A stretch of DNA of 64,000 nucleotides. It comes from an uncultured bacterium. Lineage in GTDB: Bacteria > JAGOEH01 > CAYLKS01. Of the stretch, positions 1 through 64,000 are shown piece after piece (positions within the stretch are counted from its first letter, which is position 1; every line of letters begins with the position of its first letter). A program made the translations under genes and the position numbers. The DNA is taken from contig CAYLKS010000005.1 in NCBI GenBank assembly GCA_964384205.1, positions 3,567 to 67,566 on the forward strand. The letters run 5' to 3'. The notes under the pieces were generated by a model that searched no databases, was not told the origin of the DNA, and saw only the letters and a list, made by a program, of their open reading frames with translations.

Positions 1-1446
1 GCAAGAATTTTTTCTAAAGCACTCAACTGCATAAACGGCCCTACTGTAACACCTTGCAATAAATGTGATAGCTGTACTCAAATTAACGAAGGCAGATCTT
101 TTGATGTATTAGAAATCGATGGCGCATCTAACAGAGGTATAGACGAAATAAGAGCTCTTAAAGAAAATATAAATTATTCACCAAGCTCTGGCAAATATAA
201 AATATATATTATCGATGAAGTTCATATGCTAACTGAACAAGCATTCAATGCTCTTTTGAAAACATTAGAAGAACCTCCACCTCAAGTTATTTTTATATTG
301 GCTACTACTGAACCAAATAAAATACCAATTACTATTCTTTCACGATGTCAGAGATATGACTTCAAAAGAGTCTCAATAAATGAAATATCTCAGCAATTAA
401 AAAATATTGCTAATAATGAAAATATTAATATTGACGATGCTTCTATAAAACTAATTGCAAGAGCAGCAGACGGCAGTGTAAGAGATGCTGAATCTATTTT
501 CGATCAAGTTATATCTTTTTGCAACAATAATGTAAAAGCAAGTGATGTGGAAGAAATTCTCGGCATTACCGGGAATCATTTCTTTGTAAAACTATTCTCA
601 CTATATTTTGAAAATAATCTTTACGAAGCACTAAAAACAATTGATGAATACTTATATTCTGGCAAAGATATTAAAGAATTTTTAAACGGGTTCTCATTAT
701 TTTTAAGAAATTTAATTATTTTAAAACTAAATGAAACTCCAGATAATATTTTTGGCATAGCAGAAGACGAAAAAGATGAAATAATAAATATCGCTAAAAA
801 TTTCTCTTTTATCGACCTATTCAGAATCATGAATATCTTTTCTAAATATGAAAAAATAATCCGTTATTCTCCAAATAGTTTAATACAACTGGAAATGTTC
901 ATAATAAAATTATTTACTATAAACAAACTTGAAGATATAGAAAATATTATTCTAAAATTAAATAATTACCAGGATCAATATACACCAACTCAAGAAAACA
1001 AAAAAAAAACATTTGAGATAAAGAATATTAACAATCAAAATAAATTTTGGCCCGAAATATTAGATATAATAAAGAAAAAAGATGCTGTTTTATATGCCCA
1101 TATGCAAGAAAGCATAATAACTGATTTTACCAATAATAAATTAAAAATTAAAATCCCTTATGCTAATGAAAGAACAAAAAAAATTATTGAAAAAAATAAA
1201 TTTATAATAAATGAAACTCTATCTTCATATCTAAATGAAAAAATCGCAATAGAAATAGAATATGATATAATAGATCACAATGAAATCTTGGAAAAAATAG
1301 AACAAGATAAGAAAAAAATAGCAATGTTAAGTCAAAATGATGGAAATAATTTGCATAAAATTTATAAAGAATATCCTATAATACAATATGCTGTCGAAAA
1401 ATTTAACGGATATTTAATAAAAAATAACTCAAAAAAAGAGAGGTAA
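1..1446 (+). CDS. dnaX: DNA polymerase III subunit gamma/tau (5' end lies outside the window)
   Basis: Frame 1 is open from base 1 (ARIFSKALNCINGPTVTPCNKCDSCTQ...IYIIDEVHMLTEQAFNALLKTLEEPPP...ILATTEPNKIPITILSRCQRYDF), giving the clamp-loader AAA+ box and sensor motifs. It sits in the conserved dnaX-ybaB-recR arrangement. The ORF-track Met at 226 is internal. Confidence 0.9.
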   Translation, partial: ARIFSKALNCINGPTVTPCNKCDSCTQINEGRSFDVLEIDGASNRGIDEIRALKENINYSPSSGKYKIYIIDEVHMLTEQAFNALLKTLEEPPPQVIFILATTEPNKIPITILSRCQRYDFKRVSINEISQQLKNIANNENINIDDASIKLIARAADGSVRDAESIFDQVISFCNNNVKASDVEEILGITGNHFFVKLFSLYFENNLYEALKTIDEYLYSGKDIKEFLNGFSLFLRNLIILKLNETPDNIFGIAEDEKDEIINIAKNFSFIDLFRIMNIFSKYEKIIRYSPNSLIQLEMFIIKLFTINKLEDIENIILKLNNYQDQYTPTQENKKKTFEIKNINNQNKFWPEILDIIKKKDAVLYAHMQESIITDFTNNKLKIKIPYANERTKKIIEKNKFIINETLSSYLNEKIAIEIEYDIIDHNEILEKIEQDKKKIAMLSQNDGNNLHKIYKEYPIIQYAVEKFNGYLIKNNSKKER

Positions 1447-1449
1447 TAT

Positions 1450-1761
1450 ATGTCTAAAAAATTAAATTCTCTTCTAAAAGAAGCTAAAAAAATGCAAAAA
1501 ATGATGGCAGAAATGCAAGAGCAATTAGCAAAACAAACATTCGAAGGACAGGCTGGCGGCGGAGTTGTAAAAGCTAAAGTTAATGGAGAAAAAAAATTAT
1601 TAGAAATAAAAATATCGCCCGATGTGGTAGATCCGGATGATGTAGAAATGCTGGAAGATTTAATTTTATCTGCTATCAATCAAGCAATGGATGAAGCAGA
1701 AAAAGCAAGTAATAACCAATTGTCAGGATTAACAGGTAACCTAAAAATTCCTGGTTTCTAA
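1450..1761 (+). CDS. ybaB: YbaB/EbfC nucleoid-associated protein
   Basis: 103 aa, with QKMMAEMQEQLAKQTFEGQAGGGVVKAKVNG typical of the YbaB family. It lies between dnaX and recR. Confidence 0.9.
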   Translation: MSKKLNSLLKEAKKMQKMMAEMQEQLAKQTFEGQAGGGVVKAKVNGEKKLLEIKISPDVVDPDDVEMLEDLILSAINQAMDEAEKASNNQLSGLTGNLKIPGF

Positions 1762-1783
1762 TAAAAAGGTTTTTAGTAAAAAA

Positions 1784-2392
1784 ATGAAAATTCCAGAATC
1801 TATTGAATCAATTATAAATGAATTTATTAAATTTCCAGGTATCGGACATAAAACTGCCGAAAGGTTAGCTTTTTATCTAATTTTTCAGCCAGAAGAATTT
1901 ACCACTGAATTTATAAAAAATATAGAATTCTATAGAAAACAAATAAAATATTGTTCAATATGTGGCAATATAGATGACACAGACCCATGCAGTATATGTA
2001 GTTCAAACCATAGAGATAATTATACAATCTGTGTGGTAGAAACGCCCAGAGATCTTTTTGCAATAGAAAATGCCAATATATATAATGGGCTATATCATGT
2101 ACTTGGTGGCGCTATCTCACCTATTGATGGTATAACGCCTGAAAAATTAAATTTTGATAAATTATTAAAAAGAATAAAACCTCCTGTAAACGAAATTATA
2201 ATTGCCACAAATTCAAATATCCCTGGGGAAATGACTGCTCTTTATATAAAAAAACTACTGGCAGAATACGATATAAAAATTACACGAATTGCTAAAGGAA
2301 TCCCCTTTGGCTCTGATCTTGAATACTCAGATAAAATAACAATTTCTAATGCTTTTACAGGAAGAACAGAAATAAAAAATGAACCTTCCTAA
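1784..2392 (+). CDS. recR: recombination protein RecR
   Basis: 202 aa with a helix-hairpin-helix, a C4 zinc finger (CSICGNIDDTDPCSICSS) and a Toprim region. Conserved synteny. Confidence 0.92.
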   Translation: MKIPESIESIINEFIKFPGIGHKTAERLAFYLIFQPEEFTTEFIKNIEFYRKQIKYCSICGNIDDTDPCSICSSNHRDNYTICVVETPRDLFAIENANIYNGLYHVLGGAISPIDGITPEKLNFDKLLKRIKPPVNEIIIATNSNIPGEMTALYIKKLLAEYDIKITRIAKGIPFGSDLEYSDKITISNAFTGRTEIKNEPS

Positions 2393-2945
2393 TAGAATCA
2401 CCTTTTCAAGAATTATTCTATCTGCTATATTTTTAATATTCTTTAACATTGAAAATTATATTTCTTTATTAATAGCATTCTTTATATTTATAATTGCTAT
2501 ATTTACAGATTTATACGATGGCTATATTGCAAGAAAAACAGGCATTATAACAGGATTTGGAAAATTTTTTGATCCACTCGCAGATAAAATTTTAATAACA
2601 GTTGTATTCTTAAGTTTAATCGAAAAAAATATATTACCCTCATGGTTTGTGGCATTGGTTCTCATAAGAGAATTCCTAATCACTGGACTACGAACTATTG
2701 CTGCTTATAAAGGTATATCAATAGCTGCTTCAAAAATTGCAAAAACAAAAACATTTTTTCAATTCACATTGTGTTTTATAGGAATAATAAAACACATAAA
2801 TTCGTTTATCAAAATAAATTTCCTTGATACTATATTCAGCAAAACTTTTATATTCTATTTCACTATTATTGTAATAATTTTCACCTATCTATCTGCTTAT
2901 GACTATATAGTAAAATCTAAAAAAATATTAGAAGGAGATTTCTAA
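2379..2945 (+). CDS. pgsA: CDP-diacylglycerol--glycerol-3-phosphate 3-phosphatidyltransferase (CDP-alcohol phosphatidyltransferase)
   Basis: Carries the CDP-OH phosphatidyltransferase motif DLYDGYIARKTG...GKFFDPLADK and is a multi-TM protein. It is immediately followed by pgpA. Confidence 0.8.
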   Translation: MNLPNRITFSRIILSAIFLIFFNIENYISLLIAFFIFIIAIFTDLYDGYIARKTGIITGFGKFFDPLADKILITVVFLSLIEKNILPSWFVALVLIREFLITGLRTIAAYKGISIAASKIAKTKTFFQFTLCFIGIIKHINSFIKINFLDTIFSKTFIFYFTIIVIIFTYLSAYDYIVKSKKILEGDF

Positions 2946-3403
2946 TGAAATTGATTGATAAAATCTCAATTTTATTATCAACAGGATTATTTTCTGGATA
3001 TTTCCCTCTCTTTCCAGGAACATTTGCCAGCTTCCTAACATGCATTGCTTTATACTACATATTGCCAGTAAGTACAGACGAGTACTTTCTTTATCTATTA
3101 ATACTCTTTTTTGTAGGGGTCTATACATCTACAGTAGCAGAAAAAACACTGGGACATGATGCAAAAAAAATAGTTATTGATGAAATATTTGGTATGTCTG
3201 TAGCGATTTTATATGTACCCATCACATTAACTAATTTAATTATTGCTTTTATTCTATTTAGACTATTTGATATTTTCAAACCATTCCCTATTAATGCAAG
3301 CCAAAAACTAAAGCAAGGCTGGGGAGTTATGGTTGATGATTTAATTGCAGGAATATACGCAATGGCAATTTTAAATGCTTATATTTTATTTTTTACAAAA
3401 TAA
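2945..3403 (+). CDS. pgpA: phosphatidylglycerophosphatase A
   Basis: 152-aa membrane protein with the PgpA-like MVDDLIAGIYA motif. Its start overlaps the pgsA stop (ATGA). Confidence 0.8.
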   Translation: MKLIDKISILLSTGLFSGYFPLFPGTFASFLTCIALYYILPVSTDEYFLYLLILFFVGVYTSTVAEKTLGHDAKKIVIDEIFGMSVAILYVPITLTNLIIAFILFRLFDIFKPFPINASQKLKQGWGVMVDDLIAGIYAMAILNAYILFFTK

Positions 3404-3404
3404 G

Positions 3405-4010
3405 TTAAACTAATACTCCTTTAGTGCTTAATATATTATCTCCCAATGTAGCATCATAAGAAACAGCATATTTAAAAGATTTTCCAAGTGATTTAAAAAC
3501 TGCTTCTATTTTATGATGATCAGAATAACCATAAAATTCTTTTATATGTAAATTCATTTTAGCTTCTTGCCCAAAAGCATAAAAAAAATCATAAAATAAA
3601 TCAACAGAGACATCCCCTATCTTAGGATATTGAAATTTTAAATCATATACTAATTTAAATCTTCCAGATAAATCTATTGCTGTTAAAACCAAACTATCAT
3701 CCATCGGAAATACAAAAAAACCTGCTCTATTTATTCCTTTTTTATCACCTAAAGCTTCATAAATTGCTCTGCCCAATACTATTGCAGTATCCTCTATTGT
3801 ATGATGATAATCAACATGTAAATCACCAGATATATCCAATTTTATATCAAAATTAGAATATCTTGCAAAAGTTTCCAGCATATGTTTCAAAAAACCGATT
3901 TCACATTTTATATCATAATTTCCTTTACCATCAAGATTTATTTTAGCATAAATATCTGTTTCTTTTGTTGTTCTATGAACAATGCCTATTCTATCTTCTC
4001 CCATATTCAA
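3405..4010 (-). CDS. hisB: imidazoleglycerol-phosphate dehydratase (monofunctional, no histidinol-phosphatase domain)
   Basis: 201 aa with RIGIVHRTTKETDI and His-rich motifs (HVDYHHTIEDTAI, YGYSDHHKIEA) characteristic of IGPD. Confidence 0.9.
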   Translation of the reverse strand: MNMGEDRIGIVHRTTKETDIYAKINLDGKGNYDIKCEIGFLKHMLETFARYSNFDIKLDISGDLHVDYHHTIEDTAIVLGRAIYEALGDKKGINRAGFFVFPMDDSLVLTAIDLSGRFKLVYDLKFQYPKIGDVSVDLFYDFFYAFGQEAKMNLHIKEFYGYSDHHKIEAVFKSLGKSFKYAVSYDATLGDNILSTKGVLV

Positions 4011-5049
4011 ATACCCCCTTTATAATGTCAACAACTTTTTGGTTAATTTCATGAGTTGAAATAGTTATTCTAAGATAATTTTTAAATAAGCAATCATAAT
4101 TAATCTTTTTAATCAAGATACTATTTTTATAAAATTCTTTCATAATAACATCAGAAAACTTGCTCGACTTTAAAAGGATAAAATTTGCATCAGAAATTAC
4201 AACACCATAATCTTTTAATTTTTGCATAAAAAATTCTTTTTCTTTATTAACATAATCTTTAATATATTTTATATGCTCAGTATCCTCTAATGAAATAATT
4301 GCCGCATTTACAGCAATGGAATTTAAAGCATAAGGCAAATTTATCTTACTTAAATTTTGAATATTATTTTTATCAGAAAAAGTAAAACCTATTCTTAATC
4401 CTGCTAAAGCATGTAATTTTGATAAAGTATAAACAACAAATACATTATTATAATCCTTTATCAAAGGAACAAAACTATCACCTGCAAAATCAATATAAGT
4501 CTCATCAATAATCACTACACTATCAGAAGCAAACTCAATAATTTTTCTAATAAACTTTTCAGATAAATAAAAACCAATTGGATTCGGAGGATTAGCAATT
4601 GCAATTATAGAAGGCTTATAATGTTTTATTGCCTCAAAAAATGCGTTCTCTGGAAAAGAAAAGTCTTGATTATATTCAATCGTAACAGTTTTCATACCAA
4701 TAATATCAGCAAAAATCTTATACATGGAATATGTCGGAAATAAAGTCAGCAAAATTTCATTTTCTTTTCCATAAGTAGCAAAAATTATCCTTAAAGAATC
4801 ATCAGCTCCATTAGAAAAAATTACATTATCTTTTGAAATACCATACTTTTTACAAACAACATCATATAACAAATCATAATCCGCATACATGGAAAGAGCA
4901 TCATAAGAACAGCTTTTCAAAAATTCCAATATTCGTGGAGAACAACCTATATTATTTTCATTTAAATCAAGCCTTATAAAATCTCTTCTTTTAATATCAG
5001 GAACAAAATAAGGAACGACTTTTTCCAAAGTTTCTCTTGGCTTTATCAT
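3991..5049 (-). CDS. hisC: histidinol-phosphate aminotransferase
   Basis: 352-aa class-II aminotransferase (YTLSKLHALAGLRIGF PLP-lysine region) within the his cluster. Confidence 0.85.
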   Translation of the reverse strand: MIKPRETLEKVVPYFVPDIKRRDFIRLDLNENNIGCSPRILEFLKSCSYDALSMYADYDLLYDVVCKKYGISKDNVIFSNGADDSLRIIFATYGKENEILLTLFPTYSMYKIFADIIGMKTVTIEYNQDFSFPENAFFEAIKHYKPSIIAIANPPNPIGFYLSEKFIRKIIEFASDSVVIIDETYIDFAGDSFVPLIKDYNNVFVVYTLSKLHALAGLRIGFTFSDKNNIQNLSKINLPYALNSIAVNAAIISLEDTEHIKYIKDYVNKEKEFFMQKLKDYGVVISDANFILLKSSKFSDVIMKEFYKNSILIKKINYDCLFKNYLRITISTHEINQKVVDIIKGVFEYGRR

Positions 5050-5900
5050 ATAATAACCTTTTTTAACTCATATTCTAATATATCTGTTGCTCCCAATTTT
5101 TTAAGTTTTGGAATTATTTTTCTAACTTCTGTTTTCAAAACAGCTGTTTTAACAGCATACCCCTGCTCTCCAAACAAAGGAGAAACAGTCGGTGCCCTCA
5201 TACATGGTAAAAAATCCACAATTGTATCTAATTTATCTTTAGGAACGTTCATTTCAAGCATAACTCGTTTCCTGGCATCTAAAATAGATTTAAAAATCAT
5301 CTCTAACTCTTCAATATGTTCTCTTTTTTCTTTATTTTCTAATGATTCTTTGTTTGCTATCAAATAAGTTGATGACTCCATTATAACATCTACAATTTCC
5401 AAATTATGCTCTCTTAAAGTGCTACCTGTGGAAGTATTATCAATAATCATATCAGCATCATCTGGAGGAAAAACCTCTGTTGCCCCAAAAGTTCTCAAAA
5501 AAACATAATTCATTTTTTTACTATTAAGATATTTTTTTGAAATATTTTCATATTCTGAAGCAACTACTATTTTTTTATTATATAATTCCTCCTCCGGCAA
5601 TTCTTTAGGTTTTGCTGAAACAATCTTTACAGGATCAAAACCAAGATCCATCAACTTTACAACATCAGCCCCTGTTTCTTCTATCCAATCAAGCCCTGTA
5701 AATCCAACATCATGAGAACCATATTCTACAAGTTTCGCAATATTTTGCGGTTTCAATATTTTAATTTCAAGCTGCATATCATTAACTATAGGCCTATAAG
5801 ACCTCGCAGATTTTTTTATATAAATTCCACTTTCAGATAATAAATCAACAACCTTTTCAAAAATCCGACCTTTAGGTACAGCCATTCTTATTTTCAACAT
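5046..5900 (-). CDS. hisG: ATP phosphoribosyltransferase (long form)
   Basis: 284 aa starting MLKIRMAVPKGRIFEKVVDLL with a HisG C-terminal regulatory domain. Overlaps hisD by 4 nt. Confidence 0.9.
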   Translation of the reverse strand: MLKIRMAVPKGRIFEKVVDLLSESGIYIKKSARSYRPIVNDMQLEIKILKPQNIAKLVEYGSHDVGFTGLDWIEETGADVVKLMDLGFDPVKIVSAKPKELPEEELYNKKIVVASEYENISKKYLNSKKMNYVFLRTFGATEVFPPDDADMIIDNTSTGSTLREHNLEIVDVIMESSTYLIANKESLENKEKREHIEELEMIFKSILDARKRVMLEMNVPKDKLDTIVDFLPCMRAPTVSPLFGEQGYAVKTAVLKTEVRKIIPKLKKLGATDILEYELKKVII

Positions 5901-5902
5901 AG

Positions 5903-7177
5903 CTAACTCCTCTTTAATAAATGTTCTAATCTAATATCTGCTGCTAATTTATGACCTTTTAAGCCTTCATTCTCAGCCAATATAGATGCTACTTTATATA
6001 AATCAACATTAAATTTATTACTATCTGTAGTTATCTGGGTGACAATCTTAACAAAATCTTTGACACTTAAACCACCTGTAAACTTCGCAACACCATTAGT
6101 AGGCAACGTATGATTTATCCCTGCTGAATAATCTCCTAAAATTTCTGCTGAATACTCTCCAATAAACAAGGAACCATAATTATACAATTTATCTTGCAAT
6201 TTGTTCGGATATCTAACATGAAGTTCCAGGTGTTCTGGTGCTTTTCTATTTGCAATATCCACAGCATCATTTAAATCATCTACAACAATAATAATACCAT
6301 TTTTTTCAATAGATATCCTTGCTATATCTGAAATCTTATATTCTTCTAAAAATTGATCGATACATTCAGATACTTCAACTGCCAATTTTTTATCATCAGT
6401 TACTAATATAGCTTCTGCTTCTTTATCATGCTCTGATTGTGCAATCATATCAGCAGCAATAAATTTAATATTAGCACTGCTATCAGCAATTATAAACACT
6501 TCAGAAGGACCAGCAACAAAATCTATTCCACAAATACCATATACCTGCTTTTTCGCATATGCAACATATTTATTACCCGGCCCCACTATTTTATTAACAC
6601 TGGGAATGCTCTGCGTACCATAAGCCATAGCACCTATTGCCTGCACACCCCCTATCTGAAATATATCTTCAATACCTAATCTATATGCCGCATATAAAAT
6701 TTCCTTGCTTATTTCTGGTGGACTGCAAACAATAATATTTTTTACACCTGCTACCTTTGCAGGAACAACCCCCATAAGCAAACTTGATACAAGAGGGAAA
6801 TTCCCCCCAGGCACATAAACACCTACACTTTCCAGCGGAATAATCCTTTGAGTAAGCTTAACACCATCTCTAACTTCTATTTCAAAATTCTTCAAATTAG
6901 CCAACTGTTCTTTTGCAAAAATAGTCAAATTCTCTACTGCATAATCTATAGCAAATTTTAAATCATTTGAAATAAATTTTTCAGCATCTACACGTTTATC
7001 ATTCGATATTTTAAAATCATCTATATCAACTTTATCAAATTTTTTTGTATAAAACCTGACAGCCGCATCACCTTGATTTTTTATATCTTCTAAAATTTGC
7101 TCAACAACTTCTAATTTTTGTAGTTCTCTAACAGTAAAAAAATCTTCATTTATATCACTATAAGAAATAATTTTCAT
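5903..7177 (-). CDS. hisD: histidinol dehydrogenase
   Basis: 424 aa with HisD signatures (AGPSEV, SEHD, GDY..G.NHTLPT). Confidence 0.92.
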
Positions 7178-8418
7178 TTGAATCTCCGCCTATAAAGTTC
7201 TTTTAATACATCATCAAAAGAGATTCTCTCTTTTACCATTAAAACTGTTGTAAAATATATTAAATCAGCAACTTCCCATACTTTTTCTTCATAGTTCTGA
7301 GCTTCTACAACCTCATAGGCTTCCTCCATTAATTTTTTTCGGACCTTTCTATCATCCAATGAAGCAGTGTATGAACCAGGTACAGGATTTCTAAATCTAT
7401 CCTCAATAATTTCGTATAAATCTAACAATGAAAAATCTTTATAACCAAAACATGAATAATTACCAGTATGACATGCAGGACCATGAGGTTTAACTTTTAC
7501 AAGCAAAGCATCATAATCACAATCTGCTCTAAGTGTTAACACATCTTGAATATTTCCAGATTCTTCCCCCTTCATCCATAATTTCTGCCTGGATCTGGAA
7601 TAAAACCAGGTTTTCTTAGTTTCAAACATTTTCCTTATAGATTCTCTACTACTATATGCCAAGGTCAAAACTCGTCCAGATTCATCTTGTGTAATTGTGG
7701 GAATCAATCCATTTTTAAATTGTAAAGAATTTATAAAAGCATCTTCTAATGTTATTAATCCCTTATATAATGCCATTCCCAGTTGAACATCTATATTCAA
7801 TTTTGCAAATTCTCGAATTTCATCAATAGTAGTTACACCGCCGGCATATACTACCTTTCTCTTTGTAATCTTTCTAATACTTTTTGCAGTATCAATATCA
7901 GCTCCTTTAAGCATTCCTTCTTTGATAACATTAGTAAATAAAAACTCAGTTGCAAAATCTTCTAATTGCTCAATTGCTTCAAAAGTATTAATTCCTGTGT
8001 CATGTTTCCAGCCAGAAGTAACAATTTTCCCATCTTTTGAATCAATTGCAATTATAATTTTATCAATCCCAATAGAATCCCTCAATTCTGCTAAAAAATC
8101 AAAATTTATTTTATCATTTTCAAAAGCTTTAGAGCCAATAATTATCTTCTTTGCTCCTAAAGCTAAATATTTTTTGGCAGTTTCTATATCTCTAATGCCA
8201 CCTCCTACTCTACAATCGGCAATCTTCAAAATCTGGCGGATCAAATCAAAATTATTACCATTTCCAAATGCTGCATTTAAATCAATTACAGCTATTTCAC
8301 CAAAAAAATTAAATTTTTTAGCAAGAGCTAAAACATTGGATTCTTCCAATATTTTTTCTTTCCCCTGTTCTAATTGAACAGCCTTACCATCTAATAAATC
8401 TATTGAACTAATCACCAT
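7174..8418 (-). CDS. hisA/hisIE: fused ProFAR isomerase HisA / phosphoribosyl-AMP cyclohydrolase HisI / phosphoribosyl-ATP pyrophosphatase HisE
   Basis: The N-terminal ~230 aa form a HisA TIM barrel ([11 protein letters not shown]...VGGGIRD). The middle is HisI ([19 protein letters not shown]...[14 protein letters not shown]). The C-terminus is HisE ([14 protein letters not shown]...[12 protein letters not shown]). Confidence 0.85.
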
Positions 8419-9167
8419 CTTACAATAACTCCATTTTTATTTAAATATTCCTTAATCTCTCTTATACTCAATTCTTTAAAATGTAATACAGATGCTAATA
8501 ATACAGCATCTGCTTTGCCCTCCTTTATGCCTTGCAAGATTTGTTCTAATGTCCCACCTCCACCAGAAGCAATCACTGGCACATTAACCGATTCTGATAT
8601 TATTGAAGTAAGTTCAAGATCGTATCCTTCTTTTGTACCATCCTGGTCAATAGAATTCAACAAAATTTCACCTGCTCCAAGTTCTGTTGCTCTTTTTGCC
8701 CATTCTATTGCATCAATATTAGTGTTTTCCCTGCCACCATAAGCATAGGCATACCATCTATCACCATGCTTTTTGGCATCTATTGATAAAACTATACATT
8801 GTGAACCAAAAATTTTCGCTCCCTCAGAAATTAAATCAGGATTTTTTAAAGCAGATGTGCACATAGAAACTTTATCTGCTCCTGCATTAAGTACCATTCT
8901 TATATCATCTACTGTCCTTATGCCCCCTCCAACTGTCAATGGTATAAAAACCTGAGAAGAAACCTTTTCAACAACATCTAACAAAATATTACGACTTTTA
9001 TATGACGCTCCTATATCCAAAAAAACAAGTTCATCTGCTCCCTCATCATTATAATATTTAGCTAATTCTTCCGGAGAACCAGCATCTTTTATATCCTTAA
9101 ATTTTAAGCCTTTAACAACTCTACCATTATCAATATCAAGACATGGTATTATTCTTTTAGCTAACAT
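8412..9167 (-). CDS. hisF: imidazole glycerol phosphate synthase cyclase subunit
   Basis: 251 aa, [20 protein letters not shown]...GADKVS...ASGGGG, a canonical HisF. Confidence 0.93.
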
Positions 9168-9760
9168 AACTTACTCCAATTTAATAAAAATTGTAATCCT
9201 TTTTTGCCACTTTTTTCAGGATGAAACTGCACAGCCACTATATTTCCTTTCTGGATGGCAGACGTATATGTTATATAATAATCTGTGATTGCTATTTCCA
9301 CCTCATCGTCAATATTATCAACATAATAACCATGCACAAAATAAAAAAAAGAATTGTTATCTATATTATAAAATAATTCATTTGTTGACTTTATACTAAT
9401 ACTATTCCAACCAATTTGCGGAATCTTACCTTTTTGAAATCTTTTTACATTTCCCCTTAAAAAACCAAAACCATCAACTCCCAAATTCTCTTCACTTTTC
9501 TCATACAACAACTGTAAGCCAAGACAAATACCTAAAAAAGGCATATCATTATTCAACCACTCAATAATCAAATCCCATAATTTAACACTTTGCAACCGAT
9601 CAACTGCACTTCCAAATGCTCCAACACCAGGCAACACCAGCTTATCAATATCTTTAAAATCCTCCTCTCCTGATATTATCTTATTTTCTAATGATAAATA
9701 ATCAAAAGCCTTCTTTACAGACAAAAGATTTCCTGCTCCATAATTTATTATCCCTATCAT
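9161..9760 (-). CDS. hisH: imidazole glycerol phosphate synthase glutamine amidotransferase subunit
   Basis: 199-aa class-I GATase (GICLGLQLL catalytic Cys, HPEKS). It is the first gene of the his operon. Confidence 0.9.
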
Positions 9761-9789
9761 AAATCATCCTTTTTTATAAAAAATATATC

Positions 9790-9818
9790 ATAATAAAATA
9801 CCTTCATTTAAAAGTCAA
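9790..9818 (-). promoter_or_regulatory. sigma70-like promoter for the his operon (TTGACT-17-TATTAT on the minus strand)
   Basis: The reverse complement of plus 9813-9818 is TTGACT. A 17-nt spacer follows, and the reverse complement of plus 9790-9795 is TATTAT, about 30 nt upstream of the hisH ATG. Confidence 0.45.
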
Positions 9819-9887
9819 TAGATATTTAAAAACTTTTTTTGTAAGAAAAATTGAATCCTCCATAAAAAAATATAACAAAAAAAATAC

Positions 9888-9946
9888 TTGACTTTAATCC
9901 TATAAAATACTATTATTTAAACAAACGTTTAAAACATTTGTTTAAA
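9888..9946 (+). promoter_or_regulatory. tetR-family gene promoter (TTGACT-17-TATTAT) with an overlapping inverted-repeat operator
   Basis: TTGACT at 9888-9893, a 17-nt spacer, and TATTAT at 9911-9916. A 10-bp inverted repeat TTTAAACAAA (9916-9925) / TTTGTTTAAA (9937-9946) spans the predicted transcription start and contains the palindrome AAACGTTT. Confidence 0.5.
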
Positions 9947-9959
9947 AAGGAGCTACAAA

Positions 9960-10550
9960 ATGCAAAAAGCTAAAACTTCAACCAAAGAAAAAATTTTACT
10001 CGCAACTATCGAATGCATAGAAAAAGAAGGCATTCATGCTGTAACAATACGTAAAATAGCAAAAATAGCCAATGTTAATATAGCTTCTGTCAATTATCAT
10101 TTTAATTCTAAACAAAATCTATTACATCAATTAGCAAAATTTACAGCTGAAAATATGGTAAGAGAATGGTATATGCAGCTTGAAAATGAAAATGAAATAG
10201 AAACAATATTAAAATTCATAGCAAAAGAACTAATTGTAGGAATATTGCAATATCCCAATTTATCCAGATGGCATTTTTTTGAAATCTTTAACAAGCCAGA
10301 AAACATTATATCTCAATATTTAATTGGTTTTATAGAAAAATTATCAGAAAAAATAAATAAACTTTATCCAAACTTGCCCCCCCAAAATATCCAAAAATTA
10401 ATTATTCAATTTTTCTCGTTATTTATATTCTACCCATTATTTAATACTATATTCAATAGTGCTCTAAAAAATAATTTATTAAATGAACAAAATATAGATG
10501 AATTTGTTAGTTCTACTATTAATACATTAATCCGCGATTATCTCAATTGA
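9960..10550 (+). CDS. TetR/AcrR family transcriptional regulator
   Basis: 196 aa with an N-terminal TetR helix-turn-helix (ILLATIECIEKEGIHAVTIRKIAKIANVNIASVNYHF). Confidence 0.8.
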   Translation: MQKAKTSTKEKILLATIECIEKEGIHAVTIRKIAKIANVNIASVNYHFNSKQNLLHQLAKFTAENMVREWYMQLENENEIETILKFIAKELIVGILQYPNLSRWHFFEIFNKPENIISQYLIGFIEKLSEKINKLYPNLPPQNIQKLIIQFFSLFIFYPLFNTIFNSALKNNLLNEQNIDEFVSSTINTLIRDYLN

Positions 10551-10580
10551 AAAGGAGGAGAATATAAGGAGGAGAATATT

Positions 10581-12863
10581 ATGAAAATAAAAATATTACC
10601 ATTTTTTATAATTTCCTTTATAACCATATTAATTTATGCATCAGAACCTTCTGGAAAAATAAAAGGAATTGTAAAAGATATAGAAAATGATGAGCCTTTA
10701 ATAGGTGTTAATGTATTAATAGTCGGTACATCAAAAGGAACAATAACAGATACATCGGGCAAATTCTCTATTAACAATATTCCTGTTGGGAGTTATACCT
10801 TAGAATTTAGATATATTGGATATAAAACCTTAAGAATAACAGATATAATAGTAAAACCAGCAAGAACAACCTACATAACAGTAAAAATGCAAACTAACCC
10901 TCTACAATTAGAAGAAGTAAAAGTTACACCTCAATATTTCCAAAAAAATGATGAACAGCCAACAAGTAATATTACATTTTCATTTGAAGAAGTCAGGAGA
11001 GCACCAGGAGCTGCTGGAGACATCAGTAGAATAGTAATGAGTCTACCAAGTGTTGCAAAAATAAATGATCAATCTAATGGGCTCATTGTAAGAGGTGGAA
11101 ATCCAATCGAAAATGGATTTTATATTGATGATATAGAAGTACCAAATATTAATCATTTTCCAATGCAAGGAGTAACAAATGGTGCAATAAGTATCATAAA
11201 TGTAGATTTTATTCAAAATGTAGAATTTTACAGTGGTGGATTCTCATCTTTATACGGAAATAAACTATCCTCTATCATGAATATACAATTTAGAGAAGGA
11301 AGTAGAGAAAAAATAACAGGCCAACTTGATCTAAATTTTTCAGGTTTGGGCGGAATTATAGAAGGACCATTATTTAACAAAAAAGGGGCTTTTTTATTTT
11401 CAGCAAAAAGAAGCTATCTTGATTTCCTTATAAAAACAATAGACATGGGTACATCTGTATCTCCTCAATATGAAGATTATCAGGGAAAACTGACAATTGA
11501 TTTAAATCCTCAAAATAAACTTACTATATTAGGAATATTTGCAAAAGACTATAATAATCCTGATAGAAAAGCTGCTTTAGAAAATGATATGATCTATTAT
11601 GGAAAACAAAAAATCTCTCAGGGCGCTATAGGTACAAACTTAAAAACTCTATGGAATAAAAAAATATATTCAAAATTCATTTTCTCAACTAATTTACAAA
11701 AATTTAAAGAAACTGCCAGAGAAACAAATACGGATCAGCTAATCAGAACTAATACTTCTTCTGAAAATCATTATAATTTTAAAAATATTAACCATATAAA
11801 GTTTAATAATAAAAATTCTATAGACTTAGGAATTGAATATAAATATACTCAAAATAATTACAAAATGCATTATGGTTCTTTTACAAATTATCTCGGAGAT
11901 ACAACCAAAGCTTATGATTTTATTAAAACTATAAATTCCACACAAACTTCATTATTTTTCAACTATATCTCAAAATATATAAAAAGACTTACAGCAACTA
12001 TTGGATTTCGTGCTGATTATTATGGAATTAATGAAAAAATAAAAATTGACCATAGATTATCATTTACTTATCAAATAAACAATACTATATCTATAAATGC
12101 TTCCTATGGAATTTATCACCAAAATCTACCATTAATCTTTACTACTGACAAAAATTTACAAATTCCTAAAGCAATCCACTATATTATAGGATTTGAAAAA
12201 CTATTAACAGAAAATACAAAATTAACTCTTGAATTTTATAGAAAAAATTATAAACATTTTCCGATGAGTTCCGACCAACCAGATTTATTTTTGATAGATG
12301 AAATATTTTATGGATATGGTTTCTTTTTTAACCATGAAAACCTAAATTCTTCAGGAAAAGCTTATGCTCAGGGAACAGAACTAACAATTCAAAAAAAGAT
12401 TGTTAAAAATTTTTACGGACTAATAGGAGCTTCTTATTTCAGAGCAAAATATAAAAATTTAAATGATAAATGGATTAATAGAACATTTGATAATAAAGTT
12501 ATATTCAGCATACAGGGTGGTTATAAACCAAATAATAAATGGGAATTCAGCGCAAGATGGATTTATGCTGGTGGAGCACCCTATACACCTTTAAATATAG
12601 AGGCTTCTCGAAAATTCAAGCATTATATTATAGATGAAACAAGAGTAAATCAGGCAAGATATCCAGTTTATCATTCATTAAATATTAGATTTGATAGGAG
12701 ATTTTATTTTAAAAAAAGCAATTTAATATTTTATTTGAGTATCTGGAATGCCTATAATCATAAAAATATTGCTGCATACTTCTGGAATATTAAAAAGAAT
12801 AAAAAAGATGAAATCTATCAATGGCCATTGCTACCCATTATAGGTCTGGAATATGAATTCTAA
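10581..12863 (+). CDS. outer-membrane protein with a carboxypeptidase-regulatory-like domain and a TonB-dependent-receptor plug/barrel (SusC/TBDR-like)
   Basis: 760 aa with a signal peptide, a CarbopepD_reg-like N-domain (GIVKDIENDEPLIGVNVLIVGTSKGTITDTSGKFSINNIPVGSYTLEFRYIGY), a plug-like region and a long beta-rich C-terminus ending ...GLEYEF. It is preceded by a duplicated Shine-Dalgarno sequence. Confidence 0.7.
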   Translation: MKIKILPFFIISFITILIYASEPSGKIKGIVKDIENDEPLIGVNVLIVGTSKGTITDTSGKFSINNIPVGSYTLEFRYIGYKTLRITDIIVKPARTTYITVKMQTNPLQLEEVKVTPQYFQKNDEQPTSNITFSFEEVRRAPGAAGDISRIVMSLPSVAKINDQSNGLIVRGGNPIENGFYIDDIEVPNINHFPMQGVTNGAISIINVDFIQNVEFYSGGFSSLYGNKLSSIMNIQFREGSREKITGQLDLNFSGLGGIIEGPLFNKKGAFLFSAKRSYLDFLIKTIDMGTSVSPQYEDYQGKLTIDLNPQNKLTILGIFAKDYNNPDRKAALENDMIYYGKQKISQGAIGTNLKTLWNKKIYSKFIFSTNLQKFKETARETNTDQLIRTNTSSENHYNFKNINHIKFNNKNSIDLGIEYKYTQNNYKMHYGSFTNYLGDTTKAYDFIKTINSTQTSLFFNYISKYIKRLTATIGFRADYYGINEKIKIDHRLSFTYQINNTISINASYGIYHQNLPLIFTTDKNLQIPKAIHYIIGFEKLLTENTKLTLEFYRKNYKHFPMSSDQPDLFLIDEIFYGYGFFFNHENLNSSGKAYAQGTELTIQKKIVKNFYGLIGASYFRAKYKNLNDKWINRTFDNKVIFSIQGGYKPNNKWEFSARWIYAGGAPYTPLNIEASRKFKHYIIDETRVNQARYPVYHSLNIRFDRRFYFKKSNLIFYLSIWNAYNHKNIAAYFWNIKKNKKDEIYQWPLLPIIGLEYEF

Positions 12864-12892
12864 AAAACCAACTACTTCAAAACCCAATTGCT

Positions 12893-14182
12893 TTAATTTA
12901 AATTGAGATTTTCGATATAACTTTCTGTATAAATTATATTATTTTCTTTTATAACATGAATAAATTTTTCTAATTTCTTTGATGAACTATTTTGAAAATT
13001 TTGATCCATTGCTAGGGAATAAGCTTCTGTTCCCGGCAGTGGAATAAATTTATTTATCTGTGCAATTTTAGGTATATATTTTTTATTCTTTTTTATAAAT
13101 AGCAATGTCTCTTCAAAATCTTTTTCTGTCTCACCCGGAAAATCATAAATCAAACTAATCTCAGCAAAAAGATTATTCTTATAAAGAGCTTGTAAAAATC
13201 TTGATGCAATTTCTGTATTATACCTTTTATTCATCAATTTTAAAACCTTATCACTTCCACTTTCAAGTCCAATAAAAAGCCCAACACATCCAGATTTCTT
13301 CATCATTTGAAAAATTTCATCATCCATATCATTCCTAATATAAATCTGAGCATCCCAATATAACTCCACCTTATTTTTTATCATCAAATCCAACAAATTA
13401 TAAAGCTTATTCAAATTACCATTTATCAAAGAATCAAAAAAAGTAATCCACTTTATCTTATATACTTTTTTTAAATATAACAAATACTCTACAAAATCTA
13501 ATTCGTTATAAGTCTTAAATTTATCAAATAATTTTGTTTCTGCACAAAAAGCACACCTATTAATACAACCACGCGAAAACATTACAGGTAATGCCTTCTT
13601 TCTTTTATAATTTTTAAGATCAAAATATTTAAACTCCGGAAATCCTACCTCCGAAAGCTTTACCACTGGTTCATGATAAATCTTATTATTATTTCTCAAC
13701 TTGTATATTGCTTTTTCACCTTCACCAACAATAATTTTATCTGCAAAATAATAAAAACTTCGAAGGTCCTTCCCCTCCCATACTCTATATTGAATTTGAG
13801 GGCCTCCAATTATTATCTTAATATCCTCTTCTTTTTTTCGTAAAACATCTGCTATTTTAAAAATGAATTTTTCATTCAATTTAAAAACACTAAAGCCAAT
13901 ATATTTTATATTTTCTCTTTCAATTATATCAAAAATTTCCTCAAATTTATAATTAAATTCTGAAACAACATATTGAAAAAAAACTTCATATTCTTCTTTT
14001 GTAAGAACAGTCCATCTTTTCTGCCATTTTTTCTCTATTAAATTATAAATCTCAGCATTCAAATCTTTAATTACAGGAAAAAAATTATTTCTCTCTAAAT
14101 GAGCGGAAATATATGCTATACCTAAAGGAGGAAGATTCGGCCATATAGGCGGCATCACAATCAATAAAATCTTTTCTTTCAT
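12893..14182 (-). CDS. B12-binding domain radical SAM protein (class B rSAM)
   Basis: 429 aa with an N-terminal cobalamin-binding-like domain and the CxxxCxxC motif FSRGCINRCAFCAE. Confidence 0.8.
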   Translation of the reverse strand: MKEKILLIVMPPIWPNLPPLGIAYISAHLERNNFFPVIKDLNAEIYNLIEKKWQKRWTVLTKEEYEVFFQYVVSEFNYKFEEIFDIIERENIKYIGFSVFKLNEKFIFKIADVLRKKEEDIKIIIGGPQIQYRVWEGKDLRSFYYFADKIIVGEGEKAIYKLRNNNKIYHEPVVKLSEVGFPEFKYFDLKNYKRKKALPVMFSRGCINRCAFCAETKLFDKFKTYNELDFVEYLLYLKKVYKIKWITFFDSLINGNLNKLYNLLDLMIKNKVELYWDAQIYIRNDMDDEIFQMMKKSGCVGLFIGLESGSDKVLKLMNKRYNTEIASRFLQALYKNNLFAEISLIYDFPGETEKDFEETLLFIKKNKKYIPKIAQINKFIPLPGTEAYSLAMDQNFQNSSSKKLEKFIHVIKENNIIYTESYIENLNLN

Positions 14183-14185
14183 ATA

Positions 14186-15928
14186 CTAAAAATTAATTCC
14201 AACATTAATATTAAGAACCCAATAATCATAACCGTAATAATGTTGCTTGCCTAACATAAAATCAGCTACCATAAAACTACTTTTTTTCATTATGTTAACG
14301 CCATACGAATATTCAGTAGCAGTATTAATTATTTGAAATTCAGTATCCACAAATCTAAAATATCTTGTATTACGAATATTATAATAAGCTAATACATTAT
14401 AACCAAATATATTAGCATTTGAATTTATTTCAAAAAAATTTCTTTTTCTCAACTTATTATTATAAAAATAAAATTTATCATCATAATTAGCTAAGTAGTA
14501 GCCATTATCACGCCTATTGAAATTATTTCTAATAGATATACTAAAACTATCTGAAAATTTAACATTAAAACCTAACACATTATCAAAAATTAATATTGCT
14601 GTATTTTGTTCTGGAACATATTTATAATAAATATAATCCGAAGCTAAATAAATACTATCTATTAACGTCACATTATCATTTAGTTTATACTGAAAATCAG
14701 ATGAAAGTGAATATCTGTTATTAAAATAATTATTTATAGAAGCATATTTGGATATATAAACAAATTTTTTCCTTAAGTTTTTAACTTCAATTATTGAACT
14801 AAATTTTTCAAAACTAAGTGATAACTTTAAAAATAAAAAATCTCTTAACTGATCATTATCATTAAAATTAAGTTCACTCAAATAATGAAAGTAATCCTTT
14901 TCAAGATGTTTTGCAAACTCAACCTTATAAAAATTGTATTCCCAGAATAAAGCCAGTTTTAAATTATAATTTTTATATATAAAATTATCAAAATCAAAAA
15001 AATATTTAAAATTACTCCTTTGAAATGATTCTTCAACAAAAAACTTTAAATTTCTATTTAATGCGTATTCTATTTTAAAATTATGAAAAAAAATCTTTTG
15101 AATTCTCTTATTTATTGTAGCACTATGATTTTTATAAAAATCATTAGAAACAGAATCCAGTACAATTTTACCATTTAAAGATAAACCATAAAATTCATTT
15201 AACGTAAATTCTGTGAAAAAATTATAACTAAATTCATCTTTATTCTGAGTAAAATCTTGTTTTGGGATTTGTCTTATAGCCTTTGAAAAATTAAAATAAA
15301 CTTTTGTTGCCAAATTTTTCAATGAAAAAAAATAAAAATTTTCACTGGATACTTCTTTATAAGAAGTTTGTTCCTGGCCATTTATTATAATATTGTTATG
15401 CGATTCCAAATTATTATAATTTAAATAAACATTTAATGAATCATATAATCCATCATTATTAATTAAACTATCCAGATTTTGATGTATTACCTTATATTTT
15501 TCATCTTTATAACCAAATCTATTTTTAAAAGAAAGATATTTAAAAAAAGAATGCTCAATTATAGTAGAATAATTATAAGATGTTGATTTTATTTTAGAAT
15601 AAAATGTTTTATCTAAATTATTTGAATATTGGAAATCTAACGAAATGCCATCTAATATTTTTCTATTAAAAATATAATCTGTTATCTTTTGATATTTTTT
15701 TAAAGAATAATTATAAATCTGATTAGAATTAAATTTAAAAAAACCAAAATCAATTTTATTAATTAAACTTTCATTATCTCGCAATTTTGAATAATTAGAA
15801 ATTGCTTTATTTTGAGCTATGGAAAAAGAGAAAATAAATATAAGCAAAAAAAAACTATTTATATAATTTTTTTCTAAAAATCGTATTAATTTTAATATCT
15901 TTGCTATATGGTAAAAATATATAATCAT
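14186..15928 (-). CDS. hypothetical N/Y/F/K-rich protein, possible outer-membrane beta-barrel (true start uncertain)
   Basis: 580 aa. A hydrophobic signal-like segment ([19 protein letters not shown]) appears only after about 25 aa, so the real start is probably downstream of 15928 (for example the TTG encoding FLLIF). Alternating aromatic and polar residues and a C-terminal ...GINF are typical of an OM barrel. Nothing else is recognisable. Confidence 0.4.
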   Translation of the reverse strand: MIIYFYHIAKILKLIRFLEKNYINSFFLLIFIFSFSIAQNKAISNYSKLRDNESLINKIDFGFFKFNSNQIYNYSLKKYQKITDYIFNRKILDGISLDFQYSNNLDKTFYSKIKSTSYNYSTIIEHSFFKYLSFKNRFGYKDEKYKVIHQNLDSLINNDGLYDSLNVYLNYNNLESHNNIIINGQEQTSYKEVSSENFYFFSLKNLATKVYFNFSKAIRQIPKQDFTQNKDEFSYNFFTEFTLNEFYGLSLNGKIVLDSVSNDFYKNHSATINKRIQKIFFHNFKIEYALNRNLKFFVEESFQRSNFKYFFDFDNFIYKNYNLKLALFWEYNFYKVEFAKHLEKDYFHYLSELNFNDNDQLRDFLFLKLSLSFEKFSSIIEVKNLRKKFVYISKYASINNYFNNRYSLSSDFQYKLNDNVTLIDSIYLASDYIYYKYVPEQNTAILIFDNVLGFNVKFSDSFSISIRNNFNRRDNGYYLANYDDKFYFYNNKLRKRNFFEINSNANIFGYNVLAYYNIRNTRYFRFVDTEFQIINTATEYSYGVNIMKKSSFMVADFMLGKQHYYGYDYWVLNINVGINF

Positions 15929-17090
15929 TGGGATTGGCTATTTTAGTTGGCATAAAAAATATATTAAACATTTGCTTTACTTTAAAATTATGCCATCTTT
16001 TATTTTTAAAATCAAAAATTTCTATTGTATCATTTAGAGAAAAATGATTTTTCACTTCTAATAAAATCCATGTTTTTTCATATATACGCCTTACAATAGC
16101 AATAGTCTGATATTGCCTATTATATTTAATAGCAGAATAATTTTGCATTTTAGAATGGGGTGTTTTGTTAAAAAATGCTGTGGTAAAATCTCTATTATCC
16201 GCACTCTTTAATTCCTTTTTCAAATCATCCAATTTATCAAAAAATAAATTTTTATCTTCATAAACAATGTCAATAGCTTTTCTATAAACAGAAACTACTG
16301 TTGAAATATAATTTAAAGATTTCATTCTACCTTCAATTTTAATAGAATCAATATTTGCATCAATAATATCCGGCAAAAAATCAATTAAACACAAATCTTT
16401 AGAATTTAAAACATAAGACCCATATTCATCCTCTTGTATATCAAATTTCTCACCGGGTCTTGATTCTTCAATTAATCTAAAATTCCATCTACATGGATGT
16501 GTACATTCTCCTAAATTAGCAGAACGATTGGTTAAAACAGCACTCAATAAACATCTGCCAGAATAGGAAATACACATTGCGCCATGTATGAAAATCTCTA
16601 ATTCCGCATTTGTATTATCTCTAATTTCCTTTATTTCATCAAAGGAAAGTTCTCTTGCAAGGTTGAATCTTTTAACATTAAATTGTTTCAAAAAATTTAT
16701 TGAATAAAAATTTGTAGTATTAGCCTGAGTACTCAAATGTATTGGAATATCTGGCGCTAATTCATTAGCTAAAGACAATACTCCTAAATCGGAAATTATA
16801 ATACCATCCGGTTTAATAGATTGTAAAAACTTCAAAAATTCTTTTATTTCATCTAAATGATAAACATGGGCAAAAATATTTAAAGTCACATAAGCTTTTT
16901 TGCTGTTTTCATGAATATATTCTATAGCTTTTATAAGTTCTTCATCAGAAAAATTATTACTAAATGATCTAAGGCTAAATTTCTTTCCCCCTAAATAAAC
17001 AGCATCTGCACCTGCTTCTATAGCCACTTTCATTTTATCAAAATCACCTGCAGGTGCAAGAAGTTCTATTTTCTTATTTTGCATTATCAT
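15855..17090 (-). CDS. peptidase U32 family protein (Fe-S, RlhA/UbiU/YhbU-like)
   Basis: 411 aa, N-terminus [35 protein letters not shown], with a four-Cys cluster CISYSGRC...ECTHPC typical of U32 proteins. Confidence 0.8.
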
Positions 17091-17841
17091 CCTTATTTTT
17101 ATCTTTTGACATAAAAGGTGTTAGTATATCAATCGGAATAGGAAAAATTGTAGTAGAATTATTTTCTGCAGCAATTTCTCTTAATGTCTGCAAATATCTT
17201 AATTGAAGTGCCACAGGATAACTTTGTATGATTTTTGAAGCTTCCATTAGTTTATTAGCCGCTTGATATTCTCCTTCTGCATTTATTATTTTTGCTCTTC
17301 TTTCTCTTTCTGCTTCTGCCTGCTTTGCCATTGCTCTTTGCATCTCCTGTGGAAGATCTATATGTTTTATTTCAACCAAAGATACTTTTACTCCCCAAGG
17401 GTCAGATTGTTTATCAATTACAGCTTGTAATTCTTTATTAACTTTATCTTGATTAGCCAGAATATCATCTAATTCAAATTTACCGAGAACCGAACGCAAA
17501 CTTGTCTGAGACAACTGACTGGTAGCGTATAAATAATCTTCAACCTCAATCACAGCTTTTTCTGGATCCATAACTCTAAAATAAACAACCGCATTTACTT
17601 TAATAGAAATATTATCTTTTGTAATAATATCCTGCGGTGGAACATCCAACGCAACTGTTCTCAAACTCACTTTCACCATTTTATCAATAAAGGGAAATAA
17701 AATTATAAGACCTGGCCCTTTTATACCAATCAATCTTCCCAATCTAAAAATAACTCCTCTCTCATATTCTCGTAAAATCCTAAAAATATTCAACAAGAAA
17801 AAAATTATAAAAATTACAACTAAATATGAAAAATAAAGCAT
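17074..17841 (-). CDS. SPFH/band-7 (stomatin-like) membrane protein
   Basis: 255 aa with an N-terminal TM segment followed by an SPFH domain ([45 protein letters not shown]). It is paired with NfeD. Confidence 0.85.
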
Positions 17842-17842
17842 A

Positions 17843-19147
17843 TTAGCCCTCCTTTTTCCTCACTATTAATGTCATCCCATTAATATTAATAATTTCTACC
17901 ATATCTCCTGCCTCATATATATCATTATTCTCTGAAATTGCATTCCAATATTCACCGTGGATATATACACGCCCGCCCTTATCTGTAACCCGATCAACTA
18001 CTTTAGCAAATTCGCCTATCATACCCTCTTTACCACATTTCTTTTTATTTTTTTGCGCTTTAATCGCTAAATACACTAACAGCAAAAAAAATAATGCTGT
18101 AATTCCCACTCCAATTATTATCACAGGTAAAGATATTTTAATAAATGATAACTCAGTGTCTATCAAAAAAAAAGAACCCAAAAACATAGAAATAATCCCT
18201 CCTATAAATAGTAAACCATGGGTATTTACCTTAACTTCAAGTATAAATAATAAAACAGCAAATAATATTAATATTATTCCTGCTATATTTATTGGTAAAG
18301 TATGGAAAGAATATAATGCAATAACAAGAGAAATCACCCCTACAATACCGGGCAAAATAGAGCCAGGATTGGATAATTCAAATATCAAACCATACATGCC
18401 CAATAACATAAAAATATATGCTATATTAGGATCGCTTATCAATTTTAAAAAAGCAAGCCACCAATCAATCTCAAAAAACACCTTCTCTGGATTTAATAAT
18501 TCCAATTTACAAATCTTACCATTAACTTCTAATTCTCTATTATTCAAAGCTATTATAATAGAATCCAAATCATCTGTTATTTGATCAATAACATTTAAAG
18601 ACAAAGCCTCTTTTTCAGTTAATGTTTCCGATTTTCTGACAGCACTAACAAGCCATTTTTCATTTCTATTCCTTTTCTCAGCAATATTTTTCATAAAAGC
18701 AATAGCATCATTTAATATTTTCTCAGACATAACATTACTTGAATCTAATTTCATATTATTACCAATACTTACAGGATGAGCAGCTCCAAGATGAGTTCCT
18801 TCACACATAACTGCCCAATTCGAGGCCGCAGTTATAAACACACCAGCAGAGGCCGCTCTTGCTCCAGCAGGTGTTATATACACACTTATAGGTATATCAG
18901 AACTTAAAAATAGCTGCACTATTCTCCTGGTAGATTCTAATAAACCACCTGGAGTATCAAGTTTAATTATCAATAAATCTATTTTATCAATTTTACATTT
19001 ATTAATTGCTTTTTCAAAATATCTATAGGTAATTGGACCTATTGGACCATCCCAATTTGCTATCATAACTTTTGAAGAATAAGACAAAGACAATAATAGG
19101 TGCAAAAAAAACAATATTCTACTTAATACTCTCATATATTTCTTCAA
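17843..19147 (-). CDS. NfeD-family membrane-bound ClpP-class serine protease
   Basis: 434 aa with an N-terminal ClpP-like domain ([18 protein letters not shown]...ASAGVFI), multiple TM segments and a C-terminal OB-fold region. This is the classical NfeD-stomatin pairing. Confidence 0.8.
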
Positions 19148-20624
19148 ATCTTTTATGATGTTTCTTAAAATAATTCAAAAGCTCAGGATCAAAGCTTGAT
19201 GGCTTTAACCTATTATCGCCTTTAGTTATAATTTCATAAGCATGTTCATGTGAAAAAGGAGGTTTATAAACTCTTGGACTCCTCAAAGCATCATATACAT
19301 CAACTATTTTTACTATCCTGGCAGCAATATCTATCTGCTCTCCTTTTAACCCATTAGGATAACCCGTTCCATCCCATGACTCATGATGCTGTAAAGCAAT
19401 TATTCTTGCCATTTCAAAATCTTTATTATCACCTAAAATTTTAGCACCATAAATAGTATGTTTCTTCATCTCTTCCCATTCTTCATGTGATAATTTACCT
19501 GGTTTTTTTAAAATATCCGGATGAACATGTAATTTCCCAACATCGTGTAATTGTGCTAACAACCTAATTCTATAACAAAATAATTCATCCATGCCCAAAG
19601 CTTTTGCTAATTCATAAGAATATTCATTCACCCTGATAATATGCTCGCCAGTATCATCATCCCATACTTCAGCAGCACGAGATAAAGCATAAATACTATA
19701 TTTATACATCTCCCGAATTTTTTCCAATGATTTAAATATAGATAGATAATAACCTAAATGAATTGTAGAACTTTTAATTATATAACTCTCTAAATCTGGA
19801 ACAAAATTACTAAAATTGCATGCTAAAATACTTAAATCGCCCACAGAATAATATAAAAAATTATCCATTTTATTATCTAAAATTTCTCTAACCTCAGGAT
19901 GGATCTCAATAGAATTAAATTCTTCTTTATTTTTTACCACCAATAATTTTTTTTGTTCATATTTAATTAAATATGGTATATCCAATTTTATATATTCTAT
20001 AACTTCCTTTTTTTCTACTTCAAACCTATAACAAAAAGCAGTAGATTCATCCCTCCTTTGATAAAAAACAAATAAATATTCTGGCATTGTTATTTTATCT
20101 TGATACTCTTTCTTAATAAGATCAATTATAACATTATCAATAGTATAGGGGAAACAATATAAACTAATTTTATTTAATTTACTTAATATCTCCTCTGAAA
20201 AATTATTAATTATCTCTAAATCATATAAAGCTATCTTAGATTTTTCTCTTTCTTTCTTTAAGTTTATCTGATTCTCAACCCTTGTCATTAACTCTGCAAT
20301 ATCCAATGGCTTATTTAAGAATTCATCAGCTCCACTTTTTAATGCTTCTAATTTTAAAACACTATCTTTTAATCCAGTCATCAAAATTATAGGAACGTCT
20401 GTAAAAATTTTATTCTCTCTTATACGTCTGCATGCTTCAATACCAGAAATTTCAGGCATATTTATATCCATTAATATTAAATCTGGTTTATATTCATTTA
20501 ATTTATTCAATGCATCAATAGCATCTGTTGTTGCAAATAAATTATAGCCTAATTCCAAAAATATATTTTTTATTAAATCTAAAATATACTCATCATCATC
20601 AACAACTAAAATTTTACTTTTCAT
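19119..20624 (-). CDS. response regulator with a C-terminal HD-GYP domain (c-di-GMP phosphodiesterase, RpfG-like)
   Basis: 501 aa with an N-terminal receiver (ILVVDDDEYILDLIKNIF...LILMDINMPEISGIEACRRIR) and a C-terminal HD domain with HHESWDGTGYP. Confidence 0.85.
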   Translation of the reverse strand: MKSKILVVDDDEYILDLIKNIFLELGYNLFATTDAIDALNKLNEYKPDLILMDINMPEISGIEACRRIRENKIFTDVPIILMTGLKDSVLKLEALKSGADEFLNKPLDIAELMTRVENQINLKKEREKSKIALYDLEIINNFSEEILSKLNKISLYCFPYTIDNVIIDLIKKEYQDKITMPEYLFVFYQRRDESTAFCYRFEVEKKEVIEYIKLDIPYLIKYEQKKLLVVKNKEEFNSIEIHPEVREILDNKMDNFLYYSVGDLSILACNFSNFVPDLESYIIKSSTIHLGYYLSIFKSLEKIREMYKYSIYALSRAAEVWDDDTGEHIIRVNEYSYELAKALGMDELFCYRIRLLAQLHDVGKLHVHPDILKKPGKLSHEEWEEMKKHTIYGAKILGDNKDFEMARIIALQHHESWDGTGYPNGLKGEQIDIAARIVKIVDVYDALRSPRVYKPPFSHEHAYEIITKGDNRLKPSSFDPELLNYFKKHHKRFEEIYESIK

Positions 20625-20773
20625 TACTTTCTCCCGGTGGTACTTTTAAAAAAATTAACCAAAAAAATATATTTTGTCAATAAAAATTTAAAATTATTAT
20701 TTTTTAGATACATAATGATATTTTTAAAAAAATTGACAATAAAACTTTATAATATTATATTTAATATTAAAAA

Positions 20774-22108
20774 ATGAAAGGAGATCTTATGGCTAAAAAA
20801 AAATTTCCAATGCTCTTCTGGATTGGCAATATTATTGAAGTATTGGAAAGATTCGCTTATTATGGACTATATTTAGGATTTGGCATTTATGCAACAACTT
20901 CAATTGCAAAAAATGGGTTAGGATGGACGAAAGCTGAACTTGGAGTCGTACAAACTATATTTTTATTCCTATCTTATATCATACCTCTACTTTCAGGTAT
21001 TCTGGCAGATAGATATGGCTTCAAAAAAATGTTACTTTTTTCATATTTGCTATATCTCCCTGGATTTTTATTATTAATTCTCACAAAAGAATATTTTTTA
21101 GTATTACTAATAATGATATTAATTGCAGTTGCCGCTGGGTTTTTCAAGCCTCTAATAGCAGGAACAGTAAGACTAACAACTGATGAAACAAATCGAACAC
21201 TCGGTTTTGGGATATTCTATTTAATGGTAAATGTAGGCGCATTTTTTGGTCCAATGACTGCAGGTGCATTGAGAATAAAATCATGGAATTATGCTTTTTT
21301 AGCATCTGCAATTAGTGTAATTCTTATGATAGTAATTACAATACTATGGTATAAAGACCCTATAACTATAGATAAATCAAAAAGAATACCGTTAACTCAA
21401 ACATTTAAAGAAATTATGCCATTTCTAAAGGACCCTAAAATATTACTATTTATTCTCCTTTTCGGAATATTTATTGAAATTCCATTCTGGTCATTCTTTA
21501 ATTTAGTTACAATGTATATAGACCAGTATGTACGCACAGATCTACTATATAATTCATTTATTAATTTCTTCAACAGTATAGGTCTTGAGTCTTTTGGAAA
21601 ATCATTTATAGGATTATTTAGTTCTGTAAATGCCGAAGGGCAACACCATATTGCAGGTGAGACATTAGGGCATACAGCTCTATATATTATTTTATTTCAA
21701 TTATTTGTTACTAAATCAACTGAAAAAATAAGAAGTATCCCAACTATAGCTATTGGAATTGGCGTAATGATATTGGGTTGCATCGGTATTGCTAATGCTA
21801 CCGGCAATTATCCTGGCTTAATATTTTTAGGAATAATCTTATTTGCTATAGGGGAAATGTCATGCATGCCAAGATTTGAACAGTATCTTATATCAATGTT
21901 ACCACCAGAAAAAACAGGATTAGGTGGTGGATTACTTAGGATACCTGTTGCTATTGGTGCTTTTAGCGGAGTAACTATAACTTCAATTTACGGAATATTT
22001 GAAAAAAATAATCATCCGCAATATATCTGGTATGTAATTGGGCTAATTTTATTAATAGGATTTATTCTCTTATTGCTATATGATAAATATTATAAAACAA
22101 AAGGATAA
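20774..22108 (+). CDS. proton-dependent oligopeptide transporter (POT/PTR2 family, DtpT-like)
   Basis: 444-aa polytopic membrane protein with the POT signature ERFAYYGLYLGFGIY near the N-terminus. Confidence 0.8.
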   Translation: MKGDLMAKKKFPMLFWIGNIIEVLERFAYYGLYLGFGIYATTSIAKNGLGWTKAELGVVQTIFLFLSYIIPLLSGILADRYGFKKMLLFSYLLYLPGFLLLILTKEYFLVLLIMILIAVAAGFFKPLIAGTVRLTTDETNRTLGFGIFYLMVNVGAFFGPMTAGALRIKSWNYAFLASAISVILMIVITILWYKDPITIDKSKRIPLTQTFKEIMPFLKDPKILLFILLFGIFIEIPFWSFFNLVTMYIDQYVRTDLLYNSFINFFNSIGLESFGKSFIGLFSSVNAEGQHHIAGETLGHTALYIILFQLFVTKSTEKIRSIPTIAIGIGVMILGCIGIANATGNYPGLIFLGIILFAIGEMSCMPRFEQYLISMLPPEKTGLGGGLLRIPVAIGAFSGVTITSIYGIFEKNNHPQYIWYVIGLILLIGFILLLLYDKYYKTKG

Positions 22109-22140
22109 AAAAAGCTCCTCTTTGTGAGGAGCTTTTTTTA
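22107..22140. terminator. bidirectional rho-independent terminator between convergent genes
   Basis: AAAAAAA-GCTCCTC-tttgt-GAGGAGC-TTTTTTT: a 7-bp GC-rich stem at 22114-22120 / 22126-22132, with an A-tract on the 5' side and a T-tract on the 3' side. Confidence 0.7.
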
Positions 22141-22338
22141 TTACATTCCATATTCTTTTCTATTGCAATTACAAACTCTAACAAAAGTTTTTTTAAACTT
22201 TAATCCACCTGCAGTTTGAACAGGATCAATAACCTGTAACATATCAGGAACTTCACCACATACAGGACATGGTTTTCCAGTTTTTACTTTTTTAGCTTTT
22301 GCTAACCTAGCTTGAGTTCCACCTTCTTTTTTAGCCAT
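22141..22338 (-). CDS. small basic zinc-ribbon protein (unassigned family)
   Basis: 65 aa with a Lys-rich N-terminus and CPVC...CNC spacing of four Cys. It lies downstream of bactofilin-purN on the same strand, separated from purN by an 11-nt gap. Confidence 0.4.
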   Translation of the reverse strand: MAKKEGGTQARLAKAKKVKTGKPCPVCGEVPDMLQVIDPVQTAGGLKFKKTFVRVCNCNRKEYGM

Positions 22339-22349
22339 TTTTCCTCCTG

Positions 22350-22964
22350 CTAATCAAAAATTACTCTGTTGTTTTTAATTTTAAATTTTTTCGTTAATAC
22401 TTTTTCTATTATCAACGGGTAATATTCATGCTCAAATTTTAATATCCTATTTGCAAGACTCTCCGGTTCATCATATTCTCTAACTTCCACTACTTTTTGA
22501 AATATTATAGGTCCTTTATCGTACTCTTTATTAACAAAATGAATTGTTAAACCAGAATAAAAAACACCTGATTCAATTACTGCTCTATGAACATTTAATC
22601 CATAATACCCTTTCCCACCAAATGCTGGCAAAAGCGCTGGATGAATATTTATTATCATTGGATAATAATTATCTATAACAATATCTGGTATCTTTTTCAA
22701 ATATCCGGCCAAAACTACTAAATCGATATTATTTTCATTTAAAATATTCAAAAAATATTCCCCAAATTGTTTATTAGATGAAAAATCTTTCTTTCTCAAA
22801 ACAACATACTCAATATTATGTTCTTTTGCAATATCAATAGCTCCTATATTATCTTTACTTGCCAATAATAACTTTATAACTATATTATCGTTATTTTCAA
22901 AATATTTTATAATTGATGCAAAATTAGATCCTCGCCCTGAGGCTAAAACTGCTATACTTTTCAT
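22350..22964 (-). CDS. purN: phosphoribosylglycinamide formyltransferase
   Basis: 204 aa, MKSIAVLASGRGSNF...NIHPALLP..GG, a formyltransferase fold. Confidence 0.85.
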   Translation of the reverse strand: MKSIAVLASGRGSNFASIIKYFENNDNIVIKLLLASKDNIGAIDIAKEHNIEYVVLRKKDFSSNKQFGEYFLNILNENNIDLVVLAGYLKKIPDIVIDNYYPMIINIHPALLPAFGGKGYYGLNVHRAVIESGVFYSGLTIHFVNKEYDKGPIIFQKVVEVREYDEPESLANRILKFEHEYYPLIIEKVLTKKFKIKNNRVIFD

Positions 22965-23314
22965 AAAATATTAACCCGGCCTTTAACTTTAGCACCATCT
23001 TCAATAATTATATGCGGAGCTTCCATATCTCCTTCAACAAAACTTCCCTTTTTTATATGAATCTTATTATTACAAGAAATATTTCCAACAACCCTGCCAT
23101 AGCATATAATATTATTTCCTTTAATATTAGCTGTAACTTTTGACTCACTGGAAATAAAAATAGTGCCATTAATATCAATATTTCCTGAAAAACTACCTTC
23201 AAAAACAACATCTTCAGAACCTATAATTTTCCCTTTTATATTAGAATTTATACCTATCAAACTCCTGTTTAATCCACTTAAATTATTTCCAACTTCATTT
23301 AATAAATTTTGCAC
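22961..23314 (-). CDS. bactofilin family cytoskeletal protein
   Basis: 117 aa of beta-helical bactofilin repeat (FEGSFSGNIDINGTIFISSESKVTANIKGNNIICYGRVVGNISCNNKIHIKKGSFVEGDM). Confidence 0.75.
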   Translation of the reverse strand: MQNLLNEVGNNLSGLNRSLIGINSNIKGKIIGSEDVVFEGSFSGNIDINGTIFISSESKVTANIKGNNIICYGRVVGNISCNNKIHIKKGSFVEGDMEAPHIIIEDGAKVKGRVNIL

Positions 23315-23503
23315 ACTAATATCCTTTGATTTAAATTACGTTTTAATATATACAAAATTTTACTTAAGTCAAGGAAAAAAGTATATATCAAATTGCAAAG
23401 TTAGTGTTATTACAGTATTATATCAAACTAAAAAAAATATTTTATACATTCAAGATAAAAAGTTTTTCGAAATTGTTAATCAAATAACAAAACAAAAAAA
23501 CTC

Positions 23504-23532
23504 TTGACATTTACCTAAAATTGTAATATAAT
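23504..23532 (+). promoter_or_regulatory. consensus sigma70 promoter for the gap-pgk-tpiA-secG operon
   Basis: Perfect TTGACA (23504-23509), a 17-nt spacer and perfect TATAAT (23527-23532), followed by the AGGAGG ribosome-binding site of gap. Confidence 0.55.
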
Positions 23533-23534
23533 GA

Positions 23535-24563
<1,029 letters not shown>

Positions 24564-24579
24564 AAAAGGGCCAATAACA

Positions 24580-25773
24580 ATGCAAAAAAGAACAATTGAC
24601 GATTTAAATCTTAAGGACAAAAAAGTCCTTATGAGAGTAGATTTTAATGTCCCTCTTGACGAAAATCAAAATATTACAGATGACACAAGAATAAAAGCAG
24701 CTCTACCTTCAATCAAAAAAGTAATTGAAGAAGGTGGAAAATTAATATTAATGTCACATCTTGGCAGGCCAAAAGGAGAAAGAAAGCCAGAATTTAGCTT
24801 AAAACCTGTTGCAAAAAGATTATCAGAGCTATTAGGTAAAGAAGTAAAATTTGTTAATGATTGTATTGGTTCTGAAGTAGAAAAAGCTGTTTCTGAATTA
24901 TCAGCAGGGGATGTTCTTCTTTTAGAAAATTTAAGATTTTATAAAGAAGAAACTAAAAATGACCCTGAATTTGCAAAAAAATTAGCTTCTTTAGCTGATG
25001 TTTATATAAATGATGCTTTTGGTACAGCTCATAGAGCTCATGCATCAACAGAAGGTGTTGCTCATTATTTATCAGAAAAAGCAGTTGGATATCTTATTCA
25101 AAAAGAACTAAAATATTTAGGTCAAGCTATTGAAAATCCAGCAAGACCATTTATTGCTATTTTAGGTGGTGCAAAAGTTTCCGGCAAGATTGATGTTATA
25201 AATAATCTTTTAGATAAAGTTGATGCTTTAATAATTGGCGGCGGAATGATATTTACTTTCTACAAAGCAATGGGATATAATGTTGGAAAATCTTTATTGG
25301 AAGAAGATAAAATAAATGTTGCAAAAGAAATTTTAAATAAAGCTAAAGAAAAAAATATTACAATTCATTTCCCTGTTGATATTGTGGTAGCTGATGAATT
25401 TAAAAATGATGCTAATATTAAAATTGTTCCTTTTGATAAAATCCCAGATGGCTGGATGGGATTAGATATTGGCCCGGAAAGTATCAAAAAATTTGAAGAA
25501 GTTATTAATTCGAGTAAAACTGTTGTATGGAATGGACCAATGGGTGTATTTGAAATGGAAAATTTTGCTAAAGGAACAATAGAAATAGCTAAAGCATTAG
25601 CTAAAGCTACAGAAGAAAAAGGAGTGGTATCTGTAATCGGCGGTGGTGATTCTGTATCTGCTGTAAAAAAAGCAGGCGTTGCAGATAAAATGACTCATAT
25701 TTCAACAGGTGGTGGTGCAAGTTTAGAATTTTTAGAAGGTAAAAAATTACCTGGTATTGAAGCAATAGACTAA
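24580..25773 (+). CDS. pgk: phosphoglycerate kinase
   Basis: 397 aa with canonical PGK motifs (RVDFNVP, SHLGRP, GGGAS). Confidence 0.95.
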
Positions 25774-25791
25774 GGGTGAAAGGAAATAATA

Positions 25792-26550
25792 ATGGATAGA
25801 TTACCATTAATTGCTGGCAACTGGAAGATGAATAAAACTTATCAAGAAGCCGAAGAATTGCTCAATGGATTAGTAAAAGGTATCGATAATAATCTGGAGG
25901 ACAGAGAAGTTTTAATCTGTCCTCCATTCCCTTTCATAGATTTAGCTGTAAAACTAACAGAAAAAACTCCAATTAAAGTTGGTGCGCAAAATTTATTCTG
26001 GGAAGAAGAAGGTGCTTTTACAGGCGAAGTAAGTGGAAAAATGTTGAATAGTATTGGCTGCAAATATGTTATAGTCGGCCATTCTGAAAGAAGAGAATAT
26101 TTTCAAGAAAATGATGTTTTATTATCAAAGAAATTGAAAATTGCATTGAATAATAATTTAGTACCGATATTATGTGTTGGTGAAAATCTCCCTCAAAGAG
26201 AAGCAGGACAAGAAAAAGACGTTGTTAAATCTCAAATTATAAATGCCTTAGATGGCTTTATAGCAGAAGAAATCAAAAAAATGGTTATTGCATATGAACC
26301 AATATGGGCAATAGGAACAGGCAAAACAGCAACACCTGAACAAGCTCAAGAAATGCATAATTTTATACGCCTAACAATTGCAGACAAATACGGTTTTGAT
26401 TCTGCAGAAGAGGTTAGAATTCTTTACGGTGGTAGTGTAAAACCAGATAATATTGACCAATTGATGTCTCAAATGGATATTGATGGAGCATTGGTTGGTG
26501 GTGCAAGTCTTAAAGCTGAATCATTCTTAAGGATTATTAATTTTCAATAG
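25792..26550 (+). CDS. tpiA: triose-phosphate isomerase
   Basis: 252 aa, IAGNWKMN...VGHSERR...AYEPIWAIGTG. Confidence 0.95.
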   Translation: MDRLPLIAGNWKMNKTYQEAEELLNGLVKGIDNNLEDREVLICPPFPFIDLAVKLTEKTPIKVGAQNLFWEEEGAFTGEVSGKMLNSIGCKYVIVGHSERREYFQENDVLLSKKLKIALNNNLVPILCVGENLPQREAGQEKDVVKSQIINALDGFIAEEIKKMVIAYEPIWAIGTGKTATPEQAQEMHNFIRLTIADKYGFDSAEEVRILYGGSVKPDNIDQLMSQMDIDGALVGGASLKAESFLRIINFQ

Positions 26551-26559
26551 GAGAACTTC

Positions 26560-26973
26560 ATGGAATATTTTTTATTTCTGCTAATTTTGATAGTAGCTAT
26601 TTTACTTATTGCTGTGATATTACTACAATCAAGTAAAGGTGGTGGACTTGCTGCTGGATTAGGTGGTGGAATGGCTACAAACTTTTTAGGCACCAGAGGT
26701 ACAGCGACTTTTTTAACAAAAGCCACTACAATTCTGGCAACTGTGTTTTTTGTATTAATAATAATTATGCATTTTTATATGAGTGGTAAATATAAATCTT
26801 CCTATAAAAGCAATGTAGAAAATTTAATAAGACAAGAACAGCAAATTCCAACAAGTGCCGCTCAACAATTATCAGAAGAACAAAATACAAAAACAAAAAA
26901 CCAAAACAAACAGCAATCACAACCACAGCAGCAAAAACAACAACCCAAGCAACAACAAACTCCTAAAAAATAA
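26560..26973 (+). CDS. secG: preprotein translocase subunit SecG with a Q/K-rich C-terminal tail
   Basis: 137 aa with the SecG core (LLQSSKGGGLAAGLGGG) followed by a low-complexity QQQKQQPKQQQTPKK extension. Confidence 0.85.
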   Translation: MEYFLFLLILIVAILLIAVILLQSSKGGGLAAGLGGGMATNFLGTRGTATFLTKATTILATVFFVLIIIMHFYMSGKYKSSYKSNVENLIRQEQQIPTSAAQQLSEEQNTKTKNQNKQQSQPQQQKQQPKQQQTPKK

Positions 26974-26983
26974 ATTATTCAAT

Positions 26984-27067
26984 GCCGAAGTGGTGGAACT
27001 GGTAGACACGCTATCTTGAGGGGGTAGTAGGCGACTGCCTGTGCGGGTTCGAGTCCCGCCTTCGGCA
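26984..27067 (+). tRNA. tRNA-Leu (anticodon GAG)
   Basis: 84-nt cloverleaf with acceptor GCCGAAG/CUUCGGC, a D-arm, anticodon stem CTATC/GGTAG with loop TTGAGGG, a long variable arm and a GGTTCGAGTCC T-loop. CCA is not encoded. Confidence 0.85.
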
Positions 27068-27071
27068 ATTA

Positions 27072-28400
27072 ATGAAAAAATTTATTCTTATATATCTTTT
27101 TATTTTATTAATTTTTATTAAAGCAGCAGATTATAAAATAATAGGTTATTATCCATATTGGAGTATTTATCAGTTACCACCTGAAAATATAAAAATACAA
27201 TATATAACACATATTAATTATGCATTCATAGAAAAAGTAAACGATAATGGCAAAATTATAATTTCTGATAATATTATCATTCCATCTCTTAATAATATTA
27301 TTCACGATAATAATAAAAAAATTCTTATTTCTGTTGGAGGATGGGGTGGACTGATCAATTTTTCAAATATAATAAAAAAGCAAAAACTAAGGCAAAATTT
27401 TATTAATAGTATCATAAATTTCTGTATTGATTATGATTTTGACGGAATTGATATTGACTGGGAATTTCCCTCTTCAAACTCTGATAAGGAAAATTTAACA
27501 CTATTAATAAAAGAGTTAAAATCCAAAATAAATGAAGAATATCCTGAATTATTGCTTACAATGGCAATTCCCAATGGCGGATATTATGGACAATGGTTTG
27601 ATTATGAAAAATTACAGGAACATATAGATTGGTTCAATTTAATGTCATACGATTACCATGGAAGCTGGTCATCTCATAGTGGTCATAATGCACCATTATA
27701 TGCTCCTTCGAATTGTTATGACGGTTCAATCTCTCAATCAATAGAATATCTAATCAAACAGCGGAAGCTAAGTCCTCAAAAACTCGTATTAGGTGTACCT
27801 TTCTATGGTAAAAAATTTAATACTGATAAACTTTACACATCTTTTAGTGAATGTTCAGGTGTTTTATACCGAGATATAATTACTTACTTAAATAAAGGAT
27901 GGAAATATAACTGGGATGATATATCCAAAGTTCCATATTTAACAAATACTTCAGAAAATGCCTTAATTACTTATGATGATTCTCTTTCTATAGCAATAAA
28001 AACAAAATATGCTATCGATAATCAATTAAATGGTGTTATGATATGGGCACTAAATCAAGATTCTGACAATAGTATTCTTTTATCTTCCATATATAATACT
28101 ATCACAAACAATACTTCTCTCAAAAATAAAAATATAATGGCTCAAAAAATAGCATTAAAAATATTCCCAAATCCTTGCAATAAATTCTGTTATATTTCAT
28201 TAAATGACTATAAATATAATTTATTAAAAATCAATATATATAATATAAATGGGCAAAATATTTTTTCTAAATCCTATTCTGCTCTACATAGCAATATTAT
28301 AAAAATTAATTTTAATAATGACATCTCATCCGGAATATATTTCCTAAAATTACAAATAAATAATAAAATATTTCATAAAAAAATTACTTTAATCAAATAA
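27072..28400 (+). CDS. glycoside hydrolase family 18 (chitinase-like) with a T9SS C-terminal sorting domain
   Basis: 442 aa with a signal peptide, the GH18 catalytic motif DGIDIDWEFP, and a C-terminal ~80-aa Por/T9SS secretion-signal domain (KIFPNPCNKF...GIYFLKL...). Confidence 0.8.
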   Translation: MKKFILIYLFILLIFIKAADYKIIGYYPYWSIYQLPPENIKIQYITHINYAFIEKVNDNGKIIISDNIIIPSLNNIIHDNNKKILISVGGWGGLINFSNIIKKQKLRQNFINSIINFCIDYDFDGIDIDWEFPSSNSDKENLTLLIKELKSKINEEYPELLLTMAIPNGGYYGQWFDYEKLQEHIDWFNLMSYDYHGSWSSHSGHNAPLYAPSNCYDGSISQSIEYLIKQRKLSPQKLVLGVPFYGKKFNTDKLYTSFSECSGVLYRDIITYLNKGWKYNWDDISKVPYLTNTSENALITYDDSLSIAIKTKYAIDNQLNGVMIWALNQDSDNSILLSSIYNTITNNTSLKNKNIMAQKIALKIFPNPCNKFCYISLNDYKYNLLKINIYNINGQNIFSKSYSALHSNIIKINFNNDISSGIYFLKLQINNKIFHKKITLIK

Positions 28401-28612
28401 TACTTTTACTAAAAAAAATCAAATAATTAAAAAAATAAAATAAATGATAAATAAAAATATCAACTAAATAAAAAAAACTAAAGACGCCCATAACTAAATT
28501 AATATTGCTAAAATTATATCTCATTACTATTATAGAATTTGTTTATGTTCATCTACAATGATATTAAAATATTTATGAATTATGATCTAATTCACTTCTC
28601 CACTATTATATT

Positions 28613-29905
28613 CTACCCGGGAAATAATTTTCTCTTCAATCTATCGAATCGATCCCATTTTATAAATCTTGTCTCTCTAACTGTTCTGTATAAAATAAAA
28701 ATCCCATAAATTAAAAATATAATATTTGAAAACCACATTGCAAGCCATGGTGGAACCACCCCTTTATCACCAAGCTCTTCACCTACAAGTAAACTCCCCC
28801 ACGATAGTACAAAAAATATCATACTAATTATAATAGAGGGTCCCACTCCCCCTCTCTTCGATCTTACTCCCAATGGAACTCCAAGTAAAACAAATATAAT
28901 ACAAGCAAATGCAATCGCAAATTTTTTATGAATTTCTACTTTATATTGATTAATTTGATATTCCAAATTTTTTTTAATGTTCACCTCATTTTTCAATCTA
29001 TAATATGTTGTCATAGTAATAGGTTTTCTTCCCATCAACAAAATTGATAAATCATTTCTAATATATTTCTTACACCTATTTTTAGTATTTTTAATTCTCA
29101 TTTTTAAAGTATCAATATAACTATTCATCATTGATATGTTCATCTCCCTCTGCCCTCGATTAAAAACAAAATCCCTGGTACTATCAGAACTCAAATTATA
29201 CTTATATACAAGTTCATTAAACTTTATAGAAGAATATCCCCCGTCATTTTTTTTATTAAATTTATAAATTTCACCGTAGTTTAATTTTAATATCATAATA
29301 TCCTTATTAGCATCATAAGCAATTATACCATCTTTGGAAGTTATAATATCAGGAGTTCTACCCTTGCTATAATCATAAATGACAACATTCTTCATATAAT
29401 TTTTTTTTCTATCAAGATTATCACAAAATAACACGAAACTATCACCAATTTTATTAAATTTGCCTTCTTCCAAAGCTATAGTGGGAGTAGAAGCCTTAAT
29501 TCTAAATTCTAAATTTTTTAAATAATAATTCGCATCTGGCAATATATTATTATTAAAATAAAAAATTATTCCTGTATTTATCAGTCCAAATAATAAAGAA
29601 GGAATTAAAAGAGAATAAAGGCTTATTCCACTTGCTTTTATAGCCATTATTTCATTGTCTTCAGTCAATTTTCCATAAGTCATAATTGTAGCAAGCAATA
29701 CACTCATAGGAATAGAAAGAGCAATAATATGCGCAAGACTTAAATATACCATCTTAAATATTACAGAATATTCAACCCCTTTTTTCAAAATCATATCTGT
29801 AATTAAAATAAATTCATTAACAACCATAATACCAGTTATTAAAAAAATAGAAAAAAAGTATGGCGGTAATAATTCCTTAAAAATATATCTATATAAAATT
29901 TTCAT
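28613..29905 (-). CDS. LptF/LptG family lipopolysaccharide export permease
   Basis: 430 aa, YjgP/YjgQ family: N-terminal TM segments, a periplasmic beta-jellyroll and C-terminal TM segments. Confidence 0.8.
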   Translation of the reverse strand: MKILYRYIFKELLPPYFFSIFLITGIMVVNEFILITDMILKKGVEYSVIFKMVYLSLAHIIALSIPMSVLLATIMTYGKLTEDNEIMAIKASGISLYSLLIPSLLFGLINTGIIFYFNNNILPDANYYLKNLEFRIKASTPTIALEEGKFNKIGDSFVLFCDNLDRKKNYMKNVVIYDYSKGRTPDIITSKDGIIAYDANKDIMILKLNYGEIYKFNKKNDGGYSSIKFNELVYKYNLSSDSTRDFVFNRGQREMNISMMNSYIDTLKMRIKNTKNRCKKYIRNDLSILLMGRKPITMTTYYRLKNEVNIKKNLEYQINQYKVEIHKKFAIAFACIIFVLLGVPLGVRSKRGGVGPSIIISMIFFVLSWGSLLVGEELGDKGVVPPWLAMWFSNIIFLIYGIFILYRTVRETRFIKWDRFDRLKRKLFPG

Positions 29906-31107
29906 TCAATAATAGAAGTAAAATCACCATCTTTTACAATGGTTTTAATTTTCATATTTTTATTAATATTATTCTTTGAATTAATTATTTTATCATCCAA
30001 AGATAAAGTAATAGAATACCCTCTATCCAAAATATTTTTAGGATTCAATGCTTCTAAATGTCTTTTTAATGAAATAACATGTTGTTTTTTTAATTCTACT
30101 TTATTTTCAAAATTATTTTTCAATCGAGAAGTTAAACTATCAATATACTGTATTTTTTGGTTCAATAAATCAATCATACGTTCATAATTTAGTATACGCT
30201 TTGCTCTTTTATACCTTTGTTTATAATTATTATAAATAGAAATCATAGTTACAACTAATTTTTGCTTCATTAATATAACTTTATTTTCTAATTCCTTAAT
30301 ATCCTTAACAGCAATCTCAGCTGCAGCAGATGGAGTAGCTGCTCGTATATCAGCAACAAAATCAGCAATAGTAAAATCTATTTCATGACCTACTGCAGAA
30401 ATAATAGGTATTTTCGATTCAAAAATAGCCCTTGCAACAATTTCTTCATTGAAAGCCCATAAATCCTCCAAAGAGCCACCGCCTCTACCAACAATTAAGA
30501 CATCAACTTTCCCATATTCATTAAATTCTTTAATTGCTTGAGCAATTTCAGCTGCAGCAGTATCTCCCTGTACCCTCACTGGTCTTAAAATTATATCAAC
30601 TGAAGGATAACGTCTTCTCAATACTTTTATTATATCTCTTATTGCTGCTCCGGTTCTTGAAGTAACAACTCCAATAATCTCAGGAAATGCCGGTATAGGT
30701 TTTTTAAATTTCTCATCAAATAATCCTTCTTGTTCCAATTTCTTCTTCAATTGCTCAAAAGCAAGCTGAAGCTCTCCTAAACCCGCAGGCATCAAAGAGG
30801 AAATTATAATCTGATAATTACCTCCTTTTTCATATACTGCTAACTTGCCAAATACATTAACTTTTAACCCATTCTCTAAATTAAATTTTATATTCTGAGC
30901 AGTAGATCTCCATATAACAGCTTGAATCTGACTCTTATCATCTTTTAGCGTAAGATATATATGACCTGAAGAATGCCTCTTATAATTTGAAATCTCTCCT
31001 ACAACATATACAACTGGAAATGAATCTTCAAGTAAATTTTTAATCTGTAATGTCAATTCATATATTGTTAATGGTTTCTCCATTAGTGAATTTTCTATAT
31101 TATTCAT
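29902..31107 (-). CDS. xseA: exodeoxyribonuclease VII large subunit
   Basis: 401 aa with an OB-fold (VVGEISNYKRHSSGHIYLTLKD) plus the catalytic core (GRGGGS). Confidence 0.9.
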   Translation of the reverse strand: MNNIENSLMEKPLTIYELTLQIKNLLEDSFPVVYVVGEISNYKRHSSGHIYLTLKDDKSQIQAVIWRSTAQNIKFNLENGLKVNVFGKLAVYEKGGNYQIIISSLMPAGLGELQLAFEQLKKKLEQEGLFDEKFKKPIPAFPEIIGVVTSRTGAAIRDIIKVLRRRYPSVDIILRPVRVQGDTAAAEIAQAIKEFNEYGKVDVLIVGRGGGSLEDLWAFNEEIVARAIFESKIPIISAVGHEIDFTIADFVADIRAATPSAAAEIAVKDIKELENKVILMKQKLVVTMISIYNNYKQRYKRAKRILNYERMIDLLNQKIQYIDSLTSRLKNNFENKVELKKQHVISLKRHLEALNPKNILDRGYSITLSLDDKIINSKNNINKNMKIKTIVKDGDFTSIIE

Positions 31108-32020
31108 TTTTTATTTTCCTATATAAAAAAGCTTTTAATGTTTGAAACATTAATAAAGAAGTTGTTATACTACCTACCCCTCCTGGAACAGGTGTTATTA
31201 AACTAACTTTGTTATAAACATCTTCAAAATCAACATCTCCAACCATCTTATGCTTACCATCAACTATAATATCATTTATTCCTGCATCTATTACTACTGC
31301 ATCTTTTTTTATCATAGATGATTTTATAAAATTAGCCCTGCCAATTCCAATTATCAAAATATCAGCATTTAATAAATATTCCTCAAGATTCTGTGTTCTT
31401 GAATGACATACAGTAACAGTAGCATTTGCATACTCATCCTTTTCTAACAACATTAAAGCCAGAGGCTTTCCAATGACAATGCTTCTATTCAAAATAACAA
31501 CATTTTTCCCCTCTGGTTTTATATCATAATATTTTAACAATGAATATATAGCCAAAGCAGTATTAGGATAAAATAAAATATTATTACCTGTTACCAGCTT
31601 GCCTAAATTCTTAGTTGACTGGCAATCCACATCTTTATATTCTGATATTGCATCAAGAATCATTTGAGTATTTAAATGCTTTGGTAAAGGAACCTGTACT
31701 TGAATTCCATCTATTTCATTAGAACTATTCAAATTATTAATCAAAGAAATCAATTCTTGTTGACTAATGCCAGGCTCAAATTTTTTTTCAATAGCATTTA
31801 GTCCAATTTTATTAAAATTTTTAATAATTGACTTAACATAATAATTAGAAGCAGGATCTAATCCAGAATTAACAATTGCCAAAGTAGGTTTTCTATCTAA
31901 TCGAAAAGCAAAATCCTTAATAATTTGTTTAATCTCTCTGGCAATTTTTCTACCATCGAGTTTTTTATCTTGAGCATAAAATTTTAAAGAATTTAAACTA
32001 CTGAGTAAATTTTCAATCAT
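31100..32020 (-). CDS. folD: bifunctional 5,10-methylene-THF dehydrogenase / methenyl-THF cyclohydrolase
   Basis: 306 aa with FolD motifs (IQVPLP.H, VVILNRSIVIGKPLA, PVPGGVG). Confidence 0.85.
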   Translation of the reverse strand: MIENLLSSLNSLKFYAQDKKLDGRKIAREIKQIIKDFAFRLDRKPTLAIVNSGLDPASNYYVKSIIKNFNKIGLNAIEKKFEPGISQQELISLINNLNSSNEIDGIQVQVPLPKHLNTQMILDAISEYKDVDCQSTKNLGKLVTGNNILFYPNTALAIYSLLKYYDIKPEGKNVVILNRSIVIGKPLALMLLEKDEYANATVTVCHSRTQNLEEYLLNADILIIGIGRANFIKSSMIKKDAVVIDAGINDIIVDGKHKMVGDVDFEDVYNKVSLITPVPGGVGSITTSLLMFQTLKAFLYRKIKNE

Positions 32021-32810
32021 AACTCTTTTTTATTGAAAACCTTTCAATACCGTTAGCCAAACCTGTTGATTTATTAATAGTTACAACAACACCTTCTAAT
32101 TTAGGTAAATTTTTTGATGAATTTAACTTCATAGGAATCTGAGTTAAAAATCTATATATACTTTGAGAAGGTTCAAACCCCATAACAGAATAATGAGCAC
32201 CTGTCATTCCGGCATCTGTTATATAAGCTGTTCCACCAGGTAATACTTCTTCATCAGCAGTCTGAACATGAGTATGAGAACCAATAACAGCAGAAATCCT
32301 ACCATCAAAATAAAACCCAAAAGCTTTCTTCTCTGCTGTTGATATGGCATGAAAATCAACAATAATGTAATTGGTTTTTTTTCTAATAAAATCAATACGT
32401 TCTTCTAATGCTGCAAATGGGCAATCTATAGGCTTCATAAAAGTTCTTCCCTCAAGATTAACAGCGGCTAATACTATTCCTTCTTTTTCTATAAAAGCAT
32501 AACCACTGCCTGGCACCTCTGTTGTATAATTCAAAGGTCTTAATAATCTGGATTCCTTTTCTAAAACGAACTCAACATCTTTTTTATCCCACACATGAGA
32601 ACCCGTTGTTATAATATCAACTCCTGACTGAAATAACTTATAAACTATATCAACCGTAATACCAAGACCACCTGCGGAATTTTCTCCATTAGCTATAATA
32701 AAAAGAGGATCATATTTTTCTTTTAAATAATTTATTTTCTCAGTAAAAAAGCTCCTACCTGCCCGCCCTACAATGTCAGCTATAAAAATAATATTAAAAT
32801 TATTTTGCAT
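32013..32810 (-). CDS. ymdB: TIGR00282/YmdB-family metallophosphoesterase
   Basis: 265 aa, IIFIADIVGRAGR...DFHAISTAEK...GSHTHVQTAD. Conserved pairing downstream of rny. Confidence 0.85.
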   Translation of the reverse strand: MQNNFNIIFIADIVGRAGRSFFTEKINYLKEKYDPLFIIANGENSAGGLGITVDIVYKLFQSGVDIITTGSHVWDKKDVEFVLEKESRLLRPLNYTTEVPGSGYAFIEKEGIVLAAVNLEGRTFMKPIDCPFAALEERIDFIRKKTNYIIVDFHAISTAEKKAFGFYFDGRISAVIGSHTHVQTADEEVLPGGTAYITDAGMTGAHYSVMGFEPSQSIYRFLTQIPMKLNSSKNLPKLEGVVVTINKSTGLANGIERFSIKKSYD

Positions 32811-34356
32811 ATTCTATCGCCCTCTTTTCTCTAATAACGGTAACTTTAATTTGTCCCGGAAATTCTAATTCATTTTTTATTTTTTCAGCAATATTAGAAG
32901 CAAGTTCGTCGGCTCCAAGATCATCTATTTCTTTAGGATTAACAATAACTCTCACTTCTCTTCCTGCTTGTATAGCATAAGCTTTCTCAACACCTTCAAA
33001 AGAATCAGCAATATTTTCCAATCTCTCTAATCTTCTAATATATTGTTCAAGACTTTCTCTTCTTGCACCAGGTCTTGCTCCGGATATTGCATCAGCAGCC
33101 TGTACAATAACTGTAATTGGACTAATTGGTTCTACATCTTCATGATGACCGAGTATAGCATTAAGAACAATATCCTTTTCTCCATAGCGTTTCGCATATT
33201 CATAACCAATTTCTGTATGAGTTCCTTCCATATCTCTATCAATAGCCTTACCAATATCATGCAAAAGTCCTGCTCTTTTGGCAAGAGTAACATTCAAACC
33301 AAGTTCTGCAGCAATACCTGCACTAATAATTGCAACTTCTTTTGAATGAGCCAATACATTCTGTCCATATGAAGTTCTATATTTCAATTTCCCCAATAAC
33401 TTAACTAATTCTGGATGTAAATCATGTATTCCCAGATCAAATAACACATTTTCTGCCTCTTCAATCATATTCTTCTCAAATTCTTTTTCCACTTTCTCAA
33501 CAACTTCTTCTATCCTACCCGGATGAATTCTTCCATCTTTAATAAGAATTTCCATAGCTCTTTTCGCTATTTCTCTTTTTAATGTATTAAAAGCAGATAA
33601 TACAATAAAACCAGGAGAATCATCAACAATAACATCAACCCCTGTAATCTCTTCAAAATGCTTTATATTTCTTCCTTCTCTACCAATAATTCTACCTTTC
33701 ATCATATCATCATTACCTAAATCTACTGTAGAAACTGTTGAATTAACACTTACATCAGCAGCACATCTCTGTATTGCCTGAACAATAACCTCATTAGCTT
33801 CTTTTTCAGCATTTTTTATAACATTTTCTTTAATTTCCTTTGCTCTTTGTAAAGCCTCTCTTCTTGCTTTTTCCTCAACTTCTTTCAATAACAAATCTTT
33901 AGCTTCTTCTTCTGTCAATTTTGAAATTTCTTCCAATTTCTTCACTTCTTGTTCTACTAATTGACTGACTTCTTGTTCCTTCTTCTCAAGTTCTTTTTTG
34001 AGTTTATTAAGCTCTTCTTCCTTAGTACTAACATCCAATTCCTTTTTATTAATAAACTCCGCTTTCTTTTCTATTGAAGCCTCTCGCTGCATTAACTTCT
34101 TCTCAATCTCCTGAAGTTCTAACCTCTTGCTTTTAGTTTCTTCTTCAAATTTATGTTTGAGTCTATACATTTCATCTTTAGCTTCAATTGATGCTGTTTT
34201 TTTAATTAATGAAGCTTCCTTTTCCGCTTCCTCTATAATTTTTTTAGATTGTATTTCAGCATTTTGGATCTTTGTCTGAAAAATTTTTTTAGCAATAAAA
34301 AAGCCAACTCCAAAAGCCAATAAAAATCCTATAACAGAACTTATAACTGTACTCAT
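32800..34356 (-). CDS. rny: ribonuclease Y
   Basis: 518 aa with an N-terminal TM segment, a coiled coil, a KH domain (GRIIGREGRNIKHFEEITGVDV) and an HD domain (LAHSKEVA...LLHDIGKA). Confidence 0.9.
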   Translation of the reverse strand: MSTVISSVIGFLLAFGVGFFIAKKIFQTKIQNAEIQSKKIIEEAEKEASLIKKTASIEAKDEMYRLKHKFEEETKSKRLELQEIEKKLMQREASIEKKAEFINKKELDVSTKEEELNKLKKELEKKEQEVSQLVEQEVKKLEEISKLTEEEAKDLLLKEVEEKARREALQRAKEIKENVIKNAEKEANEVIVQAIQRCAADVSVNSTVSTVDLGNDDMMKGRIIGREGRNIKHFEEITGVDVIVDDSPGFIVLSAFNTLKREIAKRAMEILIKDGRIHPGRIEEVVEKVEKEFEKNMIEEAENVLFDLGIHDLHPELVKLLGKLKYRTSYGQNVLAHSKEVAIISAGIAAELGLNVTLAKRAGLLHDIGKAIDRDMEGTHTEIGYEYAKRYGEKDIVLNAILGHHEDVEPISPITVIVQAADAISGARPGARRESLEQYIRRLERLENIADSFEGVEKAYAIQAGREVRVIVNPKEIDDLGADELASNIAEKIKNELEFPGQIKVTVIREKRAIEYAK

Positions 34357-34433
34357 CTATTTTCCTCCTTTAATCGCAGTCATTTTGTTATGTTCAAATT
34401 CTTGTTTCCAATCTCAAAAATAAAAACCTATTA

Positions 34434-34590
34434 AAAAACCCCGCTTTGCCGTGTAGTTTGGAGATTTGAACCTTGCGGTTCAATTAGAGACAATCCAATG
34501 AAGCAGACAAGCCACTTCAAAAGATTGTCTCAAAATTTTGAGTGTTGGCTCAAATTTTCCCGACTATCACGAGCAAAGCAGGGTTTATTT
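34434..34590 (-). ncRNA. candidate structured small RNA (a 15-bp closing helix enclosing three hairpins); strand and class uncertain; syntenic with 6S RNA downstream of zapA
   Basis: CCCCGCTTTGCCGTG (34439-34453) pairs with CACGAGCAAAGCAGGG (34568-34583). Internal hairpins are GAGACAATC/GATTGTCTC, TTGAACC-ttgc-GGTTCAA and CTCAAA/TTTGAG. On the minus strand the helix is followed by UUUUUU. The region lies in the 228-nt gap between the zapA stop and the rny start. Confidence 0.35.
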
Positions 34591-34848
34591 ATCTAACAAA
34601 TCTTTCATGCGTTTTTCAATTTTATCTAATTTTTCATCCTGTTCTTTTTTATAGGTGAAAAATTCATCCGCAATAAAAAAAACTGCAAGCAATGCTATTT
34701 TCTCTGTTGATTGAAACGGTGCCTTACTCTCTATCTCTTTTATCTTTGTATTAACAAAATCCTCTAAATTTCTCACATATTCATCACTTGCATCTGTTTT
34801 TAAATTAAATTTATTTCCATGTATAGTAATATTTACTACTCTCTTCAT
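34585..34848 (-). CDS. zapA: cell division protein ZapA-like
   Basis: 87 aa, VNITIHGNKFNLKTDASDEYVRNLEDFVNTKI, fits the ZapA N-terminal domain, followed by a short coiled coil. Confidence 0.6.
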   Translation of the reverse strand: MKRVVNITIHGNKFNLKTDASDEYVRNLEDFVNTKIKEIESKAPFQSTEKIALLAVFFIADEFFTYKKEQDEKLDKIEKRMKDLLDK

Positions 34849-34868
34849 TTCGTGATAGCCGTTTTTTT

Positions 34869-35135
34869 TTAATCTTCTAATAAATCTAACATTCTCTTAA
34901 TACGAACTGCAATCTCTTCTTCTTTATTCTTCAACTCACTAAAACTTTTTTCAATATCTTTCAACCTTTTATTTTCATCTTCCAAATCATTTAATTTATA
35001 TTTTAATTGCTTAATTTCATTCTCTAATTGCTCTTTAATTAATTCTAAATTCTTTTTATCTTCTTCTAATATCTTTACTCGCTGAGATAAAAAATTTATC
35101 TTACCTTCTAACTTATCTAAAATCTCAAGTTCCAC
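34869..35135 (-). CDS. coiled-coil protein (possible ZapB-like division factor)
   Basis: 88 aa, entirely heptad-repeat coiled coil (LEEDKKNLELIKEQLENEIKQLKYKLNDLEDENKRLK), lying between pheT and zapA. Confidence 0.4.
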   Translation of the reverse strand: MELEILDKLEGKINFLSQRVKILEEDKKNLELIKEQLENEIKQLKYKLNDLEDENKRLKDIEKSFSELKNKEEEIAVRIKRMLDLLED

Positions 35136-35146
35136 ACCGAACCTCT

Positions 35147-37543
35147 TTATCTTAAAACCAAATCAAAAGTTTTACTCATCTGCATTCTAATCTTCTCGTT
35201 TACCCTATTAACACTTTCATCTGTCAATGTCTTCTTCTTATCTCGATAAATAATTTTTATAGTTATTGCAACCTCATCTGAAGCCATATTCTTACCTTTA
35301 TACAAATCTTTTAAATAAACATTCTGAATAAGATTCTTGCCTATGCCCTTAATCAAATTATAACATTTTCTAAAACTAAAATCTGACCTTGCAATAAAAG
35401 AAATATCTCTATCAATGAAAGGAAATGGGACTATCTCTTTCAAAATAAATTGTCTTTCTTTATAAAATTCTAAAAGAAAATCAAAATCTAATTCAGAAAC
35501 TACAAAATCTTTTTTTACTTCAAATTTTTCACTTAAATCTTTATTTAATAAACCAATAAAACCTATTATCCTGTCTCCATAAACAAGCTCTGCTTGAAAA
35601 TCTTTATCTAAAAAATCTAAATTAGATTTTCTAAATTCTAACAATTCTTCAGATAATCCAACCAGATATAAATAATTTTCAACAATACCTTTTAAATAAT
35701 AAAAATCAAGTTCCTGATCCGTTGTTCTCCAAAAATTCTGATTCTTCCAATTAGCAATACCAATTGATAACCTATATCTTTCATCAGGCAAAACAGAAAA
35801 ACCATTAGAAATAAATATCTTCCCTACTTCAAATAACTTAACAATTTCATGATATCTATTTACATTTAATCTAAGAGTCTTAATAAGTCCAGGAATTAAT
35901 GATTGTCTTAAGCCATCTAATTCCTTGCTCAATGGATTTAATATTTTCACAAATTTATCTTTAGAAGAAAAATACCCTGAAAATTCGGTATCGATTAGTG
36001 GATTTGTGAGAATCCTATTAAAACCATTTCCTAAAAAATAATTATCCACTAATTTATAAAGATTTTCTTCAAATAAATTATCTTTAACTTTAAAATTTAA
36101 AGTTATCTGATTAGAAACTGGTATCTTATCATAACCATAAATACGTGCTATTTCTTCTATTAAATCAATTTCCCTCGATAAATCATGCCGATACAAAGGA
36201 ACAATGCATTCCAGTTCAGAATTATTTCTACTTTTTATTTCAATGCCAATGCTTGTAAAAATAGAATCTACTACTGACTTCTCTATATCCAGATTAACTT
36301 TTTGCTTCAGACTATCGTAAGAAAAAATAATTTGTTTCTTCTCAAGTTTATTCGGATAAACATCTACTGTTCTATAAATATATTTTGCATTGGCCAAATT
36401 CTTAAAAAGATACGCTGCATAGTCCGCAGCATAAGCTGTTATCTCAGGATTTGCTCCTCTTGAAAACCTATTAGATGCTTCTGTATGCAATCCTAATATC
36501 CTTCGAGCTCTAAAAATTGCCTTAGGATCAAAATAAGCACTTTCGAGAAAAATATCTTTCGTTGAGGAATCTATTTCTGTTTCAGCACCACCCATAACAC
36601 CAGCAATTGCAATTGGTTCACCATTATCAGTAATCATTAAAATATTTTCATCTAACTGCCTTTCAACATCATCTAATGTTGTAAATTTTTGACCTTTTTC
36701 AGCCTTTTTTATAATTACTTTTTTATTTGGCAGCTTTTGATAATCAAAAGCATGCAGAGGTTGTCCATATTCAATCATAACAAGATTTGTTATATCAACA
36801 ACATTATTAATAGATCTCATACCTGCTATTTCAATCTTATTTCTTAGCCAGTATGGAGATTCTGTTATCTGAACATCCTTAATAAGCTTCCCACAATATC
36901 TCGGACATCCCTGCAAATCTTCAATTTCAATATCAAACTCATCAGATATCTCTAATTCATTCTCCAAGTTAAATTCACGTTTTTTCAACGGAGTATTAAA
37001 CAATGCAGAAATTTCTCGGGCTATTCCAATTATCGATAAAGCATCAGGTCTATTAGCAGTAATTTCAAGCTCATAGACATAATCATCAAAATATTCTACT
37101 TCATTTAAAGGCTTTCCAACTTCTAAATCATCTGGCAATACAAGGATACCTTGGTGCTCTTCAGATAATTCTAATTCCTTAGCAGAACATATCATACCAT
37201 ATGATTCTATACCTCGAAGCTTTGCTTTTTTTATCTTAAAATTTCCCGGTAATTCTGCTCCAATTAAAGCAACCGGTACTGTTTGCCCTGCCTTAACATT
37301 AGGCGCTCCACATACTATTTGCAATAATTCTGTTCCAACATCAACTTTACATACAGATAATTTATCAGCCTCTGGATGTTTATTAGATTCTATAACTTTA
37401 CCAACCACTAAATTTGATAAATCCTGTAATCTTTTTTCAAATGCTACTACTTCAAGCCCTGCATTGGTCAATTTATCAACCAATTCTTCTGGGGAAAAAT
37501 TGATTTCAACAAATTCCGATAACCATTTATAACTAAATCTCAT
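35147..37543 (-). CDS. pheT: phenylalanine--tRNA ligase beta subunit
   Basis: 798 aa with a tRNA-binding OB domain at the N-terminus, B3/B4, B5 and FDX-ACB domains. Confidence 0.93.
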   Translation of the reverse strand: MRFSYKWLSEFVEINFSPEELVDKLTNAGLEVVAFEKRLQDLSNLVVGKVIESNKHPEADKLSVCKVDVGTELLQIVCGAPNVKAGQTVPVALIGAELPGNFKIKKAKLRGIESYGMICSAKELELSEEHQGILVLPDDLEVGKPLNEVEYFDDYVYELEITANRPDALSIIGIAREISALFNTPLKKREFNLENELEISDEFDIEIEDLQGCPRYCGKLIKDVQITESPYWLRNKIEIAGMRSINNVVDITNLVMIEYGQPLHAFDYQKLPNKKVIIKKAEKGQKFTTLDDVERQLDENILMITDNGEPIAIAGVMGGAETEIDSSTKDIFLESAYFDPKAIFRARRILGLHTEASNRFSRGANPEITAYAADYAAYLFKNLANAKYIYRTVDVYPNKLEKKQIIFSYDSLKQKVNLDIEKSVVDSIFTSIGIEIKSRNNSELECIVPLYRHDLSREIDLIEEIARIYGYDKIPVSNQITLNFKVKDNLFEENLYKLVDNYFLGNGFNRILTNPLIDTEFSGYFSSKDKFVKILNPLSKELDGLRQSLIPGLIKTLRLNVNRYHEIVKLFEVGKIFISNGFSVLPDERYRLSIGIANWKNQNFWRTTDQELDFYYLKGIVENYLYLVGLSEELLEFRKSNLDFLDKDFQAELVYGDRIIGFIGLLNKDLSEKFEVKKDFVVSELDFDFLLEFYKERQFILKEIVPFPFIDRDISFIARSDFSFRKCYNLIKGIGKNLIQNVYLKDLYKGKNMASDEVAITIKIIYRDKKKTLTDESVNRVNEKIRMQMSKTFDLVLR

Positions 37544-37549
37544 ATCTTT

Positions 37550-38563
37550 TTAAAATTGGTTTAAAAAATTCAAATTATTTTCAAAAAATAATCTTATATC
37601 ATTAATCTGATATTTTAACATTGTAATCCTTTCAACACCCATACCAAAAGCATAACCACTATAAATTTCAGTATCATAATCAACATATTTAAAAACTTCA
37701 GGATCAACCATACCAGCTCCAGCTACCTCTATCCAACCAGTATGTTTACAAACATTACAACCTTTACCACCGCAAAAAATGCAACTTATATCTACCTCTG
37801 TACTTGGCTCTGTAAATGGGAAAAATGAAGGCCTAAAACGCAACTTTACATCTTTTGAAAAAAATGATTGAAAAAAATATGTCAAAATTCCTTTTAAATC
37901 TGCAAAACTTACATTTTTATCAACATACAACCCCTCTATCTGATGAAAAACCGGAGAATGTGTAGCATCAGGAGTATCACTTCTATAACAGGGACCTGGC
38001 GAAATCATTGCAATAGGAGGCTTTTGTTTTTCCATAACTCTAATTTGAACAGGAGATGTATGTGTCCTCAATAAAATATGCTCTGATACATAAAAAGTAT
38101 CATGCATATCTCTTGCAGGATGATCTTCAGGTATATTAAGTGCTTCAAAATTATAATAATCTGTCTCTACCTGGGGACCTTCAACTATATCAAACCCTAC
38201 ATTAGAAAAAATACTCTTACAATCTTCTAACACCTTTAATATAATATTTTTATATCCTTTAGAAACATAAGTCCCCGGCAAAGTAATATCATAAAAAACT
38301 AAATCTTTTTTAGAGCTTAAAGCTTTTTCTATTTTTTTAACTTCTGCTTCAATATCCTTTTTCAACATATTAGCTTCTTTACCAACAATTCGTTTCATAT
38401 CAACAGCAAGTTCTGGCAATAATTTCAAAATCTCAGTTATTTTACCTGTTTTTTTATTCAAATATTTACTTTTAAACTCTAATAAATCAGAGATTTTTGA
38501 AATTTCTTTAAGCTCTTTTTCGGCTTCTTTTCTAATATTTTTTAACTTTTCAATAATATCCAT
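37550..38563 (-). CDS. pheS: phenylalanine--tRNA ligase alpha subunit
   Basis: 337 aa with class II aaRS motifs (FRPSFFPFTEPS, GAGMV). Confidence 0.93.
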   Translation of the reverse strand: MDIIEKLKNIRKEAEKELKEISKISDLLEFKSKYLNKKTGKITEILKLLPELAVDMKRIVGKEANMLKKDIEAEVKKIEKALSSKKDLVFYDITLPGTYVSKGYKNIILKVLEDCKSIFSNVGFDIVEGPQVETDYYNFEALNIPEDHPARDMHDTFYVSEHILLRTHTSPVQIRVMEKQKPPIAMISPGPCYRSDTPDATHSPVFHQIEGLYVDKNVSFADLKGILTYFFQSFFSKDVKLRFRPSFFPFTEPSTEVDISCIFCGGKGCNVCKHTGWIEVAGAGMVDPEVFKYVDYDTEIYSGYAFGMGVERITMLKYQINDIRLFFENNLNFLNQF

Positions 38564-38566
38564 TTC

Positions 38567-38923
38567 TTAAGCCAAAGCCTGTTTAACCTGTTCAACAACA
38601 CTTTTAAAAGCAACAGGATCATTAACAGCAAGATCTGCCAAATATTTTCTATTTAAATTAATTTCAGCTTTTTTCAAACCATTAATAAATTTACTATAAG
38701 AAATTCCATTTTCTCTACATGCAGCGTTAATCCTAACAATCCACAATTTTCTAAAATCTCTTTTTCTTAATTTTCTACCAACATAAGAAAATTGCAACGC
38801 TCTTTCTACTGCTTCTGTAGCAGTTCTAATTAAATTCTTTCTTCTTCCCCAATACCCTTTTGCTTGCTTTAATATTTTTTTCTTTCTTCTATGAGAAGCA
38901 ACAGTTGATTTAACTCTTGTCAT
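38567..38923 (-). CDS. rplT: 50S ribosomal protein L20
   Basis: 118 aa, [30 protein letters not shown]. Confidence 0.95.
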
Positions 38924-38936
38924 TATTCCACTCCTT

Positions 38937-39140
38937 CTATAGATATGGTATCAATTGTTTAACTCTTTTTTCATCTGCTTTTGCAACAATAACATTTTTC
39001 CTTAAATTTCTTTTTCTTTTAGAAGATTTATTAAGCATCAAATGGCTTGCAAAAGATCTATCTCTTTTAATTTTTCCTTTGCCTGTTTTTTTAAACCTCT
39101 TTGCAGCTCCTCTATGAGTTTTTATCTTCGGCATTTTCAT
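38937..39140 (-). CDS. rpmI: 50S ribosomal protein L35
   Basis: 67 aa, [24 protein letters not shown]. Confidence 0.9.
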
Positions 39141-39690
39141 CTCCTTTTTGTTTTTTTTGTAATTCTTTTAATTGTTTCTGGCTCTTTGGAGCAAGAACCA
39201 TCTGCATCAACCTATTTTCCAATTTAGGCTCCACTTCCACATTAGAAATATCTTTTAAAGTTTCTATCAAATTATTTAATACCTCATAACCATACTCTGG
39301 ATGCGATAATTCCCTACCTCTAAACCGAACTGTCAACTTAACCTTATCGCCATTTTCAAGAAAAGATCTAATATGCTTTATTTTAACATCTAAATCATGT
39401 TTATCAATCTTAGGACGCATTTTTATTTCTTTTACTTGAATCTTATGTTGTTTTTTCTTTGCCAATTTTTGTTTTTTATTAATCTTATACTTATACTTTC
39501 CATAATCCAATATTCTACATACGGGCGGTTTTGCATCTGGTGCCACTTCCACTAAATCAAGATTTCGTTCTTCTGCTAATTTTATTGCATCATTTACAGA
39601 TACAATCCCCACTTGTTTTCCTTTATCGTCTATCAATCTCACTTTAGGTGCGCGAATCTCATAGTTAATACGTAAATTCTCAGCCTTAAT
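39112..39690 (-). CDS. infC: translation initiation factor IF-3 with a non-canonical AUU start
   Basis: The reading frame is open upstream of the ORF-track GTG at 39642. AGGAGGA is followed by a 7-nt spacer and ATT (39688-39690). Translation gives (M)[23 protein letters not shown], the conserved IF-3 N-terminus. Confidence 0.85.
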
Positions 39691-39704
39691 AGTCTTTCCT
39701 CCTG

Positions 39705-41624
39705 CTAAATTGTTTTATTATTTATTTTTTCTTTCATTTCTTTAATTAAATCATCAATAGAAATAGAACCTCTATCTCCTATTTTTCTCTGCCTAAGAGA
39801 TAAATTCCCGGATTCTTTTTCCTTTTCTCCAACAATAGCCATATATGGCACTTTATGCATCTCTGATTCTCTAATTTTATACTTAAGGTTCTCATTTCTG
39901 GTATCTACAAAAACCCTTATACCTTCTTTTAAAAATATATCAGAGATTTCTTTTGCAAAATCTAAATATTTTTCAGAAACGGGGATAATAGCCAGCTGAA
40001 CTGGTGCCAGCCAGAGAGGGAAATCACCCGCATAATGCTCAATCAATATGCCAAAAAATCTTTCTAAAGAACCCATCAATGCTCTATGTATCATTATAGG
40101 CTGATGCTCTTTTCCATCTTCTCCAATATAAGATATGCCAAACCTCTCAGGCAAATTAAAATCTACCTGAATAGTAGAACATTGCCATGATCTATTTAAT
40201 ACATCTTTAATTTTTATATCTATTTTAGGACCATAAAAAACGCCTTCCCCCGGATCTATTTCATATTCCAATCCTATTGATTCTAAAGCATCTTTTAAAG
40301 ATTCTGTAGCTATATCCCAATTCTCCTGAGAACCTACAAATTTTTCAGGCTGAGTTGATAAATAAACCTCATACCTTTCAAAACCAAAGGTTTTCAATAT
40401 AAATAAAGTAAAATTTAATACTTTTGATATTTCATCTTTCAACTGCTCTGGAGTACAATAAACATGTGCATCATCCTGAGTAAAACCTCGCACTCTCATC
40501 AAACCATGCAAAACACCACTTCTTTCATAACGATATACTGTCCCAAGTTCAGCATATCTGATAGGCAACTCACGATAACTTCTTAATTTACTTTTATATA
40601 TGTTAATATGAAAAGGACAATTCATAGGCTTTAGCTGATAAAAAGAATTTTCTACCTTCATCGGCGAAAACATATTCTCATTATAAAAACCTAAATGCCC
40701 ACTCGTTTCCCATAAATCAATCCTTGCAATATGAGGCGTATATAACAAATGATAACCTGCCTTAAAATGCTCATTTTTCCAGAAATTTTCAATCTCATTC
40801 CTTATAATACTTCCTTTAGGATGCCAGAGTACAAGCCCAGGACCTATTTCATTATTTATATCAAACAATTCTAATTCTTTACCTAATTTTCTATGGTCTC
40901 TCTTCTTCGCTTCCTCTAATCTATTCAAATATTCTTTTAATAATTTTTTATCAGGAAAGGAAATTCCATAAATTCTTTGCAACATCTTATTATTTTCATC
41001 GCCTCTCCAATAAGCACCAGCAATACTCAATAATTTCACAGCTTTTATCATTCCCGTAGAAGGTAAATGCGGCCCTCTACAAAGATCAATAAATGAAGAA
41101 TGTTTGTAAATTGATATCACCTCTCCCTCTGGAAGCTCATTTATCAACTCTACTTTATACTTCTCCCCCATTTCTTCAAATAATTTTAACGCTTCTTCTC
41201 TTGATATTTCCTCTCTAACAAAAGGTGCATTCTCTTTAGTAATTTCTTTCATTCTATTTTCAATCTTCTCAAGATCCTCTGGTGTAAATGGCTCATCTCT
41301 ATCAAAATCATAATAAAATCCTTCCTCAATCGCAGGCCCTATAGTAACCAATGTCTCCGGGAATAAATCTTTCACAGCCTGCGCCATTACATGAGCACTA
41401 CTATGCCAATAAACCATCTTCCCTTGAGGATCATCAAAAGTCAAAATTTTAATAGAACAATCTTTTTCAATAGGTCTTGTCAAATCTATCACATCTCTAT
41501 CATCTATTAAAATAGCAACTGCCTTTCTCGCAAGGCTATTTGATATCTCTTTGGCAATCTCAAGGCCTGTTACACGATTATTATACTCTTTTATATTTCC
41601 ATCAGGAAATTTAATTCTAACCAT
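39705..41624 (-). CDS. thrS: threonine--tRNA ligase
   Basis: 639 aa with TGS, editing, class II catalytic and anticodon-binding domains. It leads the thrS-infC-rpmI-rplT-pheST cluster. Confidence 0.95.
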   Translation of the reverse strand: MVRIKFPDGNIKEYNNRVTGLEIAKEISNSLARKAVAILIDDRDVIDLTRPIEKDCSIKILTFDDPQGKMVYWHSSAHVMAQAVKDLFPETLVTIGPAIEEGFYYDFDRDEPFTPEDLEKIENRMKEITKENAPFVREEISREEALKLFEEMGEKYKVELINELPEGEVISIYKHSSFIDLCRGPHLPSTGMIKAVKLLSIAGAYWRGDENNKMLQRIYGISFPDKKLLKEYLNRLEEAKKRDHRKLGKELELFDINNEIGPGLVLWHPKGSIIRNEIENFWKNEHFKAGYHLLYTPHIARIDLWETSGHLGFYNENMFSPMKVENSFYQLKPMNCPFHINIYKSKLRSYRELPIRYAELGTVYRYERSGVLHGLMRVRGFTQDDAHVYCTPEQLKDEISKVLNFTLFILKTFGFERYEVYLSTQPEKFVGSQENWDIATESLKDALESIGLEYEIDPGEGVFYGPKIDIKIKDVLNRSWQCSTIQVDFNLPERFGISYIGEDGKEHQPIMIHRALMGSLERFFGILIEHYAGDFPLWLAPVQLAIIPVSEKYLDFAKEISDIFLKEGIRVFVDTRNENLKYKIRESEMHKVPYMAIVGEKEKESGNLSLRQRKIGDRGSISIDDLIKEMKEKINNKTI

Positions 41625-41716
41625 TTAATCTTCCTTTGTTTCTTTTTTTGATTTAAACTATATTAAAATAATTTTAAGCAATTGTCAATAAAAAAATTAT
41701 TATAGACAAGATAAAA

Positions 41717-43666
41717 TCATTTTATTACAATCTCATCACAAAATATCCAGGCTTTACCACCATATCCAATATGCCATTTTGGGCATGTTCTTATATTCTT
41801 TGCAACTACTTTTATATATCTAAGTTTTTTCGATATTTTAAAACTAAAATTTTTTACTCCCATTTTACCTTCTGGTTTAATAAATTCTGAATATTCACCT
41901 AATTTAATATAATTTCTCCCATCTATAGAATAATACGCTATAACCTCTTTGGGATAAAAAATCCAGGATAATTGATTCTGCATAAAATAAGCATCAACTT
42001 CCTTAATATAACGAACTCGTTTTAAATCTATTGTCGCTTCCAGATCACTTCCTTCAAATCCAAGCCATTGTAAATCATGAATATCCCTGCTACCGAATTT
42101 CCCATTAATCAAGGTTTGTGCGCCATTACCATAATACTTTACACTGGGAGGATTTTTTAAAGTAATCACAGCTCCCTTTGCCAGATTATCAACTTCAATA
42201 GTTCTATCAAATCCTTTTCTTGCCGGTGGTCTAATACCTTTTCCCTTCCTATTGGTTAATCTATCCCCCAATTCTTCTCTTGCTATTTCAGCCAAAGAAT
42301 CTAATCTTGCAACTATATCAGGATATTCAGCTGATAAATCTTTCGTTTCATACGGATCATCTTCAAGATTATACAATGCCGGTTCAACTTCTATAAAAGC
42401 ATAAGGCCCAGGAAAACCATCCCTGCCCGGTTCAACCCCAACATAAGAGCGTGAACGATGTTTAAAAACTCGTTTCCACTTCCCTTCTCTTATTGCTCTT
42501 AATTCTCCCATATAATAAAAATAAAAAATATTACGCGGATTAGCGTTTTCATCACCCATCATCAATGGTAAAATACTAACTCCATCTATTGTTTTATTAG
42601 ATAATTTATACCCAACAATTTCAGCTATAGTAGGTAAAATATCAATTGTTGAAGATAATTTATTACAAACAGAACCTGCTGGTATCTTACCAGGCCATCT
42701 CATAATACAAGGTACCCTCGGCCCACCTTCAAATGCAGTTCCTTTCCCTTCTCTAAGACCACCAGTAGAACCTGCATGATTACCAAAATTTAACCATGGT
42801 CCATTATCACTTGCATATATAATTAATGTATTATCAGACAAATTATACTTATCTAAAATCTTCAAAATCTCACCAACTGACCAATCAATCTCTTCTATAA
42901 CATCACCATACATCCCCTGCTTACTTTTACCCCTAAATTTATCAGAAACTCCAAGAGGTACATGTGGCATAGAATGAGCGAAATATAAAAAAAATGGTTT
43001 ATCCTTATTCTGTTCTATAAATTTTAATGCTCTTTCTGTATATCTTGTAGTTAAAGTAGCCTGATCATCCAATGTTTTTATATAATTTACAACACTATCA
43101 CCATCAATCAAAGGCAGAGGAGGATACATTGATTTTATACCTTTTGTAGCAGGCTTTCCATCATAGTCAACAGGCCACATGTCATTAGAATAGGGCAATC
43201 CCAAATATTCATCAAAACCATGATGTATTGGCAAAAATTCTTTATAATGGCCTAAATGCCATTTACCAACCATACCGGTTGCATACCCTTTCCCCTTCAA
43301 TAATTCAGCAATTGTAAGCTCATCATGATTCAAACCTGTTTGATCCCAAGGTGCCAATGCTCCAAAAATTGAAACTCTTTCAGCATAACATCCAGTAAGT
43401 AAAGAAGCCCTTGATGCAGAACATACTGCCTGACTTGCATAGAATTGAGTAAATTGCATTCCTTCTTTTGCTAATCTATCCAAATTTGGTGTCTGAAATC
43501 CTTTTGCGCCATAAACTCCCACATCTCCATACCCTTGATCATCTGTAAAAATAATAATTATATTGGGTAATTTTTGACTATTAAAAGAACATTTTAAAAA
43601 ATTTAAAGCCACTAATGATAATGAAAACTTGGTAAATTTTTTTAAAAATTCTCTTCTTGTAGCCAT
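41717..43666 (-). CDS. Cys-type sulfatase with a Tat signal and a C-terminal discoidin-like domain
   Basis: 649 aa with a twin-arginine signal (TRREFLKKF), the sulfatase signature CSASRASLLTG (C-x-A-x-R formylglycine motif), and a ~170-aa C-terminal beta-sandwich-like extension. Confidence 0.85.
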   Translation of the reverse strand: MATRREFLKKFTKFSLSLVALNFLKCSFNSQKLPNIIIIFTDDQGYGDVGVYGAKGFQTPNLDRLAKEGMQFTQFYASQAVCSASRASLLTGCYAERVSIFGALAPWDQTGLNHDELTIAELLKGKGYATGMVGKWHLGHYKEFLPIHHGFDEYLGLPYSNDMWPVDYDGKPATKGIKSMYPPLPLIDGDSVVNYIKTLDDQATLTTRYTERALKFIEQNKDKPFFLYFAHSMPHVPLGVSDKFRGKSKQGMYGDVIEEIDWSVGEILKILDKYNLSDNTLIIYASDNGPWLNFGNHAGSTGGLREGKGTAFEGGPRVPCIMRWPGKIPAGSVCNKLSSTIDILPTIAEIVGYKLSNKTIDGVSILPLMMGDENANPRNIFYFYYMGELRAIREGKWKRVFKHRSRSYVGVEPGRDGFPGPYAFIEVEPALYNLEDDPYETKDLSAEYPDIVARLDSLAEIAREELGDRLTNRKGKGIRPPARKGFDRTIEVDNLAKGAVITLKNPPSVKYYGNGAQTLINGKFGSRDIHDLQWLGFEGSDLEATIDLKRVRYIKEVDAYFMQNQLSWIFYPKEVIAYYSIDGRNYIKLGEYSEFIKPEGKMGVKNFSFKISKKLRYIKVVAKNIRTCPKWHIGYGGKAWIFCDEIVIK

Positions 43667-43807
43667 TTAATCCTCTCTCTTTTACTATTTTATCTTACTA
43701 CTTTTATAATTTATTAATTAACTTAATTAATTATAAATAAAAAAATAATATTTTTCAATAAATTTTTTTATTGAAATGAAAAAAATTTAAAATATATTTA
43801 TATTAAG

Positions 43808-45061
43808 ATGAAAAATATATATCACAATCTCCTGTTTTATAAATTCGCACTCTATGGATTTTTAAAAAATCAAAAATACTTTGAACCATTTATAATTATA
43901 TTTCTCAAAACATATAATATCTCTTTCACTCAAATAGGTATTTTATATGCAATAAAAGAAATAACAACTAACTTTTTAGAAATTCCTTCTGGTATTTTTG
44001 CTGATGCTTTCGGCAGAAAAAAAGCAATGCTTATATCATTTTCATCATATATAATTTCATTTATCATATTCTATTCTTTTCATGATTTCTATTTTTTTTC
44101 AATAGCAATGCTCTTTTTTGGTTTTGGTGAAGCCTTCAGATCTGGAACTCATAAAGCAATGATTTATTCATATTTAAAATATAACAATCTTTCTCAATAT
44201 AAAGTGGAATTCTACGGGCACACAAGAGCCTCATCACAAATCGGCAGCGCAATATCTGTCTTAATTTCTGCCTATATTATCATTATATCCCACAATATAG
44301 CAAAAATATTCTTCTTTTCAATAATTCCATATATCATTGCATTTATTTTAATTCTCTCATATCCAAATTATTTAGATTATGAAATTAAAAACAAAAACAA
44401 AAGACTAACAACAACATTTAAAGACATTAAAAAAAACTTGAAAATCTGGTACAATATTAAAATTTTACTAAATATCTCATTATATTCAGCATATTTCAAA
44501 GCAATAAAAGATTACATCCAAGCAATCATAAAACAATTTAGTCCATTTATCATTGCTTTGCCTTTTATAAAAAAAGAACATAAAACTACTATTGTCATTG
44601 CATTTGTATATTTTGTATTCTATATATTATCATCTTTTGCTTCTGCAAATTCAAAAAAAGCTCTCGATAAAATAAAATCCAAATCAACACTACTAAATAT
44701 ATCTCTTATTTTTGCAATTGTAAGTGCATTATTGATTGCTCTATTTTATAAATTTAAATTCTTATCCATTATTATCATTATATATTTATTTATATTTCTA
44801 ATTGAGAATATCAGAAAACCAATTGCAATTGCATACATAAATGAAAAAATTAATACCGATATTTTCGCATCAATCTTATCCTTACAAAACAACCTAAGAA
44901 CAATATTAACAGCTTTAATTTCAATAATTTTTGGATTTCTTATTGATACATTATCAATTTACTGGGCATTTTTTATAATAGGCATATTGTTTATTCTCAT
45001 TTACCCTCTAATATCTATAAAAGAAAAAAACAGCGGTACGGGGAATCGAACCCCGGCTTGA
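43808..45061 (+). CDS. MFS transporter
   Basis: 417 aa with about 12 predicted TM segments. The C-terminal ~10 codons overlap the tRNA-Glu gene on the opposite strand. Confidence 0.7.
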   Translation: MKNIYHNLLFYKFALYGFLKNQKYFEPFIIIFLKTYNISFTQIGILYAIKEITTNFLEIPSGIFADAFGRKKAMLISFSSYIISFIIFYSFHDFYFFSIAMLFFGFGEAFRSGTHKAMIYSYLKYNNLSQYKVEFYGHTRASSQIGSAISVLISAYIIIISHNIAKIFFFSIIPYIIAFILILSYPNYLDYEIKNKNKRLTTTFKDIKKNLKIWYNIKILLNISLYSAYFKAIKDYIQAIIKQFSPFIIALPFIKKEHKTTIVIAFVYFVFYILSSFASANSKKALDKIKSKSTLLNISLIFAIVSALLIALFYKFKFLSIIIIIYLFIFLIENIRKPIAIAYINEKINTDIFASILSLQNNLRTILTALISIIFGFLIDTLSIYWAFFIIGILFILIYPLISIKEKNSGTGNRTPA

Positions 45062-45101
45062 TGGCTGAGAACCATCTGTCCTAGCCACTAGACGATACCG
45101 C
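45032..45101 (-). tRNA. tRNA-Glu (anticodon CTC)
   Basis: Minus-strand cloverleaf with acceptor GCGGTAT/GTACCGC, D-arm TCTAGTGGCTAGGAC, anticodon stem GATGG/CCATC with loop TTCTCAG, and T-arm GGGGTTCGATTCCCC. CCA is not encoded. Confidence 0.8.
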
Positions 45102-45142
45102 CGTAAAATTTTGCATAATTATATTAAATAATATTAATAAAG

Positions 45143-46072
45143 TCAAGAAAAAAAATCGCTTCTTTGAATTTTAGTTCCTCGTAAAAATTCCGACCATCCT
45201 AACCTTTTCTTTCCCTGTAATTGCAATGATAAAACAGAAATTATTCCTTTTCCTGTCTGAACATACAACCCTTTTTTCTCATCTGCTAATAAAACCTCTC
45301 CCGGATTGCCAGTCGTTTTATCATCTATAACCAAACAATCGAATATTTTCAATATTCTATCATGAAAATAGCAAAAAGCTCCAGGATAAGGAGAAAAGGC
45401 TCTAACTTTATTCCTTATTCTCTCTGCAGTTTCATTCCAGTTTATTCTCATATCTTTTTTTTGAATTTTAGGAGCATAATGCCAATTACCATCTTCTTGT
45501 TTTCGTGTAGGGTAATTACCTCTTTCAATTAAATCCAGTGTATCTAATAATAATTGACTTCCCTCCTTTAATAATACATTATATAAATCACCTGCATTAT
45601 AAAAATCTTTTATTTCAACTCTTTTCTGTAAAATAATATCACCATTATCCAGTTTATTAGTAAGAAAAAATGTAGTCACACCTGTTTCTTTTTCACCATT
45701 TAATAATACATATTGAATAGGCGCTGCTCCTTTATAATCTGGTAATAAGGAAGCATGAAGATTTATTGCTCCGTTTTTAGGAATATCTAATAAAACTGAT
45801 GGTAAAATCCTATACGCAACAACAACAAAAAGATCTGGTTCTAAACTTCTCAGCTTTTCTATAAGAGAATTATCTTTTAATTTATCAACTTCAATAACAG
45901 GAATATTATATTCCAATGCCACCTCTTTAACAGGAGTTGGCATTAATTTTCTATTTCTCCCCATTGGCTTATCCGGATTGGTAACCACCGCAATAGGGAT
46001 TTTATTATTTTCTATAAGAAATTTTAAATTTAAACTTGCGAACTCTGGATTACCAAAAAATATATATCTCAT
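45143..46072 (-). CDS. fmt: methionyl-tRNA formyltransferase
   Basis: 309 aa; formyltransferase N-domain (NLHASLLPDYKGAAP) plus a C-terminal domain. Confidence 0.9.
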   Translation of the reverse strand: MRYIFFGNPEFASLNLKFLIENNKIPIAVVTNPDKPMGRNRKLMPTPVKEVALEYNIPVIEVDKLKDNSLIEKLRSLEPDLFVVVAYRILPSVLLDIPKNGAINLHASLLPDYKGAAPIQYVLLNGEKETGVTTFFLTNKLDNGDIILQKRVEIKDFYNAGDLYNVLLKEGSQLLLDTLDLIERGNYPTRKQEDGNWHYAPKIQKKDMRINWNETAERIRNKVRAFSPYPGAFCYFHDRILKIFDCLVIDDKTTGNPGEVLLADEKKGLYVQTGKGIISVLSLQLQGKKRLGWSEFLRGTKIQRSDFFS

Positions 46073-46575
46073 TAAATATTCTGAATTTTTTTCAATTGAG
46101 GCTGAAGCAATTTTAACCGAGTTTTAGGAATCCTATCTATAAATAAAATCCCATCTAAATGATCATTTTCATGTTGAATAACCCTTGCAAGCAAACCATC
46201 TGCTTCGATTTTATGCTCATTTCCATCAATATCTTGAAATTTAACTTCAACTTTCTCAGGCCGTATTACATTTTCAAAAATCCCAGGCACACTCAAACAA
46301 CCTTCTTCATATTCATATTTTCCCTCAAAAGCAGTCAACTCAGGATTTATCAACACTAAAAAATCTTTTGTTTTATCTATTAATTTGTAATAAATCACAA
46401 AAATTCTTTTATCAACTCCAACCTGATTTGCAGCAAGCCCTATCCCATCATAAGCGATCATAGTATCAATCATATCATCCACAAATTTATTTAATTTTTC
46501 ATCAAAGTCAGTAACAATTTCTGACTTTTTCCTTAAAATATCATCTCCAACAACACTAATATCCAAAATAGCCAT
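46072..46575 (-). CDS. def: peptide deformylase
   Basis: 167 aa with GIGLAANQ, EGCLSVPG and HENDHLDG motifs. Confidence 0.92.
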   Translation of the reverse strand: MAILDISVVGDDILRKKSEIVTDFDEKLNKFVDDMIDTMIAYDGIGLAANQVGVDKRIFVIYYKLIDKTKDFLVLINPELTAFEGKYEYEEGCLSVPGIFENVIRPEKVEVKFQDIDGNEHKIEADGLLARVIQHENDHLDGILFIDRIPKTRLKLLQPQLKKIQNI

Positions 46576-46576
46576 C

Positions 46577-46912
46577 TTATTCTACCTTTGCAGCAATCCC
46601 ATTTTTTAATATTTCAATTTTAACTGCCTCTCCCTTTACATCTGCAATCTTTAAGATGACTTTATTGTCAACTATATTCAGTACCGTACCATAAATACCT
46701 GCATTCGTAATAACCTTATCTCCTTTTTTCAATGAATCAAGCATTGCTCTTAACTCTTTCTGCCTCTTTTGTTGAGGACGAAAAATCAAAAACCAAAAAA
46801 TTAAAATAATTACAATAAATGGTAAAAACGCAACTAACTGTTGAGTTAACGAACCATTATGTGCCTGTTGAGCACCTGCTTGTCCCATAGCATAAATTTC
46901 TGTTATAAACAT
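46577..46912 (-). CDS. yajC: preprotein translocase subunit YajC
   Basis: 111 aa, one TM segment plus the conserved FRPQQKRQKE...LKKGDKVIT. Confidence 0.85.
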   Translation of the reverse strand: MFITEIYAMGQAGAQQAHNGSLTQQLVAFLPFIVIILIFWFLIFRPQQKRQKELRAMLDSLKKGDKVITNAGIYGTVLNIVDNKVILKIADVKGEAVKIEILKNGIAAKVE

Positions 46913-47024
46913 AATTATCCTCTCCTTTTTCCCTCTATTTTACCAAAAAAAAATCCATTTGTCAATCTAATTATTAAAAATAAAAAAAATATTTTATCAA
47001 AATATAACTCAAAATAATATATTT

Positions 47025-47582
47025 CTATCTATTCCTTGAATACTTTCCTACTAACTCTGCCTTTGCAATTATATGCTTCTCAATATATTTTAACAACTCA
47101 GATTTTGTAAGGCCAGGTTTAAGATTTAATGTAGCATTAAGCGCATATAATTTAAAAAAATAACGATGAGTGCCAGAAGGAGGGCATGGTCCACCGTATC
47201 CATATTTTCTAAAATCATTTATTCCATTTGTTATTCCATTATCTAATTTTTTATCAGAAGGAAAATTCTCCGGTAATTTATTTACATTTGCAGGGATATT
47301 ATAAAGTACCCAATGAACCCATGTACCCATTGGAGCATCTGGATCATCACATATTAATGCAAAAGATTTAGTGTCCTCCGGTGCATTCTCCCAAATTAAT
47401 TCTGGGGATACATCTTCCGCATCACATGTATATTTTGCTGGAATCATACCATTATTAACAAAAGCAGGACTTTTTAATATCATTGCCTCCCCCTTTATTT
47501 TAACTGTATCAACTTCTGCTGAAAATAATTTCATCAAAAGCAACAAAAAAAAGAGTAATATACTCACTATTTTTTTTAACAT
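47025..47582 (-). CDS. YbhB/YbcL-family PEBP (Raf kinase inhibitor-like) protein with a signal peptide
   Basis: 185 aa, ...FALICDDPDAP...WVHWVLYNIP...GPCPPSGTHRYFFKLYAL. Confidence 0.8.
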   Translation of the reverse strand: MLKKIVSILLFFLLLLMKLFSAEVDTVKIKGEAMILKSPAFVNNGMIPAKYTCDAEDVSPELIWENAPEDTKSFALICDDPDAPMGTWVHWVLYNIPANVNKLPENFPSDKKLDNGITNGINDFRKYGYGGPCPPSGTHRYFFKLYALNATLNLKPGLTKSELLKYIEKHIIAKAELVGKYSRNR

Positions 47583-47737
47583 AAATAATTCTCTCCTTTT
47601 AACTTAATTTTATCACAAAAATACTCATTTGTCAAGTCAATAAAAAATTTAAATTGGTCTAAAAATAAAAAATAAACTTGATTTTATAACTTTTCTATAT
47701 AAATTTTATATAAAAATATTAAAAAAGGAGTAGGCGT

Positions 47738-49012
47738 ATGAAATTCACCAAAATATCTTTCATCATTTTATTAATTTTATTCAATTTCAGCATTTTTGCA
47801 CAAACAAAAACAACAGATACTCTTTATTACAGAAAATATGTACCAGATTCGCTGCTAAAATTAATCAGAGAACTTAACAATAAGCAAGATTCCATCTTGA
47901 ATGCAAAAAAAGATTCTGTGTTAAAAGAAATTAGAAAAGAAAAAAAAGAAAGAAGAAAAAATAGAAAAGTCCTTGGCGTAAATCTTAAAAATATAAAAAA
48001 ACCAGAATCTCCAGATGCTTTCAAAAAAGTTTTCCATTTTCCACCTGTTGCGCAACATCTAACTGGTACATGCTGGAGCTTTTCAACTACTTCATTTTTT
48101 GAATCTGAAGTCTACAGATTAACCGGTCAAAAAATAAAATTATCAGAAATTTATACTGTATATTGGGAATATATTGAAAAAATCAGACGTTATATAAGAA
48201 GATATGGAAATTCTTATGTAGCAGAAGGTTCAGAAGCTGAAGCTTTAATCGATATATGGAAAAAATATGGTATAGTTCCAGAAGAAGCATATACAGGTAT
48301 ACTACCTGGCAAAAAATATCATGATCATTCAAGATTAATAAATGAAATAACATCCTATTTAGATTACATAAAAGAAAACAATATCTGGGATGAAGATTAT
48401 GTTCTCTCTCATGTAAAATTAATATTAAACCGATATTTAGGAGAACCACCAAAAGAATTTAAATATAGAGGTAAAAAATATACGCCAAAATCTTTCCTGA
48501 AAAAAGTATTAAAACTAAATATGGATGACTATATTCCTGTTGTATCAACAAAAAGATATCCATTTTATAAAAAAGTACTATTAGATGTTCCGGATAATTG
48601 GAGAAGGAGTGAACAATATTATAATCTCCCACTTGATATATTTTACAAAATCATAAAAGAATCAATCAAAAAAGGATATAGTATAGCCATAGGAGGAGAT
48701 GTATCAGAACCTGGATATGATGGATATGAAGATATTGCAATTGTTCCAGAATGTGACATACCTCAGGCATATATAAACCAGGACTCCCGCGAATTTAGAA
48801 TTTATAATAGAACAACTACAGATGATCATGGTATTCATATTGTTGGTTATACTACAATTGATGATCACGATTGGTTCCTAATTAAAGATTCATCAAGAAG
48901 TGCTAGAAAAGGAAAATTTGAAGGCTATCTTTTTTATAGAGATGATTATATAAAACTAAAAATGTTATCTTTTCTTGTACATAAAGATTGTGTAAAAAAA
49001 TATTTAAAATAA
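47738..49012 (+). CDS. secreted papain-like C1 family peptidase (PepC/bleomycin-hydrolase-like)
   Basis: 424 aa with a signal peptide, catalytic Cys in QHLTGTCWSFSTTSF, and His/Asn in the C-terminal region (HGIHIVGYT...DSS). Confidence 0.8.
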   Translation: MKFTKISFIILLILFNFSIFAQTKTTDTLYYRKYVPDSLLKLIRELNNKQDSILNAKKDSVLKEIRKEKKERRKNRKVLGVNLKNIKKPESPDAFKKVFHFPPVAQHLTGTCWSFSTTSFFESEVYRLTGQKIKLSEIYTVYWEYIEKIRRYIRRYGNSYVAEGSEAEALIDIWKKYGIVPEEAYTGILPGKKYHDHSRLINEITSYLDYIKENNIWDEDYVLSHVKLILNRYLGEPPKEFKYRGKKYTPKSFLKKVLKLNMDDYIPVVSTKRYPFYKKVLLDVPDNWRRSEQYYNLPLDIFYKIIKESIKKGYSIAIGGDVSEPGYDGYEDIAIVPECDIPQAYINQDSREFRIYNRTTTDDHGIHIVGYTTIDDHDWFLIKDSSRSARKGKFEGYLFYRDDYIKLKMLSFLVHKDCVKKYLK

Positions 49013-49659
49013 TGGATTTAAAAGAAATTAAAAACAAAATTGCATCTGAAAGTATTGATATTGCATGTAAAGAAAGATTTTATATATCATCTGTATTTCT
49101 TCCATTAATACAATTTGAAGATGGAATATATATATTGTTTGAAAAAAGAGCAAATAACATTCGCCAGGGAGGAGAGATTTCCTTCCCTGGCGGTGGTTTT
49201 GATGACAAACATGATAAAAATTTAAAAGATACAGCTATTCGAGAAACATCAGAAGAATTAGGAATAGCAAAATCAAAAATCGAAGTATGGGATGGGCTAA
49301 ATAAAGTTGTATCACTAATCGGAGCATTAGTCTATACCTTCATTGGACATTTAACAATAACTTCTTTAAAAGAATTATCTCCAAATAAAAAAGAAGTCGA
49401 AGAAATTTTTGTACTACCCTTACAATATTTTCTAAAAAATCCTCCTGAAATATATCATGTTTATATAGAAATAAAAGCAGAAAAAAATGGAGAAATTCTG
49501 TTTCCTGTTGATAAATTAGGAATTCCTAAAAGATATGAAAAAAAATGGCAAAGACCACAAAAATATCCAGTTTATGTGTATAGAACAAAATTCGGCACAA
49601 TCTGGGGCATAACTGCTGATATTTTATATGATTTTACCCAAAAATTAAATAAATCTTAA
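48988..49659 (+). CDS. Nudix hydrolase, CoA pyrophosphatase-like
   Basis: 223 aa with the Nudix box GGGFDDKHDKNLKDTAIRETSEELGI and the upstream FPGG motif typical of NudL/CoAse. Overlaps the preceding gene by 25 nt. Confidence 0.8.
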   Translation: MCKKIFKIMDLKEIKNKIASESIDIACKERFYISSVFLPLIQFEDGIYILFEKRANNIRQGGEISFPGGGFDDKHDKNLKDTAIRETSEELGIAKSKIEVWDGLNKVVSLIGALVYTFIGHLTITSLKELSPNKKEVEEIFVLPLQYFLKNPPEIYHVYIEIKAEKNGEILFPVDKLGIPKRYEKKWQRPQKYPVYVYRTKFGTIWGITADILYDFTQKLNKS

Positions 49660-50099
49660 AAAATAGTATAATAAAAATAAAATAATCAATTTTACAAAAT
49701 TATAAACTATTACAACAAGAATAGTAATTAAAATTGAACATATACCTTTGTGCTAAATAATGTTTTATTTATATTAAATAATTAATTTTAACTTACCACA
49801 AATTGATATTTTTGGCAACCTCATAAAAATTTATACTGCGTCAATATTTAGTCAATATTTACACTATATTGACCCATTAGAGAGACCTAAAATTATTTTA
49901 AACCATTTGTTTTTCAAATAAATAAAATTTATCAGCAATTATTAAAGTACATATAACTTAAAATTCATAACATAAAATATAGTGTCTGTAGTCGAAATGC
50001 CCATAGTGGAAATTTTATTAATCTATTAATAAAATTTAAGATTTGAATTGATTTATATCAATAAAATGATTATATTAACATACAAAAAAGGAGGATACT

Positions 50100-50789
50100 A
50101 TGAAAATAAAATATTTTGGTCATTCTGCAATTCTAATCGAATCAGATGATGCAAATATTTTATTTGATCCTTTTATAACAGGAAATCCATGGGCATCAAA
50201 CATAAAAGTTTCTAATATAAAAGCAGATTATATCCTTGTATCACATGGTCACGGAGATCACATAGGAGATACTATAGAAATTGCAAAAAACAATAATGCA
50301 ACTGTTATCGCTCCTTATGAACTTGCTATGTTCTTATCTAAACATAATATAAATGTCCATCCAATGCATATTGGTGGCTCATTTAACTTTCCATTTGGCA
50401 AAGTGAAATTAACAATTGCTACCCATGGTTCTGCATTTATTGATGATAAGAATAATATAATTTACACAGGCAATCCATGTGGTTTTTTGGTAACATTAGA
50501 AGGTAAAACATTTTATTTTGCAGGTGATACAGGTTTATTTTATGATATGAAATTAATTGGAGAAACTAATGAAATTGATTATGCATTCCTGCCAATTGGT
50601 GGTAATTTCACAATGGATATTGATGATGCTATTATTGCAACAAAATTTTTAAATCCTAAAAATGTTATCCCTATACACTACAAAACTTTTGATATAATTA
50701 AAGCAGAACCAGAAAATTTCAAAAATAAACTTAATGATACTAACACAAATGTGTTGATTATAGAACCAACAAAAGAAGTATCAATTTAA
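50100..50789 (+). CDS. UPF0173-family metal-dependent hydrolase (MBL fold)
   Basis: 229 aa, MKIKYFGHSAILIE...VSHGHGDHIGD. Confidence 0.8.
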   Translation: MKIKYFGHSAILIESDDANILFDPFITGNPWASNIKVSNIKADYILVSHGHGDHIGDTIEIAKNNNATVIAPYELAMFLSKHNINVHPMHIGGSFNFPFGKVKLTIATHGSAFIDDKNNIIYTGNPCGFLVTLEGKTFYFAGDTGLFYDMKLIGETNEIDYAFLPIGGNFTMDIDDAIIATKFLNPKNVIPIHYKTFDIIKAEPENFKNKLNDTNTNVLIIEPTKEVSI

Positions 50790-50801
50790 GGAGATAATTG
50801 A

Positions 50802-50990
50802 ATGAAATATATTCTCTTGGCAATATTCTTATATTTAGCATATCAAATTTATATAATCATCAAAAAAATAAAAAATGCTGTAAATAAGTTTCAGCCGGAA
50901 AATAATAATAAACAAGAATCTTGTAGTGATATCTATGAAAAACCAAAAGATGTTGAAGATGCAGAATTTAAAGAATTAGATAATGAATAA
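50802..50990 (+). CDS. small membrane protein (single N-terminal TM segment, acidic tail)
   Basis: 62 aa, MKYILLAIFLYLAYQIYIIIKK..., overlapping the uvrB start by 8 nt. No family recognised. Confidence 0.35.
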   Translation: MKYILLAIFLYLAYQIYIIIKKIKNAVNKFQPENNNKQESCSDIYEKPKDVEDAEFKELDNE

Positions 50991-52980
50991 ATTTAAATTA
51001 GTTTCAAATTTTGATGTAGTACCAGCACAAAAAGAAGCAATAGAAGAATTATTGCAAAGTATAAAAAAAGGGAATAAATACCAAACTTTATTAGGTGTTA
51101 CAGGGTGCGGGAAAACATTTGTAATGGCAAATATTATTGAACAGATTAACAAGCCTGCATTAGTTATTGCTCATAACAAATCATTGGCTGCGCAATTATA
51201 TAATGAATTTAAAATGTTTTTCCCTAATAATGCTGTTGAATATTTTATTAGTTACTACGATTATTATCAACCAGAGGCATACGTCCCATCAACAGACACT
51301 TATATAGAAAAAGATACTAGTATTAATGATGAAATTGAGAGGCTAAGGCTAAAAGCAACAAGTTCACTAATGGAAAGAAGAGATGTTATAATAATCGCAA
51401 GTGTATCATGTATTTATGGACTTGGCTCACCAGAAGATTACAAAAAATCAACATTTTTTATACAAACTGGTAAAGAATATCCAAGAAGAAAACTTTTACA
51501 AAAATTAATTAATATGTATTATGATCGAAATGACACTGCTCCTCAAAGAGGAACCTTTAGAGTTAGAGGTGATTCAATAGAAATTTATCCCGCATATGAA
51601 AAATGGGGACTAAGGCTAAATTTCTGGGGTGATGAATTAGAAGAAATAGAATTTATAGATCCACTAACAGGCAAGGCATTTGAAACTGTTAGCTCCTTTA
51701 TATTATATCCTGCAAAACATTTTATTACATCAGAAGAAAGGTTATCAAGAGCAATTAAATCTATAAAAGAAGAACTGCAAGAAGTTATAACAAAATTTAA
51801 AAAAGAAAATAAATTAGTGGAAGCTCAGAGAATTGAACAAAGGACATTATACGATATTGAAATGATACAAGAGGTTGGCTATTGTACTGGTATAGAAAAC
51901 TATTCACGGCATTTAAGTGGTAGAGAACCTGGCAGCAGGCCATATACATTAATAGATTTTTTCCCTGAAGATTTCATTACCTTTATAGATGAAAGCCATG
52001 TTACAATTCCACAAATAAGAGGAATGTATGCTGGCGATAGAAGTAGAAAAGAAGTATTAGTTAAATACGGATTTCGCTTACCATCAGCATTAGATAACAG
52101 GCCTATGTTCTTCGAAGAATTTGAAAAATCAATGAATCAGGTGGTTTTTGTATCAGCAACTCCTGGACCTTATGAACTGCAAAAGTCAGGGGAAAATATT
52201 ATTGAATTACTAATCAGGCCTACAGGACTAATAGATCCTGAAATAGAAATTCATCCTGCAAAAAATCAAGTAGATCATTTTATCTCTATAGCAAGAGAGG
52301 TAACAAATAAAGGAGAACGAATTCTTGCAACGACTTTAACTAAAAAAATGGCAGAAGATTTAACAACATATTTAATGGAAATGGGGTTTAAAACTCAATA
52401 TTTACATTCAGAAATAGATGCTTTAGAAAGAGTTGAAATACTAAGAAATTTAAGAAGGGGCGATTTTGATATCTTGGTGGGGATCAATTTATTAAGAGAA
52501 GGTTTAGACTTACCAGAAGTCAGTCTTGTTGCTATATTTGATGCAGATAAAGAAGGTTTTCTGAGAAGCCAAACTTCCTTGATACAAACAATGGGAAGGG
52601 CAGCAAGGCATATAAATGGCAAAGTTATTCTTTACGCAGATAAAATAACAGATTCTATAAAAAAAGTTATAAATGAAGTAAATAGAAGAAGAAAAATCCA
52701 GCTCGAATATAATAAGAAATATAATATAACTCCTAAAAGTGTAAAACGAAGCATAGATGAATCTTTGAAGATCCCTGATAATTTCTCAGAAGATGCTCTC
52801 AAAGAACTACTAAAGAAAAAAAGTTCTAAGCTAAAAACATTAAACGAAATTGAAAATACCATTGAAATATTAAAAAAACAAATGAATACTTTTGCCGATA
52901 ATTTAGAATTTGAAAAAGCTGCTATAATAAGAGATGAAATAAAAAGATTAATATCGCTAACAAAAAACAAAAAAATATAA
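50983..52980 (+). CDS. uvrB: excinuclease ABC subunit B
   Basis: 665 aa with helicase motifs (GVTGCGKT, DESH), a beta-hairpin and a C-terminal UvrC-interaction domain. Confidence 0.95.
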   Translation: MNKFKLVSNFDVVPAQKEAIEELLQSIKKGNKYQTLLGVTGCGKTFVMANIIEQINKPALVIAHNKSLAAQLYNEFKMFFPNNAVEYFISYYDYYQPEAYVPSTDTYIEKDTSINDEIERLRLKATSSLMERRDVIIIASVSCIYGLGSPEDYKKSTFFIQTGKEYPRRKLLQKLINMYYDRNDTAPQRGTFRVRGDSIEIYPAYEKWGLRLNFWGDELEEIEFIDPLTGKAFETVSSFILYPAKHFITSEERLSRAIKSIKEELQEVITKFKKENKLVEAQRIEQRTLYDIEMIQEVGYCTGIENYSRHLSGREPGSRPYTLIDFFPEDFITFIDESHVTIPQIRGMYAGDRSRKEVLVKYGFRLPSALDNRPMFFEEFEKSMNQVVFVSATPGPYELQKSGENIIELLIRPTGLIDPEIEIHPAKNQVDHFISIAREVTNKGERILATTLTKKMAEDLTTYLMEMGFKTQYLHSEIDALERVEILRNLRRGDFDILVGINLLREGLDLPEVSLVAIFDADKEGFLRSQTSLIQTMGRAARHINGKVILYADKITDSIKKVINEVNRRRKIQLEYNKKYNITPKSVKRSIDESLKIPDNFSEDALKELLKKKSSKLKTLNEIENTIEILKKQMNTFADNLEFEKAAIIRDEIKRLISLTKNKKI

Positions 52981-53058
52981 TTATATATAAATACCATTTT
53001 TTTATTTGACAAAATGTAATAATAATACTATATTATATTGCAAAAAATGAGGTAAATT

Positions 53059-53967
53059 ATGAATAATATACCAAAAATATTATTAATTGATGATAATGAA
53101 ATTGATCTAAAATTATTAGCCAATATATTTAAAGAATACTATGAAATTCATGTCGCAAAAAATGCTAAACAAGCTTTTTCTATTTTACAAACAATCATTC
53201 CTGATTTAATTATACTTGATATAATTATACCTGAAATGGATGGATTTGAAATTCTAAAAAAAATTAGAAATGAAGAAAAAACAAAAAATATTCCCGTTGT
53301 AATTGTTACAGCAAAAACAAGTTCAGAAGATCAGGTAAAAGGATTTAAATATGGTGCAACAGATTATATTACAAAACCATTTAATATTCAGATAATAGAA
53401 CTAAGGGTGAAAAATCTAATAAGTCTTAAAAGAAGAACTGATCTTTTAGAAAAAATGGCACTGATAGATGGATTAACTGAAATACCGAATAGAAGAAGAT
53501 TCGATGAACAAATTAAAATTGAATGGAACAGACATTTAAGACATAAAGAACCACTATCACTAATAATGGTAGATATTGATGATTTTAAAACTTATAATGA
53601 TAATTACGGACATTTAGCTGGTGATTATTGTTTAAAAAAAATATCCAGTATATTAAAAAATTCTCTAAAAAGATCTGCTGATTTTATAGCACGCTATGGC
53701 GGAGAAGAGTTTTGTATAATTCTACCTAACACTGATCATAATGGTGCTCTTGCTATTGCAAATAATATGAAAAAAAATATTAATAATGCGAAAATTGAAC
53801 ATAAATTTTCACCCACAATACCATATGTTACATTAAGTTTTGGCTTAACAACAACCATGCCGGATAAAAATAAAGATCATCTTACCTTTATAAAACTTGC
53901 CGATAAAATGCTATATAAATCAAAATCCCAGGGCAAAAATACCATTAATTCTATAATTTATGAATAG
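53059..53967 (+). CDS. response regulator with a GGDEF domain (diguanylate cyclase, PleD-like)
   Basis: 302 aa with a receiver domain (ILLIDDNEIDL...LIILDIIIPEMDGFEIL) and a GGDEF domain with an active GGEEF site (RYGGEEF) and an upstream RxxD-like region. Confidence 0.85.
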   Translation: MNNIPKILLIDDNEIDLKLLANIFKEYYEIHVAKNAKQAFSILQTIIPDLIILDIIIPEMDGFEILKKIRNEEKTKNIPVVIVTAKTSSEDQVKGFKYGATDYITKPFNIQIIELRVKNLISLKRRTDLLEKMALIDGLTEIPNRRRFDEQIKIEWNRHLRHKEPLSLIMVDIDDFKTYNDNYGHLAGDYCLKKISSILKNSLKRSADFIARYGGEEFCIILPNTDHNGALAIANNMKKNINNAKIEHKFSPTIPYVTLSFGLTTTMPDKNKDHLTFIKLADKMLYKSKSQGKNTINSIIYE

Positions 53968-56900
53968 TAACCTCTTTAGTAAAATAAAATTCTATATAAA
54001 TAATTTATCAATAAGAAAAAAAATATTCCTGGCTTTTTCTATTTCTATTTTAATAGTAATTATTATGTTTGAACTTTTGTTATATTCATTTATAACTAAT
54101 ATAATAACAAAACATATAAAAAAACAATTAGATGAAACTTCATATTTATTATTAAATTCTGTCAGAACAAGTATAGAGCTAAGCATAGGAAACTATTTAA
54201 AAGCTTACAGTAAAATGCTTACTTCGAATTCTCAAAAAGAATCTGATACAGATATAATAAGATATTTTATATACGATACTCTGGCAATCAAAATCAAAAA
54301 TCCAAAAAAATGGGATAACATATTTCTAAAATCAATAAAAGATAGTATAAATTCAAATAAATCTTTCTTTAAAAAACAAATCAAGAAAAATTATTTCTAT
54401 TTTTATGTAACTAAAAAAGAAAATCAATATATCATCCTATACATGAATACTAAAAATTGTTTAAAAATGATCAATTTTCAAGAGTTAAAAAACTTAATAA
54501 AATCAATCAAATTGGGAAAAACAGGCTATCCTTACGTTATAAATAGCAAAGGAACTCTTATAATACATCCTAAATTAGAAGGTGAAAATATATATAATGC
54601 TGTCGATGAAAATGGTTTTATGTTTGTAAAAGAAATATGCACAAAAAAAGATGGAGAAATTGTTTATAAATGGAAAAATCCAGGTGAACAATATAAAAGA
54701 AAAAAAATTGCTATATTTCATTACCTTCCAGAATTAGACTGGATAATAGCATCTTCTGGATATTTTAACGAATTTTATTCTCCTGTAGAAAAAATATCAA
54801 TAATAATGATTATATTTCTTTTAGTGAATTTTTTGGTCATTTTTATAATTTCATTGATATTAAGCAACTACTTTTCCAGACCAATAAAAACACTCATTCA
54901 AACATTACAAAAAACGCATGATGAAGATTTTAATCAATACTGCAACATTGAATCTCAGGATGAATTCGGACAACTGGCAAATTATTTTAATATATTTATA
55001 GAATCAATTTCAAATTTTACAAAAAATTTAAAAAAATCTGAAGCTCAATATAGAACTATATTTGAAAATTCTCTGGTAGGTATATTTCAGATAACTCTTG
55101 ATGGTAAATTCAATATTATCAATAACGCTTTTGTAAAAATATTCGGATACAACTCAATTGATGATTTCAAAAAACATGTAAAAACATTTAAAGAATTACT
55201 AAAAAATAAAGAAGATTTCTATAAATTATTAGAAGAAATAAAACAAGAAAAACAGATATCCGGACAGGAACTTATACTAAAAAGTAAAAGTAATACAGAA
55301 ATCTATATTGAAATATATTGTAGCCTGACAAAATACTTCGATACTTATGAAATTATAGAAGGCTTTATACATGATATTACTGTAACTAAAATAGCTTTTA
55401 AGGCATTGGAAGAAAGTGAAAGAGTATTCAAAATTATATTTCAATCATCTCCTATCGGTATGGTATTAACAGATGAAAATTTCAATATCCAAACATTTAA
55501 TAGCACATTCACAAAAATTTTTAAATTTAAAAATATACATAATATTAAGAAAATAAATATTAAAAAACTACTCAAAATAAATGATATAAAAAATGAATTA
55601 ACAAGTATAACTAAAGAAGTCACTTTAGATAACGAGTTATCAGGCAACAATGAAACTCTTTATTTAGATATAATAATACAACCTTTATTCGATTATAAAC
55701 TCAAAAAAAATAATACCTATTTAATCATAATAAATGATATTACTCCAAAAAAATTAATCGAAAAAAAAGAACAAGAGGTACAAGCCTTAAAATATGAATC
55801 TAAGGCAAAAAGTCAATTCATTTCCACAGTAAGCCACGAACTACGAACTCCTCTAAACACAATACTGGGATCATTATATATAATAGAAAAAACAAATTTA
55901 GACCATAAACAATTACTTCTATTTAAAAGAATAGAAGTAGCGGCCAAATTACTACTTGGAATTATCAATGATATTTTAGAATTATATAAAATAGATTATT
56001 CCTCAATAGAATTGTCAAATATCGACTTTTCTCTTATCGATATACTAAATAATATAAGAACATTTTTCTATGATGAATTAAACAAAAAAAAATTAAATTT
56101 TATAATATCAATCAAAGAAAATACTCCTGTATATTTCAAAGGAGACCCTTTAAGAATTCAACAAATTCTTATTAATCTTATAAAAAATTCTATAAAATTC
56201 ACAGAAAAAGGCTCTATAAAAATAGAAATCTATGAAAGAAAAAACTACCAGCAGGATAATAATAAGCATAACATAATATTTAAAGTTATAGACTCAGGAA
56301 AAGGTATAAGTAAAGATATGATAAAAAATATATTTGATGAATTCTCAAGAGAAAACAATTATATAGAAGGTCTTGGATTAGGCCTATCTATTGTAAAAAA
56401 ATTAATAGACATAATGAATGGAAATATAGAAATAACATCACAACCGAATATAGGAACAGAAGTCAAATTTACTATTCCATTAGAAGAATCCTATAAAACA
56501 GCAATTACCATCGAAAAAATAAAAAAAGAATTATCACAACTAACTATGATAGTCTTAAGTGATAATATAGAAAGTTTTCAATTCTTTAAGAAGATAAAAA
56601 AACAATATAAAAATGAAAATATTATAATAGCCAATAATGAAACAGATTTTATAAAAATTTTAAATAAAAATATTGATCCTGATATTGTAATCATAGACAT
56701 TAATAAGCATATAATAAAACAAAACAAAATTTTAAATAATATAGAAAAACTATCTTCATCTAAAAAGCCATTTATTATCTCTATAGGAAATATGGGAGAT
56801 CAACTTATTCTAAATACAATCAAAACATCATATATAGACGCTATAATTTCCCGACCAATTAATGAATTAACACTTTTTAATATATTCTTATTTCATTTAG

Positions 56901-57934
56901 ATATGTCAGTAGAGGAAGACTATAAAATATATGATAATATAAAATACGAATACTCAAAACTAAAAAATTTAAAATGTCTTATAGTAGATGATAATGAAAT
57001 AAATTTAGAAATATTAAATGAACTTTTAGCAGAACTTAATATAAAAACAGAAACTATAAATTCCAGTAAAAAAGCTATTCAAAAAATAGAAAAAAAACAT
57101 GACTATTACGATTTTATTTTGATGGATATTAATATGCCAGAAATAAATGGAATAGAATTATTGAATAAAATACGCAACTTCGAAAAAAACAATAATTTAC
57201 AAGATATACCAATATTTGCACTAACTGCATATCCAGATAAAGAATATAATTTTATTAATATTGGATTCGTTGATATAATTCCAAAACCAATAAGTCCTGA
57301 AATATTATATAATAAAATACTAAATTATTTTGTAAAAGATAAAATATATATTTTACCTGATGAATTCGATAATACTAAAACAAATAAAATGAATATCCAA
57401 TATGGTTTAAAAAATACAAATAATAATATAAATCTTTATATAAATTTAGTACAAAAATTAATTTCTAACTATAATGAATCTAAAAAGAAAACTTCTAATT
57501 ATCTCAATAAAAAAAAGAAACAAAAATTACATAATATTTTTCATATGCTCAAAGGAACCTCATCTAATCTGGGACTTTTTAATATAAGTTCATTATGTAA
57601 TAGTATAATAGACTATATTAAAAATGAACAATATAACAAAATAAAAGATATCTATGAACAAATAAACCAAGAAATATCATATGTGGAAACACAAATAAAC
57701 ACTATGCAAACTACAAATACTTCAATAATAAAATCCACTGAAAATATATCTTCCTCATATGAAAAATTATTAGAATATCTTAAAAGCGGCAATATAAAAG
57801 CAGTGAATCATTTCAATATACTAAAAAATTATTTAGAAAAAAATTACAATATAGATATTAAAAGAATACAACAACTAATAGATAATTTTGATTTTGAAGA
57901 TGCATATTTATATCTAAAAAACATAATAAAATAA
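53960..57934 (+). CDS. hybrid sensor histidine kinase: TM-dCache-TM-HAMP-PAS-PAS-HisKA-HATPase-(degenerate REC)-REC-HPt
   Basis: 1324 aa with two TM segments flanking a ~250-aa periplasmic Cache-like domain, PAS regions, an H-box SHELRTPLN, an ATPase G-box GLGLSIVKKL, a receiver (CLIVDDNEINLEILNELL...ILMDINMPEINGIEL) and a C-terminal HPt (HMLKGTSSNLG). Its start overlaps the GGDEF gene by 8 nt. Confidence 0.85.
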   Translation: MNSNLFSKIKFYINNLSIRKKIFLAFSISILIVIIMFELLLYSFITNIITKHIKKQLDETSYLLLNSVRTSIELSIGNYLKAYSKMLTSNSQKESDTDIIRYFIYDTLAIKIKNPKKWDNIFLKSIKDSINSNKSFFKKQIKKNYFYFYVTKKENQYIILYMNTKNCLKMINFQELKNLIKSIKLGKTGYPYVINSKGTLIIHPKLEGENIYNAVDENGFMFVKEICTKKDGEIVYKWKNPGEQYKRKKIAIFHYLPELDWIIASSGYFNEFYSPVEKISIIMIIFLLVNFLVIFIISLILSNYFSRPIKTLIQTLQKTHDEDFNQYCNIESQDEFGQLANYFNIFIESISNFTKNLKKSEAQYRTIFENSLVGIFQITLDGKFNIINNAFVKIFGYNSIDDFKKHVKTFKELLKNKEDFYKLLEEIKQEKQISGQELILKSKSNTEIYIEIYCSLTKYFDTYEIIEGFIHDITVTKIAFKALEESERVFKIIFQSSPIGMVLTDENFNIQTFNSTFTKIFKFKNIHNIKKINIKKLLKINDIKNELTSITKEVTLDNELSGNNETLYLDIIIQPLFDYKLKKNNTYLIIINDITPKKLIEKKEQEVQALKYESKAKSQFISTVSHELRTPLNTILGSLYIIEKTNLDHKQLLLFKRIEVAAKLLLGIINDILELYKIDYSSIELSNIDFSLIDILNNIRTFFYDELNKKKLNFIISIKENTPVYFKGDPLRIQQILINLIKNSIKFTEKGSIKIEIYERKNYQQDNNKHNIIFKVIDSGKGISKDMIKNIFDEFSRENNYIEGLGLGLSIVKKLIDIMNGNIEITSQPNIGTEVKFTIPLEESYKTAITIEKIKKELSQLTMIVLSDNIESFQFFKKIKKQYKNENIIIANNETDFIKILNKNIDPDIVIIDINKHIIKQNKILNNIEKLSSSKKPFIISIGNMGDQLILNTIKTSYIDAIISRPINELTLFNIFLFHLDMSVEEDYKIYDNIKYEYSKLKNLKCLIVDDNEINLEILNELLAELNIKTETINSSKKAIQKIEKKHDYYDFILMDINMPEINGIELLNKIRNFEKNNNLQDIPIFALTAYPDKEYNFINIGFVDIIPKPISPEILYNKILNYFVKDKIYILPDEFDNTKTNKMNIQYGLKNTNNNINLYINLVQKLISNYNESKKKTSNYLNKKKKQKLHNIFHMLKGTSSNLGLFNISSLCNSIIDYIKNEQYNKIKDIYEQINQEISYVETQINTMQTTNTSIIKSTENISSSYEKLLEYLKSGNIKAVNHFNILKNYLEKNYNIDIKRIQQLIDNFDFEDAYLYLKNIIK

Positions 57935-58272
57935 TTATAAAAATATTGTCTATTTTTTAGTTAAATTTTATAACAAGTATCTAATATGAATAAGAGGGGT
58001 ATAAAAAGGTAAACATAATATGATTTTGCTTTATAACCATACAATAAAACTATATTGAAATATTTGCCAATATAAGAATATACAACAGAAAAACTAAAAT
58101 TTGCTATCTTTTATATAAAGCTGGATTGATTTATATTCTCATAAAAATTTATTTGTAGTTTCAATTATCTTTATAAGAAAAAATTTTCTGAAAGAATACA
58201 ATATTAGTTTTTTACACAATTAACAATACATTTCACTTGATTTTCAAACATTAGTTAGCTATATTTTACCAT

Positions 58273-59271
58273 ATGAAAAAATTCAAAAAAATAAGCCTAA
58301 TCTCTATTATTTTTATAATAATTTTTGGAGTAGGCAGTTTTTTATTATATAATGAAATTACAATTATTGTAATTTCAAAACAATTTCATAATGAAAATAA
58401 ATACAAAACAGCTAAAGCAATTTTTGATTATACAAGACTAAATATACCTTTTGCAAAATTCACATTTGGGCCTATATATGATAATATTTTAGGACCAATA
58501 GAAAGAACCAGCGGTTATTGTGATCAACAATCAAATTTTTTTGTCCAAATATGTGAAGCATCAAACATTAATGCGAGAATGCTAATGTTAAATTGCTGGG
58601 ATAGCATATCTTGCCATACTTTAGCTGAAGTTAAAATCAAAAACAAATGGATTCTATTTGATCTCACATACGGATATATCTTTAAATATCATAACAAACT
58701 TCTATCTAAAGATGAACTATATAATTATAAATTCTTATTGGATAGTATTTATTTTTCTTATTATAAACCTAAATTTTATACTACAGGTAAAGTAGAATAT
58801 CTTTCTTATAAAAGAAAAATTGTTTACAACATTCTCAATTTTCTATACCCAATTTTCTCAAATTTTAGAAATATCTATCAAGATATTTATCTTTTCTTTA
58901 GTACTCTAAATCAACAAAAAAATGAAAAACTCTTTAAGATTGCCCGACATTATCAATTATATAATCGATTTGATAAGGCTATAATTTACTACAAAAAATT
59001 GCAAAAAATCAAAAACTATAAATATAACGATAGAACGCTTTATTTACTATCACTAATATACATCAAGCAAAATAAAATAGAATTAGCAAAAAAGACATTA
59101 ATAAACTTAGTCAGTAAATATCCAAACTCATCTATAAAGGATATAGCATATTATTTATTATATTTATACTCAAAAAATAAAGATGAAAAAAACAACTTTT
59201 TATCTAAATCAAACTATTTTGATGCCCTTCTTATCAAGGATAAAAATTTCTCTCAATTTTTTAAAAGATAA
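58273..59271 (+). CDS. membrane-anchored transglutaminase-like cysteine protease domain protein with C-terminal TPR-like repeats
   Basis: 332 aa with an N-terminal TM segment, a putative Cys-His-Asp triad (GYCDQQSNFF ... CHTLAEV ... FDLTYG) and C-terminal TPR-like helices. Confidence 0.55.
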   Translation: MKKFKKISLISIIFIIIFGVGSFLLYNEITIIVISKQFHNENKYKTAKAIFDYTRLNIPFAKFTFGPIYDNILGPIERTSGYCDQQSNFFVQICEASNINARMLMLNCWDSISCHTLAEVKIKNKWILFDLTYGYIFKYHNKLLSKDELYNYKFLLDSIYFSYYKPKFYTTGKVEYLSYKRKIVYNILNFLYPIFSNFRNIYQDIYLFFSTLNQQKNEKLFKIARHYQLYNRFDKAIIYYKKLQKIKNYKYNDRTLYLLSLIYIKQNKIELAKKTLINLVSKYPNSSIKDIAYYLLYLYSKNKDEKNNFLSKSNYFDALLIKDKNFSQFFKR

Positions 59272-59656
59272 ACTATCAAAATTCGCCTTGATATGTTATA
59301 TTATATCAAAAAATGCTAATTTTTTATATAAAAAAAAATATACAAAAGCTAAATATTATCACAATAATTCAGAAACATAGTTACAGCTTAAAAATAATAG
59401 CCTACATCTGACGATTCTTTATCCCTCTAAAAAATAAAATAAAGTCTTTTACTATTGAATCTGTGATAATAGAAATAAAAAATTTTTGCCCTACAAATAA
59501 AACATTATAATATCCACACTATGATAAAGTATATTTTAAAAATATGCTATAATTTGTCCCCATTTATAATAAACAATAATCCTATGATTTTCTAACTAAT
59601 TATAAAAAAATCTCTCAGAAGGATATTATATATCTTATTTTCCCATATATCTATTA

Positions 59657-59696
59657 AAAAAAATATTGACTTTTTGAATCAATTTTATTAATATAA
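59657..59696 (+). promoter_or_regulatory. tRNA-His promoter (TTGACT-17-TAATAT) with its -10 flanked by an 11-bp inverted repeat
   Basis: TTGACT at 59657-59662 and TAATAT at 59680-59685. GAATCAATTTT (59667-59677) and AAAATTGATTC (59686-59696) form a perfect inverted repeat around the -10 and the transcription start. Confidence 0.45.
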
Positions 59697-59707
59697 AATT
59701 GATTCGT

Positions 59708-59782
59708 GGTGGGTATAGCTCAGCTGGTTAGAGTGCCAGATTGTGGCTCTGGTGGTCATGGGTTCAAATCCCATTACCCACC
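59708..59782 (+). tRNA. tRNA-His (anticodon GTG) with an encoded G-1
   Basis: G-1 followed by acceptor GTGGGTA/TACCCAC and discriminator C; anticodon stem CCAGA/TCTGG with loop TTGTGGC; T-arm ATGGGTTCAAATCCCAT. A T-run follows the gene. Confidence 0.85.
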
Positions 59783-59987
59783 CTTTTTTTATTTATAAAA
59801 TTCCCTGCTAAAATTTTTTAATAGATTAAAAATAAAAAAGTATTGATAAAATATTTATTTATTCATTTTAAAATGTATCCAGCTATGATTAAATATTTCT
59901 CAAAATATTGATATTTAACAATAAAATTATTTTCATAACCACCTCATTACATAAAATTTATTTATAAAAAAACACTTATTTTAATAC

Positions 59988-62900
59988 CTACATTACATAT
60001 TCCTGCCAGTTTTTAATTTTCAGATTTTTATATTTTTGAAAATAAATAGATTCTATAAATCTTTTACCAAATTGCAAATTAGTAATCAATGGAACATTAT
60101 AATCAACTGCTGTACGTCTTATTATATAATCATTATCAAGTTCTTCTTTTTCATAATTTTTAGGAATATTGATAACAAGATCTATTTTACCATTTGTCAA
60201 GTAAGTTAAAACATTAGGCTCTTTTTTATCAAGTGGCCAATGCAAGATTTCGACATCTATTCCATTTTGTTTTAAAAAATCAGCTGTACCACATGTAGCA
60301 TAAATTTTAAATCCCAATTCTTGAATTAATTTTGAACTCTCCAGAAACATTGCTTTACTTTCTAAAGGACCTGTAGACAATAAAACTGCTTTTTTCGGAA
60401 TAGTATAACCTACAGAGATTAAACTCTTCAGAAAAGCCTCATAAAAATCATCTCCAATACAACCTACTTCACCGGTAGATGCCATTTCAACACCAATAAT
60501 AGGATCAGACCCCTTTAATCTTTTAAAAGAAAATTGAGGTGCCTTAACTCCTACAAAATCAATATCAAACAATGAAAAATTTATATCTCCTACATTGTAA
60601 CCCACCATTAATTTTGTAGCAACATCAATAAAATTTATCTTTGCAATCTTTGACACAAAAGGAAATGAACGAGATGCTCTTAAATTACACTCAATAACCT
60701 TAATATAATTATCTTTTGCAATAAATTGAATATTAAACGGGCCAGTAATGCTTAATGAGCTGGCAATTTTTTTGGTAATTTTCCTGATCCTTTTTATTGT
60801 TTCAAAATAAAGTCTCTGTGGTGGGAAAACAATTGTAGCATCTCCCGAATGTACTCCAGCGTTCTCTACATGTTCAGATATCGCATAAAGTTTTAATTCC
60901 CCATTTTCAGCAACCGCATCAACTTCTATTTCCTTTGCCCCAGTAATAAACTTACTAATAACAACAGGATGTTCACTTGAAATATCAGAAGCTTTTTTCA
61001 GGTACTCTATTAATTCATTTTCATTTAAGGCAATACTCATAGCAGCACCACTTAAAACATAACTTGGTCTAATTAATACAGGATAACCTACCCTTCTGGC
61101 AAACTCTTTTGCAGCCTCAAGGTTAGACAATTCCTGCCACTCTGGCTGGTCAATCCCTAAATCATCAAGCATTTTAGAAAATTTATGCCTATCTTCTGCT
61201 CTATCCACAGATTCTGCTGGGGTGCCCAGAATATTCACTCCACTCTTACTTAATGGAATAGCAAGATTATTCGCAGTTTGGCCTCCCATTGAAATAATAA
61301 TTCCTTTAGGAATTTCTAACTCATATATATCCATAACTCGCTCATAAGTCAATTCCTCAAAATATAATTTATGGGCAATATCATAATCAGTACTTACTGT
61401 CTCAGGATTACAATTTATAATAATAGATTTATAACCAAGCTCATTTAATGTAAAAATGGAACTTACAGAACACCAATCAAATTCCACAGAGGAACCAATC
61501 CTATAAGGACCACCTCCAAGTACTATAACCTGATTTCTTTTATTATTTGAAATATCATGAAAAGAAGCATTATATGTCATATATAAATAATTTGTATTTG
61601 CTGGAACCTCTCCCGCCAATGTATCAATCTGCTTTACATAAGGGATAATTCCTAATTTTTTTCTTTTTTCTCTTACCTCTATCTCATTATTGTCAATCAA
61701 GTTTGCAATTTGTTTATCAGAAAATCCTTTCCTCTTTAATTCTAATAAAATATCAAAATTCAAATCTTCTATTGTTTTATTTTCGATATATTTCTCCAAA
61801 GAAACAATATTATTTATCTTATTTATAAACCAACTATTAATTTTTGTTAATTCACATATTTTATCAACAGAATAACCATTTTTTAATGCCTTTGCAATAG
61901 CAAAAATTCTCTTATCCGTTGGATTCTGAAGTTCATTATCAATATCATCAAAATCAAATACATCAGATTGTAATCCAGCCACACCAATATCTAACATCCT
62001 TATAGATTTTTGAATAGCCTCTTCAAAGCTCCTACCAATTGCCATAACTTCACCAACAGATTTCATCTCAGAACCTAAGACATTTGAAACTCTTTTAAAT
62101 TTCTGCAAATCCCATCTCGGAAATTTTACAACAACATAATCTAAAGCCGGTTCAAAAAAAGCAGAAGTTTTCTTAGTAACTGAATTTTTTATATTCTCAA
62201 GATTATATCCTAATCCTAATTTTGCAGCAACAAATGCCAGAGGATATCCAGTTGCTTTTGAAGCCAAAGCAGAACTTCTCGACAACCTCGCATTCACTTC
62301 AATAATTCTATAATCATCAGAATGAACATCATAAGCATACTGAATATTGCATTCTCCAACAATACCAAGACTTCTTATTGTTTTAATTGCTATAGATCTG
62401 AGCTTAAAATACTCCTCTGCATATAATGTCTGAATAGGAGCAACGACAATACTTTCTCCCGTATGAATCCCCATAGGATCAAAATTTTCCATCGAACATA
62501 CAGTAATGCAATTATCATCTTTATCTCTAACAACTTCAAATTCAATCTCCTTCCAGCCTTCTAAATATTCTTCAACAAGAATTTGTTTACTGGAAGCAAA
62601 TGCCTTTTTCACCATACTAATAAATTCTTCCATATTTGCAACAACACCTGAACCCAACCCACCAAGAGCAAATGCAACCCTCACCATAACAGGAAAGCCA
62701 ATCTTCTCCGCTGCTGCAATAGCATCATCTAAATTGTCAACAGCATAACTATTAGGATACTTTAATCCAAGACCATCTAAATGCTTTTTAAATAACTCCC
62801 TATCTTCGGTTATTTCAATAGATTTAATTGGAGTTCCCAGAACTTCTACATTATATTTATCTAAAATACCTTTTTTATATAAACTAACACCTACATTTAA

Positions 62901-63170
62901 AGCACTTTGTCCTCCAAATCCCAAAAATATACTGTCAGGCTTTTCCTTTTCAATAACCTTTTCTACAAAATCATCCTCAATAGGCAAAAAATATACTTTA
63001 TCTGCAAATTTCTCCCCTGTTTGCACAGTGGCAATATTGGGATTAATCAATACAACTTCAATATTCTCCTCTTTTAATGCTTTTATCGCTTGAGAACCAG
63101 AATAATCAAATTCACCTGCCTGTCCAATCTTTATAGCACCAGAACCCAATACTAATACTTTATTTATCAT
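59988..63170 (-). CDS. carB: carbamoyl-phosphate synthase large subunit
   Basis: 1060 aa with two ATP-grasp halves, an oligomerisation domain and a C-terminal MGS-like domain. Confidence 0.95.
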   Translation of the reverse strand: MINKVLVLGSGAIKIGQAGEFDYSGSQAIKALKEENIEVVLINPNIATVQTGEKFADKVYFLPIEDDFVEKVIEKEKPDSIFLGFGGQSALNVGVSLYKKGILDKYNVEVLGTPIKSIEITEDRELFKKHLDGLGLKYPNSYAVDNLDDAIAAAEKIGFPVMVRVAFALGGLGSGVVANMEEFISMVKKAFASSKQILVEEYLEGWKEIEFEVVRDKDDNCITVCSMENFDPMGIHTGESIVVAPIQTLYAEEYFKLRSIAIKTIRSLGIVGECNIQYAYDVHSDDYRIIEVNARLSRSSALASKATGYPLAFVAAKLGLGYNLENIKNSVTKKTSAFFEPALDYVVVKFPRWDLQKFKRVSNVLGSEMKSVGEVMAIGRSFEEAIQKSIRMLDIGVAGLQSDVFDFDDIDNELQNPTDKRIFAIAKALKNGYSVDKICELTKINSWFINKINNIVSLEKYIENKTIEDLNFDILLELKRKGFSDKQIANLIDNNEIEVREKRKKLGIIPYVKQIDTLAGEVPANTNYLYMTYNASFHDISNNKRNQVIVLGGGPYRIGSSVEFDWCSVSSIFTLNELGYKSIIINCNPETVSTDYDIAHKLYFEELTYERVMDIYELEIPKGIIISMGGQTANNLAIPLSKSGVNILGTPAESVDRAEDRHKFSKMLDDLGIDQPEWQELSNLEAAKEFARRVGYPVLIRPSYVLSGAAMSIALNENELIEYLKKASDISSEHPVVISKFITGAKEIEVDAVAENGELKLYAISEHVENAGVHSGDATIVFPPQRLYFETIKRIRKITKKIASSLSITGPFNIQFIAKDNYIKVIECNLRASRSFPFVSKIAKINFIDVATKLMVGYNVGDINFSLFDIDFVGVKAPQFSFKRLKGSDPIIGVEMASTGEVGCIGDDFYEAFLKSLISVGYTIPKKAVLLSTGPLESKAMFLESSKLIQELGFKIYATCGTADFLKQNGIDVEILHWPLDKKEPNVLTYLTNGKIDLVINIPKNYEKEELDNDYIIRRTAVDYNVPLITNLQFGKRFIESIYFQKYKNLKIKNWQEYVM

Positions 63171-64000
63171 AATGCCCTCCCAAACATATCAAACACAAAT
63201 GTCGTATCATCAGGTCCCGGTGAAGCTTCTGGATGAAACTGAGTTGCAAAAAACGGTTTTGAAACATGAATTATACCCTCATTTGTATTATCATTCAAAT
63301 TATAAAACCATATACGCCAGTCTTCTCCAAGAGAAGAGGAATTAATAGCATAACCATGATTCTGAGATGTTATAAAATTTCTTATAGTCCCACTTTCTCT
63401 ACACGGCTGATTATGTCCTCTGTGACCATATTTCATCTTATATGTTTTTGCTCCTGTGGCCAAAGCCATAATCTGCGAACCAAAACAAATACCAAAAGTC
63501 GGTTTATTTAATTCCAATAATTTTCTTGTATTCTCTATTGTTTCTACTGCTCTTATAGGATTGCCAGGACCATTAGATATTAGATAACCATCTGCTTGCT
63601 CCTTATAAAACTCCCAATTCCAGGGAACCCGTATTACTGTAATATCTCTTTTCAAAAGTTCTCTAATAATATTATTTTTCGTACCACAATCAATCAACAC
63701 TACTTTTTTCTTCCCTTTCTTATATACAATAGGCTCTTTTATACTAACTTCTTTCACAAGGTTATCCTTATCTGGATCATAAAAATCAATATATTGATCA
63801 TCAAATACAATTTTTGCAAGCATCACACCTTTTTCTCTTAACTTAATAGCCAATGCTCTTGTATCAATACCACTTATTGCTGGGATTTTCTCTTCTGTTA
63901 ACCACTGAGACAAAGATTTTTCTGATGCCCAATGATGATACATTTCAGAATAATCAGATACAATCAACCCCGTCAAATGTATTCTATCAGATTCAAAATA
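63167..64000 (-). CDS. carA: carbamoyl-phosphate synthase small subunit (N-terminal part lies outside the window)
   Basis: Carries the class-I GATase catalytic Cys (GICFGSQIM) and HPE. Overlaps carB by 4 nt. The ORF continues past position 63976 to the window end. Confidence 0.9.
   Translation of the reverse strand, partial: YFESDRIHLTGLIVSDYSEMYHHWASEKSLSQWLTEEKIPAISGIDTRALAIKLREKGVMLAKIVFDDQYIDFYDPDKDNLVKEVSIKEPIVYKKGKKKVVLIDCGTKNNIIRELLKRDITVIRVPWNWEFYKEQADGYLISNGPGNPIRAVETIENTRKLLELNKPTFGICFGSQIMALATGAKTYKMKYGHRGHNQPCRESGTIRNFITSQNHGYAINSSSLGEDWRIWFYNLNDNTNEGIIHVSKPFFATQFHPEASPGPDDTTFVFDMFGRAL

What the first reader, a model, noticed from the sequence alone, without database searches (positions are those of the whole stretch)
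1000..1009. A10 slippery run inside dnaX with immediate stops in both alternative frames (candidate gamma-subunit production site)
dnaX contains AAAAAAAAAA (1000-1009) in the region downstream of the clamp-loader AAA+ core (protein ...TQENKKKTFEIK...). After a -1 shift the frame reads KKKHLR-stop, and after a +1 shift it reads KKNI-stop. So any ribosomal or transcriptional slippage on the A-run yields a truncated product ending within a few codons. This matches how E. coli (A AAA AAG frameshift) and Thermus (A9 transcriptional slippage) make the shorter gamma subunit from dnaX.
Basis: partly seen in the sequence, partly recalled or inferred. Interest (0 to 1): 0.55.

Follow-up and report, generated by a model that had tools for sequence, protein, structure and literature searches.

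The report
Poly-A slippage site in dnaX
A run of ten A's sits in the flexible linker of the DNA-replication clamp-loader gene dnaX, so occasional miscounting of A's should yield a shorter second protein alongside the full-length one; this trick is already known from Thermus and, as shown here, recurs in many other bacteria, so it is a good example of a known kind.

Summary
A10 at 1000-1009 is the only homopolymer of 10 or more bases in the 64 kb window. It lies in dnaX (codons K390-K392/T393 of the 537-aa protein), with stops 2 and 3 codons away in the two other frames.

In this 28% GC genome the nearby stops are weak evidence on their own (P about 0.1). Other evidence supports the interpretation:
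- The run sits in the centre of the only disordered inter-domain segment (residues 385-395). This lies after domain III and before the tau-specific C-terminal domain.
- The genome avoids long sense-strand A runs (A>=9: 4 observed against 11.3 expected), and the dnaX linker run is the one A>=10 that survives.
- In 82 other dnaX loci, 13 of 15 A>=9 runs fall in this same linker and none in the N-terminal 91 kb (P about 1e-19). This includes genomes of 59-71% GC.

The two nearest relatives (56-59% identity) lack the run. There is no E. coli-type Shine-Dalgarno or hairpin cassette.

Best reading: a Thermus-type transcriptional slippage site that yields tau (62 kDa) plus gamma-like products of about 45 kDa. 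This is a new member of a known kind. No expression data were available.

The parts
1..1446 (+). dnaX, the last 481 codons plus the stop. The first 56 codons lie upstream of the window. The full product is tau, 537 aa, 62.2 kDa.
   Evidence: ORF and translation. NCBIfam PRK05563 and TIGR02397. An identical 537-aa protein P0001 is encoded on a 95 kb contig. Molecular weight.
532..948 (+). DnaX domain III (Pfam PF12169, window aa 178-316), the last domain shared by gamma and tau.
   Evidence: E=2e-17, profile positions 1-139 of 143.
937..978 (+). Last helix before the linker (full-length residues 369-382).
   Evidence: AlphaFold model, DSSP helix H369-382.
985..1017 (+). Disordered inter-domain linker (full-length residues 385-395), the only internal segment with pLDDT below 50.
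1000..1009 (+). The A10 slippery run (AAA AAA AAA A, encoding K390-K392 and the first base of T393). It is the proposed site of RNA-polymerase slippage.
   Evidence: It is the only homopolymer of 10 or more in the window. Equivalent runs occur in orthologues.
1002..1008 (+). In-phase A_AAA_AAA heptamer, a possible minor site of unstimulated -1 ribosomal frameshifting that would give the same ...KKKNI product.
   Evidence: heptamer scan. No stimulatory elements were found.
1014..1016 (+). TGA stop in the ribosomal -1 frame. It is read from mRNAs with A11 or A8, giving ...ENKKKNI (394 aa, 45.1 kDa).
1019..1021 (+). TAA stop in the ribosomal +1 frame. It is read from mRNAs with A9 or A12, giving ...ENKKK(K)HLR (395-396 aa, about 45.4 kDa).
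1027..1404 (+). Tau-specific C-terminal domain (full-length residues 399-524), which every slippage product would lack.
   Evidence: The AlphaFold model shows a folded domain, helix H399-416 through H515-524. W406 and L424 are nearly invariant in 105 homologues. Full-length alignment to homologues carrying PF20964 DnaX_C. The direct Pfam match is only weak (E=0.1).
1450..2392 (+). ybaB (1450-1761) and recR (1784-2392), the conserved dnaX-ybaB-recR context.

Best explanation
The A10 tract is a Thermus-type transcriptional-slippage site inside a single-ORF dnaX.

Proposed mechanism: RNA polymerase realigns the nascent rA:dT hybrid on the ten-base run and makes a population of mRNAs with A9, A10, A11, A12 and so on. 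Messages with A10 (or A13) encode full-length tau (537 aa, 62 kDa). Tau carries the C-terminal domain that tethers the polymerase. Messages with A11 or A8 terminate at TGA 1014-1016. Messages with A9 or A12 terminate at TAA 1019-1021. These give gamma-like proteins of 393-396 aa (about 45 kDa) that keep clamp-loader domains I-III and lack the whole C-terminal domain. Unstimulated -1 ribosomal slippage on the in-phase A_AAA_AAA heptamer could add a little of the same ...KKKNI product.

What is shown: the run, the two stops, their position in the disordered linker, genome-wide avoidance of such runs, and recurrence of the same arrangement in many other dnaX genes.

What is inferred: that this organism's RNA polymerase slips here at a useful rate, and that the short product is used as a gamma subunit.
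For: 1. Anatomy. A10 lies in frame, with stops 2 and 3 codons away in the two other frames.

2. Position. The run starts 18 aa after the end of Pfam domain III. It is centred in the only internal low-confidence segment, 385-395, between helix 369-382 and the C-terminal domain 399-524. W406 of that domain is nearly invariant.

3. The genome selects against such runs, with a threshold at about 9 bases.
- Synonymous-codon shuffles expect 11.3 sense-strand A>=9 runs against 4 seen (0 of 500 shuffles as low), and 5.1 A>=10 runs against 1 seen (P=0.016). A>=7 runs are not depleted.
- Only 3 of 13 KKK triplets are all-AAA, against 7.4 expected (P=0.015).
- Within dnaX, only 3 of the 50 Lys codons outside the run are AAG, and two of them interrupt the other two KKK triplets.

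4. Comparative evidence.
- In 82 unselected dnaX loci, all 15 A>=9 runs lie after domain III. Thirteen are in the same linker (15.9 kb), none in 90.9 kb of N-terminal coding sequence, and 9 A-or-T runs occur in 365 kb of flanks. Poisson P is about 8e-20.
- Codon positions 389-394 in L004, L025, L033 and L040 nearly coincide with codon 390 here.
- The runs occur even at 59-71% GC and use AAA against the gene's AAG preference.
- Off-frame stops at these orthologous sites are closer than at random codons of the same genes. Per-site P ranges from 0.018 to 0.35, and my hand-computed Fisher combination is about 3e-5.
- All 7 homologues predicted from their linker peptide carry A9-A11. 44 of 104 homologues have a linker peptide that an A>=9 run could encode.

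5. Literature.
- Thermus thermophilus dnaX makes gamma by slippage on A9 with nearby stops in both other frames (PMC1088944, PMC5009743).
- A10 runs occur in two-ORF dnaX genes of Chlorobi, Flavobacteria and others (PMC3711429 and its Fig. S3).
- Bacterial RNA polymerases slip on runs of 9 or more A or T (PMC6260861).
Against: - The two closest relatives (59% and 56% identity) have no run. The homologous spot in L083 reads GAA AAT AAA CCG. The run is therefore derived in this lineage, and its age cannot be judged because no closer relative exists in the databases.
- In a 28% GC genome where 83% of Lys codons are AAA (94% within dnaX), the peptide NKKKT gives A10 in 57% of synonymous shuffles.
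- Nearby off-frame stops are common here (10% of codons).
- Five other coding runs of exactly nine (three A9, two T9) are tolerated in the window.
- Baranov et al. (PMC1088944) caution that some AT-rich organisms may have polymerases that slip less.
- There are no transcript or protein data.
Confidence: 0.7

Rival explanations
1. The run is a neutral by-product of AT-rich composition. A lysine-rich stretch in a fast-evolving disordered linker happens to be encoded by AAA codons. Any truncated DnaX made by slippage is tolerated waste and not a used gamma subunit.
For: - The run is absent from the two nearest relatives.
- Given the peptide, A10 arises in 57% of synonymous shuffles.
- Off-frame stops within 3 codons occur at 10% of codons.
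- Given exactly one surviving A>=10 site, the dnaX site would be that site with probability about 0.57/5.1 = 11% (derived).
- Five runs of nine exist in other genes.
Against: - The genome purges A>=9 runs elsewhere.
- The same gene breaks its other two KKK triplets with the rare AAG codon.
- The run sits exactly at the linker where A9-A11 runs are about 66-fold enriched across other dnaX genes, including GC-rich ones where chance is excluded.
- tau is thought to be essential (10.1101/2022.11.10.516041), so a wasteful slippery tract in it should be selected against rather than retained.
Confidence: 0.2
2. The short product is made mainly by -1 ribosomal frameshifting on the in-phase A_AAA_AAA heptamer (1002-1008), as in E. 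coli dnaX, and not by RNA-polymerase slippage.
For: - An in-phase X_XXY_YYZ heptamer is present, and the -1 frame stops after two codons.
- Poly-A sites can act at either the transcription or the translation level (PMC3711429).
Against: - There is no Shine-Dalgarno-like element at the E. coli spacing upstream.
- There is no downstream stem-loop: minimum free energy is -2.8 kcal/mol, z = +1.19, and 182 of 200 shuffles fold at least as well.
- A_AAA_AAA is reported to be much less shift-prone than A_AAA_AAG in E. coli (PMC5009743).
- Close stops in BOTH other frames, and run lengths and phases that vary among orthologues (phases 0, 1 and 2), fit slippage that produces both insertions and deletions. 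They do not fit a phase-dependent ribosomal shift.
Confidence: 0.07
3. The run is an artefact or a DNA-level variant. Either the homopolymer length was mis-assembled, or the tract is a phase-variable switch that changes by replication slippage.
For: Homopolymers are error-prone in some sequencing chemistries and are hypermutable (PMC1088944). The protein was seen on only two contigs, of which one was shown and the other listed as a similar place, so I have no clearly independent assembly.
Against: - With A10 the frame stays open for 144 further codons. These fold into a confident, conserved C-terminal domain, so the length is A10 modulo 3.
- The contig name format (k141_) suggests a short-read MEGAHIT assembly. 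This is my inference.
- A heritable frameshift would remove the tau C-terminal domain, which is thought to be essential (10.1101/2022.11.10.516041). An on/off switch would therefore be lethal.
Confidence: 0.03

Closest known systems
Thermus thermophilus dnaX transcriptional slippage (Larsen et al. 2000, as described in PMC1088944 and PMC5009743)
   Same: Both have a single ORF that encodes tau and a sense-strand poly-A run (A9 in Thermus, A10 here). Both have stop codons close by in both non-zero frames, so every non-3n slippage product is a truncated gamma. Neither needs a Shine-Dalgarno or hairpin stimulator.
   Different: [quoted passage not shown] Here it is at 73% (codon 390 of 537), directly in the domain III to C-domain linker.
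- Host GC content is very different, about 28% here, so chance is harder to exclude.
- The Thermus case is experimentally proven and this one is not.
Two-ORF dnaX genes with A10 (Antonov et al. 2013, PMC3711429: Chlorobium, Flavobacterium, Cytophaga, Coraliomargarita and others)
   Same: Both have an A10 run at the gamma/tau junction of dnaX followed within a few codons by a stop. The lineages are FCB-type, which fits this window's gene content (SusC-like TonB receptor, LptF/G).
   Different: In those genes the zero frame stops just after the run, so gamma is the standard product and tau needs slippage. Here the zero frame runs on to tau and slippage gives gamma.
Escherichia coli dnaX programmed -1 ribosomal frameshift
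   Same: The outcome is the same: a gamma subunit lacking tau's C-terminal domains, made from one gene at a lysine-codon slippery site followed by an immediate stop.
   Different: The E. coli case needs A_AAA_AAG plus an upstream Shine-Dalgarno sequence and a downstream stem-loop (PMC3711429 Fig. 1; PMC5009743). None of the three is present here.
Caulobacter crescentus DnaX processing by ClpXP
   Same: It produces gamma-like forms lacking the C-terminus.
   Different: It is post-translational proteolysis and involves no slippery sequence (10.1101/2022.11.10.516041).

Membership tests
dnaX poly-A transcriptional-slippage site (Thermus type, single ORF) | Homopolymeric A (or T) run of 9 or more bases in the sense strand of dnaX | tested here: met
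   A10 at 1000-1009.
dnaX poly-A transcriptional-slippage site (Thermus type, single ORF) | The zero frame continues through the run to encode full-length tau | tested here: met
   The ORF is open to 1446. The downstream 144 codons form a conserved, confidently folded C-terminal domain.
dnaX poly-A transcriptional-slippage site (Thermus type, single ORF) | Stop codons shortly downstream in both alternative frames | tested here: met
   TGA at 1014-1016 and TAA at 1019-1021. The background probability of this in the window is 0.10.
dnaX poly-A transcriptional-slippage site (Thermus type, single ORF) | The run lies after clamp-loader domain III and before the tau-specific C-terminal domain | tested here: met
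   Pfam domain III ends 18 aa upstream. The run is centred in the disordered linker 385-395 of the AlphaFold model.
dnaX poly-A transcriptional-slippage site (Thermus type, single ORF) | Conservation of the run among relatives | tested here: inconclusive
   The run is absent in the two nearest relatives (56-59% identity). It is present in the same linker in 12 of 82 distant orthologues and in 7 of 7 peptide-predicted homologues. No closer relatives exist in the databases.
dnaX poly-A transcriptional-slippage site (Thermus type, single ORF) | mRNA length heterogeneity at the run, and two protein products | not testable with these tools
   This needs RNA-seq or cDNA amplicons and protein analysis.
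E. coli-type dnaX -1 programmed ribosomal frameshift cassette | In-phase A_AAA_AAG heptamer | tested here: not met
   The in-phase heptamer is A_AAA_AAA, and no AAG is present.
E. coli-type dnaX -1 programmed ribosomal frameshift cassette | Shine-Dalgarno-like stimulator about 10 nt upstream | tested here: not met
   The sequence upstream is ACACCAACTCAAGAAAAC. The nearest AGGA is about 26 nt away.
E. coli-type dnaX -1 programmed ribosomal frameshift cassette | Stable stem-loop a few nt downstream | tested here: not met
   Region 1010-1090 folds at -2.8 kcal/mol, against a shuffle mean of -5.5 (z = +1.19).
Two-ORF dnaX (tau requires slippage; Antonov 2013) | Zero-frame stop directly after the poly-A run, with the tau C-terminal region in another frame | tested here: not met
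   The ORF is single and uninterrupted.

The most novel reading that the evidence does not exclude
Poly-A-mediated gamma production may be far more common than the literature records. That record has one proven case (Thermus) plus 17 two-ORF genes.

In this sample about 15% of unselected dnaX loci carry an in-frame A9-A11 run in the domain III to C-domain linker. Up to about 40% of the best homologues of this protein have a linker peptide that such a run could encode. The lineages include FCB-group bacteria, Planctomycetota, Leptospira and Desulfobacterota.

The run's exact position wanders between codons 376 and 435. Its absence in this window's nearest relatives would then mean the device is repeatedly lost and re-invented. 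On that view the window's A10 is a recent, independent re-creation in an AT-rich lineage.
Probability: 0.6. Interest if true: 0.45.

Novelty: new member of a known kind. Interest (0 to 1): 0.3.

Why it matters
Why bacteria make both tau and gamma from dnaX is still unsettled after 30 years (10.1101/2022.11.10.516041). Each independent origin of a gamma-making device argues that the short form is useful.

This locus adds a single-ORF poly-A example from an uncultured, very AT-rich, sparsely sampled lineage. The side survey shows that such single-ORF sites are common and under-catalogued, because searches based on disrupted ORFs cannot see them (a point made in PMC4066793).

In practice, genome annotators should expect two products from this gene.

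It does not reveal a new mechanism.

Tried and rejected
- Closer relatives. I looked for them to test conservation. The 5.8-billion-protein search returned only the identical protein and two relatives at 56-59% identity. The genome-contig scan was saturated by the generic Walker-B pattern YIIDEVHM and gave only 33-47% identity hits.
- E. coli-type stimulators. No downstream hairpin was found and no Shine-Dalgarno sequence upstream. A 5-bp inverted repeat brackets the run (CTCAA 989-993 and TTGAG 1013-1017), but the 151-nt fold is no better than shuffles (z = -0.26).
- Off-frame stops as evidence. They are too common in this genome (10%) to carry weight alone.
- C-terminal domain identity. The direct Pfam match to DnaX_C is only E=0.1, and a PDB sequence search gave nothing meaningful. 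Assignment therefore rests on the alignment with homologues and the AlphaFold domain boundary.
- Alternative signals in the nearest relatives. No in-phase X_XXY_YYZ heptamer was found in the linkers of L083 or L084.
- Literature. The Larsen et al. 2000 paper itself is not held, so its content is cited second-hand.
- Rfam and tRNA scans found nothing bearing on the site, and no tRNA-Lys gene lies in the window.

Full report
**What is there.**
Window 1-1446 (+ strand, frame 1) is the 3' part of dnaX. NCBIfam PRK05563 matches at E=4e-123 and TIGR02397 dnaX_nterm at E=2e-111. Pfam finds the AAA+ module, the lid and domain III. The gene is followed by ybaB and recR. The window cuts off the first 56 codons. 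The identical full-length protein (P0001, 537 aa) lies on a 95-kb metagenomic contig, and the window starts at base 3169 of locus L081.

The sequence at 997-1021 is AAC AAA AAA AAA ACA TTT GAG ATA A, so A10 occupies 1000-1009 exactly as reported. It encodes K390-K392 and the first base of T393.
- In the ribosomal -1 frame (equal to one extra A in the mRNA) the reading is KKK-N-I-TGA, with the stop at 1014-1016.
- In the +1 frame (equal to one A fewer) the reading is KKK-H-L-R-TAA, with the stop at 1019-1021.
- The predicted products are tau at 62.2 kDa and truncated forms of 393-396 aa at 45.0-45.5 kDa.

**Is it more than chance within this window?**
The window is 28% GC. The A10 is the only homopolymer of 10 or more bases on either strand. 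A simple composition model would still allow one or two such runs (my estimate).

The nearby off-frame stops are weak evidence. At random codons of the window's genes the median distance to a stop is 5-6 codons, and 10% of codons have stops within 3 codons in both off-frames.

The informative test is codon choice. I shuffled synonymous codons among the 52 ORFs.
- Sense-strand A>=7 runs are not depleted (105 observed, 94.6 expected).
- A>=8 runs are mildly depleted (27 observed, 35.9 expected).
- A>=9 runs are strongly depleted (4 observed, 11.3 expected; 0 of 500 shuffles as low).
- A>=10 runs are depleted (1 observed, 5.1 expected; P=0.016).

A depletion that sets in at about 9 bases matches the length at which bacterial RNA polymerases begin to slip efficiently (PMC1088944; PMC6260861).

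Other codon-level observations point the same way.
- Only 3 of 13 KKK triplets are written AAA AAA AAA, against 7.4 expected (P=0.015).
- Inside dnaX, 47 of the 50 lysine codons outside the run are AAA. Two of the three AAG codons sit in the other two KKK triplets, breaking what would otherwise be A9 or longer runs.
- The linker KKK is left unbroken and is extended by the ACA codon to ten A's.

Caveats apply.
- Given the peptide NKKKT, A10 arises in 57% of shuffles.
- If exactly one A>=10 site were to survive at random, it would be this one about 11% of the time.
- Three A9 and two T9 coding runs are tolerated elsewhere in the window.

**Position in the protein.**
Pfam domain III covers window aa 178-316 (full-length 234-372). 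An AlphaFold model built on 105 homologues has mean pLDDT 89. It shows a final helix at 369-382, then the only internal segment with pLDDT below 50 at residues 385-395, then a folded C-terminal domain from helix 399-416 to 515-524. The run's codons (390-393) are in the middle of that disordered segment.

W406 and L424 of the C-terminal domain are nearly invariant among homologues. Homologues that align over 99% of the query carry Pfam DnaX_C. The direct Pfam match of this C-terminus is only E=0.1. The run is therefore after, not inside, domain III, and every frameshifted product lacks the entire tau-specific domain.

**Relatives.**
The lineage is poorly sampled. The only proteins above 51% identity are P0002 (59%, genome GC 43%) and P0003 (56%, GC 46%). 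Both have the same dnaX-ybaB-recR-pgsA-pgpA order. Neither has an A run in the linker. At the homologous spot L083 reads TCA GAA AAT AAA CCG against CAA GAA AAC AAA AAA AAA ACA in the window. Strictly, then, the run is not conserved in the nearest orthologues.

The wider picture is different. I examined 82 dnaX loci fetched without regard to this feature (33-47% identity, many phyla).
- All 15 A>=9 runs lie downstream of domain III.
- Thirteen runs, in 12 genes, lie in the same linker.
- Two lie at codon 514.
- None lies in the 90.9 kb of N-terminal coding sequence.
- Density in the linker is 0.82 per kb, against 0.012 per kb per strand in 365 kb of flanking DNA (Poisson P about 8e-20).

Carriers include Desulfobacteraceae (A10, codon 394, the same KKKT peptide), Ignavibacteria (A10 at codons 391 and 392; A9 at 405) and Fibrobacteria (A11, codon 389). 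They also include Bacteroidota (A9 at 376, 379 and 424), Leptospira (two A9 runs) and Planctomycetota (A9 or A10 at 401, 406 and 418), among them genomes of 59% and 71% GC.

In the GC-rich genes the run uses AAA although the rest of the gene prefers AAG (1 of 7 and 5 of 19 Lys codons are AAA). Both off-frames stop soon after the run in every case. They stop sooner than at random codons of the same genes, with per-site P of 0.018-0.35. My hand-computed Fisher combination is about 3e-5.

At the protein level, 44 of the 104 best homologues have a linker peptide that an A>=9 run could encode (KKK, or [QEK]KK followed by a codon that begins with A). This is 11 times denser than in the rest of the protein. 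I fetched the DNA of seven of them, and all seven have A9-A11 at codons 376-414. The phase of the run relative to the reading frame varies (0, 1 or 2). That fits a nucleotide-level device and not a codon-phase-dependent ribosomal site.

**Mechanism.**
The arrangement is the one described for Thermus thermophilus dnaX: an A9 tract, a single tau ORF and stops close by in both other frames. There, transcripts with non-3n numbers of extra A's give gamma in about a 1:1 ratio with tau (PMC1088944; PMC5009743). Antonov et al. found A10 tracts at the same junction in 'two-ORF' dnaX genes of Chlorobi, Flavobacteria, Cytophaga and Coraliomargarita (PMC3711429; Fig. S3).

The E. coli cassette is not present here.
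- The heptamer is A_AAA_AAA, not A_AAA_AAG.
- There is no Shine-Dalgarno-like sequence at the right distance.
- The 81 nt downstream fold at -2.8 kcal/mol, worse than shuffled sequence (z = +1.19).

I therefore assign the site to the transcriptional-slippage type, with at most a minor ribosomal contribution.

Not shown: that this organism's polymerase slips here, what the gamma:tau ratio is, or that the short product is used.

**Rivals.**
- A neutral AT-rich lysine run in a fast-evolving linker remains possible (about 0.2). It explains the absence in the nearest relatives. It fits poorly with the genome's purging of such runs, with the AAG interruptions elsewhere in the same gene, and with the strong site-specific recurrence in other phyla.
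- Ribosomal frameshifting as the main route is about 0.07. It lacks stimulators and does not explain stops in both frames.
- Mis-assembly or phase variation is about 0.03. It is unlikely because the A10 frame opens onto a conserved folded domain, and because a heritable loss of tau's C-terminus should be lethal.

**Verdict.**
- The site is Thermus-type, not E. coli-type.
- The product is about 45 kDa.
- The run is not conserved in the nearest relatives but recurs widely elsewhere.

This is a new member of a known kind. Interest is modest (0.3). A specialist would not be surprised. The side result is worth noting: single-ORF poly-A dnaX genes appear common across several phyla and are missed by disrupted-ORF searches (a limitation noted in PMC4066793).

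Noticed in passing
L007 (codon 514 of 554) and L026 (codon 514 of 551): Two dnaX genes, one from Trichlorobacter and one from a delta-proteobacterial MAG, carry A10 runs far downstream, about 40 codons before the stop, again with nearby off-frame stops. Slippage there would trim only the extreme C-terminus and would not give a classical gamma. The significance is unknown.
   Followed up: no
L024 (Leptospira biflexa MAG), dnaX codons 403 and 435: Two separate A9 runs lie in the same linker, each followed by close stops in both other frames. This may give two sizes of short product.
   Followed up: no
window 20795-20803 (+), 29400-29408 (- strand gene), 56084-56092 (+): These are the other three sense-strand A9 runs inside ORFs. 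One is at codon 8 of an MFS transporter, possibly upstream of the true start. One is at codon 166 of an LptF/LptG permease. One is at codon 709 of a 1324-aa hybrid sensor kinase, between the HisKA and HATPase_c domains.
   Followed up: partly
window 15846-15854 and 18165-18173 (genes on the - strand): Two sense-strand T9 runs lie in ORFs: codon 25 of an unannotated 580-aa protein and codon 325 of an NfeD-family protein. Unlike A runs, sense-strand T runs are not depleted relative to synonymous shuffles.
   Followed up: partly
window 989-993 and 1013-1017: A 5-bp inverted repeat (CTCAA and TTGAG) brackets the A10 run and overlaps the -1-frame TGA. The predicted fold is no more stable than shuffled sequence, so it is probably chance.
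   Followed up: yes
window 34434-34587 (-): A 6S (SsrS) RNA gene at 62 bits (gathering score 46), next to an intergenic T9 run at 34862-34870. There are also tRNA-Leu(GAG) at 26983-27068, tRNA-Glu(CTC) at 45030-45103 and tRNA-His(GTG) at 59709-59783.
   Followed up: no
L084 (P0003), dnaX codons about 380-505: The second-nearest relative has a 144-residue Pro/Ser/Ala-rich linker where the window protein has 39 residues. It also has ATC AAA AAG at codons 375-377, the position where other homologues carry LLKKK A10 runs. No off-frame stop analysis was done there.
   Followed up: no
whole window: The organism is an uncultured, sparsely sampled lineage. Its DnaX has no relative above 59% identity among 5.8 billion proteins. 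Genome GC is 28%, against 43-46% in its two nearest relatives. Gene content (SusC-like TonB receptor with a CarboxypepD_reg domain, LptF/G, sulfatase) suggests a Gram-negative organism, possibly of the FCB group.
   Followed up: partly

Follow-up and report, generated by a model that had tools for sequence, protein, structure and literature searches.

What do six genes share when they follow one another on a single strand with practically no space between them? This question is raised by positions 12893 to 20624 of the 64-kb stretch of DNA analyzed here (hereafter the window), whose host is an uncultured, deep-branching bacterium of the FCB group with a compact, AT-rich genome. On the minus strand, the string successively encodes a response regulator with an HD-GYP domain, an NfeD protein, a stomatin-type SPFH protein, a U32-family [4Fe-4S] protein, an orphan protein of 580 residues and a class-B (cobalamin-binding) radical SAM enzyme. 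An earlier note, made from the raw sequence, had correctly recognized the HD-GYP regulator, the NfeD-SPFH pair, the four-cysteine U32 protein and the class-B radical SAM enzyme. It had also proposed that all six serve a c-di-GMP-controlled, stomatin-scaffolded anaerobic pathway fed by a neighboring TonB-dependent receptor, in which an envelope or RNA substrate would be the target of the U32 protein and the radical SAM enzyme. We consider it likely that the six genes form a co-directional string of independent modules, probably borne by one transcript, and not a single pathway.

The six open reading frames, their coordinates and their junctions were confirmed as previously described. The genes abut or overlap, with junctions of -29, +1, -17, -74 and +3 nt when read 5' to 3' on the minus strand, and the reading frames are intact through every junction. 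Two of the overlaps hinge on which start codon is chosen. In the public gene call, NfeD begins 12 nt downstream of the long ORF start and the orphan begins at a TTG codon 81 nt downstream, which turns the -74-nt junction between the U32 and orphan genes into a 7-nt gap. Under either call, there is zero intergenic room. This packing is no tighter than the default of this genome, because 26 of the 39 same-strand junctions in the 64-kb window measure 10 nt or less; 19 are overlaps and the median gap is 1 nt. About 93% of the window is coding, its GC content is 28%, and two other runs, the his operon (3405-9760) and the genes at 28613-34356, are packed as closely as the six-gene string. At the rate of the window, five tight junctions in succession would occur with a probability of about 0.13.

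The sole non-coding space able to house a promoter of the string is the 149-nt divergent intergenic region at 20625-20773, shared with an MFS gene. A consensus scan of its minus strand gave TTGACA at 20680-20675 and a GGGAG Shine-Dalgarno sequence at 20635-20631, both putative as consensus matches only. The six genes are probably co-expressed, since outside the coding sequence the junctions offer no space for internal promoters, and we infer that they are probably co-transcribed from this candidate promoter region located 5' of the response-regulator gene. Such co-expression could mirror a functional link.

The earlier note had called for a gene-neighborhood check, and had named scattered homologues as the outcome that would speak against its single pathway. 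The check was run on 80 U32, 77 radical SAM, 4 NfeD and 3 orphan loci. Since the best homologues of the string are only 39-51% identical, conservation of gene order is judged over long distances only, and among these distant relatives no pairwise linkage besides NfeD-SPFH recurs. The homologues are scattered, without conserved co-localization, and the 80 U32 loci and the 77 radical SAM loci are disjoint sets.

NfeD-SPFH is the only conserved linkage of the string. The NfeD1b gene (17843-19147, minus strand, with an alternative ATG start at 19135) encodes a membrane-bound ClpP-class serine protease of 434 residues carrying a C-terminal stomatin-binding OB domain. Its NfeD1b_N, NfeD_membrane and NfeD domains all lie above the Pfam cutoffs, and its PDB matches are the PH1510 protease (99 bits) and the STOPP C-terminal domain. 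The gene of its SPFH1b partner (17074-17841, minus strand, 255 residues) is co-directional after a 1-nt gap and has a strong Shine-Dalgarno sequence, AAGGAGGG, 5' of its ATG; the protein scores 141 bits with Band_7 in Pfam, and 245 and 219 bits with stomatin and PH1511 in the PDB. NfeD1b-SPFH1b operons are already documented (PMC2636767), and the two had rightly been called a known pair: the pairing is kept in loci L085, L086, L087 and L174, from BMS3Abin05, Ignavibacteria and Calditrichota-type contigs, where the flanking genes differ. At the four NfeD loci of the relatives, no HD-GYP regulator was found upstream of the pair and no U32 gene downstream.

The first gene of the string (19119-20624, minus strand) encodes a response regulator of 501 residues, with a REC domain at residues 5-117 (Response_reg, 102 bits in Pfam) and an HD-GYP domain at about 298-495 (HD_5, 96 bits). 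The translation contains the HD motif LHDVGKL and the motif HHESWDGTGYP, and the best PDB match is the HD-GYP c-di-GMP phosphodiesterase PmGH (4MCW, 152 bits). This orphan regulator would hydrolyze c-di-GMP, or could act on cGAMP, once a kinase has phosphorylated its receiver.

The U32 protein (15855-17090, minus strand, 411 residues) combines a Peptidase_U32 domain (PF01136, 312 bits) and a U32_C domain (PF16325, 38 bits), and carries the four-cysteine motif E165-x7-C-x6-C-x15-C-x3-C. It is probably of the TrhP type, that is, a member of the housekeeping tRNA U34 hydroxylase class, because it resembles E. coli TrhP over its full length (residues 7-402, 35% identity, 234 bits, versus 174 for UbiU, 172 for RlhA in its N-terminal part only and 40 for UbiV) and keeps the essential E/C/C residues. 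TrhP consists of a U32 domain and a characteristic C-terminal domain, and its residues E162, C170 and C177 are essential (PMC6599085). Their equivalents are present here with identical spacing (EIFIHGAMC-x6-C from residue 165), and as they are also found in RlhA they do not discriminate between TrhP and RlhA. The protein stays below the NCBIfam TrhP equivalog cutoff (340 vs 534 bits), a shortfall expected for a distant phylum since this model is made of enterobacterial sequences. UbiU and UbiV were rejected as identities, with 194 vs 440 bits and 40 vs 275 bits respectively, only one U32 gene and no SCP2/UbiT neighbor; RlhA was rejected as well, this protein being about 650 residues long with a long C-terminal extension and aligning with the window protein only over RlhA residues 1-270. 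The enzyme would produce 5-hydroxyuridine at position 34 of tRNA without O2. Within 10 kb on either side of its homologues, SPFH, NfeD, the orphan or a close relative of the radical SAM enzyme was found at none of the 80 loci.

The orphan ORF (14186-15928, minus strand, GC 19.7%) is 580 codons long, and its likely start at the TTG codon at 15847 would give a protein of 553 residues. A signal peptide, transmembrane strands of the beta type only and an aromatic beta-signal at the C-terminus are predicted, together with a barrel fold, and the structure model, of low confidence over the N-terminal half, is that of an outer-membrane beta-barrel, as the earlier note had guessed. The protein is thus probably a large outer-membrane beta-barrel, which would constitute a separate outer-membrane module. 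The family is rare: only three homologues are known, and it counts four members in a set of 1.84 billion representative proteins; these homologues have no Pfam match at E<=0.1. A TonB-dependent transporter was considered and rejected, as neither a Plug nor a TonB_dep_Rec match was obtained in Pfam at E<=0.01 and there is no TonB box. The HMM searches suggested in the earlier note placed the radical SAM enzyme in class B, within an uncharacterized family, and returned no Pfam or NCBIfam family for the orphan.

This radical SAM enzyme (12893-14182, minus strand, 429 residues) closes the string as a 'solo' copy. Pfam detects a B12-binding domain (PF02310, 34 bits for a cutoff of 32) and a Radical_SAM domain (PF04055, 67 bits), and the translation contains the cluster motif GCINRCAFC (CxxxCxxC). 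Its best profile similarities are to the PhpK-family, TIGR04072 and BchE subfamilies. The named class-B equivalogs of NCBIfam (PhpK, TIGR04072, BchE, HpnJ, HpnR, BzaD etc.) were all rejected, the best scores being 127/600, 87/360, 73/481 and 64/578, and the closest PDB relatives reach only 26-40 bits. The enzyme would presumably be a methyltransferase. In 53 of the 77 family loci, a small PA0069/Rv2578c-like radical SAM gene lies immediately 3' and co-directional; no match to this partner was obtained in the whole 64-kb window, where a convergent gene adjoins the 3' side. At some loci the operon is longer and also encodes a TtcA-like protein, a DUF362-ferredoxin, PNP_UDP_1 and an SPL-like radical SAM protein, none of which is encoded in the window. 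Conversely, no U32, SPFH, NfeD, orphan, TetR or MFS gene is found near the family (0/77 loci), and the nearest 'solo' homologues have no neighbor in common with the window.

The convergent gene (10581-12863), 30 nt from a TetR gene, encodes the TonB-dependent receptor, for which the role of a cobalamin or substrate importer serving the radical SAM enzyme had been put forward. A BtuB-type importer was rejected: at Rfam gathering scores no cobalamin riboswitch was found in the 64-kb window, the receptor has no BtuB-family match in NCBIfam but only a SusC/RagA N-terminal match, and a TonB receptor is near none of the 77 radical SAM loci.

Altogether, these data bear on several explanations of the string. 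The tight or overlapping junctions and the single intergenic region 5' of them would suit the one pathway of the earlier note, as would the fact that the U32 protein and the radical SAM enzyme are both O2-independent Fe-S enzymes. However, the scattering of the homologues, with NfeD-SPFH as the only recurrent linkage, largely refutes it; moreover, TrhP is in E. coli a stand-alone tRNA enzyme, the conserved partners of the radical SAM family are other proteins, and neither riboswitch, BtuB match nor gene neighborhood connects the receptor to the enzyme. We thus hold this model to be very improbable. The one fragment of it with comparative backing is that HD-GYP genes recur, weakly, near the radical SAM family. 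HD-GYP genes occur at 9 of the 77 radical SAM loci versus 1 of the 80 control (U32) loci (Fisher p=0.008), an enrichment that may just mirror HD-GYP-rich genomes since the control loci belong to other taxa. In two lineages, an HD-GYP gene is directly 5' of the radical SAM gene and co-directional with it. A PAS-HD-GYP gene comes first in the radical SAM operon at L097, L101, L102 and L109, whose radical SAM enzymes are 58-71% identical to each other, and at L099 the genes directly 5' of a radical SAM pair, and co-directional with it, encode a REC-HD-GYP protein and a GGDEF hybrid kinase. One could assume on this basis that the head and the tail of the string are connected, with a second messenger controlling the modification performed by the radical SAM enzyme and the four middle genes being passengers. 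Yet immediate adjacency is limited to about two independent lineages, most loci with the full operon (e.g. L133, L136 and L113) have no HD-GYP gene, and in the window four unrelated genes separate the two while the usual partner of the radical SAM enzyme is missing. Such a connection appears rather unlikely.

Another hypothesis lies in the envelope. The two full-length homologues of the orphan are both encoded directly downstream of LemA-TPM-TPM, in the same direction, and the orphan family follows an inner-membrane-associated module in the three genomes (3/3) whose context is known. In the window, the barrel comes two genes 3' of NfeD-SPFH, and both upstream modules are membrane-anchored. The barrel could then work with the stomatin/NfeD scaffold, the U32 and radical SAM proteins being bystanders. 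On the other hand, only three genomes are concerned, the LemA/TPM families are unrelated to SPFH/NfeD, the U32 gene stands between the barrel and the stomatin, and no barrel homologue was found at the NfeD-SPFH loci of the relatives, which makes such a module quite improbable. One would also wonder whether the string is a chimeric join, as it comes from a metagenome assembly and the GC content of the orphan is well below that of the window. This is extremely improbable: a second source, JGI/IMG, lists proteins 99.6% identical to the regulator and to the orphan, which may share one contig, the longest given for each being 59,280 bp, the frames are unbroken at every junction, and low GC is also seen in the large ORF region at 54-60 kb.

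The preferred reading remains that of independent modules. It is unlikely, if conceivable, that the six genes truly function as an operon, in a lineage too sparsely sampled for synteny to show. In that case, the HD-GYP regulator, itself controlled by phosphorylation, would tune the B12-radical SAM enzyme, and the barrel would join inner-membrane scaffolds (stomatin/NfeD in the window, LemA-TPM-TPM in other genomes) as a new partner in the outer membrane. If true, the recurrent HD-GYP/B12-radical SAM adjacency in other phyla would be the first sign that a second messenger controls a radical SAM pathway. As such, the string matters little; it shows that overlaps between co-directional genes of a streamlined genome are no evidence of a common pathway. 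Two modestly useful by-products can be pursued apart from the window. One is the very rare family of predicted outer-membrane barrels, found twice after LemA-TPM-TPM. The other is the widespread, uncharacterized B12-radical SAM family, whose conserved partners (a small SPL/Rv2578c-like radical SAM protein, DUF362-ferredoxin, PNP_UDP_1 nucleosidase, TtcA-like ATPase and sometimes HD-GYP) point to nucleoside or nucleic-acid chemistry.

Parallels can be drawn with known systems. Compared with large outer-membrane barrels such as the 22-strand TonB-dependent transporters and the porins CymA and OmpG, the orphan resembles no Pfam or NCBIfam family in sequence. The radical SAM enzyme shares the N-terminal B12-binding domain and the CxxxCxxC core with the PhpK P-methyltransferases, the TIGR04072 lipid-biosynthesis enzymes and BchE, and differs from them in that its family usually comes with a small radical SAM protein as partner. 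Like regulators of the RpfG/PmGH type, the response regulator joins an N-terminal receiver to a C-terminal HD-GYP domain whose HD and GYP motifs are both intact; unlike them, it has about 180 linker residues in which no domain is recognized, and no cognate kinase gene adjoins it. The U32 protein has the catalytic domain, the C-terminal domain and the essential residues of E. coli TrhP (YegQ) and B. subtilis TrhP1 (YrrO), which are prephenate-dependent tRNA U34 hydroxylases (Sakai et al. 2019, PMC6599085), whereas its gene adjoins neither a second U32 gene (cf. yrrN) nor a methyltransferase gene. Another parallel concerns the PH1510/PH1511 operon of Pyrococcus horikoshii (Hinderhofer et al. 2009, PMC2636767). 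Only the flanking genes differ, as they do across every lineage examined; NfeD comes first and stomatin second on one strand, and NfeD has the same architecture (ClpP-class protease, membrane domain and C-terminal OB domain), with strong sequence matches to both solved proteins. By analogy with this system, the stomatin would form a membrane cage, on which NfeD1b would dock via its OB domain and which it would trim with its ClpP-like protease.

An ORF check returned exactly the six minus-strand genes proposed in the earlier note (12893-20624). In transcription order, these encode a response regulator (19119-20624), an NfeD protein (17843-19147), an SPFH protein (17074-17841), a U32 protein (15855-17090), a 580-residue orphan protein (14186-15928) and a B12-binding radical SAM enzyme, rSAM (12893-14182). 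Their successive junctions measure -29, +1, -17, -74 and +3 nt. Two overlaps, those of NfeD and of the orphan, vary with the choice of start codon. Indeed, in the public gene call of the source contig (ENA ERZ27227322, k141_2250383, 95 kb), NfeD starts 12 nt further in and the orphan begins with a TTG located 81 nt inside the longer frame, giving a protein of 553 residues and separating it from the U32 stop by 7 nt; Shine-Dalgarno inspection favoured neither start of the orphan. Whichever starts are used, there is no intergenic space inside the string. For the string, non-coding sequence is confined to the 149-nt divergent region separating the regulator gene from an MFS transporter gene, where a TTGACA box and a GGGAG Shine-Dalgarno precede the regulator ATG. 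Scans of this AT-rich DNA were uninformative, for sigma-70 promoters (79 sites against 65±9 expected) as well as for terminators (no credible internal one in the string), and the Bacteroidota -33/-7 motif showed no enrichment, with 7 matches where 5.8 would be expected. The string is probably co-transcribed.

Such packing is not unusual here. Overlaps had already been described as common in this streamlined genome, and we found that 26 of the 39 same-strand junctions of the window are at most 10 nt long, 19 of them overlapping, with a median gap of 1 nt and a coding fraction of about 93%. Equally tight runs occur elsewhere, in the his operon (3405-9760) and at 28613-34356. The non-coding RNA genes of the window include a 6S RNA (34434-34587, minus strand, Rfam RF00013, 62 bits), located in a 790-nt gap between the ORFs at 34356 and 35147, and three tRNA genes (26984-27067, 45031-45102 and 59709-59782).

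Pfam and NCBIfam confirm five of the six assignments made from the sequence, the orphan matching no family in either. The regulator combines a receiver domain with an HD-GYP domain whose HD and HHESWDGTGYP motifs are intact, and its closest solved structure is the c-di-GMP phosphodiesterase PmGH (4MCW). About 180 residues between these domains (about 125-295) match no Pfam or NCBIfam domain and may form an uncharacterised sensor or linker domain. The U32 protein possesses the catalytic and C-terminal domains and the four-cysteine motif E-x7-C-x6-C-x15-C-x3-C, of which the glutamate and the first two cysteines are essential in TrhP (PMC6599085). The earlier note had placed it in the RlhA/UbiU/TrhP class. 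With Escherichia coli TrhP the alignment is full-length (234 bits), whereas UbiU (174 bits) and RlhA (172 bits) match the catalytic core alone. The score of the window protein, 340, is below the NCBIfam TrhP cutoff of 534, as expected for a distant phylum, and a sequence search found no relative in the PDB. We thus regard it as a predicted TrhP-type tRNA hydroxylase.

The earlier note combined these genes into one c-di-GMP-controlled, membrane-scaffolded anaerobic modification pathway, a reading that conserved gene order would have favoured. We analyzed the ±10-kb surroundings of the closest U32 relatives at 80 genome loci, and 77 loci of the rSAM family (3 long contigs and 74 further metagenome loci). 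None of the 80 contains SPFH, NfeD, the orphan or a close rSAM relative, and none of the 77 contains U32, SPFH, NfeD, the orphan, a TonB receptor, TetR or MFS. The homologues are thus scattered, no linkage recurs except the known NfeD-SPFH pair, and it is very unlikely that all six genes serve a single pathway. The distances involved are long. The best NfeD homologues (48-51% identical) come from Ignavibacteria, Melioribacteraceae, Calditrichota, KSB1 and Bacteroidota, the neighbouring TonB-dependent receptor displays the CarboxypepD_reg-TonB architecture typical of this FCB-type group, and the best U32 and rSAM homologues, spread across many phyla, are only 39-50% identical. The window thus derives from a lineage that branches deeply in the FCB group and lacks close sequenced relatives, which restricts synteny tests to long evolutionary distances. 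We consider it likely that the string is a row of independent modules in a compact genome. These would be an orphan HD-GYP response regulator, a classical NfeD1b-stomatin pair, the putative tRNA hydroxylase, a rare outer-membrane barrel and a solo class-B radical SAM enzyme.

The last of these, rSAM, combines a B12-binding domain with a CxxxCxxC core, reaches no named NCBIfam equivalog (best score 127 versus 600) and has only remote solved relatives. A defence-system reading was discarded, as PADLOC gave, besides generic REC/HD matches, only a weak generic match of rSAM to the candidate PDC-M51A (81 bits). In 53 of the 77 loci, a small radical SAM gene (about 285 residues, PA0069/Rv2578c-like) lies directly downstream on the same strand. 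A subset carries a longer operon, as in L101 (6143-13308) and in L097, L098, L109, L133, L136 and L113, which comprises PAS-HD-GYP, a TtcA-like PP-loop ATPase, the B12-rSAM, the small rSAM, a DUF362+4Fe-4S ferredoxin, a PNP_UDP_1 nucleosidase and an SPL-like rSAM. Such partners point to chemistry on nucleosides or nucleic acids. The nucleosidase gene is immediately 3' of the B12-rSAM homologue in two of the first three loci examined (L002, 11298-12032; L004, 11317-12012), which would fit removal of the by-products 5'-deoxyadenosine/SAH, or nucleoside chemistry. Neither the B12-rSAM/small-rSAM pairing nor any stomatin-U32 linkage is described in the literature searched. None of these partner genes occurs anywhere in the window; the nearest homologues of the window rSAM are also solo, and their neighbours have nothing in common with the window.

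One element of the proposed pathway, the presence of HD-GYP near the rSAM family, finds weak comparative support, and it is the sole one to do so. HD-GYP domains flank 9 of the 77 rSAM-family loci versus 1 of the 80 U32 loci (Fisher p=0.008), a control set of different taxonomy. A PAS-HD-GYP gene heads the operon in four related loci, and L099 (3329-10143) carries, co-directionally, REC-HD-GYP, a 1110-residue GAF-PAS-HisKA-HATPase-REC-GGDEF hybrid kinase, B12-rSAM and small rSAM, so that a complete c-di-GMP signalling pair stands directly upstream of the rSAM pair. However, immediate adjacency is limited to about two lineages, the HD-GYP gene is absent from most loci with the full operon, and in the window four unrelated genes separate the regulator from rSAM. 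A link restricted to these two genes therefore seems rather unlikely. Nothing supports a tie between rSAM and the convergent, TetR-regulated TonB-dependent receptor (10581-12863), which had been proposed as its cobalamin or substrate importer: at Rfam gathering scores the whole window holds no cobalamin riboswitch, the receptor has no BtuB-family match, and no homologue of it lies near any of the 77 rSAM-family loci.

The orphan retrieved only itself in a word-indexed search. An exhaustive HMMER search of 1.84 billion representative proteins added three homologues, of 581 residues (31% identity), 578 residues (24%) and a 244-residue fragment, bringing the family to four members. Its gene has the lowest GC content of the neighbourhood (19.7% versus 28.2% for the window). 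Since the homologues belong to genomes with a GC content near 45%, the family is genuine and no product of AT-rich sequence. A second low-GC stretch (21-23%), within 54000-60000, coincides with a 1324-residue ORF (53960-57934). In the family alignment, the N-termini are short and resemble signal sequences, the C-terminal half contains strongly conserved motifs, and three of the four members carry an aromatic residue at the C-terminus or beside it. The AlphaFold model, built on a thin alignment, has low overall confidence (pLDDT 52); it begins with a helix, after which come about 23 long antiparallel strands, and residues 360-580 mostly reach pLDDT 80-94. In agreement with the earlier beta-barrel guess, we predict a rare outer-membrane barrel.

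A co-directional LemA-TPM-TPM triad stands directly upstream of both full-length homologues (clusters L088, 382-4154; L089, 376-4148; L090, 7843-11737); the window contains no LemA or TPM genes. A functional link between the barrel and the inner-membrane scaffold appears quite improbable. An RlhA-like U32 of 681 residues (L090, 3932-5977, minus strand), about 2 kb from the cluster, was rejected as a U32-barrel link, being a different paralogue on the opposite strand with ABC-transporter genes in between; its closeness is probably a coincidence. That misassembly created the string is hardly credible, given that a second source (JGI) lists 99.6% identical regulator and orphan proteins, with a longest contig of 59,280 bp for either.

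The finding is ordinary; the rare barrel family and the uncharacterised B12-rSAM operon of other phyla may deserve separate attention. The NfeD-SPFH pair persists in BMS3Abin05, Ignavibacteria and Calditrichota contigs, but its flanks differ from those of the window, with a DUF2905 or aldehyde dehydrogenase gene upstream and, downstream, either an unannotated 491-residue protein with GH38 or an AmmeMemoRadiSam cluster. In BMS3Abin05/Calditrichota (L085, 10206-11684; L174, 10243-11718), the pair is followed by this conserved protein of about 491 residues, to which Pfam assigns no family, and next by a GH38 alpha-mannosidase; in both loci NfeD is preceded by a small DUF2905 gene. Comparison of the unannotated 492-residue ORF that follows SPFH in L085 with the orphan showed them to be unrelated. 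In Ignavibacteria (L086, 8001-12929; L087, 4870-9782), the pair is followed by the AmmeMemoRadiSam-type cluster, made up of a 410-residue rSAM and then a Memo+AMMECR1 fusion, and by a spermine-synthase-like protein; this rSAM is likewise unrelated to that of the window. The window NfeD has the NfeD1b architecture and matches the Pyrococcus horikoshii protease PH1510 and its C-terminal "stomatin operon partner" domain, and SPFH is a stomatin (245 bits against stomatin, 219 bits against PH1511). As the earlier note recognized, this is a known pair, the same as that of the NfeD1b-SPFH1b operon documented by Hinderhofer et al. (PMC2636767).

Follow-up and report, generated by a model that had tools for sequence, protein, structure and literature searches.

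A very probable 6S RNA gene between zapA and rny in an uncultured bacterium related to Candidatus Delongbacteria

The non-coding gap between zapA and rny in the window (the whole stretch of 64,000 nucleotides that was analysed) very probably holds a minus-strand gene for 6S RNA (ssrS), with approximate ends at 34587 and 34433. The assignment is based on a covariance-model match, a rod-shaped consensus fold, conservation in orthologs with compensatory changes, and motifs flanking the central bubble that are common to Escherichia coli. The element is an ordinary member of the known 6S family, found in an uncultured lineage related to Candidatus Delongbacteria.

6S RNA is a widespread small RNA that sequesters RNA polymerase. 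In E. coli and Bacillus subtilis, its rod imitates an open promoter and fills the active site of the holoenzyme that carries the housekeeping sigma factor. Transcription is thereby damped when nutrients are scarce. When the NTP concentration rises, the polymerase uses the 5′ strand of the 6S bubble as a template, from which a short product RNA (pRNA) is made.

Family Assignment and Genomic Context

The first-pass annotation of this DNA had considered 6S RNA from the position of the element after zapA, and the Infernal scan that it named as a check bears this idea out. A scan of the whole window with Rfam/Infernal gave a match to RF00013 (6S/SsrS) on the minus strand at 34587..34434, with a score of 62.3 bits against a gathering score of 46.4 and an E-value of 6.3e-10. 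The match spans the full model (positions 1–187 of 187), and at the gathering thresholds the scan returned three tRNAs and the 6S RNA, and nothing else. With one extra U at 34433, the gene occupies about 34433..34587 and is ~154–155 nt long. The match length of 154 nt lies inside the range of ~150–200 nt for 6S RNA, toward its short end.

Gene calling leaves the zapA-rny gap blank, with no gene listed. The gap comprises 228 nt, as had been noted before, and extends from the stop of zapA (34585) to the start of rny (34356). The upstream gene zapA (34585..34848, minus strand) is an 87-aa ORF with a Pfam PF05164 match at E 1.1e-17, and its stop codon forms nt 1–3 of the Rfam 6S match. The downstream gene rny (32800..34356, minus strand) encodes RNase Y as a 518-aa ORF with RNase_Y_N, KH and HD domains (Pfam, E 1e-53) and begins 77 nt past the U run that ends the RNA. 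The earlier placement of the element directly after zapA and on the same strand is thus confirmed by both Pfam assignments.

Directly upstream of zapA lies an 88-aa coiled-coil ORF (34869–35135, minus strand) that resembles ZapB; the Pfam ZapB match is weak, with 24 bits against a cut-off of 31.5. The counterpart of this ORF in a more distant locus (L020) carries a precomputed ZapB match. PheT follows further upstream. Downstream of rny, a YmdB-like phosphoesterase gene (ymdB) and then folD are found, and the neighbours are all on the minus strand. Within 31100–34356 (minus strand), rny and ymdB overlap by 11 nt (32800–32810), and ymdB and folD by 8 nt (32013–32020), which suggests that the three genes form one operon downstream of the 6S RNA. 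FolD, a folate enzyme, is encoded two genes past the 6S RNA; in E. coli, the folate enzyme Fau is encoded directly after ssrS, which may be a coincidence.

Conservation and the Consensus Rod

An exact-protein look-up placed the window on a 95-kb ENA metagenome contig (k141_2250383), which contributed no further sequence. In a collection of 5.8 billion proteins, only three RNase Y relatives with more than 60% identity were found (P0002–P0004, 65–67%), and a search for ZapA homologs returned the window's own protein only. A cluster mate of P0002 is annotated as Candidatus Delongbacteria, phylum Candidatus Delongiibacteriota. The contigs of P0002–P0004 all show the order pheT, a 91-aa ORF, zapA, the gap, rny, ymdB and folD. 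It had been proposed that the element be checked for conservation and covariation in related intergenic regions, and both are seen there. Four distinct related loci were retrieved (L015, L016, L017 and L023), and each of them carries the 6S RNA at the zapA stop, ahead of rny. With RF00013, the orthologs L016, L015 and L017 score 62.5, 57.1 and 45.1 bits, respectively, the last of these 1.3 bits below the gathering score. The fifth copy, L023, comes from a metagenome-assembled genome (MAG) of Candidatus Delongbacteria and scores 142 bits with the lineage-specific model R1. The zapA stop overlaps or abuts the first nucleotides of the closing stem in the window (34585–34587) as well as in L015 (2792–2794), L016 (547–549) and L017 (2814–2816), and it takes in the initial one to three nucleotides of the 6S match in all orthologs. 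If zapA and the 6S RNA are co-transcribed, a ribosome that terminates at zapA would thus sit over the 5′ strand of the closing stem.

The sequences were aligned with MAFFT, four at first and then five, and the RNAalifold consensus was a rod in both cases and not a multi-hairpin fold. Its elements are a closing stem of 21 bp, a helix of 3 bp, a further one of 9 bp (nt 33–41/116–124), a bubble of ~14 nt × 13 nt and a terminal stem, and 96.8% of the cells at the consensus pairs are paired. The first-pass annotation had seen no obvious 6S rod in the fold. This view does not hold, since the covariance-model alignment and the ortholog consensus both give the canonical rod.

The closing stem is formed by a 5′ strand at 34564..34586 (nt 2–24, minus strand) and a 3′ strand at 34436..34456 (nt 132–152, minus strand), with 21 consensus pairs and 97.6% of their cells paired. 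The 3′ strand runs into the U run at 34438..34433, which is U6–U9 in the orthologs. The bubble-side helix, equivalent to P2 or the "downstream duplex" of known 6S RNAs, pairs a 5′ strand AUUUGAGCC (34547..34555, nt 33–41, minus strand) with a 3′ strand GGUUCAAAU (34464..34472, nt 116–124, minus strand), in the Rfam alignment as well as in the consensus fold. Its 5′ strand is invariant in the orthologs, and the UGAGCC within it is common to E. coli ssrS. The two strands of the central bubble, AACACUCAAAAUUU on the 5′ side (34533..34546, nt 42–55, minus strand) and AAUUGAACCGCAA on the 3′ side (34473..34485, nt 103–115, minus strand), are unpaired in the consensus, and the former holds the predicted pRNA start C44 (34544). 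The terminal (apical) stem-loop occupies 34486..34532 (nt 56–102, minus strand) and includes a 9-bp GAGACAAUC/GAUUGUCUC helix, which is the base of the 6S apical stem in the Rfam alignment.

The comparative set consists of five distinct sequences from one small clade, so that the covariation is drawn from four to five related sequences. In this set, 12 pairs show compensatory changes, compared with 5.1 ± 1.6 in column shuffles, none of which (0/500) reached 12. When the pairing partners were slid by one to three columns as a control, only 0–3 compensatory pairs were obtained. Nine of the 12 pairs sit in the terminal stem, where compensatory changes affect 9/14 consensus pairs.

Two Forms of the Free RNA

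The fold of the single sequence is far more stable than expected by chance. The minus-strand RNA folds at −74 kcal/mol, whereas 200 dinucleotide shuffles gave −33.1 ± 3.9 kcal/mol (z = −10.6), and none of the shuffles folded as well. This indicates that the structure is real. Its minimum free energy (MFE) form is a closing helix around three hairpins, the form that had been described before, and the helices of that description are all present, with their eight arms inside the 34434–34590 span given for them. By their first bases on the plus strand, the arms of a 15-bp helix lie at 34439 (CCCCGCTTTGCCGTG) and 34568 (CACGAGCAAAGCAGGG), and those of a 9-bp stem at 34487 (GAGACAATC) and 34523 (GATTGTCTC). 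The arms of the 7-bp stem, TTGAACC and GGTTCAA, lie at 34466 and 34477, and those of the 6-bp stem, TTTGAG and CTCAAA, at 34537 and 34549; GGGG followed by six U is found on the minus strand at 34442..34433.

The two forms differ around the bubble. The Rfam alignment pairs the 5′ UUUGAGCC with the 3′ GGUUCAAA, whereas the MFE structure folds each of them into a separate hairpin with the adjacent bubble strand. One of these is UUUGAG-CCAACA-CUCAAA on the 5′ side of the bubble (34537..34554, nt 34–51, minus strand), which occurs in the MFE of three of the four orthologs. The other is UUGAACC-GCAA-GGUUCAA on the 3′ side (34466..34483, nt 105–122, minus strand), which is part of the single-sequence MFE. 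When the bubble-side helix was forced, the energy was 0–1.8 kcal/mol above the MFE. The multi-hairpin form is the MFE in three of four orthologs, by 1.2–1.8 kcal/mol; in L016, the rod is the MFE. Since the rod and the two-hairpin form are nearly isoenergetic, the free RNA is predicted to be bistable. In the bubble-side helix, eight of nine pairs never vary, and covariation is therefore silent on the choice between the rod and the two small hairpins, whose energies are nearly equal. In this model, each small hairpin is an alternative in which a bubble strand pairs with the adjoining strand of the bubble-side helix.

Predicted Product RNA and Release

C44 of the window RNA aligns with U44 of E. 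coli, the established pRNA start in that species. Each is the third nucleotide after GAGCC (GAGCC-A-A-C in the window and GAGCC-G-A-U in E. coli). By analogy with E. coli and B. subtilis, the window 6S RNA would act as a promoter mimic on the housekeeping holoenzyme. The pRNA would start opposite C44 (34544) to give the product 5′-GUUGGCUCAAAUU; the homology-based prediction for its beginning is 5′-GUUGGCUCAAAU.

In known systems, the pRNA begins in the 5′ bubble strand and the polymerase transcribes into the neighbouring helix, that is, P2 or the "downstream duplex" (PMC8876501). In 6S RNAs of the E. coli type, the 3′ strand of the helix that is freed in this way pairs with the 3′ bubble strand, and the resulting hairpin promotes release (PMC8876501). 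A corresponding series of steps can be proposed for the window RNA. Synthesis of the pRNA would unzip the UUUGAGCC/GGUUCAAA helix, and the freed GGUUCAA would pair with UUGAACC in the 3′ strand of the bubble, which yields the 7-bp hairpin. Once this hairpin is formed, the 6S:pRNA complex would be released. When the 13-nt predicted template was barred from pairing, the 3′-bubble hairpin appeared in all four orthologs, which agrees with the reported release mechanism (PMC8876501). Because it forms on template blocking and its motif is common to E. coli, the 7-bp stem with its 4-nt loop is best read as a candidate release hairpin. The 6-bp UUUGAG/CUCAAA stem is best read, in the same model, as its mirror image on the 5′ side, which would be possible only in the free RNA.

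Comparison with Known 6S RNAs

The gene in the window resembles E. coli ssrS (b2911) in that both come right after zapA, in its orientation, and have a co-oriented protein gene behind them. The two RNAs also share the rod architecture, UGAGCC on the 5′ side of the bubble and UUGAACC..GGUUCAA on the 3′ side. The hairpin motif of E. coli is CUUGAACCAAGGGUUCAAGG, arranged as CUUGAACC-AAG-GGUUCAAGG, compared with UUGAACC-GCAA-GGUUCAA in the window. There are several differences. The window RNA is 154 nt long and that of E. coli 183 nt, and the missing ~30 nt correspond to the apical stem. The predicted initiating template base is C in the window, so that the pRNA would start with G, whereas it is U in E. 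coli, where the pRNA starts with A. The potential release hairpin of the window has 7 bp, as against the 9 bp reported for E. coli (PMC8876501). The zapA stop abuts the 6S RNA in the window but is separated from it by a 41-nt gap in E. coli, and the gene downstream is rny in the window and fau in E. coli.

B. subtilis 6S-1 (bsrA) belongs to the same family and has the rod and the bubble as well. In 6S-1, both arms of the 3′-bubble hairpin belong to the bubble strand, and release is aided by a "central bubble collapse helix" (PMC8876501). For both 6S-1 (PMC8876501) and the window RNA, the free RNA is predicted to equilibrate between an open form and one with a small 3′-bubble hairpin. However, the predicted hairpin of the window draws on the 3′ strand of the helix beside the bubble, a design of the E. 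coli type and unlike that of 6S-1, and the genomic context of 6S-1 also differs.

A gene array ZapB-ZapA-SsrS(-FAU1)-EVE was described as conserved in beta- and gamma-proteobacteria and explicitly not in alpha-proteobacteria (PMC7641849). The window shows the same order and orientation, with a ZapB-like gene, zapA and the 6S RNA immediately after zapA, although the ZapB assignment is weak. In contrast to the array, the window is non-proteobacterial (the nearest named relative being a Candidatus Delongiibacteriota MAG), and rny-ymdB-folD replaces fau/EVE. In the literature searched, the papers that mention both 6S RNA and zapA concern Proteobacteria only. Because the array was described only for beta- and gamma-proteobacteria, the same order in a Delongbacteria-related lineage is a modest extension.

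Distant Relatives with zapA Next to rny

An RNase Y search of genome and metagenome contigs yielded relatives at 42–63% identity only. In these relatives, neither Rfam nor the lineage-specific model found a 6S RNA upstream of rny, and they therefore provide no covariation data. In the MAGs of the Latescibacterota type and in the P0005 group, zapA and rny are adjacent with no detectable 6S RNA between them, and plain hairpins with U runs are found instead. Plain long hairpins with U runs also occupy the site in the relatives at 52–60% RNase Y identity.

In the gap of the Latescibacterota type, a hairpin of ~57–66 nt is followed by a U run; its 5′ arm is conserved (CCAYCGUUCGUGAU) and its interior is variable. 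Such hairpins are located at L001:2886–2943, L002:2890–2954, L003:2874–2939, L005:2889–2956, L008:2882–2944, L009:1680–1741 and L010:1677–1740. A 9-mer of this hairpin, GUUCGUGAU, is identical to nt 14–22 of the L023 6S RNA, in the closing stem, and close to GCUCGUGAU of the window. By a rough estimate, a shared 9-mer of this kind could arise by chance about one time in ten. The hairpin may descend from the closing stem of a 6S RNA and have been kept as a terminator or rny leader, or it could be an unrelated conserved element.

Another kind of hairpin, near-perfect and ~105 nt long, fills the zapA-rny gap at L020:2836–2945 (60% RNase Y identity), and the same is found in L021 and L022. Its internal loop is asymmetric, with 15 nt in the 5′ strand, and its terminal sequences (CCCCAC.../...GUGGGGUUUUU) are similar to those of the 6S RNA. 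No 6S similarity was detected in the L020–L022 hairpin, either by Rfam at E ≤ 10 or by model R1. When the L020–L022 hairpins and the ~60-nt hairpins of L001–L010 were tested as reduced 6S RNAs, Rfam at E ≤ 10 on these small regions gave only spurious matches of the microRNA type.

Transcription and Alternative Explanations

A promoter scan limited to the sigma-70 type found no site just upstream of the 6S RNA or between it and rny, in the window and three orthologs. A weak promoter seen by eye inside zapA (TTGAAA, 18 nt, TGT-TAGATA, ending at 34590) is not conserved in the orthologs and was not relied on. A terminator scan of the same four sequences found none at the 6S RNA; its loop limit of 8 nt excludes a structure of 154 nt. 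All orthologs have a G+C-rich base of the closing stem followed by U6–U9. From the U run to rny, the distance is 33, 59, 77 or 113 nt (77 nt in the window, 113 nt in L016 and 33 nt in L017, at L017:2968–3000). The sequence past the U run is unconserved, and the ribosome-binding site lies outside the structure. The 33-nt spacer of L017 leaves no room for a separate rny promoter, which implies either read-through or a promoter within the 6S gene.

As no promoter-like site was found, the 6S RNA is most likely derived from a zapA-6S(-rny) transcript, or else driven by a weak promoter in the 3′ end of zapA. The most economical reading, tentatively inferred by analogy, would be a zapA-6S(-rny) precursor that is processed and partly terminated at the U run. 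In E. coli, ssrS and fau form a comparable dicistronic transcript (cited in PMC7641849). The closing stem and the conserved U run would define the 3′ end of the 6S RNA, and read-through would feed rny. Co-transcription of the 6S RNA and rny is probable.

These features also lend themselves to a different explanation, namely a cis-acting 5′ leader or attenuator that sets transcription into the RNase Y gene and has no 6S role in trans. It lies on the same strand as rny and immediately upstream of it with no promoter-like site between, rny is probably read through the element in L017, and some of the transcripts could end at the stem with its conserved U run. However, the element matches the full-length 6S covariance model above its curated threshold, and the motifs that flank the bubble recur in E. 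coli ssrS, whose downstream neighbour is not rny. The spacer of 33 to 113 nt is unconserved and the ribosome-binding site is left outside the structure, and the distant relatives keep the zapA-rny adjacency without a 6S RNA. It is therefore very improbable that the element is only a leader. The first-pass annotation had offered an rny 5′ leader or an unclassified small RNA as options; the variable spacer, and the conserved U run that separates the RNA from rny, speak against both. A cis effect on rny could nevertheless exist alongside the 6S role, by analogy with ssrS-fau in E. coli.

Even less likely is an element that serves zapA only, as a transcription terminator or 3′-UTR stabilizer made of a long hairpin and a U tail without a function of its own. 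The element does begin at the zapA stop and end in a U run, and the relatives at 52–60% RNase Y identity have plain long hairpins with U runs in this place. A terminator, however, has no need of a 14 × 13-nt bubble of invariant sequence, nor would it fit the 6S model with an E-value of 6e-10. No 6S similarity is seen in the plain hairpins of the more distant loci, and the terminator scan, whose loop limit of 8 nt leaves out a structure of this size, is silent at this site.

The 6S RNA is assigned to the minus strand on the basis of the covariance-model match, the G-U pairs and the surrounding genes. The fold energy cannot assign the strand, as the plus strand folds at −67 kcal/mol (z = −10.7) and both strands thus have z-scores of about −10.6. 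A functional RNA on the plus strand, antisense to the gene cluster, is highly improbable. It would fold well, as expected for any long helix, but Rfam matches the minus strand alone, and the lineage model gives 161 bits there compared with 45 on the plus strand. Read from the plus strand, the G-U pairs that never vary (columns 8/146 and 39/118), along with several G-C to G-U changes, would become A-C mismatches. The flanking genes are all on the minus strand.

Significance

Since a standard Rfam scan names the element, the main value of the finding is the correct annotation of an intergenic region that had been left blank. The zapB-zapA-ssrS order is extended to a candidate phylum without cultured members, which bears on the age of this linkage. 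The array of ZapB-like gene, zapA and 6S RNA may be ancient and common to Proteobacteria and this lineage, with the 6S RNA as an integral part of a zapA-ssrS-rny-ymdB transcript, although this is doubtful. If it were true, the 6S closing stem and the U run would be a leaky terminator that sets RNase Y expression. The maturation of 6S RNA would be coupled to the synthesis of RNase Y, which might excise its own upstream 6S RNA, and the hairpin of the Latescibacterota type (5′ arm CGUUCGUGAU) would be what remains of the module after loss of the 6S body.

The putative release hairpin of the E. coli type in a lineage so distant would be useful for comparing how 6S RNA leaves RNA polymerase. RNase Y is the main endonuclease of mRNA decay. 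The position of the 6S RNA directly upstream of rny thus suggests a testable link between two global regulators.
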